Positions 1 to 64,000 of a DNA stretch of 64,000 nt are shown here, one piece after another. The stretch is taken from NCBI GenBank assembly GCA_012735575.1, contig JAAYGY010000054.1, positions 3,109 through 67,108 of the forward strand, given 5' to 3'. The first letter of the stretch is position 1, and every line of letters starts with the position of its first letter. Origin of the DNA: Clostridiales bacterium (GTDB lineage: Bacteria > Bacillota > Clostridia > Caldicoprobacterales > UBA3941). Both the position numbers and the translations under genes were made by a program. The notes beneath the pieces were generated by a model. The model did no database searches. It was not told where the DNA came from and saw nothing but the letters and a program-made list of their open reading frames with translations.

Positions 1-285
1 TATTTTTACAGTAGAACCAATACTAACGCGGTCGGTAGTAATATCTTCATCGTCAATAACCCTGACATTCTTAAGCATATTCTCCAATGTAACTATTCGT
101 CCTTCAATAAAAGCTTGTTCATTCTTTGCTTCATCATATTCTGAATTCTCGCTTAGATCACCGAACGCAATAGCTTGTTTAATCCTTTGAGCAATCTCTC
201 TTCGTCTTACTGTTTTTAGATAGTTTAGTTCAGCTTCAAGTTTTGTTACACCTTCTGGAGTTAGAATAATTTCCTTGTTTAGCAT
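1..285 (-). CDS. greA: Transcription elongation factor GreA (N-terminal part; gene runs off the left edge)
   Basis: My own minus-strand translation from the ATG at 285-283 gives [64 protein letters not shown]..., a typical GreA coiled-coil N-terminus. A GGGGAG RBS lies at 291-300. It is absent from the ORF track because there is no stop in the window. Confidence 0.85.
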
Positions 286-536
286 GTTCAAGTCTCCCCT
301 TTATATAACCTATTATTATATCTTTTATTTATTAATCTTTTACGCATATCATCTAAGATTAAATAGATCTCTAGGATAATTGTAAAAGATATGATGATAA
401 TATATGTCGTTATTTATCTTTTATTCCAAAGGTTTTTTGAAAATGATTGGCATATTAATATAATAAGCACTGAATGCAGCATAAAGCGGCCACAGTGCTT
501 TACCACTCTAAAATTATTGAATATATTATAGAGCAC

Positions 537-1619
537 CTATATTCTATTGTCAAGACAATTCCTAAAATAAACCTTTCGAAAACCATCATATGTTAGAATT
601 TTATTATTCGATACAATTGCCTTGCAATTTATACCATGGGTTCTTAGTATTTCTTTTATCTTTTTAATACTCATTTTATTCAGAGGATAGTTCATTAAGA
701 CATCCTGGTATGATTTATCCTTAATGAATAAGTTTGCTTCCAATATACCTATTTTATCCCATGGTTTTAATGTATTTGAGCTATTTAAAACCTGGTTTAA
801 GGAAGGCCAGCCCGATTCAATCAGTATACCTGAAAAAGCTTTTTCTTGAATGGTTTCTTGGATAATAAAATATTCATGGGATAAACTACATGAAAATATT
901 ATTATCCTGTTTCCATTAAAATTATACCACCCATCTGGGGTAGAACTTAATATAATCATATGCTTATTAGCAAGACATGGATCAGGATCTGTGGTTATCT
1001 GGCAGGACAGACCAGTTTCATAGAGAATTTTATTGCTTAATCTTTCCAAAGCTTTTATATCATTTCCTCCAATTACTAGATAGTTTAGAAAAGGCGCTAA
1101 AACCTCAGCCCACAGCTGTCCTATGCTATTATCTGCACCCCATATTCCAATTTCCATTTGCACTAGCTTGCTCTTAAGTATTCCTAACAGCCTTTCTACT
1201 ACATCCACTAAGGAAACCAGCCTAATCCAGGAACCATCTAATAGGACAATAGAATTATCTTCTAAATAGCTTTTTTCCTCCGGAGATATAAATTTTCTCC
1301 ATAAAGGAAACACAAGTGTTTGTATGTGATTTTTTTCTAATACATGGACTAAGTTGATCATTATTCTGCGCTGATCCAAATCTATTAGTTTGTCCCCATG
1401 AATAAAAAAACCGGGTACGTCTATTATGTATCCCAGTTCTTTTTCATTATTATCATATATAGTATCAGTAATTCTGACTTTGGTCTTAGCTATCATATTT
1501 TCAGCCCATTTTATAGGCAGCAACCTCAATATGGAATGACTTTTTATATATCTATGACCCCTGTCATAGTCTCCTATTATTGCAAACCGCTTCACTTTCT
1601 TACTCCCTTCTTCAAGCAA
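537..1619 (-). CDS. Conserved hypothetical protein, possibly an NAD(P)-binding oxidoreductase-like protein
   Basis: 360-aa ORF. It starts 4 nt after the stop of the upstream gene, so the two are coupled. A glycine-rich IGIWGADNSIG segment resembles a Rossmann dinucleotide loop. I recognise no specific family. Confidence 0.55.
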   Translation of the reverse strand: MLEEGSKKVKRFAIIGDYDRGHRYIKSHSILRLLPIKWAENMIAKTKVRITDTIYDNNEKELGYIIDVPGFFIHGDKLIDLDQRRIMINLVHVLEKNHIQTLVFPLWRKFISPEEKSYLEDNSIVLLDGSWIRLVSLVDVVERLLGILKSKLVQMEIGIWGADNSIGQLWAEVLAPFLNYLVIGGNDIKALERLSNKILYETGLSCQITTDPDPCLANKHMIILSSTPDGWYNFNGNRIIIFSCSLSHEYFIIQETIQEKAFSGILIESGWPSLNQVLNSSNTLKPWDKIGILEANLFIKDKSYQDVLMNYPLNKMSIKKIKEILRTHGINCKAIVSNNKILTYDGFRKVYFRNCLDNRI

Positions 1620-1623
1620 AAGG

Positions 1624-2526
1624 TTAGTTTAATATTTCAACACGATGTCTAAACCCACTTTTTACAATTAAATCTTCATATATATGTGGAGAAATTTCGT
1701 CCGGCCTTTTATTTATCAGACTAAGAAGTACTGCTTCCATTACATTGGTTCCAAAGGATCTGCCATTTAATTCAGGAGTAGAGGTTATCAGCATCTTAAC
1801 TCCCCGCTCCCTTAAAAAATCTATATCTTCTAAGGTTACTGTATTTGTTAGAATTATTTTTCCCTCCATTTGCTCTGGAATGTGCTTTTTTATATATATG
1901 AAATCTCCTGCAATAATATCCGCATTATAATAGTGGTTATGGTATTTAGGTATATTTGAGTTTTGATTTTTTCCGGTAGGATACAGCATCCTAAAGGGCA
2001 ACCAACTAGCAACAGGCATAAAAACAGTTGCAACATTATGGAGCGCAGCCAGGCTCTTTATTGGGATTTTTATACCTAAAGCAAACATTAAATCACCATA
2101 AGTGACCTTTCCGCCTAATGACTCAAGTGCCTCTGCCATACCAAATCTATCTAAACCACAAACCAGCAATATATTCTTGTCTTTTAGATTAATACCACAC
2201 TCATCGTTAAGGTATTTAACCACCCTTCTTTCCAGGGTGTTTTTTAGACCAGAACCATCTACTATGGGAGTTTTAACGGCAGCCTTAAGAATAGGCAGTG
2301 CAGACCTTAATATATATCTTTTCTTCTTGCTATAAAGATAGATATCAATCCCACCCATGCCAAAGGCATCCACCTTGCCATCCAGATCTTTTATTATTTC
2401 AATAGTTTTCTTGATATCTCCATCTGTGCCAATTCGCTCAATTAAGAATTCTTGACCTAGAATCTGAGCCTCTACCCTATGATCCCTGGATGAGGATCCA
2501 ATACTAATGCTTACAATTCTTTTCAT
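1624..2526 (-). CDS. Conserved protein of unknown function (family often auto-annotated as quinate/shikimate 5-dehydrogenase-like)
   Basis: The ORF runs 1624..2550. I prefer the ATG at 2526 (MKRIVSISIGSSSRDH...) because a GGAGGAG RBS sits just upstream. The GTG at 2550 lies upstream of that RBS. Confidence 0.6.
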   Translation of the reverse strand: MKRIVSISIGSSSRDHRVEAQILGQEFLIERIGTDGDIKKTIEIIKDLDGKVDAFGMGGIDIYLYSKKKRYILRSALPILKAAVKTPIVDGSGLKNTLERRVVKYLNDECGINLKDKNILLVCGLDRFGMAEALESLGGKVTYGDLMFALGIKIPIKSLAALHNVATVFMPVASWLPFRMLYPTGKNQNSNIPKYHNHYYNADIIAGDFIYIKKHIPEQMEGKIILTNTVTLEDIDFLRERGVKMLITSTPELNGRSFGTNVMEAVLLSLINKRPDEISPHIYEDLIVKSGFRHRVEILN

Positions 2527-2567
2527 AAGCTCCTCCTGGCATATACCCACTAGATTTCCTATTTATA

Positions 2568-3551
2568 TTAATTATACTCTTTTTCTAGATAGTCTAAAAG
2601 GGTTATTTTGATTTCTTCTTTATTATCCATCTTGTTTATGGTGTTTTTTATTATATTAGCATTTCTCATGCCTTTTAGGTACCAACTTATATGCTTTCGC
2701 ATCTCCAGTACTCCCAATTTTTCACCTTTATATTCTACAGCCATTTCCAGCTGTCTTAGGGCTATCTCTACCCTTTCCCGTTCAGAAGGCTGCGGTAGTA
2801 TTTCTCCTGTCGTTAGATAGTGTATTATGTCCCTAAAAATCCAGGGCTTTCCCTGAGCACCCCTAGCAATCATTATTCCATCACAACCGGTATAATCAAA
2901 CATTTTAGCAGCTGCTTCAGGTGTAAATATATCACCATTTCCTATCACTGGTATATCTACAGCTTCTTTAACCTTTTTGATTATATTCCAGTCTGCACTG
3001 CCTGAATAAAACTGCTCTCTAGTTCTTCCATGAACTGTAATCGCAGTTGCACCTTCTTCCATGGCAGCTATTGCAACCTCAACTGCATTTATTTGAGAAT
3101 CATCCCAACCCTTTCGTATCTTTACGGTAACCGGCTTGGATGAGCGCTCTACCACGGCTCTCACTATCTTACGAACCCTGTCTATGTCTTTCATAAGAGC
3201 ACAGCCTTGTCCATTCTTTACAATCTTAGGAGCAGGGCAACCCATATTAATATCTATGAGTTCAATGTCTTGATTAGAAATTCTTTCTGCCATCAGAGCC
3301 ATAACTTCTGGTTCGGATCCAAATATCTGAACTCCTATAGGATGCTCTTTTGGGTGAATTCTTAACAAATCTTCAGTTTTCTGGCTTCCGAAGTATAGGC
3401 CTTTTGCACTTACCATTTCTGTATAAACCATACCACAACCATATTCTTTACAAATCAAACGAAAGGCAAGATCCGTTATTCCCGCCATAGGAGCTAATAA
3501 TACATTATTTAGTATTTTTACATTGCCTATGGTTAAAGTCTTTATTTTCAT
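2568..3551 (-). CDS. dusB: tRNA-dihydrouridine synthase B
   Basis: [51 protein letters not shown]... plus the catalytic region [20 protein letters not shown], typical of Dus enzymes. I chose the start at 3551 (GAGAGGAG RBS) rather than the track start at 3587. Confidence 0.9.
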
Positions 3552-3715
3552 CCTGTACTCCTCTCTATTTTCATTATATCTAACCATACTATTTCAACAA
3601 CTTCTATAATATGTGGTACAATGCCTAATTTTTGTCGTTTTAAATACCTTAAACAAAATCTACGTTATTATACCACAGTTATTAAAAGATAATAAATCAT
3701 CTGATAAAGATACTT

Positions 3716-3744
3716 TAAAATAAAAAAGCCGCATTTCTGCAGCC
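3716..3744 (-). terminator. Rho-independent terminator after the 3747..4385 gene
   Basis: On the minus strand: GCTGCA-GAAA-TGCGGC, a 6-bp stem with one G-U pair, followed by TTTTTTATTTT. It begins directly after the TAA stop. Confidence 0.55.
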
Positions 3745-3746
3745 TG

Positions 3747-4385
3747 TTATTCTTGTCCTTCCTCCTGCTGTTCTTCTTGGTTTTCTTCAAGTTGGCCTTC
3801 CTGTCCATCCTCCACTTGTTCTTCTTGATTACCCTCATTCTGACCTTCTGGTTCATCCTGGTCTTGTTCTACATTGTTCTCTATCTCCGGTTCTATTTCT
3901 ATGGGTCTTATAAGAATTACATTACTAATTCTCCACCTACCGTCCTTTTCCATGACCAGGATCTTTTCTCCATTTTCCCATGTGGGAACAGTTTTTTCAT
4001 CTGAGTCTTCATTCTTAGTACTCCCATCAATACCGGTTATAACTTCTTCTACAATCACCCTGGTTTCATTTTGCCACGGCCATACCCATAATTTCTTTAT
4101 TTTTATCCTGTGGTCATAATCGTTAATAATAAAGTTTTCGTAAGGATTTATTGATAACAATGGATCTCTATCCAAATACTCTTGTGTATAGAACTTGTTC
4201 AGTTCTGTAGGTTCTTGATCAGTAAGAACTACCTCTGCTCTCTCAGTCAAGCCTTCATTTACAATTACATTGATATTAGCCCAATCAAACCCAATAAAGG
4301 CAGCTAAAATAATAAGTATGATTATAACCGCTAGAGCAGTTAATCTAGTTAAAATATAGTATAATAATCGCAATAATGTATTCAA
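3747..4385 (-). CDS. N-terminally membrane-anchored protein with an E/Q/G-rich acidic C-terminal tail (unknown function)
   Basis: 212-aa ORF with a TTG start preceded by an AAGGGGGG RBS at 6-nt spacing. There is one hydrophobic helix (LTALAVIIILIILAAFIGF). The C-terminal ~50 aa are low-complexity: EQDQDEPEGQNEGNQEEQVEDGQEGQLEENQEEQQEEGQE. Confidence 0.6.
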   Translation of the reverse strand: MNTLLRLLYYILTRLTALAVIIILIILAAFIGFDWANINVIVNEGLTERAEVVLTDQEPTELNKFYTQEYLDRDPLLSINPYENFIINDYDHRIKIKKLWVWPWQNETRVIVEEVITGIDGSTKNEDSDEKTVPTWENGEKILVMEKDGRWRISNVILIRPIEIEPEIENNVEQDQDEPEGQNEGNQEEQVEDGQEGQLEENQEEQQEEGQE

Positions 4386-4394
4386 ATGGTACCC

Positions 4395-4469
4395 CCCTTA
4401 TTCTGTGCCATGGGTGTATGCACTAATAAATTTTACTTTAATATTTTCCATAATAACACAGAATAAGGG
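4395..4469 (-). promoter_or_regulatory. Long-range inverted repeat able to occlude the RBS of the 3747..4385 gene
   Basis: The 13-nt arms cccttattctgtg (4395-4407) and cacagaataaggg (4457-4469) are perfect reverse complements. On the minus-strand mRNA the downstream arm contains the AAGGG of the RBS. Confidence 0.35.
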
Positions 4470-4745
4470 TTTTGTAAATTTAACATTTTATCAAACATAT
4501 AACTCCAGAACTTTAACTACTTCCTTAGGCTCAACCCGGAAAGGCAAACCCTTTCCTTGATAAAATGCATGCTCCCGTATCATATGTATATTAAGTGTAG
4601 TCCATCTGGTTCACCATTGTCAAAGTATTGGAATGCCAACAAAAAATGTCTTTCTACTTAACAAAAACCAGTCTACTATTTACCCATAAAATATGATATA
4701 AAGAAGATTATAAGACATTTCAAGGCGTATAATTATTGTGATTAG

Positions 4746-5234
4746 ATTCTTTTAGAAGGGTCTGAACGGGATGATTATCGTGTACAGGATGTACAGAATC
4801 TTGACACTATTGAAAATGAATCCTTTGATCTAGCAATTTCTTATCTTAATCAATGTGACCTTCCTGATTTTGAGGCAAATAATAAAGAAGTGTTTCGAGT
4901 ATTAAAAAAGGGTGGCAAATTCATAGTTGCCAATCTACATCCAATGAGATCAGCTACAGGGAAATGGCATCGTAAGACTAATGGAAAAAAGCTACATGTT
5001 ATCTTGGACAACTACTTCGATGAGGGAGAACGCAATTGGGAGATGCTGGGGGTTCAGTTCACTAATTTCCATCGTTCACTATCCACTTACATAAATAATT
5101 TCATTAGAACTGGTTTTGTTATAAAAGAGATTATAGAGCCAACTGTTGCCGTGGAGCATTTAAAAGAATATCCAGATCTGGATGATGAACTCCGAGTGCC
5201 AAACTTCATTGTTTATGTATTGCAAAAGCCCTGA
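4746..5234 (+). pseudogene. 5-prime-truncated class I SAM-dependent methyltransferase remnant
   Basis: The frame of the 4890..5234 ORF stays open upstream to a TAG at 4743-4745. It reads ILLEGSERDDYRVQDVQNLDTIENESFDLAISYLNQCDLPDFEANNKEVFRVLKKGGKF... This covers post-motif-I methyltransferase motifs only. The SAM-binding GxGxG motif I and an upstream ATG with RBS are missing. Confidence 0.6.
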
Positions 5235-5258
5235 TATTTGATATTACTGATATTAAAT

Positions 5259-5298
5259 ATGCTCTTTTCTAGCCTAATTTGTGCCGAGAAAAGAGCAT
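5259..5298. terminator. Bidirectional hairpin between the convergent methyltransferase remnant and coaX
   Basis: The 12-bp arms atgctcttttct (5259-5270) and agaaaagagcat (5287-5298) flank a 16-nt loop. T-rich sequence follows on the plus strand. Confidence 0.5.
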
Positions 5299-5326
5299 TT
5301 GATTTTATAAAAAGCATATTTCTGGT

Positions 5327-6094
5327 TTATTGGTTTCTTTCATATATAATCCTTAATCCCTCTAATGTGAGAAATTCGTCAACTATGTCTACCGTTCCCG
5401 ACTCCTGTCCTATCAGGCTGGCATAGCCGCCTGTAGCAATTACTTTTGCCTCAGGAGCCCTAAGTTCTTTTTTCATACGACGAACAATATAGTCAACCTG
5501 TCCTACATATCCGTATATTATTCCTGCTTGCATGCTGACCACCGTGTTCTTGCCAATAATCTGAGGTGGTTTTACCAGTTCTATCCTTGGCAGTTTGGCT
5601 GCATGTTGGAATAAAGCATCGGTAGAAATTCTAATGCCAGGTGCAATACATCCACCCAAATATTCTCCATCGTGGGATATAGCACAAAATGTGGTTGCAG
5701 TACCAAAATCAATTACTACTAAAGGACCCCCATACTCTTCATACGCTGCAACAGCATTAACTATTCTATCTGCACCAACCTCTTTTGGATTATCATAGCG
5801 AATATTCATACCTGTCTTAATCCCTGGCCCCACCACCAATGGATCCAAACCAAAATATTTTCTACACATTTTCTCTAAGGCATCCATCATATTGGGAACA
5901 ACCGATGATAGTATAATCCCCTTAATATCCTTGCTGGAAACATTGCTATATCTAAAAAGATCCATAACCATAATACCTAGCTCATCAGCTGTTTTGTTCC
6001 TATCTGTTGCCAACCTCCAACTGGTCAATAATTTCTTATCTGCATAAACTCCCAAGACCATATTGGTATTACCTATGTCCATTACCATAATCAT
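5327..6094 (-). CDS. coaX: Type III pantothenate kinase
   Basis: [17 protein letters not shown]... has the DIGNTN phosphate-1 motif, and [10 protein letters not shown] has the phosphate-2 motif, as in CoaX/Bvg accessory factor family proteins. Length is 255 aa. Confidence 0.9.
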
Positions 6095-6184
6095 AAATAT
6101 TCACTCCTTTCCTTCTTAAGAAAATGAGCAGGGAAACCGCCCTGCCCACCATTTTTATATATTTCTAATCCATAAAAGCCTTGC

Positions 6185-6799
6185 TTACAAGTCTTGCTTA
6201 TAAAACTTTTGCAATGCACGAATTACGGCTGTAACCACCAGTACTGCTATAATAATCTCAGGAATACCATTTGGTATAGCAATACCATATAAAATGGTGT
6301 TACCTACAACAGCGGGGTCTATTCCCAGTTTTTCTGCATATAGCTCTGCATGTCTTATATAGATAGCACCCAGCACTCCTCCGGTATTGGTGATAGTTCC
6401 TAGTGCCGCTGCCAGCATAGCACCTATTGTTCTACCTTTTTTTTGATTATCCTGCCTAAAGACATTTTTTATTCCGCGGTAAGAATAGTGCGCCACCAAA
6501 GCAATCAAAAGCCTGGGTAGTACCGCTACCACAGGGTCCATAAATACTACCTGCACCGGACTGGTGGGCATGGTATAGGCTTGAAACATGCTAAATCCAC
6601 CAAAGATTAGCCCAATGAACAAACCTACCACAGGTCCCTCTACAATAGAACCAATAATAACCGGGATATGCATGATTGTGGCTTTAACTGGTCCTATGGG
6701 TATAAATCCCAAAGGTGTAACCCCCAGTATGATGGATATACCTCCCAACATACCGATAACAGCCAGTTTTCGTGTGTTTAGTTTCATTGTCCATAACAC
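6185..6799 (-). CDS. ECF-transporter substrate-specific (S) component, probably pantothenate-specific (PanT-like)
   Basis: ~200-aa protein with six hydrophobic segments, typical of ECF S-components. It lies immediately upstream of coaX on the same strand. The start could be 6799 or 6787. A short GC hairpin (6128-6145) sits between it and coaX. Confidence 0.65.
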   Translation of the reverse strand: MLWTMKLNTRKLAVIGMLGGISIILGVTPLGFIPIGPVKATIMHIPVIIGSIVEGPVVGLFIGLIFGGFSMFQAYTMPTSPVQVVFMDPVVAVLPRLLIALVAHYSYRGIKNVFRQDNQKKGRTIGAMLAAALGTITNTGGVLGAIYIRHAELYAEKLGIDPAVVGNTILYGIAIPNGIPEIIIAVLVVTAVIRALQKFYKQDL

Positions 6800-7246
6800 C
6801 TCCGTTCAAGTTCCTTAAGGGGATACCTGACAGTAATAATATAAAGGAATATTAGATTGTTTTGCTCTAAGGTCCAACTTCCATTAAGAATGTTGGCCTT
6901 AGATTTATGATATACCATCATAGCAGAATAGTAATTGAAACTCAAGTAAATTTTATGGATTTAGGAGTTTATTAAATTCAAGCTATGAGTGAGTTCATAA
7001 AGTTTTATATTTAATACCCTCTCAAACACTTTTAAAACCATCATTAACTTTTATTTCATCCTACAATACCAATTTATATTTTCCTTCCAAAATCTTGTTA
7101 TTTTAGTGCAATAAAGGATTATGGAAATTTTGGTTATAGGTTTTACCTATATATATAATTAGATAATATCATTTTATTATTAATACAACAAGTGATATAT
7201 TAGTGTAATGAGAGTTGTTAAATTTTATACAAAGAGGTGCAAACAT

Positions 7247-8872
7247 ATGAAAGTCCTTGTAATTGGAGGTGTGGCCGCTGGTACCAAGGTTGCTGCCAAG
7301 CTAAAACGTGAAAACCATGACTGTGAGGTCACCATTTTAACAAAAAGTAAAGATATTTCTTATGCTGGTTGTGGAATCCCCTACTATGTTGGTAGTATAA
7401 TTCCAAACCGTAACCAATTGATTGTCAATACACCAGAAAGTTTTTCAGAATTAACTGGCGTTTCAGTATTGACTCAGGTAGAGGTGACTAAAGTCAATCC
7501 TTCAGACAAAACAGTAGATGCCATTAATTTAAAGACAAACCAACCTCTTAAGTATGAATATGACAAGCTGGTTATCGCCTCGGGTGCACAAGCAATCAGT
7601 CCACCATTTGATGGAATCAATTTAAAAAATGTATTCCTTGTAAGGACTCCTGATGATGGAGAAGCCTTACGTACTGCTGTTGAAGCAGGTGATATAAAGC
7701 GGGCTGTTGTAGTGGGAGGTGGATACGTAGGTCTAGAGGTTGCAGAAAATTTATTTTCTCAAGGGGTTAGGGTTACTATTATTGATATGGCAAAACATAT
7801 TCTTCCTGGCTTTGATAAAGAAATATCTGAATATGTTGAAAACCATTTAGCTGATCAAGGCATCATTACCTTTACTGAAACAAAGCTTGAAGCTATTATT
7901 GGAGAGGAAAAGGTGGAAAAAATAAAAACCAGCAGTCGAGCTTTCAAAGCAGATGCGGTCATACTTTGTGTAGGAATCAAACCTAACACTGATTTTGTGG
8001 AAGACTCAGGCATTGAACTGATGCCCAACAAAACCATTAAAGTAAATGAGTTTTTGCAAACAAATATTAAAGACATCTATGCTGTGGGAGACTGTACTAC
8101 CGTAACCAATAGACTAACCAATGAACCTATCTGGTCTCCTATGGGTTCTACAGCTAATATTGCAGGACGTATTGCTGCAAAAAATATTGCCGGCAGTAAA
8201 ACAGCTTACCCAGGAGTTCTGGGAACAGCAGTTGTTAAACTTCCTGAACTAAACGTAGGAAGAACAGGGTTAACAGAAACAGATGCAAAGCAAGCTGGCT
8301 TTGATGCTGAAAGCGTTGTCGCTGTTGTAGATGACAAGGCCCACTACTATCCTGGAGCCTCCTTCTTTATCGTTAAGATGATAGCTCATAAGGAAACTAA
8401 AAAATTATTGGGTCTACAGGTGCTTGGAAAAGGTGCAGTAGACAAAATGGTTGATATTGCAGTTACAGCAATTACTATGGGAGCAACACTCTATGATATT
8501 CAAAATATGGATCTGGCATATGCTCCACCCTTTTCAACTGCAATTCACCCATTCACACATACCGTCAATATATTATTAAACAAAATTGAAGGTAGGTTTG
8601 AAACCATTACTCCTGCTGCTTATTTAAAGGGTCAAGCTAAAGACTACAAAGTAATCGATACTTCTGCTAGTCCAAGCATCGATGGAGCACATTATGTAGA
8701 TCTAACTAAAGTTCATAAGGAGCTTCCTGAACTTGCTAAGGATGAAAAACTGCTTTTAGTATGTACCAAGGGAAAAAGAGCTTATATGCTTCAAAACCGT
8801 TTAAAGCATTACGGTTATACAAAAACACTAGTACTTGAAGGTGGTACTACATTTAACGAGATAACTATATAA
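7247..8872 (+). CDS. CoA-disulfide reductase / NADH oxidase family flavoprotein with a C-terminal rhodanese domain
   Basis: MKVLVIGGVAAGTKVAAKLKR is the FAD-binding GxGxxG motif. SYAGCGIPYYVG is a CoADR-type redox Cys. A second Rossmann motif is VVGGGYVGLE. The C-terminal LLLVCTKGKRAYMLQ is a rhodanese CxxGxR loop. I chose the start at 7247 (AGAGGTG RBS). Confidence 0.85.
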   Translation: MKVLVIGGVAAGTKVAAKLKRENHDCEVTILTKSKDISYAGCGIPYYVGSIIPNRNQLIVNTPESFSELTGVSVLTQVEVTKVNPSDKTVDAINLKTNQPLKYEYDKLVIASGAQAISPPFDGINLKNVFLVRTPDDGEALRTAVEAGDIKRAVVVGGGYVGLEVAENLFSQGVRVTIIDMAKHILPGFDKEISEYVENHLADQGIITFTETKLEAIIGEEKVEKIKTSSRAFKADAVILCVGIKPNTDFVEDSGIELMPNKTIKVNEFLQTNIKDIYAVGDCTTVTNRLTNEPIWSPMGSTANIAGRIAAKNIAGSKTAYPGVLGTAVVKLPELNVGRTGLTETDAKQAGFDAESVVAVVDDKAHYYPGASFFIVKMIAHKETKKLLGLQVLGKGAVDKMVDIAVTAITMGATLYDIQNMDLAYAPPFSTAIHPFTHTVNILLNKIEGRFETITPAAYLKGQAKDYKVIDTSASPSIDGAHYVDLTKVHKELPELAKDEKLLLVCTKGKRAYMLQNRLKHYGYTKTLVLEGGTTFNEITI

Positions 8873-8897
8873 AATAATATTATTGGGGGTTTATATT

Positions 8898-9851
8898 ATG
8901 GCAAATTTAACTGTTAGCGCTGCTGACGAAAAAAGAGTAAAAGCTTTAGGCTTTTTAAGAAATAAAGGCACTGACAACTTCTCGGGAAGAATTATTACTG
9001 TAAACGGCAAAATTACAGCTGCTCAAAATAAATGTATTTCAGAAGCAGCTGAGCTTTTTGGCAATGGTATTGTGACTTTTACATCTAGATTAACAGTAGA
9101 GGTTCAAGGTATTCCCTATGATAAAATCGAAGACTTTAGAGCCTATATTGCTAAGGAAGGCCTTGTAACCGGCGGTACAGGTTCTAAAGTGCGTCCAGTT
9201 GTGTCCTGTAAAGGTACAACCTGTCAATATGGTTTAATAGATACCTTTGGAATATCAGAAGAAATTCATGAAAGATTCTACAATGGATATAACGATGTAA
9301 AGCTTCCTCATAAATTTAAAATCGGAGTAGGAGGATGTCCTAATAACTGTGTTAAACCTGATTTAAATGATTTAGGTGTAGTGGGACAAATGATCCCTAT
9401 TTTCGATGAGGATTACTGTAATGGATGTAAAAAATGTCCCGTAGAAGAAACTTGCCCAATCGATGCAGCAAAAGTTGTAGATGGTGTTCTTAATATTGAT
9501 AAAGACGAATGTAATAACTGCGGACGCTGCGTTGGAAAATGTCACTTCGATGCTATCGAAGATGGTAAGGTAGGATATAAAATTTATATTGGTGGACGAT
9601 GGGGAAAACGTGTTGGTCGTGGTATACCTCTTAGTAAAGTATTAACTAGCAAAGATGAGGTTATGGAAGTAATAGAAAAAGCAATACTATTATATAGAGA
9701 ACAAGGGAAAACTGGTGAACGTTTCGCTGAAACCATTGAAAGACTTGGCTTTGAAAATGTAGAAACACAATTGTTATCAAATGATATTTTAGATAGAAAG
9801 CAGGAAATTTTGGAAGCAAATCTTCATGTCACAGGTGGAGCAACCTGCTAA
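8898..9851 (+). CDS. Small nitrite/sulfite-reductase-like hemoprotein with an inserted 2x[4Fe-4S] ferredoxin module
   Basis: VSCKGTTCQYG and GVGGCPNNCVKPDLNDLG are NIR_SIR-type cluster/siroheme cysteines. CNGCKKCPVEETCP and CNNCGRCVGKCHFDA are two CxxCxxCxxxC ferredoxin motifs. It begins 25 nt after the upstream gene. Start chosen at MANLTV (GGGGG RBS). Confidence 0.75.
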   Translation: MANLTVSAADEKRVKALGFLRNKGTDNFSGRIITVNGKITAAQNKCISEAAELFGNGIVTFTSRLTVEVQGIPYDKIEDFRAYIAKEGLVTGGTGSKVRPVVSCKGTTCQYGLIDTFGISEEIHERFYNGYNDVKLPHKFKIGVGGCPNNCVKPDLNDLGVVGQMIPIFDEDYCNGCKKCPVEETCPIDAAKVVDGVLNIDKDECNNCGRCVGKCHFDAIEDGKVGYKIYIGGRWGKRVGRGIPLSKVLTSKDEVMEVIEKAILLYREQGKTGERFAETIERLGFENVETQLLSNDILDRKQEILEANLHVTGGATC

Positions 9852-9857
9852 TAACAA

Positions 9858-9884
9858 CAATCGCCAGCATCAAGCTGGCGATTG
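9858..9884. terminator. Bidirectional rho-independent terminator between convergent operons
   Basis: Perfect 11-bp stem caatcgccagc / gctggcgattg with a 5-nt loop. It sits between the stop at 9851 (+) and the stop at 9937 (-). Confidence 0.7.
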
Positions 9885-9936
9885 TTAGTCTTTAATTTGA
9901 TCCAGGTTTTATAAATTTCAGAATACGAAGAGGAAA

Positions 9937-11907
9937 CTATTTCACTATCCTGGAATATTGGCCTTTAGTTATAAAATAAAATATTCCATAGACCAAGGCA
10001 TAAACTCCATACATCACTCCTGAATAAGATAGAACAGTTAAATAGGAATTCTCAACAGGAATCATATAAGAAAATATCACTGTATCGGCTGCTTTCATAG
10101 CAAAAATACTATGGATAATACCAACCACAAGGGGGATTAAAAAGACTGGAAACAATCTTTTTACTATTACTTTTTTCTCTACCTGCATATCCATCCCTAT
10201 CTTCCTCAGCATCTTATACTGATGTCCCTCTTCTTCTGCTGCCATAATCTGTTTAAAATACAGAAGACTGGCTGTCATCAGTATAAATACAACACTCATA
10301 AAAAACCCAATAAAGCATACCAGGCCAAATGTCTCTAATGATTCACTATAATGATTATATGCTGTTCTATAACTTCCTGTTTTGCCCTCCAATATCTGCA
10401 CAAGCTTTACATTTAAATCTCTGAACTTTAAAGGGTTTTCGAACTTAAACACTGTTACCTTATCCAAGGGCTCACCATAAGGATCTATGACTACAATATC
10501 ACCGCTACGATAAAGGGCATCAAAGTCACTATCATTCAAAACCAGGGTATAAACAGCTCCAAAGGCTAAAATATTTTTTTGTGTAACAGCAGTGATTTTA
10601 AGGGTTTGGTTAGAAAATTTTAATAGTTTTCCATTGATTTTGCTTTCTAAACCTTTAATCATATTAGGATATCCAAACATTGCTTCACCAGGTTTTATAT
10701 GCACAGGTTTTAAATTAAGTCTTGCTACTGAATTCAACCTGTTATACTCTGACTCTGAATACACCCTAAAATAATTTTCCTGATCAAATGTAATCTCTCT
10801 TCCCTCAATAATAATGGGCTCCATATCAGGACTGCATTTATATCTCTGAGTAGTATACTCATCTAAAATTTTAATCTTATGCCTTTCAAAAGCCTTATAG
10901 ACATCATCTAATACTTCTTCCTGCCCGCCATAGAAATACATATCAAACCTAACAGTATCATAAACATTTTTTTCAATGCTCCTATAAAGGGTAAACCCAG
11001 TAGCAATGGCTGTTGTAGCTACTGCTGATAGAACTGCTATAGTGGCCATGGTTGATGCTATGGACTTTATCCTATGAGAAAACATAGATATAGAAATTAG
11101 ATTAATAGCCTTATAATGCCTTCCCTTATTCTTCTTGATAAGGTGCAGAACTTTTGAAAGGCCACCCCAAAAGAATAGATAGGTCCCACTTATCACTAAG
11201 ACTAAAATAGGTATTGATGCGCCAACCACTAAAAAAGAATCCTCCTGGATTGCTAGATAATAGCCAGCACCGATTAATAAGAGGGATAAAATAAGAGCGA
11301 TTATAGAACCCTCTGAATTGCTCTCTGCCATCTTGTCAGCTTTAAATAGATCTATAAGTTCAAATTTATTTATTACCCTTAAACCCGATAGGCCCATAAG
11401 GCAAAATATAGCAAGAAAAATAAGAGTTGTGATATATACTGCTTTATGGGCAATGTTAAACCTGATGTCACCAGTAAAGGAAACCAAAGAAATATCTAGT
11501 AAAATCATTGCAGTAAGCTTTGACAAAAATATGCCAACTCCTATACCTAGAGCCAAAGCAATAAGGCCTACTATCATAGTCTCTATAAAAAGTAGCTTGC
11601 CTATTTTTCTATTGGTCATTCCAAATAAAGAATAGGTAGAGATCTCCTTCTTTCTTGCTCTGATAAAACTATTGTTAGAGCTAATTAGAAAAAACATGAC
11701 AAAGACCATAATGATAATGCCAAAGACCAGCAATAAAGCTCTGTACCTATCATCATAGATGAATGCATTTGATACTTGCTCATTTTCCAATAAAGCTAAA
11801 AAGGAGTATGCGGTAAATACGCTAAAGCTTAAAGAAAAGAAATACATTACATATCTTTTGAAGTTTCGCTTTATATTTCGAATAGCCAAAGTGGAAAGCT
11901 TTATCAT
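9937..11907 (-). CDS. BceB-type ABC transporter permease (FtsX-domain, 10-TM, large extracellular domain)
   Basis: 656 aa. The N-terminus LAIRNIKRNFKRYVMYFFSLSFSV is typical of BceB/VraG-type permeases. There is a long hydrophilic insert between TM7 and TM8. It overlaps the upstream ATPase gene by 4 nt. Confidence 0.85.
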   Translation of the reverse strand: MIKLSTLAIRNIKRNFKRYVMYFFSLSFSVFTAYSFLALLENEQVSNAFIYDDRYRALLLVFGIIIMVFVMFFLISSNNSFIRARKKEISTYSLFGMTNRKIGKLLFIETMIVGLIALALGIGVGIFLSKLTAMILLDISLVSFTGDIRFNIAHKAVYITTLIFLAIFCLMGLSGLRVINKFELIDLFKADKMAESNSEGSIIALILSLLLIGAGYYLAIQEDSFLVVGASIPILVLVISGTYLFFWGGLSKVLHLIKKNKGRHYKAINLISISMFSHRIKSIASTMATIAVLSAVATTAIATGFTLYRSIEKNVYDTVRFDMYFYGGQEEVLDDVYKAFERHKIKILDEYTTQRYKCSPDMEPIIIEGREITFDQENYFRVYSESEYNRLNSVARLNLKPVHIKPGEAMFGYPNMIKGLESKINGKLLKFSNQTLKITAVTQKNILAFGAVYTLVLNDSDFDALYRSGDIVVIDPYGEPLDKVTVFKFENPLKFRDLNVKLVQILEGKTGSYRTAYNHYSESLETFGLVCFIGFFMSVVFILMTASLLYFKQIMAAEEEGHQYKMLRKIGMDMQVEKKVIVKRLFPVFLIPLVVGIIHSIFAMKAADTVIFSYMIPVENSYLTVLSYSGVMYGVYALVYGIFYFITKGQYSRIVK

Positions 11908-12662
11908 ATTGCCTCACCCCCAAGCACACTCATAACGTCTATTATAGAGTCAAAGAACTGCTTTTTATCATCCCCTGCATAGAGCTCATTGTATATCTCT
12001 CCATCTCGAATAAACATTATTTTTTGACAATAGCTAGCAGCAAATACATCGTGGGTAACCATTAAAATTGTTGCCCTGTATTCACTGTTTATAAAGGTTA
12101 GCAGTTCTAGCAGATCCTTACCCGATTTGGAATCTAGATTTCCAGTGGGCTCATCTGCAAGTATTAGCTTTGGATTGGTAATCAAAGCACGGCAGGCAGC
12201 AGCACGTTGCTGTTCTCCTCCTGAAACCTCATAAGGATATTTATCCAGTATTCTCATTATACCTAAATCTTTTGCAAAAGTATGTAGCTTGCTCTCCATA
12301 ACTTGAGCCTTATATCCGGCTATTGCTAAAGGTAGGATGATATTTTCCTTTAATGTCATAGTCTCTAATAAATTGTAGTCTTGAAAAATAAAGCCTATCT
12401 TTTTAACCCTATGAATGGCCAACTGATCTTTACTTAATCCTGTGATGTCTCGGCCATCTACTATAAGCCTGCCCGTTGTTGGTTTATCAATGCTGCCTAA
12501 TATGTTAAGCAGTGTAGTTTTACCCGAACCTGAAGGACCCATTACACCAATAAATTCACCTTCATCTACTTCAAAGCTTATATTCCTTAATGCCATATAC
12601 TGTTTTGAACCTTTTTTTGAACCATATACTTTGCTTATATTTTCCGCTTTTAGTATCTGCAT
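11904..12662 (-). CDS. BceA-type ABC transporter ATP-binding protein
   Basis: Walker A GPSGSGKTT, signature VSGGEQQRAAACRA and Walker B LILADEPTGNLD. 252 aa. GGAGGG RBS. Confidence 0.9.
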   Translation of the reverse strand: MQILKAENISKVYGSKKGSKQYMALRNISFEVDEGEFIGVMGPSGSGKTTLLNILGSIDKPTTGRLIVDGRDITGLSKDQLAIHRVKKIGFIFQDYNLLETMTLKENIILPLAIAGYKAQVMESKLHTFAKDLGIMRILDKYPYEVSGGEQQRAAACRALITNPKLILADEPTGNLDSKSGKDLLELLTFINSEYRATILMVTHDVFAASYCQKIMFIRDGEIYNELYAGDDKKQFFDSIIDVMSVLGGEAI

Positions 12663-12696
12663 TTATTTACCCTCCAATAATCTTCTTTATGAGATG

Positions 12697-12771
12697 ATTA
12701 TATCTCATAAAAAGATTAGGTAAAATCAAATTACCTTACACTTTTAAGTACAATCTTACAATTTTGTCACA
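12697..12771 (-). promoter_or_regulatory. Predicted response-regulator-dependent promoter of the BceAB-like transporter genes
   Basis: On the minus strand: TGTGACAAAATTGTAAGATTGTACTTAAAAGTGTAAGG (12771-12731), then a poor -35 (TTTTAC), a 17-nt spacer and a perfect TATAAT (12702-12697). TGACA-AAAT-TGTAA fits my recollection of the Bce-type regulator box TNACA-N4-TGTAA. The TATAAT sits at the centre of a 9-bp inverted repeat TTATGAGAT/ATCTCATAA (12687-12710). Confidence 0.5.
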
Positions 12772-12806
12772 AAGAAATATCTCCTAAAGAATATATGGCA
12801 TATCCC

Positions 12807-13835
12807 TTAGGAGACAATCTTATTGTATATTGTTGGATTTTCAATGAAGGTTAATTTAAAAATAGCATATTGCCCATGCTTAGATTCCACTTCTAACCTG
12901 TGCCCCAATTTATCGCTAAGCTTTTTAGAAAGATATAGGCCGTAACCCGTAGCCTTCATACCGCTCCTGTTCTCAGAAGAGGTGTAGCCTTTATTGAAAA
13001 TCTGACCAATATCTTTTTTTAATATTCCCTTTCCAGTATTTTTAATAGATATGGTTACCTCATTTTCCACCTTGTCAGTGCCAATTATAATATCTCCGCC
13101 GTCAGGCGTATATTTCACAGCGTTAGATATAATTTGAGATAATATATAGCCACTCCATTTCTCATCGGTCAACACATCATATGAAGGACCTAAAATAGAT
13201 ATATTTAGTTTCTTATAACTGAAAAAGTTAGAGTAGGCTTTTAAAGTCTGTGCAATCAGCTTTTTGGTACTGACCCATTGGATTTTATAATCATCATGAA
13301 GCTGATTGCTTTTTAGTTCATAAAAAACTCTTTGTACCGATTCCTCTACAGAAAATAACTCTTTATCTATGTACTGATAAAGGCTGCTGGGAATGTCCTG
13401 TTCACGGTTTTCTAATATTAATCTTATTGCTGATATGGGCACCTTAACATCGTGAATCCATTTTGTGATAAAATCCAGCTGTTCTGAAAATCTAGTATTT
13501 ACATCGGCCTTATATTTTTCGTAACTAACTGCCATGTCATGAAACAGCTTAGCATATTCCCTATCTACAGGATAAGAAAACTCGTCCACGTCTTGAGATG
13601 AAGCATTTAAGCTACAATATTTCTTAAATTTGTTCACACGGGCATATAAAATTCCATAATCTATTGCTATAAAGAGGAGAAATAATATGACCCAGCCAGT
13701 TATAATATAATTTGCATTGGACTTGGTAATATTAAAGCTGGTATCTAGCTTATATACCGCAGCAGAAAAACTGATATTTAATAGAATAAAAATATATGTA
13801 ACCCATCTTTCCTTTAAATACTCTATAAAACTCAT
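12807..13835 (-). CDS. BceS-type intramembrane-sensing histidine kinase
   Basis: Two N-terminal TM helices are joined by a very short loop, with no extracellular sensor domain. The H-box region is KWIHDVKVPISAI. The HATPase motifs are NAVKYTPDGG and GYGLYLSKKL. It overlaps the regulator gene by 4 nt. Confidence 0.85.
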   Translation of the reverse strand: MSFIEYLKERWVTYIFILLNISFSAAVYKLDTSFNITKSNANYIITGWVILFLLFIAIDYGILYARVNKFKKYCSLNASSQDVDEFSYPVDREYAKLFHDMAVSYEKYKADVNTRFSEQLDFITKWIHDVKVPISAIRLILENREQDIPSSLYQYIDKELFSVEESVQRVFYELKSNQLHDDYKIQWVSTKKLIAQTLKAYSNFFSYKKLNISILGPSYDVLTDEKWSGYILSQIISNAVKYTPDGGDIIIGTDKVENEVTISIKNTGKGILKKDIGQIFNKGYTSSENRSGMKATGYGLYLSKKLSDKLGHRLEVESKHGQYAIFKLTFIENPTIYNKIVS

Positions 13836-14506
13836 ATTAACTTGTATCCCTCACCTTTACTGGTTTCTATATACCCTTCTAGTCCAATAGTCTTTAATTT
13901 ACGGCGCAAGCGATTTACGTTTACTGTAAGGGTATTGTCATCTACAAAGCTCTCATCATCCCACAATGCTCTCATTAAACGAGTACGGGAAACGATCTTT
14001 CCTTGATTTCGAATAAGCATGGCCAGGATTTTCCCTTCGTTAGGCGTCAGTTCAATAGCCTGTTCCCCACAGATAACCCTTAAACGTTCTACATCAAATA
14101 TCATCTCCTTATACTGCTGTATATTCAATGTCTGATCACTATAAGAATATGCTCTACGTAATGCTGCCTGAACTTTGGCTACTAGCAGATCCATGGAGAA
14201 AGGCTTTTCTATATAGTCATCTCCACCTTGTGATATTGCTCTGATTTTATCTCCATCAGTATCCCTGGATGAGATAAATATAATAGGGATATTGGAAAGC
14301 TGTCTAATCTTTGCACACCAATAAAAGCCATCATAATATGGCAGGTTAATATCCATTAACACAAGGTGGGGTTTAAAGGATGTAAATTCTATTAATATAT
14401 CTTTAAAGTCTTTTACCCTGTGAGTTACATATCCCCACTTGTTTAATTTTTCCTCTATAATAACGGATATAGTCCTGTCATCCTCCACTATTAAAATTTT
14501 GTACAC
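13832..14506 (-). CDS. OmpR-family response regulator (BceR-like)
   Basis: The receiver domain is MYKILIVEDD...LVLMDINLP. The winged-helix C-terminus is LTPNEGKILAMLIRNQGKIVSRTRLMRALWD...TLTVNVNRLRRKL. Confidence 0.9.
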   Translation of the reverse strand: MYKILIVEDDRTISVIIEEKLNKWGYVTHRVKDFKDILIEFTSFKPHLVLMDINLPYYDGFYWCAKIRQLSNIPIIFISSRDTDGDKIRAISQGGDDYIEKPFSMDLLVAKVQAALRRAYSYSDQTLNIQQYKEMIFDVERLRVICGEQAIELTPNEGKILAMLIRNQGKIVSRTRLMRALWDDESFVDDNTLTVNVNRLRRKLKTIGLEGYIETSKGEGYKLI

Positions 14507-14533
14507 GCCATATCACCCCGAAAGAAATTTAGG

Positions 14534-15841
14534 TTATTCAAACTCAGCTGTACTATCCCTTTCCAATCTAATCTCGGTTTTATCCAGCCTATTTAAGACT
14601 TCCACTAAAAACAAGGAAATAATAAATACAAGGCTCATTAATGCAAAGGGAAGTTCCTCTGATATGGAGGACAGAACCCCTCCTATATATCCAAAGGGTG
14701 CGGTTATGCCGTAAAGAACAACATATAAAATAGACATAGTCTTGGCCCTCTCATTGTCATCAATAGAGTTTGCTAGCATAGATTCAACAAAAGGAAAGGA
14801 TACGGCTGTGCCGTAAGCAGTAAGGGCTGTTGATAAAATAATCATAAATAAACTCTGTTTGGGTGAAATAACAAGCAGGAAGTTGCTAAACACCATAGCA
14901 ATAAAGGCACTCATCAGAGGCAATTTAAAATGCCGCTTCCCCAGGGTAGGCATTACAAAAAGATATACCAACAAGGCTATTAACGACTGTACAACAGGAA
15001 AGAAGGACAGGCTTTGTTGGCTAAACTCTAACTTTTGAGTCAATACAATAGCAAAGAAATTCATTCTTATGATATTGTTGATATTGGTAAATATAGATAA
15101 TAAGAAGGTTACCATAGTAAATGGAGTAGATATCAGTTTCTTTGAAGCACTTTTGTAGTCTTTTATGCTGCCAAAAAAACTTTCATTTTTAGTTTCCTTC
15201 ATTCTCTTTAGCCCCTGTTGGGTTTCATTAACAAAATGGTTCCTTAGCAAAAACATTGTAGTCATAGAAATAAAAGCAAAAAAATAGAGCCCTCTCACCG
15301 TTGGTACTAACTCAAATCTTTTGACCAGCAACCCGCTAAAAGGTGCGATAAAACCTGCCATAATACCTGCAATCTGTATCCAGGTAAAAACATGAACCCT
15401 GTCTTCAGGTGGCGTATCTTCAACAATAAGGCAGGACCATGAGGTGTGAACAATCCTTACTAAGCTATTAATAATTGATGCCACAAGAAAATAATAAAAA
15501 TTCTGTGCAATAGCCCAAATAAAAGTAGGGATACTCCAGCTAATTACATCAAAAATCAAACTGGTACGCTTTCTGCCCAGTTTGTCTGTTACATACCCAC
15601 CGATTAATGAGAAAAACATTTGAAATACAAGAGAAATTGATGCTATTAGTCCGATTTGTTTGTCAGTACACCCCAAGGCTACCATATATACAGAAGTATA
15701 GGTAATAAACAAATTGTAGGGAATAATCCATAAAGGCTCAACCATAACACATACTCTGGCATTTCCTTTAAGGCCTGTTAAGGAACCTCCGGCTTCCCGC
15801 AGCTGATCTTTTAGCCTTCTCATCTCTTTATCAACCCCCAA
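14534..15841 (-). CDS. MFS transporter
   Basis: 435 aa with ~12 hydrophobic segments. The GYVTDKLGRKRT motif between TM2 and TM3 is the MFS signature. The start is uncertain: TTG at 15841 or ATG at 15823. Confidence 0.8.
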   Translation of the reverse strand: MGVDKEMRRLKDQLREAGGSLTGLKGNARVCVMVEPLWIIPYNLFITYTSVYMVALGCTDKQIGLIASISLVFQMFFSLIGGYVTDKLGRKRTSLIFDVISWSIPTFIWAIAQNFYYFLVASIINSLVRIVHTSWSCLIVEDTPPEDRVHVFTWIQIAGIMAGFIAPFSGLLVKRFELVPTVRGLYFFAFISMTTMFLLRNHFVNETQQGLKRMKETKNESFFGSIKDYKSASKKLISTPFTMVTFLLSIFTNINNIIRMNFFAIVLTQKLEFSQQSLSFFPVVQSLIALLVYLFVMPTLGKRHFKLPLMSAFIAMVFSNFLLVISPKQSLFMIILSTALTAYGTAVSFPFVESMLANSIDDNERAKTMSILYVVLYGITAPFGYIGGVLSSISEELPFALMSLVFIISLFLVEVLNRLDKTEIRLERDSTAEFE

Positions 15842-15912
15842 GTTATATTGAAAAAGTATGCCTTACCACATGTATTATAACACAGAGGGCTGACCTTTAC
15901 GAGATATAAAAG

Positions 15913-17211
15913 TTATGCCTTAATAGCATCCAAAGGACTCATCTTTGTTGCCCTATTGGCCGGAAGAATTCCAGCTATAATACCCACAATTATAGATACT
16001 CCTATAGCAGTCAAATCCAACCATATTGGTATAATCATCTTAATACCTGCACTAAAGTACATCCCCAGAAAAATAGTTTCTTCAGCTTTGGTGCTTAATA
16101 TATATGCAAATAAATGAGAAAACAGCATCCCTGCCATCCCTCCTAAGAAGCCAATCATGGCTGCTTCCACTAAAAATAAAAAACGTATCTTTTCAAGAGA
16201 AAAACCTATGACTTTCATAATACCAATTTCCCTACGCCTTTCTAATACTCCGGTCATCATTGTATTGGCAATACCTATAGCCGATACTACCAAAGATATT
16301 AATCCAATAGCCGCCAATTGTCCCTGCTGGCTTCTTTGCTGCTTAAGCAGCCCCTCTATCCATTCGGTCTGGCTATATGCCTCAAAACCATAATCCTTTA
16401 TTAGCTCTATTAAATCCCTAACCTTATCCATTGTACTGGCATAGACATAAACCAATTCATACGTATTAATCTGCTGATTTAATGCCTTTGCCAACTTATA
16501 ATTATTCTGCAATATGTTTTTGCCCTTATCCAGGTCCATATAGATAGCATAACTAGGGTTTTTATCATCCTCATCCTTAATAATTCCCACAACTCTTGCT
16601 TTGTATCTTCGTGAACTGGGTACATCTGAATTGTCTAAAATATCCTTATCACCATAATACAGATCAATAGTGCTATTTAACCAATCAATAGATGGCCCTT
16701 GGTATTCTCTGTCTTGATAATCACTCTCATCCTGTATAAATTGCCTGGCTACACCCATACCTATTATTACCTCTGGCATAGAACTATTCTCTGAAGGATA
16801 GCGGCCTTCTTTCAGCTCAACCATATAGGGAAGTTCACCTGCAGGAACCGCCATCACGTTCAAATAGTTTGCATAATAGTTGCCTATCTCCCCATACATT
16901 AATAGATTCTTTGTTGGCACCACCTTGTTCACGTGATCTAAATTACCTAAAGCCTTAATCGCAGCATCATCCAATTTTATACTGCTTCTACCCTCTGAGC
17001 CGTAGTTTGGTCCCACTACTTGAATCTGGGTAAACTCAGCACTCTCTAGCATTTTATCAAACTGGGCAAGATTAGTTAAACCTATAGATACCATGAGAAT
17101 AATACTACAAGTTCCAATCACTACCCCCACAACGGTCAACAATGACCTTACCCATCGTCTATATAGATTAAGAGCTGCCAGATATACAGTATCATATATC
17201 TTCATTGCCAT
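15913..17211 (-). CDS. FtsX/MacB-type ABC transporter permease
   Basis: The N-terminal TM helix is followed by a ~260-aa periplasmic-type domain and a C-terminal FtsX 3-TM bundle (IGIMKVIGFSLEKIRFLFLVEAAMIG...PANRATKMSPLDAIKA). It overlaps the upstream gene by 20 nt. Confidence 0.8.
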   Translation of the reverse strand: MAMKIYDTVYLAALNLYRRWVRSLLTVVGVVIGTCSIILMVSIGLTNLAQFDKMLESAEFTQIQVVGPNYGSEGRSSIKLDDAAIKALGNLDHVNKVVPTKNLLMYGEIGNYYANYLNVMAVPAGELPYMVELKEGRYPSENSSMPEVIIGMGVARQFIQDESDYQDREYQGPSIDWLNSTIDLYYGDKDILDNSDVPSSRRYKARVVGIIKDEDDKNPSYAIYMDLDKGKNILQNNYKLAKALNQQINTYELVYVYASTMDKVRDLIELIKDYGFEAYSQTEWIEGLLKQQRSQQGQLAAIGLISLVVSAIGIANTMMTGVLERRREIGIMKVIGFSLEKIRFLFLVEAAMIGFLGGMAGMLFSHLFAYILSTKAEETIFLGMYFSAGIKMIIPIWLDLTAIGVSIIVGIIAGILPANRATKMSPLDAIKA

Positions 17212-18739
17212 ACTCCATCTCTAGTTTTTTAACCTTTCTCTTGTAGGATATGGTAGTAGATAATATCATTATTACTCCTGTAGCTAAAGCTATGGACACC
17301 CACCATTGGGAGGCTCTTTCAGGTTTTTGTTTATCTTCTTCCTGTTCTTCCCTAATATCACCAATAATAGGTTTTTCTATATTTGTTGCCAACTCTACTG
17401 TTTTTGTGTATACTTCTCCATACTCATCCTCATAAGTAATAGTCATAATCCCTTCAGATCTTCCATATTTACCTGCATCATCACCTGATACTTCGGCCTT
17501 TGAATATTCATCTTTTCCCATATCTAACGTCCCAAAGAAGGCATAAATTTCTGTACTATTTGATGTACCAGGCTCCATGTTTCCAAGGTAGGCACTGCCA
17601 TCAGGAATTACTCCCGGCATCTCAAGGGTACATCGTACATTATATAGAGTACTTTTTCCCATATTAAAAATATTCATGGTAATTGGCAGACTTTCTCCTG
17701 CATTAACACTAGATGGAATATTGACTTCATCTACCTCCAGTCTAAGAGGCTGTCTTACCTCCACCAATATCTCCTCGTTCATGGTATAGGCAGTGCGTGC
17801 ACTATCTTCATATTCTATGGTTAGTAGGATTTTATGGGGGCGGGGCTCTGCATCTAATCGAGTTCTCATCTTTAAGTTAAGCTCATGAGTCTTATTATTT
17901 GATATCTCATCTATATAAAATGTATTAGTCTTGTCATTAGGAAGAATATCATGAGTCTCGCCTTTATATGTTACCTTTATATTGTATGTGCTCCAGTCTT
18001 CCTCTGTATTTTTAAGCCTTACCATTACATCAAAACTATCCCCCGCCATGACCATCTGAGGACTAACCTTATATTCATCCATGATAATTTTAGGCTGGGG
18101 TCTTGGCTCAGGTTCTTCTTCAGGCTCCTGTTCAGATTCAGATGATTGGGGATCTCTTCCATCAGTAATAGTCACATACACAGTAAAAGTCTGCTCTACC
18201 TGTTCTATAATATCCTTAACTTGTTCCTGTTCCTTTGGACTAGATTCATCAGTTATTTCCTCTGGATCTTTGGATTGCTCCGTAACATTTGGTTTTTCTT
18301 TTCCCTCTGATTGGACTAAGAAACTAGTATTTATTATTACAGGATAAGTTCCATTTATCCGGTTTGCTGATAAGGGCAGTTCAAGACGAACCAGAAAACT
18401 TGGTACTTTGGCCTTCCCACCATTTACAACATTATCAGCTAAAGAAACGGTCATCTGATAGTTGGAAAAGGAAAAAGGTGAATCCAAGGGGTCCCCCAGG
18501 TCAGGTGTAACAGTTATCTTCTCATCAACTATTTTATTGGCTCCTTCATATATTAAGGGTAGTATAACTATTGCTTTTCCATCCTTGACATCAGGTCTGT
18601 AACCCTGTGAATATGAATTTATCATGCCCTCATATACATTCTTGTTATCGATTGCCAGTTTATCTCCTGCAGCGTATGTAACTGGAATATAGGCTGTCAG
18701 AATAATAACAGTTAATATAATAGTAGCCACTTTTTTCAT
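17192..18739 (-). CDS. Secreted, C-terminally membrane-anchored beta-rich protein with acidic linkers (unknown function; CARDB/COG1361-like by appearance)
   Basis: Signal peptide MKKVATIILTVIILTAYIPVTYAAG. Repeated Ig-like-looking modules are separated by E/Q/P-rich linkers (SESEQEPEEEPEPRPQP). C-terminal TM WWVSIALATGVIMILSTTI followed by KRKVKK. It is sandwiched between the ATPase and the FtsX permease, overlapping both. Confidence 0.7.
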   Translation of the reverse strand: MKKVATIILTVIILTAYIPVTYAAGDKLAIDNKNVYEGMINSYSQGYRPDVKDGKAIVILPLIYEGANKIVDEKITVTPDLGDPLDSPFSFSNYQMTVSLADNVVNGGKAKVPSFLVRLELPLSANRINGTYPVIINTSFLVQSEGKEKPNVTEQSKDPEEITDESSPKEQEQVKDIIEQVEQTFTVYVTITDGRDPQSSESEQEPEEEPEPRPQPKIIMDEYKVSPQMVMAGDSFDVMVRLKNTEEDWSTYNIKVTYKGETHDILPNDKTNTFYIDEISNNKTHELNLKMRTRLDAEPRPHKILLTIEYEDSARTAYTMNEEILVEVRQPLRLEVDEVNIPSSVNAGESLPITMNIFNMGKSTLYNVRCTLEMPGVIPDGSAYLGNMEPGTSNSTEIYAFFGTLDMGKDEYSKAEVSGDDAGKYGRSEGIMTITYEDEYGEVYTKTVELATNIEKPIIGDIREEQEEDKQKPERASQWWVSIALATGVIMILSTTISYKRKVKKLEMEYGNEDI

Positions 18740-19443
18740 AATCCTTTTTCCTCCCTGTCTACTATTCGTCCATCTTCAATACAAATAATGCGATCTGCCT
18801 TTGCTGCCTTTTCCATATCATGGGTTACCATTAGAATTGTAGTTCCATTTTTTATCGATATATCCCTTAATATATCCGTTATCTGATCTGCATTTTTTGA
18901 ATCAAGGTTTCCCGTAGGTTCATCCGCAAAAAGTATATCAGGATTACCTATTATAGCACGTGCGATAGAAACTCTTTGCTGCTGCCCTCCTGATAATTCC
19001 CTGGGTTTGTGATGCAAATGCTTTTCAAGGCCGAATAAGGTTAGGAGCTGCTTTGCTCTTTCCATCCTTTCCTGTCTTCCTACGCCCTGTGCCATTAAGG
19101 GTAAAGCTACATTTTCTTGTGCTGTCAGCATGTCAAAAAGATTAAAGGATTGAAATACAAAACCAATATGCTTAAGCCTGAAACCAACCAGCTGTTTTTC
19201 ACTCATCCTATGAATACTCCTACCCTTTATAATAATACGCCCGGTACTGGGAGGCTCAAGACCTGCTAGAAGTGAAAGCAAAGTAGACTTTCCGCTGCCT
19301 GATGTGCCAACTATGGCAACAAACTCACCAGGCATAATATCTAAATCCACTGATGTCAACGCCTTTAGTGGGATTTTTCTAGTCCTGTATATTTTGGTTA
19401 AGTTCCGTACGACTATTATGGGTTCTAATTTTTTGCTATCCAC
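18736..19443 (-). CDS. MacB/LolD-type ABC transporter ATP-binding protein
   Basis: Walker A GTSGSGKST, signature LSGGQQQRVSIARA and Walker B ILFADEPTGNLD. The GTG start overlaps the upstream stop (TAGTG). Confidence 0.9.
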   Translation of the reverse strand: MDSKKLEPIIVVRNLTKIYRTRKIPLKALTSVDLDIMPGEFVAIVGTSGSGKSTLLSLLAGLEPPSTGRIIIKGRSIHRMSEKQLVGFRLKHIGFVFQSFNLFDMLTAQENVALPLMAQGVGRQERMERAKQLLTLFGLEKHLHHKPRELSGGQQQRVSIARAIIGNPDILFADEPTGNLDSKNADQITDILRDISIKNGTTILMVTHDMEKAAKADRIICIEDGRIVDREEKGL

Positions 19444-20099
19444 TATCTCACCACCGTCAATCTTCCTCTGTCCATCTCACAAACGCTATCGCATAGCTCT
19501 TCAATATCAGCCGGGTTATGGCTTGCAAGCAATATGGTTTTACCCTGATCTTTAAGCTCTTTTATAAGCTGTCGCATCTGGAACACTCCATGTTTATCCA
19601 GACCATTAAAAGGCTCATCCAAAATTAATATTCTAGGATCTTCCATTATTGCCTGAGCAATGCCTAAACGCTGGCGCATGCCTAGAGAATATTTGGCTAC
19701 AGGCTTTTTCATATGGGGATCAAGTCCCACCCGTCGTATAGCATCAGTAATTTCCTTACTGGTTATTTTCCGCTTAAGAGAGGCCAGAATTTGAAGATTC
19801 TTCATACCTGTGGCATAGGGCAAAAAACCAGGGGTTTCAATGATTATTCCCATATCTTCAGGAAAATCCACATCCTTGCCCACCTGCTGATAATCTACCA
19901 GTATCCTTCCCTTTGTAGGACGGAGAAAGCCACATATGCATTTGAATAGCACCGTCTTTCCACTGCCATTGTTACCCACTATGCCATGGATTTTTCCCTC
20001 TTCAAAATTATGATTGACATCATGTAATACTTCCTCATCTCCAAAGGATTTATATACATGCTGCAGACTAATGGCTATATCTCTCTTATTTTTATCCAT
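19443..20099 (-). CDS. ABC-2-type ABC transporter ATP-binding protein
   Basis: Walker A GNNGSGKTV, signature YSLGMRQRLGIAQA and Walker B ILILDEPFNGLD. The start overlaps the upstream stop (TAATG). Confidence 0.9.
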   Translation of the reverse strand: MDKNKRDIAISLQHVYKSFGDEEVLHDVNHNFEEGKIHGIVGNNGSGKTVLFKCICGFLRPTKGRILVDYQQVGKDVDFPEDMGIIIETPGFLPYATGMKNLQILASLKRKITSKEITDAIRRVGLDPHMKKPVAKYSLGMRQRLGIAQAIMEDPRILILDEPFNGLDKHGVFQMRQLIKELKDQGKTILLASHNPADIEELCDSVCEMDRGRLTVVR

Positions 20100-20995
20100 T
20101 AGTTTAGTCCCCCTGAAAAGTTAAAATTGTATTTTCTTATGGACAATAAGGCTAATAAAAGACACATGGATATTAATACAACATATATAAAATAAGTTTG
20201 CCATAATTTAGGTAATAGATCATAACCAAAATTATGCATATGATATGTTGCATGCTGAAGGGGTGACGCCCATCCCGTGACTACATTGGCTATATATAAT
20301 TGATCTTGGCTAAGTTTTAGTATCTCCTTAAACAACTGGGGATTTAATAGAAAACCATATAAGTTAAAAATAAAAACGCTTAATATCCCCCAAAAATGGC
20401 CTTTTCTTAGATTCATGACAAACATTATAAGCACACATAATAGAGTATATAATAGCATCAATAAAAAAATGGTAACCATACATTCATATGGGGTGGACAT
20501 CTCCATAGTCTTTACGGAACTAGGAAGAGCTACAACCTGTCCGGCTCCTGAATAACCTAGTATAGCAGCCGTTTCTGACCACATATTACCCACATAGGCA
20601 TTTTTAGCACATATTACAATGGTTGATACTAATATAAAAACCATGTATATAAAAACTGCTAGACATATATAAAGAATCTGTCCCATCAGCCATTTTAATC
20701 TACTGGTACGCATAAGAAAATAAGGGACTCCGGCATCCAGGAATGGCATATCAGAGAATAGGAGAATAAGTAACAATGAAGCTAGAAGTATGGAGTTGCT
20801 GTCACCGAATGTCCATACAAAGGGTTCTATAACCTGTATAATGGTATTATATTCGTAGCTAAACCGGATAGCATTATCCGTCAAAAGAAAGCATAATACA
20901 AAGGCTAGACCAAAGGTGATTATTATACGAGGATTTTTTCTCCATCTTCGAAAGTTGTACCAGCATATCTCCCAAATCTGATATAGTCCCAGCAT
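20099..20995 (-). CDS. Polytopic membrane protein, putative ABC-2 permease subunit
   Basis: 298 aa with ~6-7 hydrophobic segments. It is translationally coupled on both sides (TAATG overlaps). I recognise no motif. Confidence 0.65.
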   Translation of the reverse strand: MLGLYQIWEICWYNFRRWRKNPRIIITFGLAFVLCFLLTDNAIRFSYEYNTIIQVIEPFVWTFGDSNSILLASLLLILLFSDMPFLDAGVPYFLMRTSRLKWLMGQILYICLAVFIYMVFILVSTIVICAKNAYVGNMWSETAAILGYSGAGQVVALPSSVKTMEMSTPYECMVTIFLLMLLYTLLCVLIMFVMNLRKGHFWGILSVFIFNLYGFLLNPQLFKEILKLSQDQLYIANVVTGWASPLQHATYHMHNFGYDLLPKLWQTYFIYVVLISMCLLLALLSIRKYNFNFSGGLN

Positions 20996-21744
20996 TAGCC
21001 ATCAATCCTTCCCTCTATTATGACATCGTTTATCAGCATTACTATTATGTTAAGTAGAATAAGCAGCAGTATAATCCCCCAATCTCCACCAATCCAAAAT
21101 TCCTTAGGTGCTAACCATTCCTTGGGATTGATAACATATATACCGTGGAAATAGCGTTCTGACAGGAAAACCAGCACATAATAAATAACAAAAGGAGCCG
21201 CATAAGCCATATATTTGCTCAAAGTTACATTGGCAAGGAGAGAGCCTAGGGAAGCCCATAAAGACCCGCACAAAAAATACACTAGGGTTTTCCTTACTAG
21301 AACATTTAAGGGAGATATAGCCGTGGGATCAGCAACTTCCAAGGGACTGTACACCAGATATGCAATAAAGTATGATAGCAATACGCCTGTTGCCAGGGAT
21401 AGGCCTCCCGATATACCAGCACCAAGAACTTTACCCTTTATATAAGCCCTTTTGTCACACTTTATAAGATAAGGCATTATAAACCCGCTACTGTATTCTT
21501 CCAGGAAGGCCACTGTATAGGGCAATGTACAAAGGATGGGAACAACCATAAGGACAATGTCTGATGACAGGGCCTTAAATATTAGCTGACCATGATAATA
21601 GGAGCTTAAACCAATATCAATATCCCCGGGAAAAATCAGCTCTCTCCCTGCACCTATAGCTATTACTATAACCATAGCAGTACAAGTTAAAAAAAAGGGT
21701 AAGTTATATATGGCTCTTTTTAAATCCACTTTTATTTCATTCAC
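20995..21744 (-). CDS. Polytopic membrane protein, putative ABC-2 permease subunit
   Basis: 249 aa with ~6 hydrophobic segments. It is the first gene after the BlaR1-like gene, with a 100-nt gap in which I see no obvious terminator. Confidence 0.65.
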   Translation of the reverse strand: MNEIKVDLKRAIYNLPFFLTCTAMVIVIAIGAGRELIFPGDIDIGLSSYYHGQLIFKALSSDIVLMVVPILCTLPYTVAFLEEYSSGFIMPYLIKCDKRAYIKGKVLGAGISGGLSLATGVLLSYFIAYLVYSPLEVADPTAISPLNVLVRKTLVYFLCGSLWASLGSLLANVTLSKYMAYAAPFVIYYVLVFLSERYFHGIYVINPKEWLAPKEFWIGGDWGIILLLILLNIIVMLINDVIIEGRIDG

Positions 21745-21844
21745 TATACTTTTAGTCCTTTCACGTCCATATAAGTTTCCCTATAATCTCGCCTATATCT
21801 CGCCAGTTCAACAAGCTAGTTCTATTAAGTATCAAATCTTTTCA

Positions 21845-24505
21845 TTAATACCCCTTAGATATATCAATAATGCTGCCGTCAATGGCGTTAATAACCACAT
21901 AAGGGTATAGACTATCTGGAGCGGTCACCTGTGAATTACCATCATTATCTTTATAATTAAGATTTTCATAGCCTAAAAAAGTCCATGCAGGCACCATACG
22001 GTAAGCTCCAGGCCGATCCTTGATTCGTATACGCATCAGCCCAAGACATATATCGGTAATATTTATCTCCCCTGAGTCTATATCATCAGAGCTACCGAGC
22101 AATTTGCTTATTGTATATTCCATCTTTACCTGCTTTTTGAATATTTCTATCGCCTCTTCTAAAGTAATTACAGGTACATTGCTGTTTTCCACCTGTACTT
22201 GTTCCATGGGAGAATCCCAGTACAGACTAGTTATTACATCATTTTGCACAGTTACCCTCAGTTGTTCATAGGGGTAAGTATGCGCATACTGATCACTGGC
22301 GCTACTATCTAAACTGCTAAATGGAGCTACATCATGGGCTGCAATTCCTTCATATGAAGGAACAAAAGTCATTCTATACCCATAGACTTCATCTTCATTT
22401 TTATCAATGAAATTTTTATCTAGATTCCCTTCTATATCTACAACTTCATTAATTCCATCTTCTTTTAGTATATCTGATGATGCACTACTAAAATCAGATA
22501 TCATCATACCTGGTAAGGGCTTACCTAAAGTATAACAGTCTGATAGCACCATATTGGTTATACCCATTTGAGCTAGAGTGTCCTGAACCATATCAATGGT
22601 CTCCTCTAGGGTCAATTTTGCAGGTCTGGAATCAAGAGAATCCCAGGTAGGTATACTTCCCTCATTGCCTATAAAACTGGATCCCATAGAAAAATGAGCA
22701 TAGTGGTAGATGTTTTTTGTGGTATCCTGATTAAATACGGTAATCCTTGCATTATAATCAAGCACTTTTGAATCAAGAATTATCATATCTGAATCATAAT
22801 AGTATTTTTGTAACTCCCTTGACTCTTCATCATCCTCATTAAATTCATTTCCCAATATGGCCATATTTTCATAATATGCTCTAGGTCTAAATGTCCAATC
22901 GGTTTCTTTTACCTCAATTGTATTTGGAGCATCCTGATATATATTTTCAAATTCTTCAATGCGCTTTTCAAATTCTGCCTTAACCATCTCAGCGATAGCC
23001 TGGTCTCCACCATAGTATTCCAGTATAGCCTGCTCGTTGCTAATAAACTGCTTGTGCTTTATAATCTCCTCCTCTAGATCTGCCTTACTAAAGCCTACTT
23101 TAGGTTCATAGGCAATGCTGCCTTGAAACAATACTTCTGCCATAGCTTTAACCTGATCCATGTCAATATAGCGAGGCTTAACCTCTACTACAGGCATATT
23201 ACCGGTGGGTAGTGTAACCTCTGCATTAATATTAATAGTTACTCTTTCATCTGCACCTTGGAAAGATTCACTATACTCTGAAAAATCAACCTGCCTGTTT
23301 TGATTAGCGTTGCTTCCCTCAGAATCTGCTTTTGATTGAATAATTTTCTCCAACTTGCCATCGCTCTTGCCTATGACAACAGGTCCTTCCGGTGTAGGCT
23401 GACAGGCTGTGGTAAAGCATACAATACCTATTATCCCTACTAGTAAAAGGGATATGGTCTTTACTGACATTCTGGTTTTATTGGGCTTAAACAAACCCCT
23501 AATTCGTTTTTCCGCCGCAATACGCCCTTTGCCAGCTCCCATAGCTAATCCGCTAAATGCAAAGGGATTATTAGTATTAAATAGACTAATTAAAGTTTGA
23601 GCATAGGCTCTTCGACTTTCAACACCAATTTTTTCAATTACCTCTGCATCGCAAGCTGTTTCCATATCATCAATTATCAAAGAGTTTGCAATGTGAACAA
23701 TAGGGTTAAACCAATATACAACTTTTAATATGGTTAGCAAAAATCTGACAAGATGATCTCTTCGTTTGTAGTGGCTTAACTCATGTAAAAAAATAAATTC
23801 CAGTTCCTTGTCAGTACGGTCTTTTATTAGTCTTGTTGGCAGCAGTATAAGAGGACGAAACCAAGCCGTAAGTGCAGGAGTCTTTATTATATCCTGAAAT
23901 ACCAGGGGGATATCCTTTTTTATTCCAAGCCTTTCTTTGCATTGGGATAATATGTTATAAGCCCTACTATCCCAAAGGCCTTCACTTTTCTTTCTAATAG
24001 AGTAAATACCTCCATAACCCCTTATTACACGACTTAAAGCGACTAATACTCCCAACACCCATATCCTAAGTAGAATAGTCTTTACATTTATCTTAATAAT
24101 TTTTTCTCTTGGTTTAGAGTCAAAATTCCTCTCATTATTTCCCAATTCCTTCACATCAAGCCTGGTTTCTTTTATGGGATAACTTAATTTTGTCTTGTTT
24201 AAATCTGTAAATATACCATTATCATAGGCACTAGCCCTTGTACCATTAGATATATGGTCTTTAGATTCAATATGTTCTACTGTTTTGTTAAATGCTTCAT
24301 GAGATAGAGGGAGAATATTAAAAAATGAATACCCTATTTTAATGTTTACTGGTATCAACAGGCGTATAATCAGCAGAAACCATATAGCATACTGAAATCT
24401 GGCAGACATTCGTGAACCTAAAGCTCTTTTGATTAGAAGAATCACTGCAAAAACCAAACTAGCTGATATATTTGCCCAAATTAGATCTACTATAAAAGTA
24501 TTCAT
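21845..24505 (-). CDS. BlaR1/MecR1-like M56 sensor metalloprotease with an unrecognised ~515-aa extracellular C-terminal domain (paralog A)
   Basis: N-terminal TM helices. The zinc motif FLHELSHYKRRDH (HExxH, aa 241-245) is followed by WFNP, as in peptidase M56. A TM helix at aa 347-366 ends in FTTAC. Then comes a large hydrophilic domain ending ...GAYRMVPAWTFLG...VINAIDGSIIDISKGY. The gene overlaps blaI-like A by 4 nt. Confidence 0.85.
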   Translation of the reverse strand: MNTFIVDLIWANISASLVFAVILLIKRALGSRMSARFQYAIWFLLIIRLLIPVNIKIGYSFFNILPLSHEAFNKTVEHIESKDHISNGTRASAYDNGIFTDLNKTKLSYPIKETRLDVKELGNNERNFDSKPREKIIKINVKTILLRIWVLGVLVALSRVIRGYGGIYSIRKKSEGLWDSRAYNILSQCKERLGIKKDIPLVFQDIIKTPALTAWFRPLILLPTRLIKDRTDKELEFIFLHELSHYKRRDHLVRFLLTILKVVYWFNPIVHIANSLIIDDMETACDAEVIEKIGVESRRAYAQTLISLFNTNNPFAFSGLAMGAGKGRIAAEKRIRGLFKPNKTRMSVKTISLLLVGIIGIVCFTTACQPTPEGPVVIGKSDGKLEKIIQSKADSEGSNANQNRQVDFSEYSESFQGADERVTININAEVTLPTGNMPVVEVKPRYIDMDQVKAMAEVLFQGSIAYEPKVGFSKADLEEEIIKHKQFISNEQAILEYYGGDQAIAEMVKAEFEKRIEEFENIYQDAPNTIEVKETDWTFRPRAYYENMAILGNEFNEDDEESRELQKYYYDSDMIILDSKVLDYNARITVFNQDTTKNIYHYAHFSMGSSFIGNEGSIPTWDSLDSRPAKLTLEETIDMVQDTLAQMGITNMVLSDCYTLGKPLPGMMISDFSSASSDILKEDGINEVVDIEGNLDKNFIDKNEDEVYGYRMTFVPSYEGIAAHDVAPFSSLDSSASDQYAHTYPYEQLRVTVQNDVITSLYWDSPMEQVQVENSNVPVITLEEAIEIFKKQVKMEYTISKLLGSSDDIDSGEINITDICLGLMRIRIKDRPGAYRMVPAWTFLGYENLNYKDNDGNSQVTAPDSLYPYVVINAIDGSIIDISKGY

Positions 24506-24882
24506 TTTTCATTCTCCTTATCAGCAAGCTCATCAAAGAGTTCTTTTAGTTCCTGCATATCTTCTGAGGATAAGCTGCTTTCCTTAATCATGCATACTAA
24601 TAGATCTTTTAAGCCTGATCCGGATATTCGATCTAGTATGCTTTCACTTTCTGCACGTATGCATTTATTTCGATCAATAGCTGGATAATAGAATTTATCC
24701 CGGCCCAGCATTTCATAACGGGCAACGCCCTTATCACATAGTCGTTTTAAGTAAGTAGAATAGGTAGTATATTTCCAGTCCAGCTGATCTCCAACGGCCT
24801 CTATAACACCTGACAAGGTAAGGGGAGATTTCTCCCATAGAGTATTCATCAATATCCACTCAGGCTTTGTTAAGGTTATCAT
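24502..24882 (-). CDS. BlaI/MecI/CopY-family winged-helix repressor (paralog A)
   Basis: 126 aa. LTKPEWILMNTLWEKSPLTLSGVIEAV...WKYTTYSTYLKRLCDKGVARYEMLGRDKFYYP is typical of the Penicillinase_R family. GAAGGAGGAAG RBS. Confidence 0.85.
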   Translation of the reverse strand: MITLTKPEWILMNTLWEKSPLTLSGVIEAVGDQLDWKYTTYSTYLKRLCDKGVARYEMLGRDKFYYPAIDRNKCIRAESESILDRISGSGLKDLLVCMIKESSLSSEDMQELKELFDELADKENEK

Positions 24883-24907
24883 TGTCTTCCTCCTTCTTGA
24901 TTAAAGA

Positions 24908-24944
24908 GTTGTAAAAGCTATGACTTAGTCATAGCTTTTACAAC
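24908..24944. promoter_or_regulatory. Perfect 17-bp-arm palindrome upstream of blaI-like A (candidate operator and/or inter-module terminator)
   Basis: GTTGTAAAAGCTATGAC-TTA-GTCATAGCTTTTACAAC, 25 nt upstream of the blaI-A start and 62 nt downstream of the blaR-B stop. It contains outward TGTAA/TTACA elements. A TTGACA -35-like hexamer on the minus strand lies at 24997-24992. Confidence 0.55.
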
Positions 24945-25005
24945 TGACTATTAAGTCTTGTTACTTATGTTGTAGTATCTGCCCTCAACCTTGTCAAGCA
25001 CTTTT

Positions 25006-27657
25006 TTAGTAACCTTTATTTCCATCTATAATACTTCCATCTATAGCATTAATTATGGCATAAGTATTGATAGACTTATCTCCCCCAGGACCTGGTACTG
25101 GTGATAGATAACCTTTGTTCAATATGTCCAGATTCTCACCGACCAGCTTTTCAGTTCCTTCAAATATCCATACTGGTACCATACGATAAGCACCAGGTCG
25201 GTCCTTGATAAGCAAACGCATCAGACATAGGCGTATATTTGTTATATTGATTTCACCTGATTGGATGTTCTTAATGACTTCATTGTAATCATTATGCTTG
25301 GGGTCATACCGGGACAGCTTACCAATGTTATACTCTAGCTGCATCTGTTTTTTGAATATGGCTACCGCTTCTTCAAGATCAATGACGTCTACATTATCAC
25401 TTTCAACATCCACAATCTCCATAGGTGAACTCCAGCTAAAGTAGGTAATCATGTGGTTATTGACATTCACATTCAGGCTTTCATGAGGATAGATATGGAT
25501 AAACTGATCATCATGGCTGCCTAGAGTAAATCTTTCCATATTATAAATAGCAACTCCTCCATATGTGGGAACAAAGGTTAAGGAATAGGTGTATACATCC
25601 TCCCCTTCGGCAGGTTCTGGTATATTTGGCCTCTTTCCTCCTCCGGCAGCCATGCTAAGAGCTGCTTTGGAATTTTCAGGAATAGGTGTGTAATAATCCT
25701 TGTAATGACCGTAAGCTCTAATGCTATCCAATCTCATGTTCCTTATTCCCATCTCTATAAGGGCATTTTCTACCATATCAATGACCTGGTCTTTTGTCAT
25801 CTTCATGGGGCGTGAATCAGCAGGGTCCCAGGTTGCAAAATTTACATCATGCATTCTAGATCCCATATCAAAGGCTACTCCATGAGAATGGTAGTTACCT
25901 TTTTCATGATTATAGGCCTGTATCATAGCATGATAATCGTCAATCCTAGTTACGGCAATAAAGGTTTCTGCATCATATAACTGCTCAGCTGTAATATCCT
26001 CTTCTGGGCGTACACTGGCATCAGCCTCCACCTTATCCATATAATATAACTGTGGATGAAAATTCCAATCTGTTTCTTTAAGAGTCACTTTCTCAGGCGC
26101 GATAGAATACATTTCCTCATACCTTGCAATACGTTGCTGGTAATCAGCTTTTATTTCCTCCACAGCCTCATTATTCCCCCCATATCCTTCCAGTAAGGCT
26201 GCCTCATTGCTCATTTCTTTTTTAAGCTTTATAATCTTATCTTCCAACTGGGATTTGGTCATAGCTATTTGAGGTTCATAGGCAACATTTCCACGAAACA
26301 ATACCTTAGTAATATCTTTAATCTGATCCATAGGTATGTTGTATGGTTTAACCTCAACTACCGGTACATCTCCTTCAGGCACAATTACTTCTGCATCTAT
26401 GTTAACAGTAACCTTCTTATCTGCGCCAGCAAAAGAGTCTGTATACCTTTCTACCAAAGAAGTCTTGTCTTTTCTTTCTTTACCTTCTTTACTGGATCTT
26501 ATTGCTTCCTCCAGTTTACTGCCGTCCTTGCCGATAACTATAGGACTGTCGGGAGTTTTCTGACAAGCGGTAGTAAACCCCATAACTAACATCAAAGTTG
26601 CTAGAAATATGGATATACAAGTCAAAGTTTTGGAATTTTTTTCGAGCTTTACGATCCGTACAATCCTCTTCTTCAGTCTGGACTTATTCCTATACAGGGA
26701 GGTAGTAATAGATGGAATGGGTATGCTTGTATTTTTTGAAATGCGAACAGCCTCTATCAGTGACTGGCCGTATATTAATGGATCACATTTACTTAGATGT
26801 TTTACCACCATTTGATCACAGTAAAGTTCAACATCTTCCTGATACAGGCTATATGCTATCCATACCAATGGATTAAACCAGTGAATAGCCTTTGCCAGTA
26901 ACCAGATATAGTTAATAAGTATATCGTGCCTCTTTATATGATAAACCTCGTGAAATAGAATACTGTTTAAAATGTCCCTGTTCATGTTTTCAATAAAAGA
27001 TGCTGGTAAAAGAATGTTTGGTTTAAAATATCCAAATACAACAGGTGTCTTTACAAAATCACACTCTATTAGTGGAATATACTTTTTTATTCCAACACTT
27101 GCCATATGGTCTTCTTTCATCTGTATTATATTTTTATGGGTAATTGGTTTACAAAACCTAAGCCTGCGCCTAAACGATATTGCTTTCCTTATAGTAGCTA
27201 ATAAAATAGATATGGTACCTGTAATCCATATAAATGAAACAATCATCCATAGGGAAAAATTGTCTTTTTTTGCTCCTTGATTGACTTCTTTCAATAAAGG
27301 TTTCCCTTCATGTGAAGAAGGCAAAAGGTTTTTATGGTTATCAGTTTGACTGACCTGTCTATAAACCGATATATTCCTATTAATCATATTGGTAGAATCT
27401 AAATATAATTCATTAGTATTAGCCAGATCAGTTGCTGACGGTTCCAAAGTAGATGTCCCAGGTAATAATTCATATATTTGTACAGGGCTATATACGGTGA
27501 AAGGCAGACATAGGCGCAATAATACCATTCCCCAAAGAATTAGCATAATTGCTGGGCTAATTCTCTTTGCCATGCTCCTTCTAATTATTATGGCTACAAC
27601 TATCATCAAAGATGCCATAAGGGAAATATGAAATAATACTTTTAATAGGGCAGGCAT
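25006..27657 (-). CDS. BlaR1/MecR1-like M56 sensor metalloprotease with the same unrecognised extracellular domain (paralog B)
   Basis: Zinc motif LFHEVYHIKRHD (HExxH, aa 236-240) followed by WFNP. A TM helix at aa 343-363 ends in FTTAC. The C-terminal domain is colinear with paralog A, for example VTVNIDAEVIVPEGDVPVVEVKP, LKETDWNFHP and GEINITNIRLCLMRLLIKDRPGAYRMVPVW. Confidence 0.85.
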   Translation of the reverse strand: MPALLKVLFHISLMASLMIVVAIIIRRSMAKRISPAIMLILWGMVLLRLCLPFTVYSPVQIYELLPGTSTLEPSATDLANTNELYLDSTNMINRNISVYRQVSQTDNHKNLLPSSHEGKPLLKEVNQGAKKDNFSLWMIVSFIWITGTISILLATIRKAISFRRRLRFCKPITHKNIIQMKEDHMASVGIKKYIPLIECDFVKTPVVFGYFKPNILLPASFIENMNRDILNSILFHEVYHIKRHDILINYIWLLAKAIHWFNPLVWIAYSLYQEDVELYCDQMVVKHLSKCDPLIYGQSLIEAVRISKNTSIPIPSITTSLYRNKSRLKKRIVRIVKLEKNSKTLTCISIFLATLMLVMGFTTACQKTPDSPIVIGKDGSKLEEAIRSSKEGKERKDKTSLVERYTDSFAGADKKVTVNIDAEVIVPEGDVPVVEVKPYNIPMDQIKDITKVLFRGNVAYEPQIAMTKSQLEDKIIKLKKEMSNEAALLEGYGGNNEAVEEIKADYQQRIARYEEMYSIAPEKVTLKETDWNFHPQLYYMDKVEADASVRPEEDITAEQLYDAETFIAVTRIDDYHAMIQAYNHEKGNYHSHGVAFDMGSRMHDVNFATWDPADSRPMKMTKDQVIDMVENALIEMGIRNMRLDSIRAYGHYKDYYTPIPENSKAALSMAAGGGKRPNIPEPAEGEDVYTYSLTFVPTYGGVAIYNMERFTLGSHDDQFIHIYPHESLNVNVNNHMITYFSWSSPMEIVDVESDNVDVIDLEEAVAIFKKQMQLEYNIGKLSRYDPKHNDYNEVIKNIQSGEINITNIRLCLMRLLIKDRPGAYRMVPVWIFEGTEKLVGENLDILNKGYLSPVPGPGGDKSINTYAIINAIDGSIIDGNKGY

Positions 27658-27658
27658 T

Positions 27659-28045
27659 TTACTCGCCCCCCTTACCTTTCAAATCCTGAATCAGCCTTTC
27701 CAGTTCATCAAGGTCGTCATCAGTAATTTTTTCGGCTTCTACAAATCTAGCAATCATATGAGGTAAATTTCCGTAATACTTGCTAATTACACTGTTGGCC
27801 TTATCAGCAGCATATTCTTCCCTTGAAACAATAGGGTAGTAACTGTATGATCTCCTGTTTCCTTCTTTGACTCCTACCAGGCCTTTTTCCATAAGCCTAT
27901 TTAGGTATGTATTTACGGTTTGACGTGACCAGTTAAGTATATCCTTAACTTCCTTTTGAATTTTCATGCTGGTGGATACACCATCCCGCCATAGGATTTC
28001 CATGATAATGCTATCTGCCTCAGTTAAATCAGGATATTTACTCAT
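27659..28045 (-). CDS. BlaI/MecI/CopY-family winged-helix repressor (paralog B)
   Basis: 128 aa. LTEADSIIMEILWRDGVSTSMKIQKEV...WSRQTVNTYLNRLMEKGLVGVKEGNRRSYSYYP. The stop lies 1 nt before the blaR-B start. GGGGGG RBS. Confidence 0.85.
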   Translation of the reverse strand: MSKYPDLTEADSIIMEILWRDGVSTSMKIQKEVKDILNWSRQTVNTYLNRLMEKGLVGVKEGNRRSYSYYPIVSREEYAADKANSVISKYYGNLPHMIARFVEAEKITDDDLDELERLIQDLKGKGGE

Positions 28046-28068
28046 ATTAGTTGGCCCCCCTAAAAAAC

Positions 28069-28125
28069 TTTCGACGTAACACTTACGTCTATAATAAGAC
28101 TACAATATTACGTCGAAAATGTCAA
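28069..28125 (-). promoter_or_regulatory. Candidate promoter/operator region of the blaI-B/blaR-B pair
   Basis: Dyad GACGTAA-CAC-TTACGTC at 28073-28089. A third copy, TTACGTCGAAA (28108-28118), is the inverted repeat of TTTCGACGTAA (28069-28079). On the minus strand there is TTGACA (28125-28120), a 17-nt spacer containing the distal half-site, then a weak -10 TAGTCT. Confidence 0.5.
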
Positions 28126-28129
28126 GGGG

Positions 28130-29128
28130 TTATTTCTTTGGAAATAAGGATTTTCTCACAATCACCATGGTTTCCATATTAACGTTTTGCACCTTATCCC
28201 CTTTTATCTTTTTTAAAAGGAGTTCCATAACTTTTTTACCTAATTCATAATGGGGTACATGGACAGTGGTTAAAGGGGGTGTCAGATAACGGCTAAGATT
28301 TAGATTGTCAAATCCCACTACTGAAACATCATAAGGTATTTTCAGCATTAGATCATTGATAGCAGAATAAACAGCAGGGGCTAGGTAGTCATTGCCAGTA
28401 AAGATGGCAGTCGGCCGTTTATAGCGGGTTAGCATTTCTATGACGCTTGAATAGGCATAATCCGGAGTATCACCATCTATGTAGACAATATCCGGGTCAA
28501 ATTCAATACCATGATCTGATAATACCTTACGGTAGGCTTGTAATCTATAGTCTGGTTCCTTTGAAGACCTTAATCTTCTTGCAGTCAAAAAACCTATTCT
28601 TCGGTGACCGCTATTAACAACATATTCCAATAGCTTGACTGCTCCTGCATAAAGGTCCAGGTTCACCAATATAATTTCAGGATCAAACCCCTTATATCCT
28701 TCATTACCAACAAACACTGTTGGTATTCTATACCTTGTAAACCTATTAACATCCTCTATTGCTAGCTTATCTGTAGACATAACAATACCATCGAACTGAC
28801 GCTTGATAAGTTCATCAATATACTCTTTATCCTCCCGGGCATTTAAAATGGAGATAATGTAACCATTTTTAAAGGCCTCTTCCTCCATCCCTAAAGCCAG
28901 TTCTGCAAAATATGGGTTGGAAATACCGTTGGTAACCAGGGCTATCTGATTAGTTTCACGGGTCTTTAGACTTCTTGCCACTAAATTAGGTTTATACCCT
29001 AATTCATCGATAGCCTTCCAAACCAATTCTCTAACTTCCTTACTAACCCCTGGCTTGTTATTAATAACATTTGATACTGTTGCTACTGAAACATGTGCCC
29101 TTTTAGCCACGTCTTCTCTAGTTACCAT
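28130..29128 (-). CDS. LacI-family transcriptional regulator
   Basis: The N-terminal HTH is VTREDVAKRAHVSVATVSNVINNKPGVSKEVRELVWKAIDELGYKPNLVARSL. It is followed by a periplasmic-binding-protein-like effector domain. Confidence 0.9.
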   Translation of the reverse strand: MVTREDVAKRAHVSVATVSNVINNKPGVSKEVRELVWKAIDELGYKPNLVARSLKTRETNQIALVTNGISNPYFAELALGMEEEAFKNGYIISILNAREDKEYIDELIKRQFDGIVMSTDKLAIEDVNRFTRYRIPTVFVGNEGYKGFDPEIILVNLDLYAGAVKLLEYVVNSGHRRIGFLTARRLRSSKEPDYRLQAYRKVLSDHGIEFDPDIVYIDGDTPDYAYSSVIEMLTRYKRPTAIFTGNDYLAPAVYSAINDLMLKIPYDVSVVGFDNLNLSRYLTPPLTTVHVPHYELGKKVMELLLKKIKGDKVQNVNMETMVIVRKSLFPKK

Positions 29129-29221
29129 ATGCCCTCCTGTACTTTAAATATTTCCAATTAATTATATATCACAAGTTTTTGTCTTTCAAGGAATGCCTGA
29201 TAGATATAATCCGGCAAATAG

Positions 29222-29250
29222 AAATAAAAAAATCCGAGCTAAACTCGGAT
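29222..29250 (-). terminator. Rho-independent terminator ending the feo-linked operon
   Basis: On the minus strand: ATCCGAG-TTTAG-CTCGGAT followed by TTTTTTTATTT. It begins 3 nt after the stop at 29253. Confidence 0.7.
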
Positions 29251-29252
29251 AA

Positions 29253-29834
29253 TTATAAATGTTTCAAATAAGTCTTTTTAACTTTAAAACTACTTATCAT
29301 TAGAAGGGATAACAAAACTATAATAAAGGTATTCTCTAAATTTATGGTGCTTTGACTTACTAATTTCAATCTATACACCGTATCCAGTAAATGTTTTCCT
29401 CCCATGACCATCCCTGCTACAGTTATGGGGAGGCCTATTATATATCTTTCATCCGTTGAAATATTGTACCTTGCCAGCCTAAATATACCTCCACCTATAA
29501 ACAATAATGATACTGTAATTTCCCTTATTCCCAATAACCCGTTATTTATGTTCCACCACAATACAATGGGAGCCATTCCAAAGGATACCAGATCACTTAA
29601 AGAATCAAGTTCCCTACCGAATTTGCTAGTAATCCTCAGCTTTCTAGCCACATAACCATCCAGTTTGTCAGTAATCCCCGCTATTACAACTAATAAAGCA
29701 GCAATTTTAATATTAACAGGGGTATTGTTTGTACTTATAAAAATAGCTATTGCCCCTAAGGACATATTTACGTAGGTGATTGCACTGGGTAGTATATGCA
29801 GTTTTGACAATCTATCACATTCTAACCTCAACAT
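29253..29834 (-). CDS. CDP-alcohol phosphatidyltransferase, phosphatidylserine-synthase-like (PssA-like)
   Basis: Exact CDP-alcohol motif DKLDGYVARKLRITSKFGRELDSLSDLVSFGMAP (D-x2-DG-x2-AR-x8-G-x3-D-x3-D). The GRELDS..DLVSFG.AP context resembles Bacillus-type PssA rather than PgsA. I chose the start at 29834 (AAGGTGA RBS), which overlaps the upstream gene by 20 nt. Confidence 0.8.
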   Translation of the reverse strand: MLRLECDRLSKLHILPSAITYVNMSLGAIAIFISTNNTPVNIKIAALLVVIAGITDKLDGYVARKLRITSKFGRELDSLSDLVSFGMAPIVLWWNINNGLLGIREITVSLLFIGGGIFRLARYNISTDERYIIGLPITVAGMVMGGKHLLDTVYRLKLVSQSTINLENTFIIVLLSLLMISSFKVKKTYLKHL

Positions 29835-30834
29835 TATTATCACCTTTCCTGTCTCTTGCTAAAGCAAAGACATTATCCAGCATCAAAATAAAACCGCTTA
29901 TTACAAATTCAAACCAGAAAGTTACAAATCTAAAAATAAAAGCTACAGTTAACCCCATCTCCATAGATATTCCCCTAATAATTAGGAGAATCAACATGGA
30001 ACCTTCAAAACTACCTACACTACCCGGAAGCATAGGGACCATTCCCATTATATAAGTAAGAAAGGTTATAGCCCCTATGGATATATAGTCCATCTTTATA
30101 GCTAGCCCCCTCAAAACCAACAACAGCTTAAAAGCATAAAAAATCCAAATAAAAAGGGCAAGAAACATTTGAAAAGAGAATTTCCTCTTATCCCTTAAAA
30201 AATCTCTTATTATGCTACTGTAGTCTATAAGGGTTTTATCTATTTTGTCCATCAATCTGGTTTTACCTAAAAACTTTCTAAGTAGCTTATTAACCAAAGC
30301 GGGTTTAAAGGAAAACAAGATTATAATTCCTAAAAAAACAACAAACATAACTAAAACCAGAGAAAAGACATATAAATAATGCCTATATTTTATACTCATT
30401 GTAAAGCTAAACCAAATTAGGCTTAGCAGAGTCAAAAAAATAAAGCTAAGAAGACTTAGAGTTTTCTGTAGACCGATAATAATTATGGCTTTTCCAAAAT
30501 CTATCCTTAACCTTTTTTTCAGTTCATAGACCCTTGCCAACTCTCCACCGGCCTTTACCCCCGGGGTAATAGCATCTACCACGTTTCCTTTTGCATTCAT
30601 CATGAGCATGTCCAAAAAAGACACATTTTGTTTAACCCGTAGAGCCATCGACCTCCATTGCAGGGCTAAAAGAAGCTTTGTAATGCATTGCGCCAGCAGC
30701 AATAAGGCTATTGTTTTGGGGGATAGGGACCTGATATGGTCAGCTACCTCTTTCCAATCGGTTTTTATTATAATAAGTACTACTGCTATAGCACCCAGGG
30801 CATAAAGGAAACCCTTAAAATGTTTTTCTTTCAT
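29815..30834 (-). CDS. Flippase-like polytopic membrane protein (UPF0104 / lysyl-PG-synthase TM-region-like)
   Basis: ~8 TM segments. The N-terminus KGFLYALGAIAVVLIIIKTDWKEVADHIRSLSPKTIALLLLAQCITKLLLALQWR has the layout I associate with the MprF flippase-domain family. I chose the start at ATG 30834 (AGGTGA RBS); the GTG at 30843 is an alternative. Confidence 0.65.
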   Translation of the reverse strand: MKEKHFKGFLYALGAIAVVLIIIKTDWKEVADHIRSLSPKTIALLLLAQCITKLLLALQWRSMALRVKQNVSFLDMLMMNAKGNVVDAITPGVKAGGELARVYELKKRLRIDFGKAIIIIGLQKTLSLLSFIFLTLLSLIWFSFTMSIKYRHYLYVFSLVLVMFVVFLGIIILFSFKPALVNKLLRKFLGKTRLMDKIDKTLIDYSSIIRDFLRDKRKFSFQMFLALFIWIFYAFKLLLVLRGLAIKMDYISIGAITFLTYIMGMVPMLPGSVGSFEGSMLILLIIRGISMEMGLTVAFIFRFVTFWFEFVISGFILMLDNVFALARDRKGDNNVEVRM

Positions 30835-30844
30835 ATTAGTCACC

Positions 30845-31411
30845 TTAGATTTTTACCATAAGCAGAATTTCATCCATAGTTTTACCCCTGCTTTCTAATG
30901 AAAAACTACTAATTTCTATAGCTTTATCACTTATAAAGTCATCGCTTATGTTAGAATAAAGAGGTTTTAATATCTTTCTTGGCACCCTCACTATTATTCT
31001 ATTTCCTTCCCTTGACTTCTCCCATATATTTTCCAGTACCTCTTCTTTTGGACTTACCTGCTGGGCTATATGAATTACATCGTAAGGTTCTATGTCTATA
31101 TCCTGTCCTCTTGCATTAAATACAGTTATTTTTTCCTGTAAATTCAGTCTGGATACCACATTCCTGGCGGATTTTACAGCTTTGCTATCTATATCCACCA
31201 CATGAACCTGAGCCTTTGTTTGTTTCGCGATCTCTATAGCCGTTGAGGGAATAGATCCTCCCCCAATACATAATACCCTATCCCAGTTTCTTATATTGGC
31301 CAGGGCTATTTCATTTTTAACTATGCCCCTGTAGTAGAGGCAGTACAGTTCTACTAAGACATCATATTTTGAACAAATTTTTTCTATCCATTTTGTGCAT
31401 GTTCTTATCAT
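30845..31411 (-). CDS. Small Rossmann-fold SAM-binding protein, nicotianamine-synthase-like by motif pattern
   Basis: VLCIGGGSIPSTAIEIA (compare the NAS G-S-G-P-L-P-L-T loop), VHVVDIDSKAV, ITVFNARGQD, YDVIHIAQQV and RIIVRVPRKILKPLYSNISDD (compare the NAS ...R....G.R..LYP.V ending). 188 aa. It starts 6 nt after the feoB stop. Confidence 0.55.
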   Translation of the reverse strand: MIRTCTKWIEKICSKYDVLVELYCLYYRGIVKNEIALANIRNWDRVLCIGGGSIPSTAIEIAKQTKAQVHVVDIDSKAVKSARNVVSRLNLQEKITVFNARGQDIDIEPYDVIHIAQQVSPKEEVLENIWEKSREGNRIIVRVPRKILKPLYSNISDDFISDKAIEISSFSLESRGKTMDEILLMVKI

Positions 31412-31417
31412 TGTATC

Positions 31418-33178
31418 CTACCCCATCAATCCTAATATAAGGCGGCCAACTTGGTTAAATAATCCTCCGAATAAGAAGGCAGAAACGATGGTAATTAATG
31501 CAATAAACAGAGCTGTTTTTAAGGAGAACTCTTTCGTAAGCACGCCAAAAACCGATAAACAGGGTAAATAGAATAGGGCTACAATAGCTCCCACAGTTAG
31601 TTGTAATGTATTTAAATTCATTTCCAACATGGGAAGTACTGCCAGTTCCCTTCTAATTATCCCCAGCAATAGGGAAAGACTAGCTTCTTTTGGCAGCCCC
31701 AGCCATCCCTCGACAAAGGGACCTAGTAACTTACTGAATTCATTAAGTATGCCGGTTTCTGCAATAATTGCTGCCACAATTATACCGATAAACATAGCGC
31801 CTTCAGCATCCATCATGAAATGCTTCATTCTAAGTTTCAGTTTTTTCTTGTAGGCATCCTTATCCGGTAACAATAAATTAGGTACCTCTAATAGCATAGG
31901 CTGACTTTTACCTGGTATTATCCTGTCTAATATAACTCCTACTGCCAGCATTGCTAGTATGGATAAGAGGTAAACAAATATCAAAGCAAAAATAGATTTA
32001 TCTCCTAAAAGAGCAAAAAAGGCTCCGCTTTGAGAAGCACATGGAACAGCAAAGGAAACTAAAGCAGCTACCATTATCCTTTCTTTATTAGTATTTGCAG
32101 CTCTAGTACCTAAAATGGCAGGAACAGCACAGCCATAACCCAGCATCATGGGTATGATATTACCTCCCTGAATACCTATACGCCTAAGCACTCCATCTGC
32201 TAAAACGCCGATTCTGGGTAGGTACCCACTATCTTCTAAGAAAGAAAAGACAACATAGAATAAAAAGACATAAGGAAGGATAAGTGCAAAAGGCCATTCT
32301 ATACCAATGACCAAAATACCAAACTCTCCTACTAAAACATTTCTAAATATGCCTGCAGGTATTACCAAGGATATTATCTTAGTAAGAAAGGGCACAATAA
32401 CCTGCTTGACCAAGGGTAAAAGGACTACAGCTCTTAAAGCTTTCCCGCCCCCTACTACTACTCCCAAAGAAGCAATGAGCACCAATATTGCAATAGGTAT
32501 TCCAGGCCAGGGTTGTATAGTCCAGTCTTCTAATTTTTCAATAAAGGTAAGCTCCTTATCAACCTGGGCTTGAACTTTACTGACTATCTCCTTTATCCTG
32601 TTCCATTTTTCTTCCTCATCTAATTTTGGCTCAGAATCTTTTCTCTCTTTTGACAGCTTAACAGCCGTCTGCATTAGCTCCCGCAGACCCTGATTTTTAA
32701 TGGCTACAGTTGGAATTACGGGACTGCCCAGTTCCTCAGCCAACTTTTCTGCATCAATCTTAATACCTTGTCTTTCAGCAACATCCATTAGGTTTAGGCA
32801 GTATATTATAGGAATAGGATATTCCTTTAATTCAAATGCCAAGCCTAGATTTCGTTCTAAATGGGTAGCATCCAGTACACAAATGACAACATCTGCGCCT
32901 TCTTCCAGTAAAGCAACAGCAACTTTCTCTGCTTCCGATGTAGCCTCCAGGGAATATGTACCGGGCACATCTATCATTACACCCTGTTGCTTACCAAAAT
33001 TAATATCGCCTATGGTGTAATCCACTGTAGTTCCTGTATAATTTGAACTATCTACATGAACACCTGTGAGTTTTGAGAATACTACACTCTTACCCACGTT
33101 GGGATTTCCCATAAGCAATATTTTCATTTTATTATTACCGGGTTTCACCTGAGCAGCAGCGTCTCCATGACAATTCAA
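31418..33178 (-). CDS. feoB: Ferrous iron transporter FeoB
   Basis: The G-domain is MKILLMGNPNVGKSVVFSKLTG...DVPGTYSL...LNLMD. It is followed by a polytopic membrane domain. The TTG start at 33178 overlaps the feoA stop, with a GAGGAGG RBS inside the feoA 3-prime end. The ATG at 33127 is the alternative start. Confidence 0.9.
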   Translation of the reverse strand: MNCHGDAAAQVKPGNNKMKILLMGNPNVGKSVVFSKLTGVHVDSSNYTGTTVDYTIGDINFGKQQGVMIDVPGTYSLEATSEAEKVAVALLEEGADVVICVLDATHLERNLGLAFELKEYPIPIIYCLNLMDVAERQGIKIDAEKLAEELGSPVIPTVAIKNQGLRELMQTAVKLSKERKDSEPKLDEEEKWNRIKEIVSKVQAQVDKELTFIEKLEDWTIQPWPGIPIAILVLIASLGVVVGGGKALRAVVLLPLVKQVIVPFLTKIISLVIPAGIFRNVLVGEFGILVIGIEWPFALILPYVFLFYVVFSFLEDSGYLPRIGVLADGVLRRIGIQGGNIIPMMLGYGCAVPAILGTRAANTNKERIMVAALVSFAVPCASQSGAFFALLGDKSIFALIFVYLLSILAMLAVGVILDRIIPGKSQPMLLEVPNLLLPDKDAYKKKLKLRMKHFMMDAEGAMFIGIIVAAIIAETGILNEFSKLLGPFVEGWLGLPKEASLSLLLGIIRRELAVLPMLEMNLNTLQLTVGAIVALFYLPCLSVFGVLTKEFSLKTALFIALITIVSAFLFGGLFNQVGRLILGLMG

Positions 33179-33396
33179 TTTTGTACAACCTCCTCAACCA
33201 GAATCTCATTTGCAATATCATAATCAATGGCTATGCTTCTATTACCAACCTTGACTACTATAGGCCCCTTAAAAGGTTGTTTACTTTGAATTGTAAACTG
33301 TGTCCCCTTTCTGAAACCCAGAACTTTTAATAAATGTGAACTAGGTAATGCTTGAATTCTATAGGTGGATAATTTTTCTCCATGTGCTAAAGGCAT
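33175..33396 (-). CDS. feoA: FeoA family protein
   Basis: 73-aa SH3-like protein. RIQALPSSHLLKVLGFRKGTQFTIQSKQPFKGPIVVKVGNRSIAIDYDIANEILV. GAGGAGGA RBS. Confidence 0.85.
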   Translation of the reverse strand: MPLAHGEKLSTYRIQALPSSHLLKVLGFRKGTQFTIQSKQPFKGPIVVKVGNRSIAIDYDIANEILVEEVVQN

Positions 33397-33423
33397 TATG
33401 ATCCTCCTCTTGTATAATCAATA

Positions 33424-33440
33424 TTGATAATCATTATCAA
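33424..33440. promoter_or_regulatory. Fur box upstream of feoA
   Basis: TTGATAATCATTATCAA is a perfect palindrome that contains the 7-1-7 Fur consensus TGATAAT-N-ATTATCA exactly. It lies 28 nt upstream of the feoA ATG. The -10 candidates TATACT and TATTAT abut it on the minus strand. Confidence 0.75.
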
Positions 33441-33650
33441 CTATAATATAGTATAGCATAGATTTTTATATTTCTCCATAGCTTTGTGAAAATTTTATTT
33501 AAAATACACAATTTAACCTGTTCCGCCAGTTCGGCCTTTAAATCTTTATTCATATAATGGCTGTTGACAAGTGATCGCCTTCGCTGATTTGGCTTTAGAA
33601 AACTTGGCTTATGGAATGCAAAAAAACCGTAGCCTAGGCAGGATACCAAA

Positions 33651-33680
33651 GGGAAAATGGCTTAACTGATCCATTTTCCC
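33651..33680 (-). terminator. Rho-independent terminator after the heterodimeric ABC exporter genes
   Basis: The 10-bp arms gggaaaatgg / ccattttccc flank a 10-nt loop. On the minus strand the hairpin is followed by TTTGG. It lies 70 nt downstream of the stop at 33751. Confidence 0.55.
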
Positions 33681-33750
33681 CTTACTCAATCCCTAATCAC
33701 ACTTATTGCATTTTTGTTCACTATTTTTATAATTACAAGTATATCAAGTA

Positions 33751-35535
33751 TTACACAGCATTTAGATATTTATACTGTGCTTTATATAAGTCATAGTAAG
33801 CACCTTTTTGAGCCAGTAATTCTTCATGGCTGCCTGCTTCTATTATAGTTCCCTGATCAACTACCATAATACGATCTGCATTTCGTATGGTTGACAGTCT
33901 ATGGGCAATAACAAAGGATGTTCTACCTTTTAGTAATCGTTCAAGTCCCTTTTGTACTAAAATCTCGGTTTGGGTATCTATACTTGAGGTAGCCTCATCC
34001 AGGATTAAGATTCTTGGATCGGCCAGCAGTGCTCTAGCGAAGGAGATTAACTGCTTTTGTCCTTGAGATAATTTAGAACCCCGCTCATTTACCTCGGTAT
34101 AATAGCCCTTTTCCATTTGAGAGATGAATTCATGGGCATGTACAGCGCGTGCTGCATTCATTACTTCCTCATCAGTAGCATCCAGTTTACCATACCTTAT
34201 ATTATCCATGATAGTTCCCGAGAATATGAAACTATCCTGCAGCATTACTCCCATCTGCTTTCTAAGAGAATCCAAGGTAACTTTTTTTATATCATGCCCG
34301 TCGATTAATACTTTTCCTTTAACGGGATCATAAAAACGGCTAATTAGATTTACTATAGTACTCTTCCCGGCACCTGTAGGTCCAACCAAGGCAATAGTTT
34401 CTCCGGGTTTAACAGTAAAATCCACATACTCTAATACTGGTTTTTCAGGGTCATAGTAAAATTGTAAATTATCAAACCTTACCTCGCCTTTTATTTCAGG
34501 CAGCTCATAGGCATCAGGATCGTCCTTGATATCTGGCTTGGTATCCAATAATTCAAAAATTCTTTCAGTAGATGCCATAGCTACCAACAGGGAATTATAA
34601 AAGTTGGCCAGGTTGTTAATGGGCTGCCATATTCTCCATACATAGCCGGTAAAAGCAACCAGTACACCCACGGTGACGGTACCAGCATCCAAAAACCTCA
34701 TACCAAATACATAAACCAATACTACTCCTAATACTCCTATCAACTCTATACCAGGCCAGAATAAATTATTAACCCTAATGGCATGCATCCATGTAGTAAA
34801 TATATCTCCACTTAGCTCATTATATAAATCCCTTGTCTCCTTCTGTCTTACAAAGGCCTGGGTAACTCTCATACCAGCCAGGTTTTCATGAAGATAGGCA
34901 TTCATATTGGAGCTTTTCTTTCTTACTTCCTGCCATCTTCTACGTATACGTCTTTTCAATAATCCGACTAATATCATTAATAGAGGTACCGTGCAAAGGG
35001 TAACCAATGTTAACCTGGCATCAATGTAAGCCATTATTACTATGGCTATTATAAGTGTGAATACGTCAGTTAAAACATTTATTATACCATTGGTTAACAG
35101 GTCTCCCAAAGAGTTAACATCATTAATTATGCGCACTAAAATTTTTCCGGCAGGCCGACTATCATAAAATGTAAAGGATAGGGTCTGTATATGTTCAAAT
35201 AGGTCCTGCCGTATCCTGTACAGGATTTTCTGTCCTACTGATGACATTATATATACTCTCTGTCTCATACATACCATATTTACCAGGTTAGTTGCCAGAT
35301 ATAGCATGGTAATTATGGTTAATCCCCTGTAATCAGCAACTTCTATATAATCATCAATGGCTATTTGTAGAAAATATGGTCCCAACAAACCGCACACAGC
35401 AGCCACCATCATCAATATAAGGGTTATGACAATCTGTTTACGATAGGGTTTCATATATCTGACTAGTCTCTTAAACTGGTCCATATCAAAAGGCTTTTCC
35501 AGTTCTTCATCATCTATGAGTCTATTTTTTAACAC
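33751..35535 (-). CDS. ABC exporter, fused TMD-NBD half-transporter (subunit with consensus Walker B, degenerate signature)
   Basis: 594 aa. Walker A GPTGAGKST, signature LSQGQKQLISFARA (degenerate) and Walker B ILILDEATSSID. Confidence 0.9.
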   Translation of the reverse strand: MLKNRLIDDEELEKPFDMDQFKRLVRYMKPYRKQIVITLILMMVAAVCGLLGPYFLQIAIDDYIEVADYRGLTIITMLYLATNLVNMVCMRQRVYIMSSVGQKILYRIRQDLFEHIQTLSFTFYDSRPAGKILVRIINDVNSLGDLLTNGIINVLTDVFTLIIAIVIMAYIDARLTLVTLCTVPLLMILVGLLKRRIRRRWQEVRKKSSNMNAYLHENLAGMRVTQAFVRQKETRDLYNELSGDIFTTWMHAIRVNNLFWPGIELIGVLGVVLVYVFGMRFLDAGTVTVGVLVAFTGYVWRIWQPINNLANFYNSLLVAMASTERIFELLDTKPDIKDDPDAYELPEIKGEVRFDNLQFYYDPEKPVLEYVDFTVKPGETIALVGPTGAGKSTIVNLISRFYDPVKGKVLIDGHDIKKVTLDSLRKQMGVMLQDSFIFSGTIMDNIRYGKLDATDEEVMNAARAVHAHEFISQMEKGYYTEVNERGSKLSQGQKQLISFARALLADPRILILDEATSSIDTQTEILVQKGLERLLKGRTSFVIAHRLSTIRNADRIMVVDQGTIIEAGSHEELLAQKGAYYDLYKAQYKYLNAV

Positions 35536-35536
35536 C

Positions 35537-37288
35537 TTACATCACCTGCCTATCTTCTGTAAATTCCTCGAAATCCTTATACTGCTGAGAGTATATCTCA
35601 AAATACTTTCCTCGCTGTTTGACCAGTTGATCATGGGTACCTCTTTCAACAATTTGCCCGTCATCTAAAACTATGATCTCATCAGCATCTTTAACCGAAG
35701 ATATTCTATGGGCGATAATGAATGTAGTCCTTCCTTCCATAATATCCTTAAGTGCCTGCTGAATTGCATACTCCGTTTCCATATCCACAGCTGAAGTACA
35801 GTCGTCCATAATAAGTATCTTAGGATTCTTAATTATTGCCCTGGCAATAGCAATTCTCTGCTTTTGTCCTCCAGATAGTCCCATACCACGTTCTCCAACA
35901 ATGGTGTCATATCCTTGAGGCATTTCCATTATAAAATCATGGGCAGCAGCAATTTTTGCAGCCTTTATTACATCCTCTCTGGTAGCATCAGGTTTACCAT
36001 ACATTATATTTTCCTCAATTGTAGCAGAAAAGAGGAAAACATCCTGCATAACAATTCCTATATTCTCTCTTAAAGTATTAGTCTTCCAATCCCTTACATC
36101 CACTCCATCAACCAAAACCCTGCCTCTGGATACATCATAGAAGCGATTGAGAGCGTTGATAATAGAGGTTTTTCCAGCTCCAGTAGCCCCCATAATTGCA
36201 ACGGTTTTTCCTGCAGGGGCATCTATGTCTATATTCTTTAAGGCTTGGTGATCACCGTAATGCAAGGCTACACCTTCAAATCTAACATGACCTTGTACCT
36301 CTTGTGGATCATATGGGTTTTCCTTATCTACTACAATAGATCCAGTATCCAGCACATTAAAAACTCTTTCACCGGAAGATACTGCCTGCTCCATAACATT
36401 GATTACCCATCCCAACATTCTCATTGGGTTTATTAGCATCCATAAATAATTATTAAAAGCAACCAATGTTCCTAGTGAAATCTCTCCCCCAGCTACCATC
36501 CGACCTCCAAACCATAAAACAGAGACTGCACATAGACCTGATATAAAGTCCATTAGGGGAAAGAATTTAGCCCATATCCTGGCAGAATTAACGTTTTTCT
36601 CTAAGTTAAGTCTATTTTCCTTTTCGAATTTTTGGATTTCAAACGCTTCCCTGGCAAAGGCCTTTACTACTCTTACCCCGGCAATATTTTCCTGAGTTGT
36701 AGTGTTCAGGGCAGCCTGCTGCTCCCTGATGGCACTAAATGCCGGACGAATACGGGTATCAAATCTCATGGCCAACCAGGCTACGAAGGGCAAAACCGCC
36801 AAACTGACCAAGGCCAACTTGACATTCATAGCTAAAAGAATAATAGAGGTTCCTACAAAATAGATAAAGTTTTCAATAAATATGGTTATTCCACCGGCAA
36901 TGAAAGCCCTTATACCTTCAAGGTCTCCGGTCATCCTTGACATCAGTTCACCTATGCGGTTGTTATCAAAGTATGTAAAGGATTGACCTTGTAAATGGGT
37001 AAACATTTCATTTCTAAGATCATACATACAACTTTGAGAAACCTTCTCAAAGAAATATCCACGAAAATATAGGGATAATCCTTTTACAGCTGATATTATT
37101 ACCATGGCAAATAGAAGCACAGGTAATAGCTTACGATTTCCACCATGTATAACATCGTCAATTATACTCTTAGAAATAAGTGGAGTAATCATATTGAGAA
37201 AAATGACAAAAATTAAAAGGGTCACGGCTGCAATAGCCTTTCCCCTGTACCTTCCAATATAACCCAATATTCGTTTGATAATAAACAA
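35537..37288 (-). CDS. ABC exporter, fused TMD-NBD half-transporter (subunit with Asp replacing the catalytic Glu)
   Basis: 583 aa. Walker A GATGAGKTS, signature LSGGQKQRIAIARA and Walker B ILIMDDCTSAVD (D instead of E). TTG start with a GAGGGGG RBS. The stop lies 1 nt before the partner gene. Confidence 0.9.
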   Translation of the reverse strand: MFIIKRILGYIGRYRGKAIAAVTLLIFVIFLNMITPLISKSIIDDVIHGGNRKLLPVLLFAMVIISAVKGLSLYFRGYFFEKVSQSCMYDLRNEMFTHLQGQSFTYFDNNRIGELMSRMTGDLEGIRAFIAGGITIFIENFIYFVGTSIILLAMNVKLALVSLAVLPFVAWLAMRFDTRIRPAFSAIREQQAALNTTTQENIAGVRVVKAFAREAFEIQKFEKENRLNLEKNVNSARIWAKFFPLMDFISGLCAVSVLWFGGRMVAGGEISLGTLVAFNNYLWMLINPMRMLGWVINVMEQAVSSGERVFNVLDTGSIVVDKENPYDPQEVQGHVRFEGVALHYGDHQALKNIDIDAPAGKTVAIMGATGAGKTSIINALNRFYDVSRGRVLVDGVDVRDWKTNTLRENIGIVMQDVFLFSATIEENIMYGKPDATREDVIKAAKIAAAHDFIMEMPQGYDTIVGERGMGLSGGQKQRIAIARAIIKNPKILIMDDCTSAVDMETEYAIQQALKDIMEGRTTFIIAHRISSVKDADEIIVLDDGQIVERGTHDQLVKQRGKYFEIYSQQYKDFEEFTEDRQVM

Positions 37289-37574
37289 AAAATAAAACCC
37301 CCTCTAACCATATTTGTTTGATTTAACTCCATATTATTTTACTTTTCAGTATTGGTCAATCAACAAATATGGGAGATATCATTTAAATTTTACCTTAAAT
37401 TCCATCAAAGCCAAACAGTTACCTCACATCTTCAAAGTTTAGCAAATTAATAGAAATACCTGCTGATTTTAACTTATCATTTACTTTGATAAAACAAATA
37501 AAATATATAACACTATATATTACAAGGTTTTTTAATATGTAAACAAATTTAATGTTGAAAATATAAATTATAAT

Positions 37575-38504
37575 TTATTTATTTGCATATTTTACTGCAT
37601 TAATTACGGCTCTTGCAGTTACCTCTACAGCAGCACAGGCTATAGCTACCATATCTCCCTCCACTTGGCCTGTAGACAGGGCAAACATTGTATCCCCGTC
37701 AACCATGGTATGTACTGGACGAATAGTTAAAGCCAGTCCATCATGGGAAGCTGAAGCCAATCTATTAGCCTGTTCCTTGGTTAACTTAGCGTTGGTTGCC
37801 ACTACTCCTATGGTTGTATTACCTGAGAAGTTGGTTTCATGTTTGTTGATAGACATAAGATAATGGGAGGTATTTATAAATCTTCCGCTTTGTGGATCCC
37901 TTGCTCCTGCTATAATACCCCCTTTATTAAAATCTACCACATCACCAAAAGCATTAACAGCTACTATGGCACCAACTACTATGCCTCCTGGCAATCTAAT
38001 GCTGGCTGTCCCAATACCGCTTTTCATAGCTGAATCCATTCCTAATACCTTGCCAACTGTAGCCCCAGTTCCTGCACCGATACTTCCCTGCTCTACCATT
38101 TGGGTAATAGCGTTTATACATGCCTGGTATCCCATTGATGCATCTGGCCTAATTTTTGAATCCTTGTATGCCAGATCAAATAATACTGCACCACCAACTA
38201 TGGGTACTTTAGCAACCCCTGTATCAAATCCTACTCCTTCCTTTTCCAAAAATTCCATCACACCATCTGCTGCTGCCAAGCCAAAAGCGCTGCCCCCTGA
38301 AAGAACAATGGCATGCACTCTATCTACAAGATTGCCCGGTCTCATCAAATCTGTTTCCCGTGTACCGGGAGCACATCCTCTAACATCCACACCGGCTATT
38401 GCACCCTGCCGGCATATAAGGACAGTACATCCAGTACCAGCTTCTATATTTTGTGCATGTCCTACCTCTATACCTTTAACATCCGTAATCTTACCATTAT
38501 ACAT
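37575..38504 (-). CDS. P1/S58-family peptidase (DmpA/BapA-like aminopeptidase)
   Basis: ITDVKGIEVGHAQNIEAGTGCTVLI...GVDVRGCAPGTRETDL...AIVLSGGSAFGLAAADGVMEFL...GNTTIGVVATNAKL is typical of the self-processing DmpA family. It overlaps birA by 8 nt. Confidence 0.8.
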   Translation of the reverse strand: MYNGKITDVKGIEVGHAQNIEAGTGCTVLICRQGAIAGVDVRGCAPGTRETDLMRPGNLVDRVHAIVLSGGSAFGLAAADGVMEFLEKEGVGFDTGVAKVPIVGGAVLFDLAYKDSKIRPDASMGYQACINAITQMVEQGSIGAGTGATVGKVLGMDSAMKSGIGTASIRLPGGIVVGAIVAVNAFGDVVDFNKGGIIAGARDPQSGRFINTSHYLMSINKHETNFSGNTTIGVVATNAKLTKEQANRLASASHDGLALTIRPVHTMVDGDTMFALSTGQVEGDMVAIACAAVEVTARAVINAVKYANK

Positions 38505-39486
38505 ACCCCTGATCCCCCCTTACTGAAACATCTCCTGACATAACTTTAGTAATTTCTCCATCTTTCTTTTTTACCAGTAAAGAACCATCCTCATCAAAAT
38601 CCAGAGCATATCCTTCAAAAGCCTTATCTCTGCCTATTACCTTTACAGGTCTGTTTAAAGTGACAGAATGCTGTCTGCATTGATCCAAAATTTGTTGGAA
38701 ATCCCTATTTATAAGATACTTAAAATAGATATCTTCTACTTCATCCATTACCAGTGCTATTATCTGCCTTCTATCCACACTACTGTTTAGAGCTATCCTT
38801 AAAGAAGCAGCAGTGGATGAAATCTCAGTGGGGAAATCCTTTTGAGTCATATTTGCATTGATACCTATCCCTACTACTACATAGTAGATTCTATCTATAT
38901 CAGCATGCATTTCCGTAAGTATGCCACATACCTTTTTACCATCTATTATTATATCATTGGGCCACTTTATGCCAGTTTCCAGACCAGTGGCCTTATTTAA
39001 TGCATTTCTAACTGCCACGGCTATAATGGCAGTTATTCGAGGGGCTTGATCTGGAGGAAGGTCAGGTCTGAGTATTAAGGACATCCATATACCTTTTCCC
39101 CTGGGCGATATCCAGCTCCTTCCCATTCTACCCCTTCCCTTGGCTTGGGCTTCAGCAATAACCAGGGTACCTTCATCAGCACCCTCCAGGGCTAATTCCC
39201 GTGCTCTGTTGTTGGTAGAGTCTATTACTTGATGTATTTCTATATTCTTACCTATTATCCGGGTATTCATGGTTTCAACCAGGGTTACCTGATCCAGCTC
39301 CTCTGGGAGTGCTATAAGCCGGTATCCAAGACCTGACCGACTTTCTATTTCAAAACCATCCTGCTGAAGGGATTTTATATGTTTCCATACCGCTGATCTG
39401 GTAATGCCCAAAGATGAGCTAATGGCTTGACCAGACAAAAATTTGTCATTATTCTCAATAAGCACCTTTAAAATTCTATCCCGCAT
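38497..39486 (-). CDS. birA: Bifunctional biotin-[acetyl-CoA-carboxylase] ligase / biotin operon repressor
   Basis: The N-terminal HTH is FLSGQAISSSLGITRSAVWKHIKSLQQDGFEIESRSGLGYRL. The catalytic GRGRMGRSW loop and KWPNDI are present. There is a C-terminal SH3-like tail. Confidence 0.9.
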   Translation of the reverse strand: MRDRILKVLIENNDKFLSGQAISSSLGITRSAVWKHIKSLQQDGFEIESRSGLGYRLIALPEELDQVTLVETMNTRIIGKNIEIHQVIDSTNNRARELALEGADEGTLVIAEAQAKGRGRMGRSWISPRGKGIWMSLILRPDLPPDQAPRITAIIAVAVRNALNKATGLETGIKWPNDIIIDGKKVCGILTEMHADIDRIYYVVVGIGINANMTQKDFPTEISSTAASLRIALNSSVDRRQIIALVMDEVEDIYFKYLINRDFQQILDQCRQHSVTLNRPVKVIGRDKAFEGYALDFDEDGSLLVKKKDGEITKVMSGDVSVRGDQGYV

Positions 39487-39620
39487 ATTATCTTCTCCCT
39501 AATAGTTTACTGATTCAAGGCATATTTTATATCTGTGTAAAGCTACCTGCAATTATAAATATATATTGTCAACTATAATTATATATACTGTTAACCCTAA
39601 TGTACAGGCAAAGAAAATTA

Positions 39621-39651
39621 AGGCTTATGGCCTTAAAAGAGCCATAAGCCT
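39621..39651 (-). terminator. Rho-independent terminator after the GH31 gene
   Basis: Perfect 11-bp arms aggcttatggc / gccataagcct with a 9-nt loop. On the minus strand it is followed by TAATTTTCTTT. Confidence 0.7.
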
Positions 39652-39661
39652 GTTAGGAGAA

Positions 39662-41983
39662 TTATAACCTTATTTCTATCGTACTACTTCCCGGGTCAGC
39701 CTTGACATAGATTCCTTTCTCCTTCTTACTTACCTGTCCGCCTTTTGCTTCCTCTACGGAATCTATATTCCTTAGTAATACATTCCAAGGCTGCTGTGAA
39801 TTATCAACCTGGATTGTGATTATATTATCTTTCCTCTGTGCTGTCACCTTCATTCCATCTGTTCCATCCAGATTAGGAACTGTAGTTCTTATAGTATTCC
39901 CTTCTTGGATTTCGAATAGGTGGAAAGTTACATTCTGGCAATAATTGTAGTCGGGTCTTCCATCGTTGGATCCTACAGCGATAATGGAATTTGGTTTTAC
40001 CCATAGAGGAAGGCTCATATAGTCATACTTTTCTTCAATCCATCTGCCGCCTTCCATGATTCTGTTATCTATAAAATGAGTCCATCTGCCCTCAGGTAGA
40101 TAATAGCTAGCCTCTCCTCTATCATTAAATATAGGTGCGACTAACAGAGAATCTCCCAGCATATACTGAAGATCTAGATAATCGCATATGGGATCATAAG
40201 GAAATTCAATATGCATACTTCTCATCATGGGAATGCCTTTTCCAGCAGCCAGACATGCTGCATTATACAGGTAAGGCATTAAAGAGCATTTAAGTTTGGT
40301 AAAATGCCTTAATACATCCACAGCTTCCTCATCAAAGAGCCAGGGCACCCTGTAACTGGAACTTCCATGTAATCTACTATGGGATGATAACAATCCAAAA
40401 GCACACCATCTTTTATATACATCTGCTGTTGCAGTATGTTCAAAGCCACCAATATCATGGCTCCAAAATCCAAAGCCTGACATGCAAAGAGATAAACCAC
40501 CCCTTAAGGATTCTGCCATGGACTCATAGGTAGCAGTGCAATCTCCACCCCAGTGTACTGGGAATTGCTGATTGCCTGCAGTAGCTGAACGAGCAAAGAG
40601 ACAAGCCTGTCCCTTTCCTAGTTTTTCTTCCAGTACTTCATACACAGCTTTATTGTATAGGAACGTATAGTAGTTATGCATTTTTTCGGGATCTGAACCA
40701 TCATAGTAAGCTACATCGGTAGGTATCCTCTCACCAAAATCCGTCTTAAAGGTATCCACACCCATATCTATAAGCCGTCTTAGATGGGACTTGTACCATT
40801 CATAAGCGTCAGGATTTGTAAAGTCTACAAGGCCCATTCCTGCCTGCCACATATCCCATTGCCAAACATCGCCATTTGGCCTTTTAAGTAAATATCCCTT
40901 TTCCATGCCTTCGTCAAATAACTTAGAGCGCTGAGCAATATAGGGATTGATCCATACACATATCTTCAAACCCTTTGCCTTTAACCGTCTTAACATTCCT
41001 TCCGGATCTGGGAACACTCTCTCGTCCCACTCAAAATTGCACCAGTGAAATTCCTTCATCCAGAAGCAATCAAAATGGAATACGCTTAGAGGAATATCCC
41101 TTTCAATCATACCATCAACAAAACTGTTTACGGTCTCCTCATCATAATTGGTAGTAAAGGAAGTACTTAGCCATAATCCAAAAGACCAAGGGGGAGGAAG
41201 TCCGGGACGTCCTGTTAGTTTAGTATACTTATCTAATACTTCTTTAGGATCAGGTCCATATATAATGAAATACTCTAAGTGCTGACCCGGAACACTAAAC
41301 TGTACACGACTAACTTTCTCCGAGGCCACCTCAAAGGAAACTTTTTCAGGATGGTTGACAAATATGCCATATCCCTTATTGGTCATATAAAAGGGAATGT
41401 TTTTGTAAGCTATCTCACTACTGGTTCCCCCGTCTTCATTCCATATATCTACAGTTTGCCCATTTTTTATAAAGGGAGTAAACCTTTCACCAAGTCCATA
41501 TACATTCTCCCTAACGCCCAGGGATAATTGCTCATGAACATAGGTCTCGCCTTCATGAGTCTCAATGTATCCTACTCCCCTCCATTCACTTCTGGTGACA
41601 ATCCTGTCATCAGCAATATAGTCAATACCCCAGTCTCCCTTTTTATTAACTCTTGCACTAAGCTTTCCAGAAGTCAGTGAAATATAATTCTCATTATCCT
41701 CAATTTGTACTTTTACATTCTCGTCTTCATAAATTTCAAACTCAGGCGTTTTGGGTTTAACTCCCTTGTGGTTATAAATTCTCACCCGTATTACATCCTC
41801 CATGGGAGATGAAAATCTTACGCTTATGAGTTTGCAGTTCAAAGTATCCCCACGATGCCGGATTGGCCTTGGAGGTGCAAAGACTGTAAAAAAATTATGA
41901 TCCTTTTCTACGTCATGGACATGGGCAGGAAAATAAGCATCTATCCCTTCCCTCATTAACCAATAACCATTTGTGAATTTCAT
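39662..41983 (-). CDS. Glycoside hydrolase family 31 (alpha-xylosidase/alpha-glucosidase, YicI-like)
   Basis: 773 aa. MKFTNGYWLMREGI is a typical YicI-type N-terminus. KTDFGE and WGGDC are GH31 catalytic-region motifs. There is no signal peptide. Confidence 0.85.
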   Translation of the reverse strand: MKFTNGYWLMREGIDAYFPAHVHDVEKDHNFFTVFAPPRPIRHRGDTLNCKLISVRFSSPMEDVIRVRIYNHKGVKPKTPEFEIYEDENVKVQIEDNENYISLTSGKLSARVNKKGDWGIDYIADDRIVTRSEWRGVGYIETHEGETYVHEQLSLGVRENVYGLGERFTPFIKNGQTVDIWNEDGGTSSEIAYKNIPFYMTNKGYGIFVNHPEKVSFEVASEKVSRVQFSVPGQHLEYFIIYGPDPKEVLDKYTKLTGRPGLPPPWSFGLWLSTSFTTNYDEETVNSFVDGMIERDIPLSVFHFDCFWMKEFHWCNFEWDERVFPDPEGMLRRLKAKGLKICVWINPYIAQRSKLFDEGMEKGYLLKRPNGDVWQWDMWQAGMGLVDFTNPDAYEWYKSHLRRLIDMGVDTFKTDFGERIPTDVAYYDGSDPEKMHNYYTFLYNKAVYEVLEEKLGKGQACLFARSATAGNQQFPVHWGGDCTATYESMAESLRGGLSLCMSGFGFWSHDIGGFEHTATADVYKRWCAFGLLSSHSRLHGSSSYRVPWLFDEEAVDVLRHFTKLKCSLMPYLYNAACLAAGKGIPMMRSMHIEFPYDPICDYLDLQYMLGDSLLVAPIFNDRGEASYYLPEGRWTHFIDNRIMEGGRWIEEKYDYMSLPLWVKPNSIIAVGSNDGRPDYNYCQNVTFHLFEIQEGNTIRTTVPNLDGTDGMKVTAQRKDNIITIQVDNSQQPWNVLLRNIDSVEEAKGGQVSKKEKGIYVKADPGSSTIEIRL

Positions 41984-42062
41984 TGAATCAGTCCTTTCTT
42001 TAGTTTTGTATATCGTTAACTATACAAAAATTATTGGACAACATTCTTTCACAAGACTCAAA

Positions 42063-42869
42063 TTAATTCCCTTTAGCCTGCACTCGGTCCAAAAACTCCT
42101 TTTGCAGACGTGGTGCCTCAGTATCTTCCTTGACTATTTTAATAACACGGGCCAAGGCTTTCACATAAATATCCAGAGCAGCTTTGCCTTTTTCTTCTGA
42201 TGCATAACTGGCATTGCCAATTACATTTTCAGGATAATCCGCATACCACCATAGAGCATTGTTTATACCATTATCTCTGAGGTGTTTGAAACGGTTTAGT
42301 GGTTCTATTGATTGCTTAGGTGCATATTCCAATTTTGTTTTTCCAGGACAGCAAGCCATAAAAAGAGAGGTTTCCATTTCACAGGCATGACCTAATAGGT
42401 CTGTTTCCCAGATAGAAGCTAATTTTTCACGTTCTTCCTTTGTCAAACAGGCACCATACATGGTATGGTAGAAAATATAGTCAGTGGGTTCGTCTAATCT
42501 ACTCATTGCAAAATACTCTAACATGTGAGAATTGCCACCATGGCCATTAACCACTAAAATCTTTTTAAATCCATTGGCTGCAATAGATTTTAATAGTAAT
42601 CCAAAAGCTTCTATAGCAAAGGCTGCAGGGTAATTTACCGTTCCAGAATAGCAAGCTGCTTCGTGGACCTGCATCATGAAATAAGGTGGAAAAACCACTG
42701 CTGGCTCTATTTCTGCCGCCTTGCAGGCTATGGTATGAGAGATTATGGCATCGCATCCCAAGGGCAAATGTTCTCCATGACGTTCTAATGATCCTGTAGG
42801 TACAATGCAAAGCTCAGTTTCTTTGACCATTTTCTTAAAATCTTTTGGTACTAAATGCTCCCAACGCAT
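42063..42869 (-). CDS. Creatininase-family amidohydrolase
   Basis: IVPTGSLERHGEHLPLGCDAI and VNGHGGN are metal-binding motifs of the creatinine amidohydrolase family. Confidence 0.8.
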   Translation of the reverse strand: MRWEHLVPKDFKKMVKETELCIVPTGSLERHGEHLPLGCDAIISHTIACKAAEIEPAVVFPPYFMMQVHEAACYSGTVNYPAAFAIEAFGLLLKSIAANGFKKILVVNGHGGNSHMLEYFAMSRLDEPTDYIFYHTMYGACLTKEEREKLASIWETDLLGHACEMETSLFMACCPGKTKLEYAPKQSIEPLNRFKHLRDNGINNALWWYADYPENVIGNASYASEEKGKAALDIYVKALARVIKIVKEDTEAPRLQKEFLDRVQAKGN

Positions 42870-43083
42870 TATATCTCCTCCATTTTATTCCTAGTTTAAA
42901 AAACCAATTAACTTAATTATACACTAATTCTTAGAAAAAAAAAGAATAATAGGATTATTGTTTACACTGTGTTGATATAGTCAGTTTGTGTTTATATATC
43001 ATTTATGATAGCCAGTTTAGTGCCTTTTTATATTATAATATATATAACCACACCATCTAACTGAGAAAGTAGGTGTAAAGGGT

Positions 43084-44037
43084 TTGAATGATGTGAAACT
43101 TATTATTAATTCCCTGGAAGAAAATATAGAAAAAGTTATAGTAGGCAAAAAGGACTCCATAAGATTGATAATCATAGCTTTGCTATGCCAGGGCCATGTT
43201 TTAATTGAAGATATACCCGGTGTCGGAAAGACCACCCTGGTATCAGCTTTAGCCAAATCCCTTGATCTGACCTTTCGTAGAATACAGTTTACTCCCGATG
43301 TTTTGCCATCGGATATTACTGGATTTTCAATGTACAATTTTAAGACTGGAGAGCTAGAATATCATCCAGGCATGGTAATGGGACAGGTAATATTGGCTGA
43401 TGAGATTAATCGAACATCCCCTAAAACCCAGTCCAGTTTATTAGAGGTTATGGAGGAAGGCCAAGTAACAGTGGACGGAAAGACCTATCCACTGCCCCAG
43501 CCCTTTATTGTTTTAGCCACGCAAAACCCTGTAGAATATATAGGGACATTTCCCCTTCCCGAAGCCCAGCTGGATAGGTTCTTCCTTAAGGTTACCATAG
43601 GATATCCCTCAAAGCGGGAAGAAATGCATATTTTATCCAGATTTCAATACGGAAGTCCCTTGAACTCCTTACAGTCTGTAGCAAGTAAGGACCAAATATT
43701 AAAGCTGCAAAAGTTAACCAGGGAAGTAAAAGTCGCTGATTCAATCCGGGACTATATTACCTCCTTGGTAGGAATGACTAGAGATCACCCTGATTTGACC
43801 CTGGGCGCAAGTCCTCGAGGCTCTCTGTTTCTAATGAAGGCATCCCAGGCACATGCCCTGCTTGATGGACGAAACTATGTAATTCCAGACGATGTCCAAC
43901 GGATGGTAATTCCCGTTCTTGCACACAGGCTTATTCTAAAGCCTGAAATACGCCTAAAGGAGATGACCCCTGAAAGAATATTAAGGTCTATTATTAATTC
44001 TGTTCATGTTCCTATAGGAGATTTTCACTATGGCTAA
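43084..44037 (+). CDS. MoxR-family AAA+ ATPase
   Basis: Walker A EDIPGVGKTTLV, Walker B ILADEINR and FIVLATQNPVEYIGTFPLPEAQLDRF (AAA_3). Start at TTG 43084, with GTG 43093 as the alternative. Confidence 0.9.
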   Translation: MNDVKLIINSLEENIEKVIVGKKDSIRLIIIALLCQGHVLIEDIPGVGKTTLVSALAKSLDLTFRRIQFTPDVLPSDITGFSMYNFKTGELEYHPGMVMGQVILADEINRTSPKTQSSLLEVMEEGQVTVDGKTYPLPQPFIVLATQNPVEYIGTFPLPEAQLDRFFLKVTIGYPSKREEMHILSRFQYGSPLNSLQSVASKDQILKLQKLTREVKVADSIRDYITSLVGMTRDHPDLTLGASPRGSLFLMKASQAHALLDGRNYVIPDDVQRMVIPVLAHRLILKPEIRLKEMTPERILRSIINSVHVPIGDFHYG

Positions 44038-45244
44038 AAATCTAAAATATATTATTTCAATCTCTTTTGTTCTCTTATTAGCTGGGCTTTACACAGGAGA
44101 ACGAATATTTTTTATTGGATTAGGCTTTTGTGTATCACTTTTATTATTCTCCCTTGCAACTGCACTGTGGGTGGTGCTGGATTTTAATTACACTCAAAGT
44201 ATAGAGCCAAGGCAGGTTACCAAGGGAAGTAAAGCTATACTACTAATGGAAATCCATAACGATAAATTTTTTATATATCCTTTTATTAAGGTTTATTACC
44301 AAACACCTGAATCTTGGATTACAGGTTCACTTAAAGAATCCAGTTGTAGCATTTTGCCTGGTCAGCAACATATTATCAGGGAGGAAATAGATTGTAATAT
44401 TCGTGGTAGATTCCCAATAGGGATTAAAAAAATAGAAATAAGTGATCTTTTCGGTTTTTTTAACTTTACTCTTGATCTTGCCAACCAATCCTATTATCGA
44501 TCCTTATATTTAGATGTTTGGCCAAGGATCCTATATTTAGGTTCTCTACCTATTCCACAGATAGATCATGAGGGTGGGCTAAAGCTTAATATGATGAGTA
44601 CTCAAGAGTTTTCAAATATATCCGATATTAGACAATACCGTTTTGGTGATCCCCTAAAGAAAATCCATTGGAAACTCTCTTCCAAGTTTCAAGACTTGTT
44701 GGTAAAAAACTATGAAACTGACACACAGCCAGAAATCCTCTTCTTTATTGAAACATCCTACAGCGAAGATAAAGATATAATAAATTATCACATAGAAGAC
44801 CAGATAATTGAATGTGCTACCGCCGTTATTTATTATCTCTTATCTAATTGGATATCAGTTGAACTCATAACCTACTCGGGTTCCCGTCAAGGACTAACAG
44901 GAAGGAACTTACAGGATTTTGATAGAATTTATGGTTTTTTAGCCCGGCTCCCCTTTTCCAGCTCTTTTTCCATAACTGATATCCTAAAAATGGAACAACA
45001 TGCTTTAAGAAGCGGAACAGGTGTCTTTCTCATAGTAAAGAATCTATCAACTCAACTTTTTAATACCTTGTTTCTAATAAAGGACAGTAATATATCTATT
45101 CTATTATTCTATATACGCAATCCTCTAAAATCTACAAGGGAGGATGACCAAATTATTCAGGAGCTTGAGGAAAAAGAAATAACTACTATAGTTGTCGACA
45201 TTGATAAGCGCTTAGATAAAATATTGGAGGTCTTTTATACATGA
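44030..45244 (+). CDS. DUF58-domain protein (MoxR partner)
   Basis: Two N-terminal TM helices. The motif IRQYRFGDPLKKIHWKLSSK matches the DUF58 R-x-Y-x2-GD-x4-I-x-WK pattern. It overlaps moxR by 8 nt. Confidence 0.75.
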   Translation: MAKNLKYIISISFVLLLAGLYTGERIFFIGLGFCVSLLLFSLATALWVVLDFNYTQSIEPRQVTKGSKAILLMEIHNDKFFIYPFIKVYYQTPESWITGSLKESSCSILPGQQHIIREEIDCNIRGRFPIGIKKIEISDLFGFFNFTLDLANQSYYRSLYLDVWPRILYLGSLPIPQIDHEGGLKLNMMSTQEFSNISDIRQYRFGDPLKKIHWKLSSKFQDLLVKNYETDTQPEILFFIETSYSEDKDIINYHIEDQIIECATAVIYYLLSNWISVELITYSGSRQGLTGRNLQDFDRIYGFLARLPFSSSFSITDILKMEQHALRSGTGVFLIVKNLSTQLFNTLFLIKDSNISILLFYIRNPLKSTREDDQIIQELEEKEITTIVVDIDKRLDKILEVFYT

Positions 45245-47538
45245 AAAGGTTTGGACTGTTAGAATGGGTAGCAGATGGTTTCACCTTTTTACTACTAACA
45301 GGCAGCCTAGCCCATACCTTGTTTATATCCTTATATATGTCAATTCCTTTCTACAAAACCTTGGCTGTATCTTTATTGTTTTTTCTAGTCTTATCCTTTA
45401 TTTTTATGTGGCCTATTATTTTTTTCTTAGCCGCTGGAACGGTTCCTTTAGCTTTATGGCTTTTTAAAATACCTTTACCCGTTGATTGGTTTTCTACAGT
45501 TGTTGAGTTCTTGCAATGGGCTATTTTCTATCCTCTAGGGCTAGCTCCCTTTGATGAAGTTTATGTTAAGCCCTTTGTTTTCCTAGCAATTGGTCTTTTT
45601 TCTATAATACTTTACATTTTTACTATCCGTCTTAGATCACTGCTTTTACCTCTGATTTTTGGAGTTGTTCTTATAGGGACAGAATGGTATCTGGGACATA
45701 CCTATATAACTTCATATGTGTGGATTTTTGCCTTTTCCATTATTCTTGTCATGGCAAACAAACGCTACATTAAATTATCTAAAACTACTCAACTACCTGG
45801 TCAGGGGCTTTGGATTATGTGGACAATACCCCTTGCCATAATTACTGTAATTAGTGCTACCATACTAACTCCTACAGATACTGCTGACTTAAAATGGGAG
45901 GCTTTGGAGAATTTAGTAGAGGATTTTCGTGAAAATAGGATTGGAGATTCTTCCTTTACCCGGCCCCGGCAACCTTTTCGTCTATCCTCCACAGGTTTTA
46001 CCGGTCCCGATGGTGAGCTAGGTGGACCAGTGCAACTTAATAGAGATATAGTTTTAGAAATAAAGGCCCCCTTTCCTACTTATCTTCGAGGTAGTATATT
46101 AAATTATTATACTGGTTCATCATGGAAAGATACTATCCAAGACTATAGATACCAGTTTTCCAATAAAAGATGGTCAGAGTATAGAACTAGAGCCTTTGAT
46201 TGGGACGAAGCTCTGTGGCAAAATACAGATAATCTTGATGCCTACATAAAGGAGGGATTATTGACCCCCTATGAAATAACCATCAAACATGTAGGTATAA
46301 AAACCAGTGTCTTGTTTAATGTCCAGTTTACAGAGAATATTAACCCCCAAAAAAGAAACTCCTTTAAACCTTATTTCAACACAAAAAGTGAAACCTTTAC
46401 ATCCAGAAATTTAAATGCACAGGACTTATATATCATAGAAGGAATAGTAGCTAAAACTTATGACCCCGAATTTGCCAATCTAATAGATCAACACAGCAAG
46501 ATCAAGGAAAATTCTCCTAAGGAAGAGTATATAAAGGAAAATTATACGCAACTACCTGACTCCCTGCCTAATCGAGTTGTAGATTTGGCTTTTTCCATTG
46601 TGGAAGATGCACACTCTCCCTATGATATGGTTATTAGGATACAAGATTATCTAAGAGAAAACTATTCCTATACTTTAAATACTCCTCACACCCCTCCTGA
46701 CAGAGATTTTGTGGATTATTTTCTATTTGATCTTGAAGAAGGATATTGTACCTATTTTGCCTCCGCAATGGCAGTAATGTTACGATCAGTGGGAGTTCCT
46801 GCAAGATACATAGAGGGATTCTCCATGTCAAGTCATTCCTACGGCCATAGTAGTTATATATATAATGTGAGAAATAGTGATGCTCATGCATGGGTTGAGG
46901 TTTATTTCCCTAACATAGGGTGGTTAACCTTCGATCCAACTCCAGGCTCTCAGCAATCCACTACAAACCAGGAGTTAAACAGGAGTTCAAATTATGAGGA
47001 TTATATAAACGATTACCTAATGGATTATCCTCCCTATTATGAATTGCCCCAGCTAAATGATATATACTTACCTAACCAGGATCTTTCCCACAAGGATAAC
47101 GACAATAAAATATTAGTTATCATCATTATTATAGTCTGTCTGATAGGTTTAATTATTTTTATTCTTGGTCTACTGGTTTTTCTTTGGTATCGCTCAACCA
47201 GAATTAAACCTAAAAATTATACAAATGGTGAAAAGGTTATGTTTTATTATAGCCAAATCCTTTGGCTGCTCCGGTTATATGGTTTTCCTCCTCTTCCCGG
47301 GGAAACACCCTATGCCTATGCAAAAAGGGTAGATTCATGGTTAATTAACAAGGATACAGATATGACAAGTGTAACAAAGGTATTAGTAGAGTATCAATAT
47401 GCCTCCATTGAACCAAAGGAAGATCAGATAAAAGTTATAGAAAAACTGTATAGGGATATGGAAATGGATATTATTGATATATTAGGAATACATCTTTTTA
47501 TGTTTGAATATGTAAAAAAAGTCCTCTCACCTTTCTAG
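45241..47538 (+). CDS. Transglutaminase-like membrane protein
   Basis: ~6 N-terminal TM helices. The transglutaminase core is EEGYCTYFASAMAVMLRSVGVPARYIEGF...DAHAWVEVYF...FDPTP (Cys-His-Asp). There is a late TM helix (ILVIIIIIVCLIGLIIFILGLLVFLW). The ATGA overlaps the DUF58 gene. Confidence 0.8.
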   Translation: MKRFGLLEWVADGFTFLLLTGSLAHTLFISLYMSIPFYKTLAVSLLFFLVLSFIFMWPIIFFLAAGTVPLALWLFKIPLPVDWFSTVVEFLQWAIFYPLGLAPFDEVYVKPFVFLAIGLFSIILYIFTIRLRSLLLPLIFGVVLIGTEWYLGHTYITSYVWIFAFSIILVMANKRYIKLSKTTQLPGQGLWIMWTIPLAIITVISATILTPTDTADLKWEALENLVEDFRENRIGDSSFTRPRQPFRLSSTGFTGPDGELGGPVQLNRDIVLEIKAPFPTYLRGSILNYYTGSSWKDTIQDYRYQFSNKRWSEYRTRAFDWDEALWQNTDNLDAYIKEGLLTPYEITIKHVGIKTSVLFNVQFTENINPQKRNSFKPYFNTKSETFTSRNLNAQDLYIIEGIVAKTYDPEFANLIDQHSKIKENSPKEEYIKENYTQLPDSLPNRVVDLAFSIVEDAHSPYDMVIRIQDYLRENYSYTLNTPHTPPDRDFVDYFLFDLEEGYCTYFASAMAVMLRSVGVPARYIEGFSMSSHSYGHSSYIYNVRNSDAHAWVEVYFPNIGWLTFDPTPGSQQSTTNQELNRSSNYEDYINDYLMDYPPYYELPQLNDIYLPNQDLSHKDNDNKILVIIIIIVCLIGLIIFILGLLVFLWYRSTRIKPKNYTNGEKVMFYYSQILWLLRLYGFPPLPGETPYAYAKRVDSWLINKDTDMTSVTKVLVEYQYASIEPKEDQIKVIEKLYRDMEMDIIDILGIHLFMFEYVKKVLSPF

Positions 47539-47549
47539 AGTGAGAGGAC
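47521..47549. terminator. Bidirectional hairpin overlapping the 3-prime end of the transglutaminase gene
   Basis: gtcctctcac (47521-47530) pairs with gtgagaggac (47540-47549). The TAG stop (47536-47538) lies in the loop, and the hairpin is followed by TTTTC. It sits between convergent genes. Confidence 0.6.
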
Positions 47550-47553
47550 TTTT

Positions 47554-48501
47554 CTATCTGTAAAAATCATGATTTCCTATTGTGGTTATATATTGTCTGT
47601 TTTTAACAATCCAAGTTCCAGCAGCTTTTTTAGGATTAAAGAAATATAATGCATCTCCAACGGGTTTGCTGCCAAAATAAGCTTCTTCTGCTGCTTTTAA
47701 GGATTCTGATCCAGGATTGTTGTAAATGGTACCATCCTGTACAGGACTAAACTGAGGTATTCCCTGATAATATTCAAAAATTACACTATAGATGGTGTTA
47801 GGGAATTGACTGGAATTTACCCTATTTATAACAACATTGCCCACGGCTACTTTTCCCTTATAAGGTTCTCCTGCGGCTTCTGCATGAATGATTCTTGCCA
47901 GCCAAAAGATGTCATCTCTTTGTTTAGCTGTTAGACTACTTCTGCTTGTAGCAGCCTTAGTAGCAGGTTTGCTGTTGAACAGGGCATTTTGAGTTTCCGA
48001 TCCTGCTATCCCGTCAATCCTAAGTCCATGATCTGTCTGAAAAGCAATAACTGCTTTTTCCGTAACATGTCCATAGTATCCGGTAGCAGTTCCTTTAAAA
48101 TATCCCCTTGCTTTGAGAGCATTTTGAAGATCCCTAACCCTTTCATTACGCATTCCAAAGTACAACAGACCAGTATATCCACCTGTGCTGCTCTCATAGA
48201 GTGCTTTCTGGGTCTGCTGACCTGCTATTCCGTCTACAGCCAGGCCATAATCCTTTTGAAATCTTATGACTGCATCTTTTGTTATAGTTCCATAGTAACC
48301 TGTAATATTGGGATAGGTAAAATATCCTTTGTTTTTTAGAGCCTGCTGTAGTCGGGATACTGCCTGCCCTCTGCTGCCAATCTTAAGTAATGGGTAAGAT
48401 GCAGCTTCAACCTCCATAGTAGGTTCTACCATAAAACCTATAACTAATAATATAGTAACTACCATGGTAAGTATAGTAGTTACCCTCCTCTTTTGACCCA
48501 C
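47554..48501 (-). CDS. SleB-type cell-wall (spore cortex) hydrolase with two peptidoglycan-binding domains
   Basis: Signal/TM VTTILTMVVTILLVIGFMV. There are two PG_binding_1 repeats (GSRGQAVSRLQQALKNKGYF...VDGIAGQQT; NERVRDLQNALKARGYF...IDGIAGSET). The C-terminal hydrolase is IFWLARIIHAEAAGEPYKGKVAVGNVVINRVNSSQFPNTIYSVI. Confidence 0.8.
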   Translation of the reverse strand: MGQKRRVTTILTMVVTILLVIGFMVEPTMEVEAASYPLLKIGSRGQAVSRLQQALKNKGYFTYPNITGYYGTITKDAVIRFQKDYGLAVDGIAGQQTQKALYESSTGGYTGLLYFGMRNERVRDLQNALKARGYFKGTATGYYGHVTEKAVIAFQTDHGLRIDGIAGSETQNALFNSKPATKAATSRSSLTAKQRDDIFWLARIIHAEAAGEPYKGKVAVGNVVINRVNSSQFPNTIYSVIFEYYQGIPQFSPVQDGTIYNNPGSESLKAAEEAYFGSKPVGDALYFFNPKKAAGTWIVKNRQYITTIGNHDFYR

Positions 48502-48648
48502 AAAAATCCCCCTTTATATGTATTATGTTAAGTTGACGTAATACATTATATGGGGGAACTATCTCTTGGTCAAATCGGTTAAGCTGTGAACCTGTCTTTT
48601 ATTACAAAAATATGACACAATTGTTAAGTCAACTTAATAGAATTCAAA

Positions 48649-49629
48649 CTATTTCATACCTATACCATATTTGTCCATAAATGCTTTTACTGCGCCTACC
48701 ATTCCCGCATCATTACCAAGCTGAGCTGCCATAATCTCAAGTTCTGAAACAAATGCTGGCATAGATCTCTTAAATACTTCCTTTTTTATAGGCTCTACTA
48801 TCTTATCCTTTTGCATTGAAACCCCTCCACCTATAACTACAGCTTCAGGATTTAATATATGAAGTAGGGAAACAATACCTATGGCATTATATTTAACAAA
48901 TCTCTCTATACATTCTTTTGCCAATTGATCGCCCATTTCTGCTGCTTCGAAGATTACTTTACCGTTAATTCTATCCAAATTTCCATCTATAATATTACAA
49001 ATCACACTGACATTTCTACTTTCTTTTAATTTCATTTTTACACTTCGTACTAAGGCTGTCATTGAAGCATACTGCTCCCAGCATCCTTTGCTTCCACAAG
49101 TACAATCTATGCCATTTGCTTCTACTATCATATGTCCTATCTCGCCGCCTATTCCCTGGCTTCCTGTCAGCAGCCTTCCATCTTTTATTATGCCTCCGCC
49201 TATACCTGTTCCAATTGTATATGCAAAAAAGTCGTTAAACTTTTGTCCAGCTCCTATCCATTTCTCAGCTAAGGCTGCACAGTTTGCATCGTTCTCAACA
49301 TGGGTTTCTAGTCTAAACTTCTCCTCAAATTCCCTTTTAATATTAACTCCTATCCAATTAGGTATATTGCCACAGGCACCTATTACTTCTCCTTTTTTAC
49401 TATTTATCTGTCCGGCTGCTGAGATGCCAATGCCTTTTACATTCCATCCCTGTGACCTTGCATATTCATAAGCAACAGATGCTGCATCCTTTGCCACCTC
49501 AATAAGGGGACTTTGATAATCATTTATATTAGATGGAGTTTCTTGTTTATATAAAACTTTTCCTACTGTATCCACAATTCCTGTCTTTATAGCGGTTCCA
49601 CCTATATCAACTGATAGTAGCATTCCCAT
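48649..49629 (-). CDS. ROK-family sugar kinase (N-acetylmannosamine/glucose kinase-like)
   Basis: LSVDIGGTAIKTG is the ATP motif. GIGGEIGH and the zinc motif CTCGSKGCWEQY are the ROK signature. I chose the start at ATG 49629 (GGGAG RBS). Confidence 0.85.
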   Translation of the reverse strand: MGMLLSVDIGGTAIKTGIVDTVGKVLYKQETPSNINDYQSPLIEVAKDAASVAYEYARSQGWNVKGIGISAAGQINSKKGEVIGACGNIPNWIGVNIKREFEEKFRLETHVENDANCAALAEKWIGAGQKFNDFFAYTIGTGIGGGIIKDGRLLTGSQGIGGEIGHMIVEANGIDCTCGSKGCWEQYASMTALVRSVKMKLKESRNVSVICNIIDGNLDRINGKVIFEAAEMGDQLAKECIERFVKYNAIGIVSLLHILNPEAVVIGGGVSMQKDKIVEPIKKEVFKRSMPAFVSELEIMAAQLGNDAGMVGAVKAFMDKYGIGMK

Positions 49630-49719
49630 TGCTACCACTCCCTTTTATTAATTTCTCCATTTAAAATTGGGAGTCAACTAACCAAGTTTTAGCTGATTCC
49701 CAACCAAATATAGTTTGCT

Positions 49720-50835
49720 CTATAGGATTTTTTGCACTGTTTGATCCAACTCTGATAAGTTTAATCTAACCGTCATTATATAGGGATTATCAAACTTTTC
49801 ATCCCAATATCCATAGGAAGTCAGAACAAATGTACCGTCAGATAACACTACATTACCTGCATATCCACAATCTCCTTTATGAAACTCTTGCATTAGCCTT
49901 ATATAGTACTGACCTGGTTTATTATTTTTTAAGTCATCATAGGTCCCTACCCAGGCACACCAATCTCCTGCTACCCATTCATCATCTATCATACTTCTTT
50001 TTTTCCTGACTATTTCCCTAAAGCAGATAAGTAATCTGCCTGATACAGGACAATACTGGGCTTTATGCCTTTCACCCATTAAAAAGCCAGGCATCTCCCT
50101 TGGTGGAGTCCAGGTATTTCCCTCATCTTGAGAAAAGGCGATCATGGCGTTAGTCCGCTTATGTTGGGCTCTGGCCAGCAAAGCTATTTCCTTCCCATCA
50201 GGAGATCTTACTAGCTCTATTTCACATAAGCCTGCATGTTTTTCAATCTCATCGTGTTCTTCCAACAGTCGTACTGGCTCACTCCATTGTTCATTCCCAT
50301 TTTCATCGAAAGTCAAATAAATTTTCCAATTATTATATTCACTATCATGGAAAACTGCCATCCATTTATCCTGCCAGCTTCCATTCTCATCTTTTAACCT
50401 TATTAAACTAGCATGAGCAACAATAGTTTTAAATCCAGGGAAGTAATGTTTAAATTCCGTCCATGTTTGTCCATTATCTTCTGAATAAGATGTTTTAAAT
50501 CCTCCTGGATCCCGTGGAAGCCCGCTTATTAGTTCTAATCTCTTCGTGCCGTCAGATTTTTCTATTAAATATATAGTAGGGGTTTCCTGACTGGTCTCCC
50601 AACTCTCTGGTGTATGTAGTCTGTCACTCCATGTCTTGCCTCCATCGGTACTTTTCTTCATTATAATGGGGCCTTTTCCATGTCCTTTGGGATAAAAAGT
50701 ATATATAGTACCATCTTCTAAAAGAACGGAGTCGGGATGCCCCAAATATTGGCCTTCTTCCCTGTCCACTAAATACTGGATATCTTTATCTGCAGATAGA
50801 TCCACACATTTTATAGCAGTTAATTTATAACTCAT
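49720..50835 (-). CDS. Signal-less BNR/Asp-box (sialidase-fold) protein lacking the RIP motif
   Basis: Asp-boxes STDGGKTWS, SEDNGQTWT and SQDEGNTWT. There is no N-terminal signal peptide. There is no (F/Y)RIP motif near the N-terminus. Confidence 0.75.
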   Translation of the reverse strand: MSYKLTAIKCVDLSADKDIQYLVDREEGQYLGHPDSVLLEDGTIYTFYPKGHGKGPIIMKKSTDGGKTWSDRLHTPESWETSQETPTIYLIEKSDGTKRLELISGLPRDPGGFKTSYSEDNGQTWTEFKHYFPGFKTIVAHASLIRLKDENGSWQDKWMAVFHDSEYNNWKIYLTFDENGNEQWSEPVRLLEEHDEIEKHAGLCEIELVRSPDGKEIALLARAQHKRTNAMIAFSQDEGNTWTPPREMPGFLMGERHKAQYCPVSGRLLICFREIVRKKRSMIDDEWVAGDWCAWVGTYDDLKNNKPGQYYIRLMQEFHKGDCGYAGNVVLSDGTFVLTSYGYWDEKFDNPYIMTVRLNLSELDQTVQKIL

Positions 50836-51017
50836 CTTTTCACCTCAATAATCTAAGCCTTGTACTAGTTAAACAGTTATCACCAACTGCACTTAATGGC
50901 TATTGAAGGTTGGTTTCATCACTGATTTGGAGAAAGCCAAATCAATAAAGGCACTCACTTATCAATAGCCATTATATCTTCATAGTGGTAGTAGTTGAGT
51001 TAACACTATCAGTTAAT

Positions 51018-51953
51018 TTAAGATAAAGTTTCTAGCAACTTTACATTCAGAGGATTCTTACTTTGTTTTAGATTTAATAAGTCCTTTCTCAAGGCTTCCT
51101 TCTCCTCTGTTGTAAAGCTCTTAAAGGGCCTTCTGTTTCTTCCGCAATCTACACCTAGCCATTTCATTGCCTGCTTTAGTGATACATGATAGGTATATCG
51201 GGCAAAGATTTCGATAATATCGTTGGCAATAATCTGATGTTCCTTAGCTACATTAATATCTCCCTCTTCTATAGCACTGAGCATTTGGATAAATACTTCT
51301 GGAATGCAATTATAGCTGCTGCCTATGATACCGTCTGCTCCCATTAACATTCCTGAAAGGGCCATTTCGTCGGCACCAGAATATACCGCAAAATTACCAC
51401 CTAGTCTCTCCTTTATTCTCTGCATCTCAAAATGATTCATGGATGTATATTTGATGCCCTTTACATTGTCTATCTCCGCTAGTTTTACTATTGCATCTAT
51501 TCCCATGTCTACTCCAGTTGTAGCGGGAATACTATAAATTATCAATGGAAGGGGTGTTGCATCTGATATATCCTTGTAATAGTTGTAGATTTCGTCAAAG
51601 CTAAATTTATAATAGAAAGGAGGTACAGAAGATACAGCTGCTGCACCAGCTTCATATGCATGCTTTGCCAGTTCTACACTTATCTTGGTAGATATGGCTC
51701 CTACATGAACTATCACTGGCACCCTATCTTTTACCTGATCAATTACAACTTCAACTACCTTTTTTCTCTCTGTTTCATCCATTAAGAATCCTTCCCCGGT
51801 GCTACCGGTAAGATAAAAACCATCTACTCCTATGTCCAAAAGATACTCAACAAGATTCCTGGTTTTTTCTTCGTCCACTGACTCATCTTCTTTAAATGGA
51901 GTTACCAGTGCAGGTATAACTCCTTGTATTTGCTTCATTTCCCACTTTTTCAT
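51018..51953 (-). CDS. nanA: N-acetylneuraminate lyase
   Basis: DHDPS/NAL family. GVIPALVTPF...GFYLTGSTGEGFLM...GIKYTSMN, with the Schiff-base Lys in the K-Y-T-S context. I chose the start at ATG 51953 (AAAGGGGA RBS). Confidence 0.9.
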   Translation of the reverse strand: MKKWEMKQIQGVIPALVTPFKEDESVDEEKTRNLVEYLLDIGVDGFYLTGSTGEGFLMDETERKKVVEVVIDQVKDRVPVIVHVGAISTKISVELAKHAYEAGAAAVSSVPPFYYKFSFDEIYNYYKDISDATPLPLIIYSIPATTGVDMGIDAIVKLAEIDNVKGIKYTSMNHFEMQRIKERLGGNFAVYSGADEMALSGMLMGADGIIGSSYNCIPEVFIQMLSAIEEGDINVAKEHQIIANDIIEIFARYTYHVSLKQAMKWLGVDCGRNRRPFKSFTTEEKEALRKDLLNLKQSKNPLNVKLLETLS

Positions 51954-51967
51954 TTTTTTATCCCCTT

Positions 51968-53009
51968 TCAATAGAACCACTCTTTATCAATAATTCTAAG
52001 CTTTAAGGATGTGCCTTCGAAGTCTTTTTTAGTTGCAAGGTTATACCACTCATAGTAGGTAAGATATACCTTTTGCCCTATAAATGTTATGCTGGTATAG
52101 GCATGGCATATCTCAGGTGACATTTCAAGATATTTTATGGATTTCCATGTTTCTCCTTCATCTTCTGAGATAGCACTGCATAAAGGCCATCTATCTGACC
52201 ATTTTGCATATTTACCATAGACACTGGGATTCCAAATTATTAACAATTTATTTGTATCCGGTATTCTTTTGATTGTAGCTGGTGAGCAACAGGAAACTAA
52301 AGGCATGGGTTCAGGAGTCGTCCAAGTGTCACCATTGTCATAGGATTTTGCTTTATATATACCCTTTATCAGACCTTATAATCATCATCAAACTGCCATC
52401 TCTTAATTCTACAAGTCCAGGTTCTTGAACCCCAGTTCGGGAATCATCTAATACTAGGCTTTCTTTACTCCTTTGCCAAGTGGCTCCATCATCATCGGAA
52501 TAATAACATATTCCTACTGCAGAATTATTGTTGGATGAAGGCTGAGAACAAGCAGCAGGCACTATTATTCTGCCACATTTTGTTCTTATTACTCTTGCAT
52601 TGTTCACAACATTATAGCCATCAACCGTACTGACCTTTATTGGATCACTCCAGGATTTGCAGCAGTCAGAACTTCTTTTCATATAGCAATGTAAATCATG
52701 ATTGACCCCATCTTTTTTTAGATAAAACAACAATATGTCATTCCCTGATGATAGCAAGGATACGGACATTACATTGAATTTACCAGTATTCTCCTGAATT
52801 ATAAAAGGTTGGGACCATGTATACCCGCCATCTGAAGAAGCCTTGGCTGCAATATAACCATAACTATGATCAGCAAATCCACCTTCAAAGCAGCTCCATG
52901 CCAATAAAAGGCGGCCGTCGGGTAGCTGGATTAAATCGCCCTCGGAATTTCTTGGATTATTTTCACTGTGGGGGCATACTATTTGCTTAAAGTCCCTAAG
53001 ATTATCCAT
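51968..53009 (-). pseudogene. Frameshifted BNR/sialidase-fold gene (two ORF-track fragments, 52353..53009 and 51968..52306)
   Basis: The upstream frame ends ...RSDKGYI-TAA at 52355-52353 inside a TATATATA run. The +1 frame is open from 52375 and reads ...YKAKSYDNGDTWTTPEPMPLVSCC..., which restores an Asp-box (SYDNGDTW) colinear with SQDEGNTWTPPREMP of the 49720..50835 paralog. Confidence 0.7.
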
Positions 53010-53048
53010 CCTGTTTTCCTCCGTTTATAACCTACTTTTAGCGAATTA

Positions 53049-54356
53049 TTATTCTAAGCCCTTTATCCAATCAATAGTGAATTTAGTAAATAGAATTATA
53101 CCTGGTTCATCATCGGGTTCATATAAAAGTCCTATCTTGCCATCTGACAATGGTACCAGACAGGAATAGCCAAACCCGCCCTCCCTTACTACACGGGAAT
53201 AAGGGAAAGTTTGTCCTTCATCTTCACTCAATCTAATGGTTCCATTTACACGCTTTTCAGGATGTGCCGGATTTGACCATATTGTATATGATCTGTTATC
53301 ATCTAAATCAATTTTAATTACAGAAGATTGACATATGGGGTCAACTAATTCTTTATGAAACTCAACATCTCCCCAGGTTTCTCCCCCATCCTTGCTTATA
53401 GATACAGCAGTATAGGGCTCAGCAGAGTGGTTTCTCATAAATATTTTTAGATCCCCGTTACTTAATTCTATTACCTGACATTCTGTTAGTTCAGCTTCAG
53501 AGAAATCTAAGGATTTTGAATCTATTATTTTATCTCCCCACTTTCTACCATCATTAGGAGACTGACCACGTTTCCATGTCTTACCATTATCGTCGCTATA
53601 AATTACACAGCAAGACATTCGTCCTCTCTCCCTATTGTTGTAGTATATGGGAAATACTAATCTGCCTGCATATTTTCCTCGGGTTAACTGTATACCTATT
53701 CCAGGGCCAGCACCAATGAAGCCCATCCATTCTTCTTTAACTTGAAAGTTTAAATCTATTGGCTTGGACCATGTTAATCCATCATCGTCGCTTTTTACAG
53801 CTTGAAGAAAAGAAGTTCTAGCCTCCAATAAAGGACCTTCTTTTAAATATATATTACCAATAACACTATTAGCTTTTGTAACATCTCCAGCTTCATCTAC
53901 CAGGTAATCTGTCTCTTGTCCATTAGAATCAAAAACTTTTCCATTTTCCCTCAGGGTATACTCATTACCCTCAGGATCAAAGAGGAGTCTGTATCCGTCC
54001 TTATCAAATCCAACTCCCGGCCTGGAGTTCCATAGACCAATACCTGCTGGAGTATGATTGAAAATCATCCATATAGTACCTGTTTCTTTATCCTGAAGCA
54101 TGGCAGGATCACAAGCAGCTGAACCCTCATCACCCCTGCCTGGATAGTCTACTAACACCTGTATAGGCTCCCAGGTTTGTCCATTATCCACACTTCTTCT
54201 TATATACTTATCAATATTATTGGGATTATCACCTGCCCTATCCACCCTTGCATCAATAGCTGCTATCAGAGTACCTTTATCAGTGGAGATAATTGAAGGT
54301 ATTCTGTAGTTTTCACAATTATTCAACCCTGGATAAAATAGTTTTATATGCTCCAT
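53049..54356 (-). CDS. Exo-alpha-sialidase (GH33), no signal peptide
   Basis: YRIPSI (RIP motif) near the N-terminus. Asp-boxes SVDNGQTW, SDDDGLTW, SDDNGKTW, SKDGGETW and SEDEGQTF. 435 aa, starting MEHIKLFYPG with no hydrophobic leader. Confidence 0.85.
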   Translation of the reverse strand: MEHIKLFYPGLNNCENYRIPSIISTDKGTLIAAIDARVDRAGDNPNNIDKYIRRSVDNGQTWEPIQVLVDYPGRGDEGSAACDPAMLQDKETGTIWMIFNHTPAGIGLWNSRPGVGFDKDGYRLLFDPEGNEYTLRENGKVFDSNGQETDYLVDEAGDVTKANSVIGNIYLKEGPLLEARTSFLQAVKSDDDGLTWSKPIDLNFQVKEEWMGFIGAGPGIGIQLTRGKYAGRLVFPIYYNNRERGRMSCCVIYSDDNGKTWKRGQSPNDGRKWGDKIIDSKSLDFSEAELTECQVIELSNGDLKIFMRNHSAEPYTAVSISKDGGETWGDVEFHKELVDPICQSSVIKIDLDDNRSYTIWSNPAHPEKRVNGTIRLSEDEGQTFPYSRVVREGGFGYSCLVPLSDGKIGLLYEPDDEPGIILFTKFTIDWIKGLE

Positions 54357-54418
54357 TGTAGATACTATCCTCCATATCTTATTAATAATCTAAAATCATC
54401 AAGGCTTCTCTTTTATCT

Positions 54419-55285
54419 TTAATATAACTTTTCTGATACAGCACGGGCAGCCTTTTCTCTACTCAAGGCAGCCTTTTCAGGATTTCTTCTACAGTACTCG
54501 GTATACAAAATATCTATTACAAACATCTGAGCGATTTTTGTTGTAAGTGCACCACCCTGTAGTGGACCTTCTTTGTGACCTGACAAGAGTATAATATCAG
54601 CATATTTTGTAATAGGTGATTTAGAATAATGAGTAATACAAATAGTTTTGGCACCACTCTCTTTGGCAATTCGTAAAGTTTCAATAGTATCTTTAGAGCT
54701 ACCTGAATGAGATATGGCTATCGCCAGATCTTCAGGCGTCAATAATGCAGCAGACATAGCCTGCATATGAGGATCATTTAGGGCATTGACCGATAACCCT
54801 ACTCGCAAAAAAGTATTTCTTGCATCTGCGGCAGTATGCCCTGATATCCCTGAACCATAGAAATATATAGATCTGCTCTGTTCTATAAGAGAAACAGCCG
54901 CTTCAATATCTTTAGTATTTAACAAAGCTGCAGTATCTTTCAATGCCTTCATATTTGTGTTTATAATTTTTTGTATAATAGTATCAATATCATCATCTTT
55001 TTCTAGTTTGGTGCTCAGTATATTTAAATCATCACCATTACCAGCTGATAATTCCCCAGCTAAAAACATTTTAAAATCCTGATATCCCTTAAAACCTACC
55101 TTCCTACAAAAGCGAACAACTGTAGTATCTCCCACCCCTGCTTTTTCTGCAAGATCTGTTATTGAGCTATATAATACCTCTTCAGGATTATCAAGGACTG
55201 CCTCAACCACTTTTTTCTCAGATCTTGTAAAATCTTTTTCTAAACTGTGTAGCCTGGGAAATAAACTACCTGCCTCAAAATTCAT
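54419..55285 (-). CDS. RpiR/MurR-family transcriptional regulator (HTH + SIS domain), likely nan-cluster regulator
   Basis: HTH ITDLAEKAGVGDTTVVRFCRKVGFKGYQDFK. SIS domain IYFYGSGISGHTAADA...AISHSGSSKDT. I chose the start at ATG 55285 (GGGGGGAG RBS). Confidence 0.85.
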   Translation of the reverse strand: MNFEAGSLFPRLHSLEKDFTRSEKKVVEAVLDNPEEVLYSSITDLAEKAGVGDTTVVRFCRKVGFKGYQDFKMFLAGELSAGNGDDLNILSTKLEKDDDIDTIIQKIINTNMKALKDTAALLNTKDIEAAVSLIEQSRSIYFYGSGISGHTAADARNTFLRVGLSVNALNDPHMQAMSAALLTPEDLAIAISHSGSSKDTIETLRIAKESGAKTICITHYSKSPITKYADIILLSGHKEGPLQGGALTTKIAQMFVIDILYTEYCRRNPEKAALSREKAARAVSEKLY

Positions 55286-55329
55286 TTGTACTCCCCCCAA
55301 ATAGCTATTAACTTATTATATATGATTTT

Positions 55330-56037
55330 TTATACACGAACACTAACACGAGCTTGTGCTATGGTATCTACAAATCTTTTGGTAATGTTCATTGGCCTTG
55401 TAATGGCAGTTCCTACTACTATAGCATAGGCTCCAAGCTCCAAGGCTTTAACTGCCTCTTCGGGCTCCCAAATTCTACCTTCCCCTATTACAGGCACCTT
55501 TAAGTCCCTAGCTAAATCCTGAATAAGCTGAAAATCCGGTCCATCCAATTTTGGACTATAGGGCGTATAGCCAGACATAGTAGTAGATATTAAATCTGCA
55601 CCAGCATCTTGTGCTCTTATAGCTTCCTCGTATGTGGAAATGTCTGCCATTACCATTATATCAAATTTATTTTTGATTTCATATATAAACTGTGAGGCTG
55701 TCTTATTTCCTGGTCTTGACATATCCGTTGCATCAATGGCAACAATATTGGCACCTGCAGATACTACCTCTTCTACTTCTTTTAGGGTAGGAGTAATATA
55801 GACTTCATAGTCAGGATATTCTCTCTTTACAAGCCCAATTATGGGGAGATCCACTGCTTCCCTTATGGCTTTGATATCGGTAGCATAATTTGCTCTTATT
55901 CCAACAGCACCACCCTTTTCTGCAGCAATAGCCATTTTGGCCATTATTTCACTGCCATAAAGGGGTTCATTCTTTAGCGCTTGACATGAAACTATCAAGC
56001 CTTTATATATTTTTTTTAATACTTGGTCTTTTGTCAT
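55330..56037 (-). CDS. nanE: N-acetylmannosamine-6-phosphate 2-epimerase
   Basis: GLIVSCQALKNEPLYGSEIMAKMAIAAEKGGAVGIRAN...MADIST.EEA...GADLISTTMSGYT is typical of NanE. Confidence 0.9.
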   Translation of the reverse strand: MTKDQVLKKIYKGLIVSCQALKNEPLYGSEIMAKMAIAAEKGGAVGIRANYATDIKAIREAVDLPIIGLVKREYPDYEVYITPTLKEVEEVVSAGANIVAIDATDMSRPGNKTASQFIYEIKNKFDIMVMADISTYEEAIRAQDAGADLISTTMSGYTPYSPKLDGPDFQLIQDLARDLKVPVIGEGRIWEPEEAVKALELGAYAIVVGTAITRPMNITKRFVDTIAQARVSVRV

Positions 56038-56071
56038 GATTGTTGCCCCCTATAACCTTTTGTTTATTATA

Positions 56072-56959
56072 TCATCCTTTTACAGATCCTACCATAATTC
56101 CTTTTACAAAGTATTTCTGCACAAAAGGATATATAAATAGTATTGGTAGAGTACTAATAACAATAACTGTAGATCTAATGGTAACACTAGGAGGCTTTGC
56201 ACCTAAACCAGTACTCTCTTCCAATTCCAGCTCATAAGCAGTCATATTTAGTACAAAATTCCTTAATATTACCTGTACTGGGTATTTCTCAGGTTCATTT
56301 ATATATATAACTGCGTCAAACCATGCATTCCAATGGCCTACCGCATAAAATAGTCCTATGGTAGCTAGTGATGGCAAACTCAAGGGAAGTATTATCCTGG
56401 TAAGAACAATAAATGGAGTTGCACCATCAATAAAGGCTGATTCTTCCAAGCTAGGAGGAATAGTATAAAAGAAGTTTCTAAGAATTAACATATTCCAAAC
56501 ACTCATCATGCTTGGTATTATCAAAGCCCAAAAACTATTAATTAGATTCAAGGATTTTACTACCATGTAAGTAGGAATAAGTCCTCCCCCAATTAACATG
56601 GTAATAAAAACCATAGTGATAAAAAAGTTTCTCCCTGGCAAATCCTTTTTAGCCATAGGATACGCGAACATTGCTGTTACAAATAAATTAATTACAGATC
56701 CTAAAACCACTCGCAACACCGTTACTTTGTATGCATCCACAAGTACAGAGCCTTTTCTTAAAAATAGCTTGTATGAAGTTAAATCAAAATCCCGAGGTAT
56801 TAGAACAAAACCTCTCTCAATCAATTCCTTTTCACTTATAAAGGAAGTGGCTATAACATTAAGAAAAGGAACTATGAAAGTAATGGTCAAAAATGCTAAT
56901 AGTGTATAGTTTATAACATTAAATACTTTCTCACCAAAAGTAGGTTTACCTAAATACAT
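56072..56959 (-). CDS. Carbohydrate ABC transporter permease (BPD_transp_1, LplC/AraQ-like)
   Basis: 6 TM segments. The EAA-loop region is LEESAFIDGATPFIVLTRIILPLSLPSL. Confidence 0.85.
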   Translation of the reverse strand: MYLGKPTFGEKVFNVINYTLLAFLTITFIVPFLNVIATSFISEKELIERGFVLIPRDFDLTSYKLFLRKGSVLVDAYKVTVLRVVLGSVINLFVTAMFAYPMAKKDLPGRNFFITMVFITMLIGGGLIPTYMVVKSLNLINSFWALIIPSMMSVWNMLILRNFFYTIPPSLEESAFIDGATPFIVLTRIILPLSLPSLATIGLFYAVGHWNAWFDAVIYINEPEKYPVQVILRNFVLNMTAYELELEESTGLGAKPPSVTIRSTVIVISTLPILFIYPFVQKYFVKGIMVGSVKG

Positions 56960-56972
56960 GCCTGAACACCTC

Positions 56973-57947
56973 CTACCATATACCCTCTTGATCTAGTCTC
57001 TTGGCTATAAAATTGGTTAGCAATAACAAAAACATAGAAACAAGGGATTTGAATAATCCTACCGCTGTAGCATAGGAATAATTATTTGATTGAAGTCCTT
57101 CTCTATATACGAATGTGTCTATTATATCCGCTACACTATATACAGAAGGTGAATAGAGTAGAAATATCTGTTCAAAACCAGCATTTAACAAACCACCTAC
57201 GTTAAATATAAGCATTATTACCACTATATTGCTTATACTGGGCAATGTTATATGCCAGATTCGTCTCCACCTATTGGCACCATCAATATAGGCTGCTTCA
57301 TACATTTCCTGATCTACTCCACTGATAGCGGCCAGATAAACTATACTACCCCAACCTATACCCTTCCATATATCTGAAACAACTAAAACCTGTCTAAAAT
57401 ATCTGGGATCTCCCAAAAACATAATAGACTCTCTGCCCATGGCTTCTCTGATTATATTAATCAAACCATTATCCGTAGATAATAGGGTTACTAAAAGCCC
57501 GGACACAACCACCCAAGATAAGAAATGTGGAAGGTATGAAATAGTTTGAACTGTTTTCATAAACTTCTTATTTCTTACTTCATTTAGCAGTAAGGCAAAA
57601 ACAATGGGAGCTGGAAACCCAAAGATAAACTTCAATAAACTTATTGTCAATGTGTTCCCTAGTATATCCCAGAAATAATAAGAGTTAAAGAACTTTTGAA
57701 AGTGCTTAAATCCTACCCATTGACTGGTAAATATACCCTTAACGCCCATAAAGGGTTGATAATCTTTAAAGGAAATAATTATACCAAACATAGGTATATA
57801 ATGGAATATAATTAGATATAGAAGGCCTGGGATTAATAAAAAGTAGTACATCTTATATTTCTTAAAAGTATCTAAGAAACTTCTTTTTTTGGGCACCATG
57901 ATATTGTTTCCAGGCTTTGCTATATCTGATCTTACTCTTTTGCCCAT
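56973..57947 (-). CDS. Carbohydrate ABC transporter permease (LplB-like)
   Basis: 6 TM segments. The EAA-loop region is MYEAAYIDGANRWRRIWHITLPSI. GGGGGGA RBS. Confidence 0.85.
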   Translation of the reverse strand: MGKRVRSDIAKPGNNIMVPKKRSFLDTFKKYKMYYFLLIPGLLYLIIFHYIPMFGIIISFKDYQPFMGVKGIFTSQWVGFKHFQKFFNSYYFWDILGNTLTISLLKFIFGFPAPIVFALLLNEVRNKKFMKTVQTISYLPHFLSWVVVSGLLVTLLSTDNGLINIIREAMGRESIMFLGDPRYFRQVLVVSDIWKGIGWGSIVYLAAISGVDQEMYEAAYIDGANRWRRIWHITLPSISNIVVIMLIFNVGGLLNAGFEQIFLLYSPSVYSVADIIDTFVYREGLQSNNYSYATAVGLFKSLVSMFLLLLTNFIAKRLDQEGIW

Positions 57948-58035
57948 GTATCTATCCCCCCGAATTTATTATCTAATCCATGCTTATTTAATTAGAATCA
58001 CTGGAAGGTTTATCTTCCAGTGATTCTGTAGACAT

Positions 58036-59601
58036 TTATTTTACTGATTTCTCATATATTTGAGTATAAGCGTCATTTAGTTCATCCATACCAATCTTGT
58101 GGAGCTGGTCAATAAAGTCTTCCCACTCGGACATAGGTCTCATGTTGGTTAAGAACTTAACCAGTTCTTCCTCAATCATCCTGTCAATATCCGCTCTGTT
58201 AGGTGCTAATTCATCAAGGTCAGTAGCAGGATAGCTTACCAGGAAGTCAAAGGGTTCCTTAACATCATCATATCTGTATTGATAATCCATCAGGAATTGA
58301 GTCATCTTATTGGGTATTCCATCTTCACCAACAACACCATACTGTCTGAGAGAAACGTTATTTGGATAAATGTAGAAGTCTCCATTGTACCTTTCGCTTA
58401 TTCTCTTAAACAGATTTTTCTCTTTATCGGTATACTCTCTATCAACACCATCCAAACCGTATAGTGGAGTTACAAAATTATCTGGTGACTCCATAACCCA
58501 ATCTAAAAATTTCATTGCAGCTTCTGGATTTTTAGCTTTCTTCAATATCATCATTCCAGCGGATCCTGGTTTGGTCTTAGTTTCTATAGATCCTTTAGGT
58601 CCTTTCAATCCTTCGGCAAAGGCATATTCTAATTCTGGAATATTTGCTTTGACTCTTTCTTCATTTGCTGCAACCAGGGAGTACCACATTATGGTGCTTC
58701 CTATCCTGTTAGAAGATAACAGCTGTTCCTGCTGTTCTCTGTTTATAACATAGCTTTCCTTGTAGATATAGCCTTCTTTATACCATTCTGCCATTTTTGC
58801 TACAGCGTCTTTAAAGCCAGGCTGTAGTATAGGGTGTTTTATCTTGCCATCGGTATCCTGCCAGTTGCCATAGCCATTCTCTGTAAATCCAGCTGAAAGA
58901 CCATTGTATAGTCCACCTAAATCAGTAAGAAGGGGTATAGTTTGTCCGTTTCCTGCCGGATCTTCTTCTTTAAAAGTCCTTAGGATGTTTTCCAGATCCT
59001 CGATGGTCTTTGGCATCTCTAGGCCGTACTTGTCTAACCAGTCCTTTCTCAACCAGGTGGGGTAAGAAGTAGTTGGCAGGGCTCTTGGTAAGGCCCAAAT
59101 AGTACCTTCCTCATCTGTAACTTTTTCCCACATATAATCATTCTCTTCCCAGGCCTTTTTGATATTTGCCCCATGCTCATCCAATAAGTCATTAAGAGGC
59201 ATCAACAATCCCATATCGGCATACTCTATCCAGTCGCCAGAGAAGAAAACATCTAATCTTTCATCATCTGAAGAAATAAGTAGATTTAATTTTTCGGTTT
59301 CAGAACCTCTGGGCAGAACTACTGGTACAGGAACAACTCCTGTTTGTTCAATTATATAGTTCTTAATCTCTTCATAAACGTCGTCTGAGGTTTTTCCATC
59401 AAATTCAGCTAATGGGAATGCTTGATAATATACTTCAGGTAGTTGATCTTCCTTGTCGGATGTCTCACCTTGGTTGGTACCTTGGTTGGCTCCTTGGTTG
59501 CCACCATTATTATCAGATGTACCTCCTGAACAAGCAGCAACAAGACCTACTATAACTACTAGTGCCAGTATTATAGAAAGTATTTTAGTTATATTTCTCA
59601 T
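58036..59601 (-). CDS. Large extracellular solute-binding lipoprotein (LplA-type, family 1 SBP)
   Basis: I chose the start at ATG 59601 (GGAGGAG RBS). The lipoprotein signal is MRNITKILSIILALVVIVGLVAAC-SGG, followed by a G/N/Q-rich linker. The mature protein is ~500 aa. Confidence 0.85.
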   Translation of the reverse strand: MRNITKILSIILALVVIVGLVAACSGGTSDNNGGNQGANQGTNQGETSDKEDQLPEVYYQAFPLAEFDGKTSDDVYEEIKNYIIEQTGVVPVPVVLPRGSETEKLNLLISSDDERLDVFFSGDWIEYADMGLLMPLNDLLDEHGANIKKAWEENDYMWEKVTDEEGTIWALPRALPTTSYPTWLRKDWLDKYGLEMPKTIEDLENILRTFKEEDPAGNGQTIPLLTDLGGLYNGLSAGFTENGYGNWQDTDGKIKHPILQPGFKDAVAKMAEWYKEGYIYKESYVINREQQEQLLSSNRIGSTIMWYSLVAANEERVKANIPELEYAFAEGLKGPKGSIETKTKPGSAGMMILKKAKNPEAAMKFLDWVMESPDNFVTPLYGLDGVDREYTDKEKNLFKRISERYNGDFYIYPNNVSLRQYGVVGEDGIPNKMTQFLMDYQYRYDDVKEPFDFLVSYPATDLDELAPNRADIDRMIEEELVKFLTNMRPMSEWEDFIDQLHKIGMDELNDAYTQIYEKSVK

Positions 59602-59834
59602 ACAACACTCCTCCATTTTTTTGTAGATTATGAATAAATACCCCTTTGTCTCCCCTCCTGATAAAGGCATCTGGCTAGATCCAGCCTCGAATAAAACAAC
59701 GTGGTTACATTATACTCTATATTGTGGATTTTTTCAACATCTATTTTAAAATTGGTGGATATTTTTTATCTTAATTGTGTTTCTGAATTATTGTTCCTCT
59801 CCTAAAGATTCAATATTCATAAATAGCCAAAAAT

Positions 59835-59867
59835 AAAGAAGTTACACATTATCTGTGTAACTTCTTT
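59835..59867 (-). terminator. Rho-independent terminator overlapping the stop codon of the PfkB kinase gene
   Basis: Perfect 14-bp arms aaagaagttacaca (59835-59848) and tgtgtaacttcttt (59854-59867). The TAA stop (59851-59849) lies in the 5-nt loop. On the minus strand the hairpin is followed by ATTTTTGG. Confidence 0.7.
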
Positions 59868-60784
59868 ACCTTAACTTTTGGCAAGATAGATTCAAAACCC
59901 TCCCTTGTACACATGAGGGTTCCTTCCCTCATCACTGAGGCAGTAGCTGCTGCTACTCCATACCTTAACATAGTCTCCAAATCTGATCCTTCTTTCATGG
60001 CTTGACAGAATCCTGCAATTATGGAATCACCGGCACCCGCTGTTCCTTTCACATCTATTTTAAGACCAGGGGCATAATATGCATGGCTTTCATTTAAAAT
60101 GATAGCACCCTCTTCACCCAGAGAAACTCCTATAATCTCCACTCCTTTGTCCAAAAAGAAATCTGCTGCTTTTAGAATCTCCCTGTGGGATGTAATCTTT
60201 ATATTTAAAGCACTTTCCAACTCAAAAAGATTAGGTTTTATAATATTGGGTTTTTCCTTTATACCCTCCAATAACAGACTGCCTTCAGCATCCAATATAG
60301 TCTTTACTGGCAAGTGAGACACTGCCTTTAACAGATCTTTGTATATGGTATCAGGAACTCCTTTGGGGATACTTCCACTTATCACCAGTATTTCACTGTT
60401 GCTACTATGAGTTATTACCTTTTCCTTTACCTTCTCCAATGCTAATGTATCTATAGGATATCCGCTTTCATTAAGCTCAGTCACCACTTGCTTTGATCTG
60501 TCATAAATCTTATGATTAATCCGTACCTCTCCATCTACATTAACAAAATCATGTTCTATACCTTTTCCATCTAAAAGCTCAACTATTAAGTTACCTCTTT
60601 CCCTATAATTAATTCCTGTACACAAAGCTCGGCCACCTAATTGTGTATATGCAATTGCTACATTTATACCTTTACCCGAAGCATCAATCCTGCTGTCTAA
60701 TATCCGATTCATTCCACCATAGGTAAAGCTTTCTATAGTTACCATTCTATCTATACATGGATTCATGGTTACAGTAGTAATCAT
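59849..60784 (-). CDS. PfkB-family hexose-phosphate kinase (1-phosphofructokinase / tagatose-6-phosphate kinase-like)
   Basis: MITTVTMNPCIDRMV...GGMNR....ASGKGINVA and the C-terminal GAGDSIIAGF motif are typical of FruK/LacC. Confidence 0.85.
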   Translation of the reverse strand: MITTVTMNPCIDRMVTIESFTYGGMNRILDSRIDASGKGINVAIAYTQLGGRALCTGINYRERGNLIVELLDGKGIEHDFVNVDGEVRINHKIYDRSKQVVTELNESGYPIDTLALEKVKEKVITHSSNSEILVISGSIPKGVPDTIYKDLLKAVSHLPVKTILDAEGSLLLEGIKEKPNIIKPNLFELESALNIKITSHREILKAADFFLDKGVEIIGVSLGEEGAIILNESHAYYAPGLKIDVKGTAGAGDSIIAGFCQAMKEGSDLETMLRYGVAAATASVMREGTLMCTREGFESILPKVKVKKLHR

Positions 60785-60821
60785 CTATATACCCCTTCCA
60801 TAATAACCTTTATTAAAATAT

Positions 60822-60853
60822 AGTAACCGGATATCCTATGATACCCGGTTACT
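60822..60853 (-). terminator. Possible terminator/attenuator after the EF-G paralog gene
   Basis: The 9-bp arms agtaaccgg / ccggttact flank a 14-nt loop. On the minus strand the hairpin is followed by ATATTTTAATAAA. It lies only ~37 nt upstream of the kinase start, so read-through is plausible. Confidence 0.45.
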
Positions 60854-60890
60854 GTATTTTCTGTATCTTATATTATTCAGCTAATTAATA

Positions 60891-62966
60891 TTATTCAGCT
60901 TCTTTTTTAGCCTGTTCTACTACCTTAGCACTGATATTGGCTGGAACTTCTTCATATCGTACAAAGGTTAGCTTGAAAGATCCCCGGGCCTGTGTCATAG
61001 ACCTAAGATCTGTAGCATACTTAAACATCTCAGCCTGAGGGACCTCTGCTTCTATGCACTGTAGTCCATTGCCTATGGGATTCATACCCAAAATTCTACC
61101 TCTTCTACGGTTGAGATCTCCGATTACGTCACCCATGTACTCATCATTGACTATTACTTCTGCTTTCATAATAGGTTCTAAGAGTACAGGATCAGCGTCC
61201 ACTAATTTCCTATATGCCAAATAGGCTGCCATCTTAAAGGCCATTTCTGAGGAGTCTACACTATGATATGATCCATCATATAATGTGGCCTTTATACCCA
61301 CCATAGGATAACCAGCCAATACACCTTTAGGTAAGGATTCCTGTAAGCCTTTTTCAACTGCAGGAATGTATTGTCTTGGTACAACACCACCTACTATCTT
61401 GTCTACGAACTCAAATTGCTTTTCCGTATCTCCAAGGGGTTCAAATTCAATCCATACATGTCCATACTGTCCATGTCCTCCGCTTTGTTTTTTGTGCCTA
61501 CCTTCGGCCTTGATAGGCTTGCGGATGGTTTCCCTATAAGCCACCTTAGGTTCTTTAAATAGCACTCCCACACCAAATTTACTCTTTAATCGGCTAGCAA
61601 CTACATCCAGCTGCATTTCACCTACACCGCTTATTAGGGTCTCATTGGTTTCTGTATTTGTGTCAATCCTAAAAGTAGGATCCTCTTCAGATAGTCTGTT
61701 AAGTCCGGCAAATACCTTATCTTCTTCCCCTTCTTTTTCTGCTAGAATGGCCATGGAAATAGCAGGCTCGGGGAATTCAATACCTTTATATACTATAGGT
61801 GATGAAGAGGCACATAGGGTATCACCGGTTTCAGTTTGTTGAAGCTTTGCAAAGGCACCAAAATCACCAGCAGTTAACTTGTTAACCTGAGTTTGCTTTT
61901 TGCCTTTTAAGGTATATAATACTGTGGTTTTTTCATTATAATCTTTATTAGCGTTGTAAACAGTGGTACCACTCTCTAGCTCGCCTGACATTACCTTAAA
62001 TAGAGAAAGTTTGCCTATAAATGGGTCAACGATAGTCTTGAATACCAGAGCTGAAAAAGGTTCTGAGACTTTCATCTCTCGTCTGATTGTTTCACCAGTT
62101 TTTGGATTTGTTCCCTTAAAGGATGGTCTATCACAAGGGGATGGTAAGTAGTTAACCACTTCATCCAGCAAGGTTTTAACTCCAACATTATTTACAGCTG
62201 AACCACACAGTATAGGAACGATGTCTCCTTCTAAAACACCATAACGAATTGCATTGGTTAGCTCTTCGTTGGTTATTTCCTCTCCCTCAAAATATTTTTC
62301 CATTAGCTCCTCACTGGTTTCTACAGCTGCTTCTATTAACATAGTACGGATGGGTTCTACTTCGTCTAAGACAGAATCGGGAATGGGTGCATCCTTGGTT
62401 TCCTTGCCATCAAATATTTTAGCCTGCATTTTTAGTACATCAACGATTCCTTTGAATTTTCCTCCCTCCATAATAGGTATCTGGAAGGGAGCAATAGATG
62501 TACCATACTTGTCCTTTAATTGATCCAAGACCTTGGAGAAGTTGGCATTTTCACGATCCATTTGATTGATAAAGATCATTCTGGGAATTACATGACTTTC
62601 GCAATAATCCCAGGCTTTTTCCGTGCCTACCATTAAACCAGAAACTGCTCCCACAACAAGAACAGCACTATCTACAACTCTTAAAGCTCCCAGCATCTCC
62701 CCAACAAAGTCAAAATAGCCTGGAACGTCCACTACATTTATTTTATGGTCTTTCCATACTATTGGGGCTATTGCGGAACTAATAGAGATTTGTCTTTTAA
62801 TTTCCTCGGGATCATAATCGGTAGTGGTGGTTCCATCTTCGACTCGGCCAAAGCGATCTGTACCACCTGAATTGAATAGCATGGCCTCGGTTAAGGTAGT
62901 TTTTCCTTCACCACCATGACCTACGATGGCAATGTTGCGGATTTTTTTAGTCTCAAAATTCTTCAT
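60891..62966 (-). CDS. Elongation factor G paralog (EF-G2-like translational GTPase)
   Basis: 691 aa. The G1 motif is VGHGGEGKTTLTEAMLFNSG, where canonical EF-G has AHIDAGKTT. RVEDGTTTTDYDPEE and DVPGYFDFVGE are arranged as in EF-G2-type paralogs. The full five-domain length is present. Confidence 0.85.
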   Translation of the reverse strand: MKNFETKKIRNIAIVGHGGEGKTTLTEAMLFNSGGTDRFGRVEDGTTTTDYDPEEIKRQISISSAIAPIVWKDHKINVVDVPGYFDFVGEMLGALRVVDSAVLVVGAVSGLMVGTEKAWDYCESHVIPRMIFINQMDRENANFSKVLDQLKDKYGTSIAPFQIPIMEGGKFKGIVDVLKMQAKIFDGKETKDAPIPDSVLDEVEPIRTMLIEAAVETSEELMEKYFEGEEITNEELTNAIRYGVLEGDIVPILCGSAVNNVGVKTLLDEVVNYLPSPCDRPSFKGTNPKTGETIRREMKVSEPFSALVFKTIVDPFIGKLSLFKVMSGELESGTTVYNANKDYNEKTTVLYTLKGKKQTQVNKLTAGDFGAFAKLQQTETGDTLCASSSPIVYKGIEFPEPAISMAILAEKEGEEDKVFAGLNRLSEEDPTFRIDTNTETNETLISGVGEMQLDVVASRLKSKFGVGVLFKEPKVAYRETIRKPIKAEGRHKKQSGGHGQYGHVWIEFEPLGDTEKQFEFVDKIVGGVVPRQYIPAVEKGLQESLPKGVLAGYPMVGIKATLYDGSYHSVDSSEMAFKMAAYLAYRKLVDADPVLLEPIMKAEVIVNDEYMGDVIGDLNRRRGRILGMNPIGNGLQCIEAEVPQAEMFKYATDLRSMTQARGSFKLTFVRYEEVPANISAKVVEQAKKEAE

Positions 62967-63311
62967 GCATAATCCCCCTCTTTATTGATATACAATATCG
63001 CTATTTAAAGAAAAGCAATAGTTCATATATGTCAGTTAACAATTAATAGATTTGTTAACAGATCAATCAAGGGTAAATCACTTTTGGGACTTAATTGTTA
63101 ATTATAAAAAATCAGAATTTATTTCTTCTATTGTACCATATATTTTTGCTTTACGCACTAATGTTTTTAATTTAATTTGCTAATTTTTATTGAGATTCCT
63201 GTTACTTCCATTTGACTATTATGTATCTTGACTTTTTAATTTATAGAGTATAAAATCAACTAAAAATAAAGTTTGACAAAATTCAAACTTTTAATAAGGA
63301 GATAAATATCC

Positions 63312-64000
63312 ATGGATCCAATAAGTATAAATTTAGATTTGCCCATCGATTCTTATTCTATAAATATTAGCCATGGCTGGCAGCATTTAGAATCTGCTAT
63401 AAAAAGCTATGTAGGTAATAAGGTCATGCTGGTTACAGATGAAAATGTAAAAGAATTGTTTGTCCATGACATTACAAGTATTATATCTTCCATGGGATGT
63501 GAAGTTTCCTTAGCAGTTGTACCGCCTGGTGAGGCCAGTAAGAGCCTTAAGATTGCAGAAGCCCTGTATACTCAGGCTCTAAATGCAATGCTTGACAGAT
63601 CTTCTTCCATTGTAGCACTAGGCGGTGGGGTAGTTGGTGACCTGGCTGGCTTTGTTGCTTCTACCTATATGCGAGGGATAAATTTTTTACAAATACCAAC
63701 CACCTTGTTAGCTCAGGTGGACAGTAGTGTAGGAGGAAAAGTAGCTGTAAACCATCCTCTGGCTAAAAATATCATAGGTAGCTTTTACCAACCTAAATCA
63801 GTTTACATCAACATCAATACCTTAGACAGCCTCCCCCAAAGGCAATTTTCTACGGGCATGGCTGAGCTAATAAAGTATGGCTTTATATGGGATAAGGATT
63901 TTTTAGGCTGGCTGGAAAACAACATAGACAGGCTGATAAAAAAAGAAAAAAATGCTCTAGCCTATGCCATTGATCGCTGTTGTAGAATAAAGGCTGAAAT
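63312..64000 (+). CDS. aroB: 3-dehydroquinate synthase (N-terminal part; runs off the right edge)
   Basis: My own translation from ATG 63312 (AAGGAGA RBS) gives MDPISINLDLP...VALGGGVVGDLAGFVASTYMRGINFLQIPTTLLAQVDSSVGGKVAVNHPLAKNIIGSFYQP, which carries the AroB signature. It is absent from the ORF track because there is no stop in the window. A TTGACT-17-TAAAAT promoter candidate lies at 63229-63257. Confidence 0.85.
   Translation, partial: MDPISINLDLPIDSYSINISHGWQHLESAIKSYVGNKVMLVTDENVKELFVHDITSIISSMGCEVSLAVVPPGEASKSLKIAEALYTQALNAMLDRSSSIVALGGGVVGDLAGFVASTYMRGINFLQIPTTLLAQVDSSVGGKVAVNHPLAKNIIGSFYQPKSVYININTLDSLPQRQFSTGMAELIKYGFIWDKDFLGWLENNIDRLIKKEKNALAYAIDRCCRIKAE

What the first reader, a model, noticed from the sequence alone, without database searches (positions are those of the whole stretch)
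30845..31411. 188-aa protein with a nicotianamine-synthase-like motif series but lacking the usual N-terminal domain
Seen directly, the protein has this ordered series of motifs:
- VLCIGGGSIPSTAIEIA
- VHVVDIDSKAVKSARNVVSRLNL
- ITVFNARGQDIDIEPYDVIHIAQQV
- EEVLENIWEKSREGNRIIVRVPRKILKPLYSNISDD

From memory of NAS-family sequences, plant NAS and the archaeal MtNAS have G-S-G-P-L-P-L-T, a V-x-x-(I/V)-(D/E)-I-(D/E)-P strand and F-D-V-(V/L)-x-x-A-A-L. They end with R-x-x-x-G-x-R-x-x-L-Y-x-P-V. The spacing and chemistry here match that pattern better than a generic methyltransferase. A generic methyltransferase would have E/DxGxGxG and no G-S-x-P-x-T loop.

The protein is roughly 80 aa shorter than the NAS enzymes I recall, with only ~45 aa before the glycine loop. 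Inference: it may be a minimal aminocarboxypropyl-transferase-type enzyme with a new acceptor.
Basis: partly seen in the sequence, partly recalled or inferred. Interest (0 to 1): 0.6.

Follow-up and report, generated by a model that had tools for sequence, protein, structure and literature searches.

The report
Short nicotianamine-synthase-like enzyme in iron-uptake operon
The gene encodes a stripped-down relative of nicotianamine synthase that is conserved inside an iron-starvation-controlled ferrous-iron uptake operon, next to a lipid flippase-like protein and often a phosphatidylserine synthase, which suggests an undescribed link between iron import and a modified, possibly metal-binding, membrane lipid.

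Summary
A 188-aa ORF on the minus strand (31411..30845) carries all four quoted motifs. Its best matches are the NAS/CntL family: Pfam NAS is above threshold, the family profile gives E 2e-19 to MtNAS against about 1e-4 for any other fold, and the fold search ranks MtNAS and then CntL first. It lacks about 78 N-terminal residues, and 170 representative clusters share this short form.

It is not a canonical NAS. The catalytic Tyr is kept (Y27 = MtNAS Y107), but the canonical catalytic Glu81 column falls on the initiator Met.

The new result is the context. The gene is the third of a five-gene operon: feoA, feoB, short NAS, an MprF-flippase-like (PplT) gene and a pssA-like gene. A perfect Fur box precedes the operon and a terminator follows it. 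In 36 Bacillota genomes the flippase-like gene follows in 36 and feoB precedes in 35. Two fusions exist elsewhere: NAS-NAS-FeoA and flippase::PssA-like.

Most likely it is a SAM-dependent aminocarboxypropyl transferase acting on an aminophospholipid head group (phosphatidylserine), making a chelating lipid that is flipped outward to serve FeoB. The chemistry, the acceptor and the role of the product are inferred, not shown.

The parts
30845..31411 (-). Short NAS-family protein, 188 aa. Predicted as two N-terminal helices (aa 2-13, 16-37) plus a Rossmann domain. Family-invariant residues: E10, Y26, Y27, E34, C48, G50-G52, P55, D73, D75, G102, H114, Q118, R142, P144, Y152.
33175..33396 (-). feoA (73 aa), first gene of the operon.
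   Evidence: Pfam FeoA E 2.4e-13
31418..33178 (-). feoB (586 aa), ferrous-iron permease/GTPase. It overlaps the feoA stop by 4 nt and ends 6 nt before the NAS-like ATG.
   Evidence: TIGR00437 324.6 bits, above the 315.65 cutoff; Pfam FeoB_N, Gate, FeoB_C
29815..30843 (-). MprF-flippase-like (PplT / LPG_synthase_TM) membrane protein. It is 342 aa from GTG 30843, or more likely 339 aa from ATG 30834, which has an AAGGTG ribosome-binding site.
   Evidence: Pfam PF03706 E 3.6e-42; TIGR00374 flippase-like domain; P0180 is 339 aa and 100% identical; junction sequence
29253..29843 (-). pssA-like CDP-alcohol phosphatidyltransferase (196 aa). The motif D-x2-DG-x2-AR-x8-G-x3-D-x3-D is intact.
   Evidence: TIGR00473 pssA 111.6 bits (cutoff 107); best PDB match is M. 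jannaschii PS synthase 7b1k/7pow, E about 1.6e-15; motif read directly from the translation
33425..33439 (.). Fur box TGATAAT-N-ATTATCA. It is a perfect 7-1-7 palindrome ending 28 nt upstream of the feoA ATG, just downstream of promoter-like hexamers.
   Evidence: The only 0-mismatch match in the 64-kb window. Conserved in 32 of 32 related loci at <=3 mismatches and in 25 of 32 at <=2, against 1.3-1.7% in controls. Promoter-like sites at 33490..33450.
29222..29250 (-). Intrinsic terminator-like hairpin (ATCCGAG-TTTA-GCTCGGAT) followed by TTTTTTATTT, starting 2 nt after the pssA-like stop. It marks the end of the operon.

Best explanation
The ORF encodes a minimal, N-terminally reduced member of the nicotianamine-synthase/CntL superfamily. 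It is one component of a Fur-repressed five-gene operon: feoA-feoB-shortNAS-pplT(flippase-like)-pssA-like.

Proposed mechanism. Under iron starvation the operon is derepressed. The PssA-like enzyme makes phosphatidylserine on the cytoplasmic leaflet; in genomes that lack this gene, housekeeping PS would supply it. The short NAS-like enzyme binds SAM in its Rossmann domain. Its active site is open because the lid-forming N-terminal domain is absent. It transfers the 3-amino-3-carboxypropyl group of SAM to the alpha-amine of the serine head group and releases MTA. This is the same type of reaction that NAS enzymes perform on Glu and CntL on His. The product carries a nicotianamine-like diamino-dicarboxylate head group. 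The MprF-flippase-like protein moves it to the outer leaflet, where it concentrates Fe(II) next to FeoB.

What is shown: family homology, conservation of the short form, operon structure, the Fur box, conservation of the gene order, and the two fusions. What is inferred: aminocarboxypropyl rather than methyl transfer, a lipid acceptor, the order of the PssA and NAS steps, and the iron-chelating role of the product.
For: Homology. Pfam NAS is above its gathering score and all methyltransferase models are below theirs. PDB sequence searches give MtNAS 1e-12 (single sequence) and 2.4e-19 (profile), CntL 1e-10 and 3e-14, and the next hit at 0.007 and 1e-4. The AF2 model (pLDDT 88.6) matches MtNAS chains at ranks 1-4 and CntL at ranks 5-12. 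hhalign against archaeal NAS gives 99.6% probability and places Y27 on catalytic Y107, E34 on the invariant NE Glu, R142 on the invariant Arg and Y152 on the LY Tyr.

Operon. Gene gaps or overlaps are at most 29 nt, there is one Fur box upstream and one terminator downstream.

Conservation. In 36 Bacillota genome loci with unrelated flanks, the flippase-like gene directly follows in 36, feoB directly precedes in 35, and the PssA-like gene follows in 19. A Fur box lies upstream of feoA in every locus examined.

Fusions. P0101 is NAS-NAS-FeoA and sits next to feoB. P0205 and P0207 are flippase::CDP-alcohol-phosphatidyltransferase fusions placed directly after the short NAS gene in Tepidimicrobium. 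This is the MprF layout of flippase plus lipid synthase.

Literature. All characterised NAS-like enzymes alkylate an amino group and rely on Glu81/Tyr107 (PMC10491745). PF03706 is the MprF lipid-translocating domain and is found fused to varied lipid enzymes (10.1101/2022.03.11.483950). PS is the common phospholipid whose head group is an alpha-amino acid (established knowledge).
Against: There is no biochemical evidence. The canonical catalytic Glu (MtNAS E81, essential in AtNAS1 as E77; PMC10248798) has no positional equivalent. In the ungapped register that also fits the predicted helices, its column falls on the initiator Met, and the invariant E10 lies 9 residues further on. The chemistry could therefore differ. 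The second Arg of the NAS 'TGMR' motif is replaced by Leu.

The PssA-like gene is absent next to the cassette in 15 of 34 evaluable loci. The NAS-NAS-FeoA fusion locus has no flippase or lipid gene nearby, so the link to Feo does not strictly require lipid genes. Fold similarity to ordinary methyltransferases is only modestly weaker (COMT E 8e-10). FeoB is generally thought to take up free Fe2+ without a chelator.
Confidence: 0.38

Rival explanations
1. The enzyme makes a soluble nicotianamine-like chelator by aminocarboxypropylating a free amino acid. The chelator either buffers Fe(II) as it emerges from FeoB in the cytoplasm, as nicotianamine does in plants, or is exported, with the flippase-like protein acting as the exporter.
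For: Every characterised member of the family makes a small-molecule metallophore (PMC10491745). The NAS-NAS-FeoA fusion sits beside FeoB with no lipid genes, which would place the enzyme at the cytoplasmic face of FeoB. PssA-like is absent from about half of the cassettes.
Against: The buried acceptor chamber formed by the N-terminal domain, which holds small acceptors in MtNAS and CntL, is missing. No CntM-type opine dehydrogenase, racemase, or MFS/EamA exporter appears in the annotated loci. PF03706 proteins are known only as lipid translocators. In this same cassette the flippase-like protein is fused to a phospholipid synthase.
Confidence: 0.22
2. The protein has reverted to, or kept, methyl transfer. 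It N-methylates an aminophospholipid (PS or PE, as PmtA does) or another membrane substrate, and the flippase-like protein moves the product.
For: It has the class I Rossmann fold. Several methyltransferase Pfam models score just below threshold (Methyltransf_25 24.8 against 27). The canonical NAS catalytic Glu and the N-terminal domain are absent. Bacterial PmtA enzymes are of similar size (own knowledge). The PplT preprint reports fusions of PplT with the SAM-methyltransferase superfamily.
Against: Sequence similarity to NAS/CntL is 10-15 orders of magnitude stronger than to any methyltransferase. The NAS-type G-x-G-x-x-P-x-T loop, Y107, and the R and Y of the C-terminal motif are conserved. 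The motif I acidic residue typical of methyltransferases is replaced by an invariant Cys. There is no evident reason for lipid methylation to be Fur-controlled and tied to Feo.
Confidence: 0.15
3. The enzyme acts on a protein, modifying FeoB, FeoA or another partner, or it is a SAM-binding regulatory subunit of the Feo transporter.
For: It is fused directly to FeoA in one lineage. It is adjacent to feoB in 35 of 36 loci. The open active site could accept a macromolecule.
Against: The flippase-like partner is even more constant (36 of 36), and it is fused to a lipid synthase. No NAS-family member is known to modify proteins. Active-site residues are invariant, which argues for catalysis.
Confidence: 0.1
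4. It is an ordinary, unrelated small methyltransferase that lies after feoB by chance.
For: Some sources annotate it as 'class I SAM-dependent methyltransferase'.
Against: The gene order is conserved across classes of Bacillota with unrelated flanking genes, there are two independent fusions, and the Fur box is conserved.
Confidence: 0.02

Closest known systems
MtNAS (thermonicotianamine synthase, Methanothermobacter; PDB 3FPE/3FPG/3O31) and plant or fungal nicotianamine synthases (Pfam PF03059)
   Same: Homologous Rossmann domain with about 26% identity. It shares the GGG-x-x-P-x-T SAM loop, the catalytic Tyr (Y27 = Y107), the NE Glu, and the Arg and Tyr of the C-terminal R...LY motif. MtNAS is the best match by both sequence and fold.
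   Different: About 78 N-terminal residues are missing, including the helices that close the reaction chamber and the Glu81 position. 'TGMR' is replaced by 'P-[KR]-K-x-L'. H114 and Q118 are invariant only in the short family. The genomic context is Feo, flippase and PssA; the archaeal homologue sampled here lies among Co/Ni chelatase and transport genes.
CntL (staphylopine, pseudopaline and yersinopine biosynthesis; PDB 7C7M/7C9M)
   Same: It is the second-best structural and sequence match and the best NCBIfam hit. It is a bacterial enzyme linked to metal uptake that performs a single aminocarboxypropyl transfer to an amino-acid amine.
   Different: It scores 53.8 bits against an equivalog cutoff of 350. 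There is no CntM, CntK, CntE/I or CntABCDF partner. Regulation is by Fur (iron) rather than a zinc or nickel context. The partner transporter is FeoAB and not an ABC importer.
MprF (aminoacyl-phosphatidylglycerol synthase plus flippase) and PplT-domain proteins
   Same: The logic is the same: a cytoplasmic head-group-modifying enzyme paired with a PF03706 flippase that exposes the modified lipid on the outside. The synthase::flippase fusion layout is reproduced by P0205 and P0207.
   Different: The modifying enzymes are a SAM-dependent NAS-like protein and a CDP-alcohol phosphatidyltransferase, not the tRNA-dependent aa-PG synthase domain. The proposed purpose is iron acquisition, not charge-based resistance to cationic peptides.
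BtaA (SAM:diacylglycerol 3-amino-3-carboxypropyl transferase of betaine-lipid synthesis)
   Same: It is the only known enzyme that puts a SAM-derived aminocarboxypropyl group on a membrane lipid, so it is a precedent for the proposed chemistry.
   Different: It is not homologous to NAS (PMC10491745). It alkylates an O atom of diacylglycerol under phosphate limitation and has no link to iron.

Membership tests
NAS/CntL aminocarboxypropyl transferases (Pfam PF03059) | Score above Pfam's gathering threshold for PF03059 | tested here: met
   36.4 bits against 27.1, E 4.8e-9. Only the C-terminal half of the model is matched (positions 120-239 of 276).
NAS/CntL aminocarboxypropyl transferases (Pfam PF03059) | Rossmann C-terminal domain with the glycine-rich SAM loop G-x-G-x-x-P-x-T | tested here: met
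   G50-G-G-S-I-P55-S-T57 is invariant or nearly invariant in the family and aligns to GGGPLPLT of MtNAS. The model has a Rossmann strand order and its top fold hits are MtNAS and CntL.
NAS/CntL aminocarboxypropyl transferases (Pfam PF03059) | Catalytic Tyr (MtNAS Y107, AtNAS1 Y106) | tested here: met
   The invariant Y27 aligns with the Y of 'PRY' in phmmer, hmmsearch, hhalign and MAFFT alignments.
NAS/CntL aminocarboxypropyl transferases (Pfam PF03059) | Catalytic Glu (MtNAS E81, CntL E84, AtNAS1 E77) | tested here: not met
   In the L-INS-i and G-INS-i joint alignments the '[KR]LE' Glu column coincides with the initiator Met. The invariant E10 aligns with a variable column 9 residues later. 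This rests on alignment and predicted secondary structure, because no 3-D superposition could be inspected.
NAS/CntL aminocarboxypropyl transferases (Pfam PF03059) | N-terminal helical domain of about 100 aa that encloses a buried acceptor chamber | tested here: not met
   Only two helices (aa 2-13 and 16-37) precede the Rossmann domain. The ORF cannot be extended.
NAS/CntL aminocarboxypropyl transferases (Pfam PF03059) | SAM is converted to MTA, i.e. aminocarboxypropyl and not methyl transfer | not testable with these tools
   This needs an enzyme assay.
CntL (NCBIfam NF033601 equivalog) / opine metallophore cluster | Equivalog score, plus a neighbouring CntM opine dehydrogenase and dedicated exporter and importer | tested here: not met
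   53.8 bits against a cutoff of 350. No CntM-type gene appears in the window neighbourhood or in the annotated loci L001, L002, L041-L043.
Generic class I SAM methyltransferases | A methyltransferase Pfam model above its threshold, and an acidic residue before the G-x-G-x-G loop (motif I) | tested here: not met
   The best is Methyltransf_25 at 24.8 bits against 27, and all others are lower. The position before the loop is an invariant Cys (LCIGGG).
MprF-type lipid modification and translocation system | PF03706 flippase (PplT) domain encoded with, or fused to, a lipid head-group synthase | tested here: met
   PF03706 E 3.6e-42 for the neighbouring gene. It is adjacent in 36 of 36 loci. It is fused to a CDP-alcohol phosphatidyltransferase in P0205 and P0207.
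MprF-type lipid modification and translocation system | tRNA-dependent aminoacyl-PG synthase domain | tested here: not met
   The bifunctional MprF model scores only 32.3 bits against 600, over the flippase part only. No such domain is present in the operon.
Phosphatidylserine synthase, CDP-alcohol phosphatidyltransferase type (the neighbouring gene) | Motif D-x2-DG-x2-AR-x8-G-x3-D-x3-D, and the TIGR00473 cutoff | tested here: met
   The motif is present (DKLDGYVARKLRITSKFGRELDSLSD). The score is 111.6 bits against 107. The best PDB match is PS synthase 7b1k/7pow. The alcohol substrate was not tested.
Fur regulon | A 7-1-7 Fur box TGATAATNATTATCA in the promoter region | tested here: met
   Perfect match at 33425-33439, unique in the window. 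It is conserved upstream of feoA in 32 of 32 loci. Binding and regulation were not tested.

The most novel reading that the evidence does not exclude
Bacillota, many of them alkaliphilic anaerobes, make a phospholipid-anchored nicotianamine-like chelator under iron starvation. Phosphatidylserine, made by a dedicated PssA, is N-aminocarboxypropylated by a lid-less NAS-family enzyme. An MprF-type flippase moves it to the outer leaflet, where it captures Fe(II) for FeoB. This would be a membrane-tethered metallophore, and the first accessory chemistry known for the Feo system.
Probability: 0.3. Interest if true: 0.9.

Novelty: new variant of a known kind. Interest (0 to 1): 0.72.

Why it matters
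Feo is the main ferrous-iron importer of anaerobes, and how it obtains Fe(II) outside the cell and hands it over inside is still unclear. No chelator or lipid partner is known for it. This work finds a conserved, Fur-controlled cassette that couples feoAB to a NAS-family enzyme and an MprF-type flippase, with fusions that confirm both links. That gives a concrete, testable candidate for such a partner.

It also extends the NAS/CntL family to a minimal form with an open active site and no canonical catalytic Glu, so new acceptor chemistry is plausible. It assigns a specific physiological context to one branch of the largely uncharacterised PplT flippase-like proteins. Cultured carriers exist for experiments: Alkaliphilus metalliredigens QYMF, Tepidimicrobium xylanilyticum, Tissierella simiarum and Evansella species.

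Tried and rejected
- **Plus-strand reading.** It is full of stops, so the gene is on the minus strand.
- **Longer N-terminus.** Excluded, because there is an in-frame stop 3 codons upstream.
- **Riboswitch or other known RNA.** Rfam finds nothing in 28000-38000 at E<=1.
- **E10 as the equivalent of MtNAS E81.** Profile searches leave the first 25 residues unaligned. The joint MAFFT alignments place E10 on a variable column and E81 on the initiator Met. The E-INS-i solution, which pairs E10 with a far-N-terminal 'IE', was judged not credible.
- **The 205-aa ORF upstream of the NAS-NAS-FeoA fusion.** It has no NAS similarity and no Pfam hit, and is probably spurious.
- **More distant short-NAS representatives (P0160, P0179).** They lie on 1-4 kb contigs and give no usable context.
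- **Exact look-up of P0026.** It found no record. The same locus was reached through P0205.
- **Literature.** Six searches for Feo plus NAS, Feo plus flippase, or aminocarboxypropyl-phospholipid found nothing describing this cassette.
- **Opine-metallophore (CntLM) cluster.** Rejected, because there is no CntM and the score is far below the CntL equivalog cutoff.
Full report
**1. The observation**

The coordinates 30845-31411 hold a complete ORF, but on the minus strand. The plus-strand frame is full of stops. The minus strand gives a 188-aa protein with an ATG start.

The N-terminus cannot be longer. The ATG lies 6 nt after the feoB stop codon, and that TAG is in frame with the ORF three codons upstream. 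An SD-like GGGGTAGGA precedes the ATG.

**2. Family assignment**

- Against Pfam, only NAS (PF03059) exceeds its gathering score (36.4 against 27.1 bits, E 4.8e-9). Every methyltransferase model is below its own threshold.
- In NCBIfam the best hit is the CntL equivalog, at 53.8 bits and far below its 350-bit cutoff.
- Against all PDB sequences, the single sequence gives MtNAS E about 1e-12, CntL about 1e-10 and the next protein 0.007.
- The profile of 30 family members gives MtNAS 2.4e-19 and CntL 3e-14. The next hits, at about 1e-4, are unrelated Rossmann proteins.
- An AlphaFold2 model (pLDDT 88.6, pTM 0.87) matches MtNAS chains at Foldseek ranks 1-4 (E about 1e-12, TM 0.77, 26% identity) and CntL at ranks 5-12. 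Generic O-methyltransferases follow from E 8e-10.
- Profile-profile alignment to archaeal NAS gives 99.6% probability and E 4e-24.

**3. What is kept and what is lost**

Query residues 19-161 align with MtNAS 97-239, so about 78 N-terminal residues are missing.

The short form is not an accident of this genome. There are 30 clusters at 90% identity, all 180-214 aa long. An exhaustive profile search gives 1915 representatives at E<=1e-3, 969 at <=1e-10 and 170 at <=1e-30. Nearly all of the top 150 are 165-225 aa.

Residues invariant in the family are E10, Y26, Y27, E34, C48, G50-G52, P55, D73, D75, G102, H114, Q118, R142, P144 and Y152 (renumbered to include Met1).

According to the literature, NAS-like enzymes use Glu81 and Tyr107 (MtNAS numbering) to deprotonate the acceptor amine (PMC10491745). 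The equivalent E77Q and Y106F mutants inactivate AtNAS1 (PMC10248798).

- Y27 aligns with Y107 in every alignment.
- The Glu does not align. In archaeal NAS sequences it is the Glu of a conserved '[KR]LE' motif, 26 residues before the Tyr.
- In the ungapped register found by L-INS-i and G-INS-i, that column coincides with the initiator Met of the short family. This register also places the predicted helix break S14-K15 on the archaeal 'DP'.
- In the same register the invariant E10 falls on a variable NAS column 9 residues later.
- The second Arg of the NAS 'RTYTGMR' motif is replaced by Leu. H114 and Q118, at the C-terminal edge of strand 4, are invariant only in the short family.

**4. The context in the window**

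On the minus strand the gene order is:

- feoA (33396..33175)
- feoB (33178..31418)
- the short NAS (31411..30845)
- a PF03706 'LPG_synthase_TM' flippase-like protein (30843 or 30834..29815, E 3.6e-42)
- a CDP-alcohol phosphatidyltransferase (29843..29253)

The last protein passes the TIGR00473 pssA cutoff (111.6 against 107 bits). It carries the full D-x2-DG-x2-AR-x8-G-x3-D-x3-D motif, and its best solved relative is the M. jannaschii PS synthase.

Gene spacings run from a 29-nt overlap to a 6-nt gap. A hairpin plus T-run lies 2 nt after the last stop.

Upstream of feoA, 28 nt before its ATG and just after promoter-like hexamers, is a perfect TGATAATGATTATCA. This is the 7-1-7 Fur box known from B. 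subtilis (consensus from my own knowledge). It is the only exact match in the 64-kb window. No Rfam family matches the region.

**5. Conservation of the context**

Two divergent members, from Alkalithermobacter (47% identity) and Tissierella (56%), show the same five genes in the same order with completely different flanking genes.

A scan of reference genomes returned 36 loci. They come from Tissierellia, Clostridia, Tepidanaerobacter, Alkaliphilus, Alkalithermobacter, Desulfitispora alkaliphila, Heliorestis, Peptococcaceae, and the bacilli Evansella and Pelagirhabdus. Searching their six-frame ORFs with the window's proteins gave these counts:

| Gene | Position relative to the short NAS | Loci (of 36) |
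|---|---|---|
| Flippase-like | directly downstream | 36 |
| feoB | directly upstream | 35 (L026 is the exception) |
| feoA | upstream of feoB | 30 (4 of the 6 misses are cut by a contig end) |
| PssA-like | downstream of the flippase-like gene | 19 (2 further loci are cut by a contig end) |

Where the PssA-like gene is missing, the cassette simply ends after the flippase-like gene.

A Fur box with <=3 mismatches lies upstream of feoA in all 32 loci that could be examined. In 25 of 32 it has <=2 mismatches, usually 18-37 nt from the start codon. The control rates for <=2 mismatches are 1.3% in random windows and 1.7% in shuffled upstream regions.

**6. Fusions**

- *NAS to FeoA.* One representative, P0101 (592 aa, from a high-GC MAG), consists of two short-NAS domains (each E about 2e-26 to the family HMM) followed by a FeoA domain (E 5e-14). 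It lies directly before feoB, and no separate feoA was annotated in the locus.
- *Flippase to PssA-like.* In Tepidimicrobium xylanilyticum the flippase-like and PssA-like proteins are a single 517-aa polypeptide (PF03706 + PF01066) encoded directly after feoA-feoB-shortNAS. P0207 is a second fusion of the same kind.

The first fusion ties the enzyme physically to the Feo machinery at the cytoplasmic face of the membrane. The second reproduces the MprF layout of flippase plus head-group synthase, and ties the flippase-like protein to phospholipid synthesis.

A preprint on PF03706 ('PplT') proteins describes the domain as the MprF lipid translocator. It occurs alone or fused to many lipid enzymes, including members of the SAM-methyltransferase superfamily. 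The preprint does not mention iron, Feo or NAS.

**7. Mechanism proposed**

The parts make biochemical sense together.

- All characterised NAS-like enzymes alkylate the amine of an alpha-amino acid with the aminocarboxypropyl group of SAM.
- Phosphatidylserine is the common phospholipid whose head group is an alpha-amino acid.
- Loss of the lid domain would open the acceptor site to a membrane-embedded substrate.
- A flippase of the kind that exposes Lys-PG would move the product to the outer leaflet.
- The product, N-(3-amino-3-carboxypropyl)-phosphatidylserine, would carry a diamino-dicarboxylate head group resembling the xNA and thermonicotianamine chelators.
- Fur control and the link to FeoAB point to Fe(II) as the metal.

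I rate this specific model at about 0.38. The broader statement, that this is a NAS-superfamily enzyme functionally coupled to FeoAB and a PplT flippase under Fur control, I rate at about 0.85.

Aminocarboxypropyl rather than methyl transfer, the lipid acceptor, the order of the two synthetic steps and the chelating role are all inferences. The absence of the canonical Glu is the main reason for caution about the chemistry.

**8. Rivals**

- *Soluble nicotianamine-like chelator (0.22).* It would act as a cytoplasmic Fe(II) acceptor or be exported. It fits the family's history and the FeoA fusion, whose locus has no lipid genes. It fits poorly with the missing acceptor chamber, the lack of CntM or exporter genes, and the flippase::PssA fusion.
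- *Lipid N-methyltransferase (0.15).* The fold and the lost Glu allow it. It is disfavoured by the 10-15 orders of magnitude stronger similarity to NAS/CntL and by the conserved NAS-type residues.
- *Protein-modifying or regulatory subunit of Feo (0.10).*
- *Chance neighbour (0.02).* Contradicted by the conservation.

**9. Known or new**

Six full-text searches, and reading of the zincophore-mapping paper (PMC7438024), the NAS papers and the PplT preprint, found no description of a short NAS family, of a Feo-NAS link or of an aminocarboxypropylated phospholipid. Public annotations read 'hypothetical protein', 'class I SAM-dependent methyltransferase' or 'nicotianamine synthase family protein'.

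I classify the finding as a new variant of a known kind. If the lipid-anchored chelator is real, the system as a whole would be new.

Interest is 0.72. The score rests on a robust, conserved and fusion-supported association that makes an open question about Feo directly testable. It is tempered by the complete lack of biochemical evidence.

Noticed in passing
L003-L038, L043 (organism names): Carriers of the cassette include many alkaliphiles or soda-lake and serpentinising-site organisms: Alkaliphilus peptidifermentans, A. pronyensis, A. metalliredigens, Alkalithermobacter, Desulfitispora alkaliphila, Heliorestis acidaminivorans, Evansella and Pelagirhabdus alkalitolerans. Fe(II) is very poorly soluble at high pH, which would fit a surface chelator. 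I ran no statistical test for enrichment.
   Followed up: no
L023:1857-2444 (+): In one Clostridia MAG a second, divergent short-NAS paralogue (195 aa; Pfam NAS E 4e-11; family HMM E 7e-35) follows the flippase-like gene, in the place that the PssA-like gene occupies elsewhere.
   Followed up: partly
L020:7868-9502, L022:7742-9637, L024:7858-8460, L043:9779-11399: In Alkaliphilus-type loci without the PssA-like gene, a conserved unannotated protein of about 195-260 aa (no Pfam hit) lies about 300 nt downstream of the flippase-like gene, followed by an AIR-synthase-related (AIRS/AIRS_C) protein. This could be plain synteny or an alternative accessory module.
   Followed up: partly
L039:11646-12677 / L040:6080-7111: In the high-GC MAG with the NAS-NAS-FeoA fusion, feoB is followed by an AsnA-type aspartate-ammonia ligase homologue (Pfam AsnA E 7e-97), an unusual neighbour for a Feo operon.
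   Followed up: no
P0219, P0220, P0222; L047: Archaeal (Methanobacterium) NAS homologues also occur in naturally short forms of 193-207 aa. These lack the first 40-60 residues of MtNAS but keep the 'KLE' (Glu81) helix. P0220 lies among CobN, CbiX and CbiM cobalt/nickel genes.
   Followed up: partly
window 21845-28045 (-): There are two tandem pairs of a BlaI/MecI-type repressor (126 and 128 aa) and a very long BlaR1-like membrane protein (886 and 883 aa, with the HExxH motif). The large C-terminal domains of the two long proteins are related to each other and are not the usual penicillin-binding sensor by eye.
   Followed up: no
window 33751-37288 (-): A pair of ABC exporter genes (594 and 583 aa, fused permease-ATPase type by their sequence motifs) ends about 350 nt upstream of the feo promoter. 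It is not conserved next to the cassette in other genomes, so it is probably unrelated.
   Followed up: no
window 33437-33649 (-): The mechanical 70-aa TTG ORF in the feoA upstream region overlaps the promoter and Fur-box area and is most likely not a gene.
   Followed up: no
NCBIfam hit: The second-best NCBIfam match is the 'corrinoid protein-associated methyltransferase CpaM' model (33 bits, far below its cutoff). It aligns from residue 7 of the protein to position 6 of the model, so CpaM may be another small family with a similarly short N-terminus.
   Followed up: no
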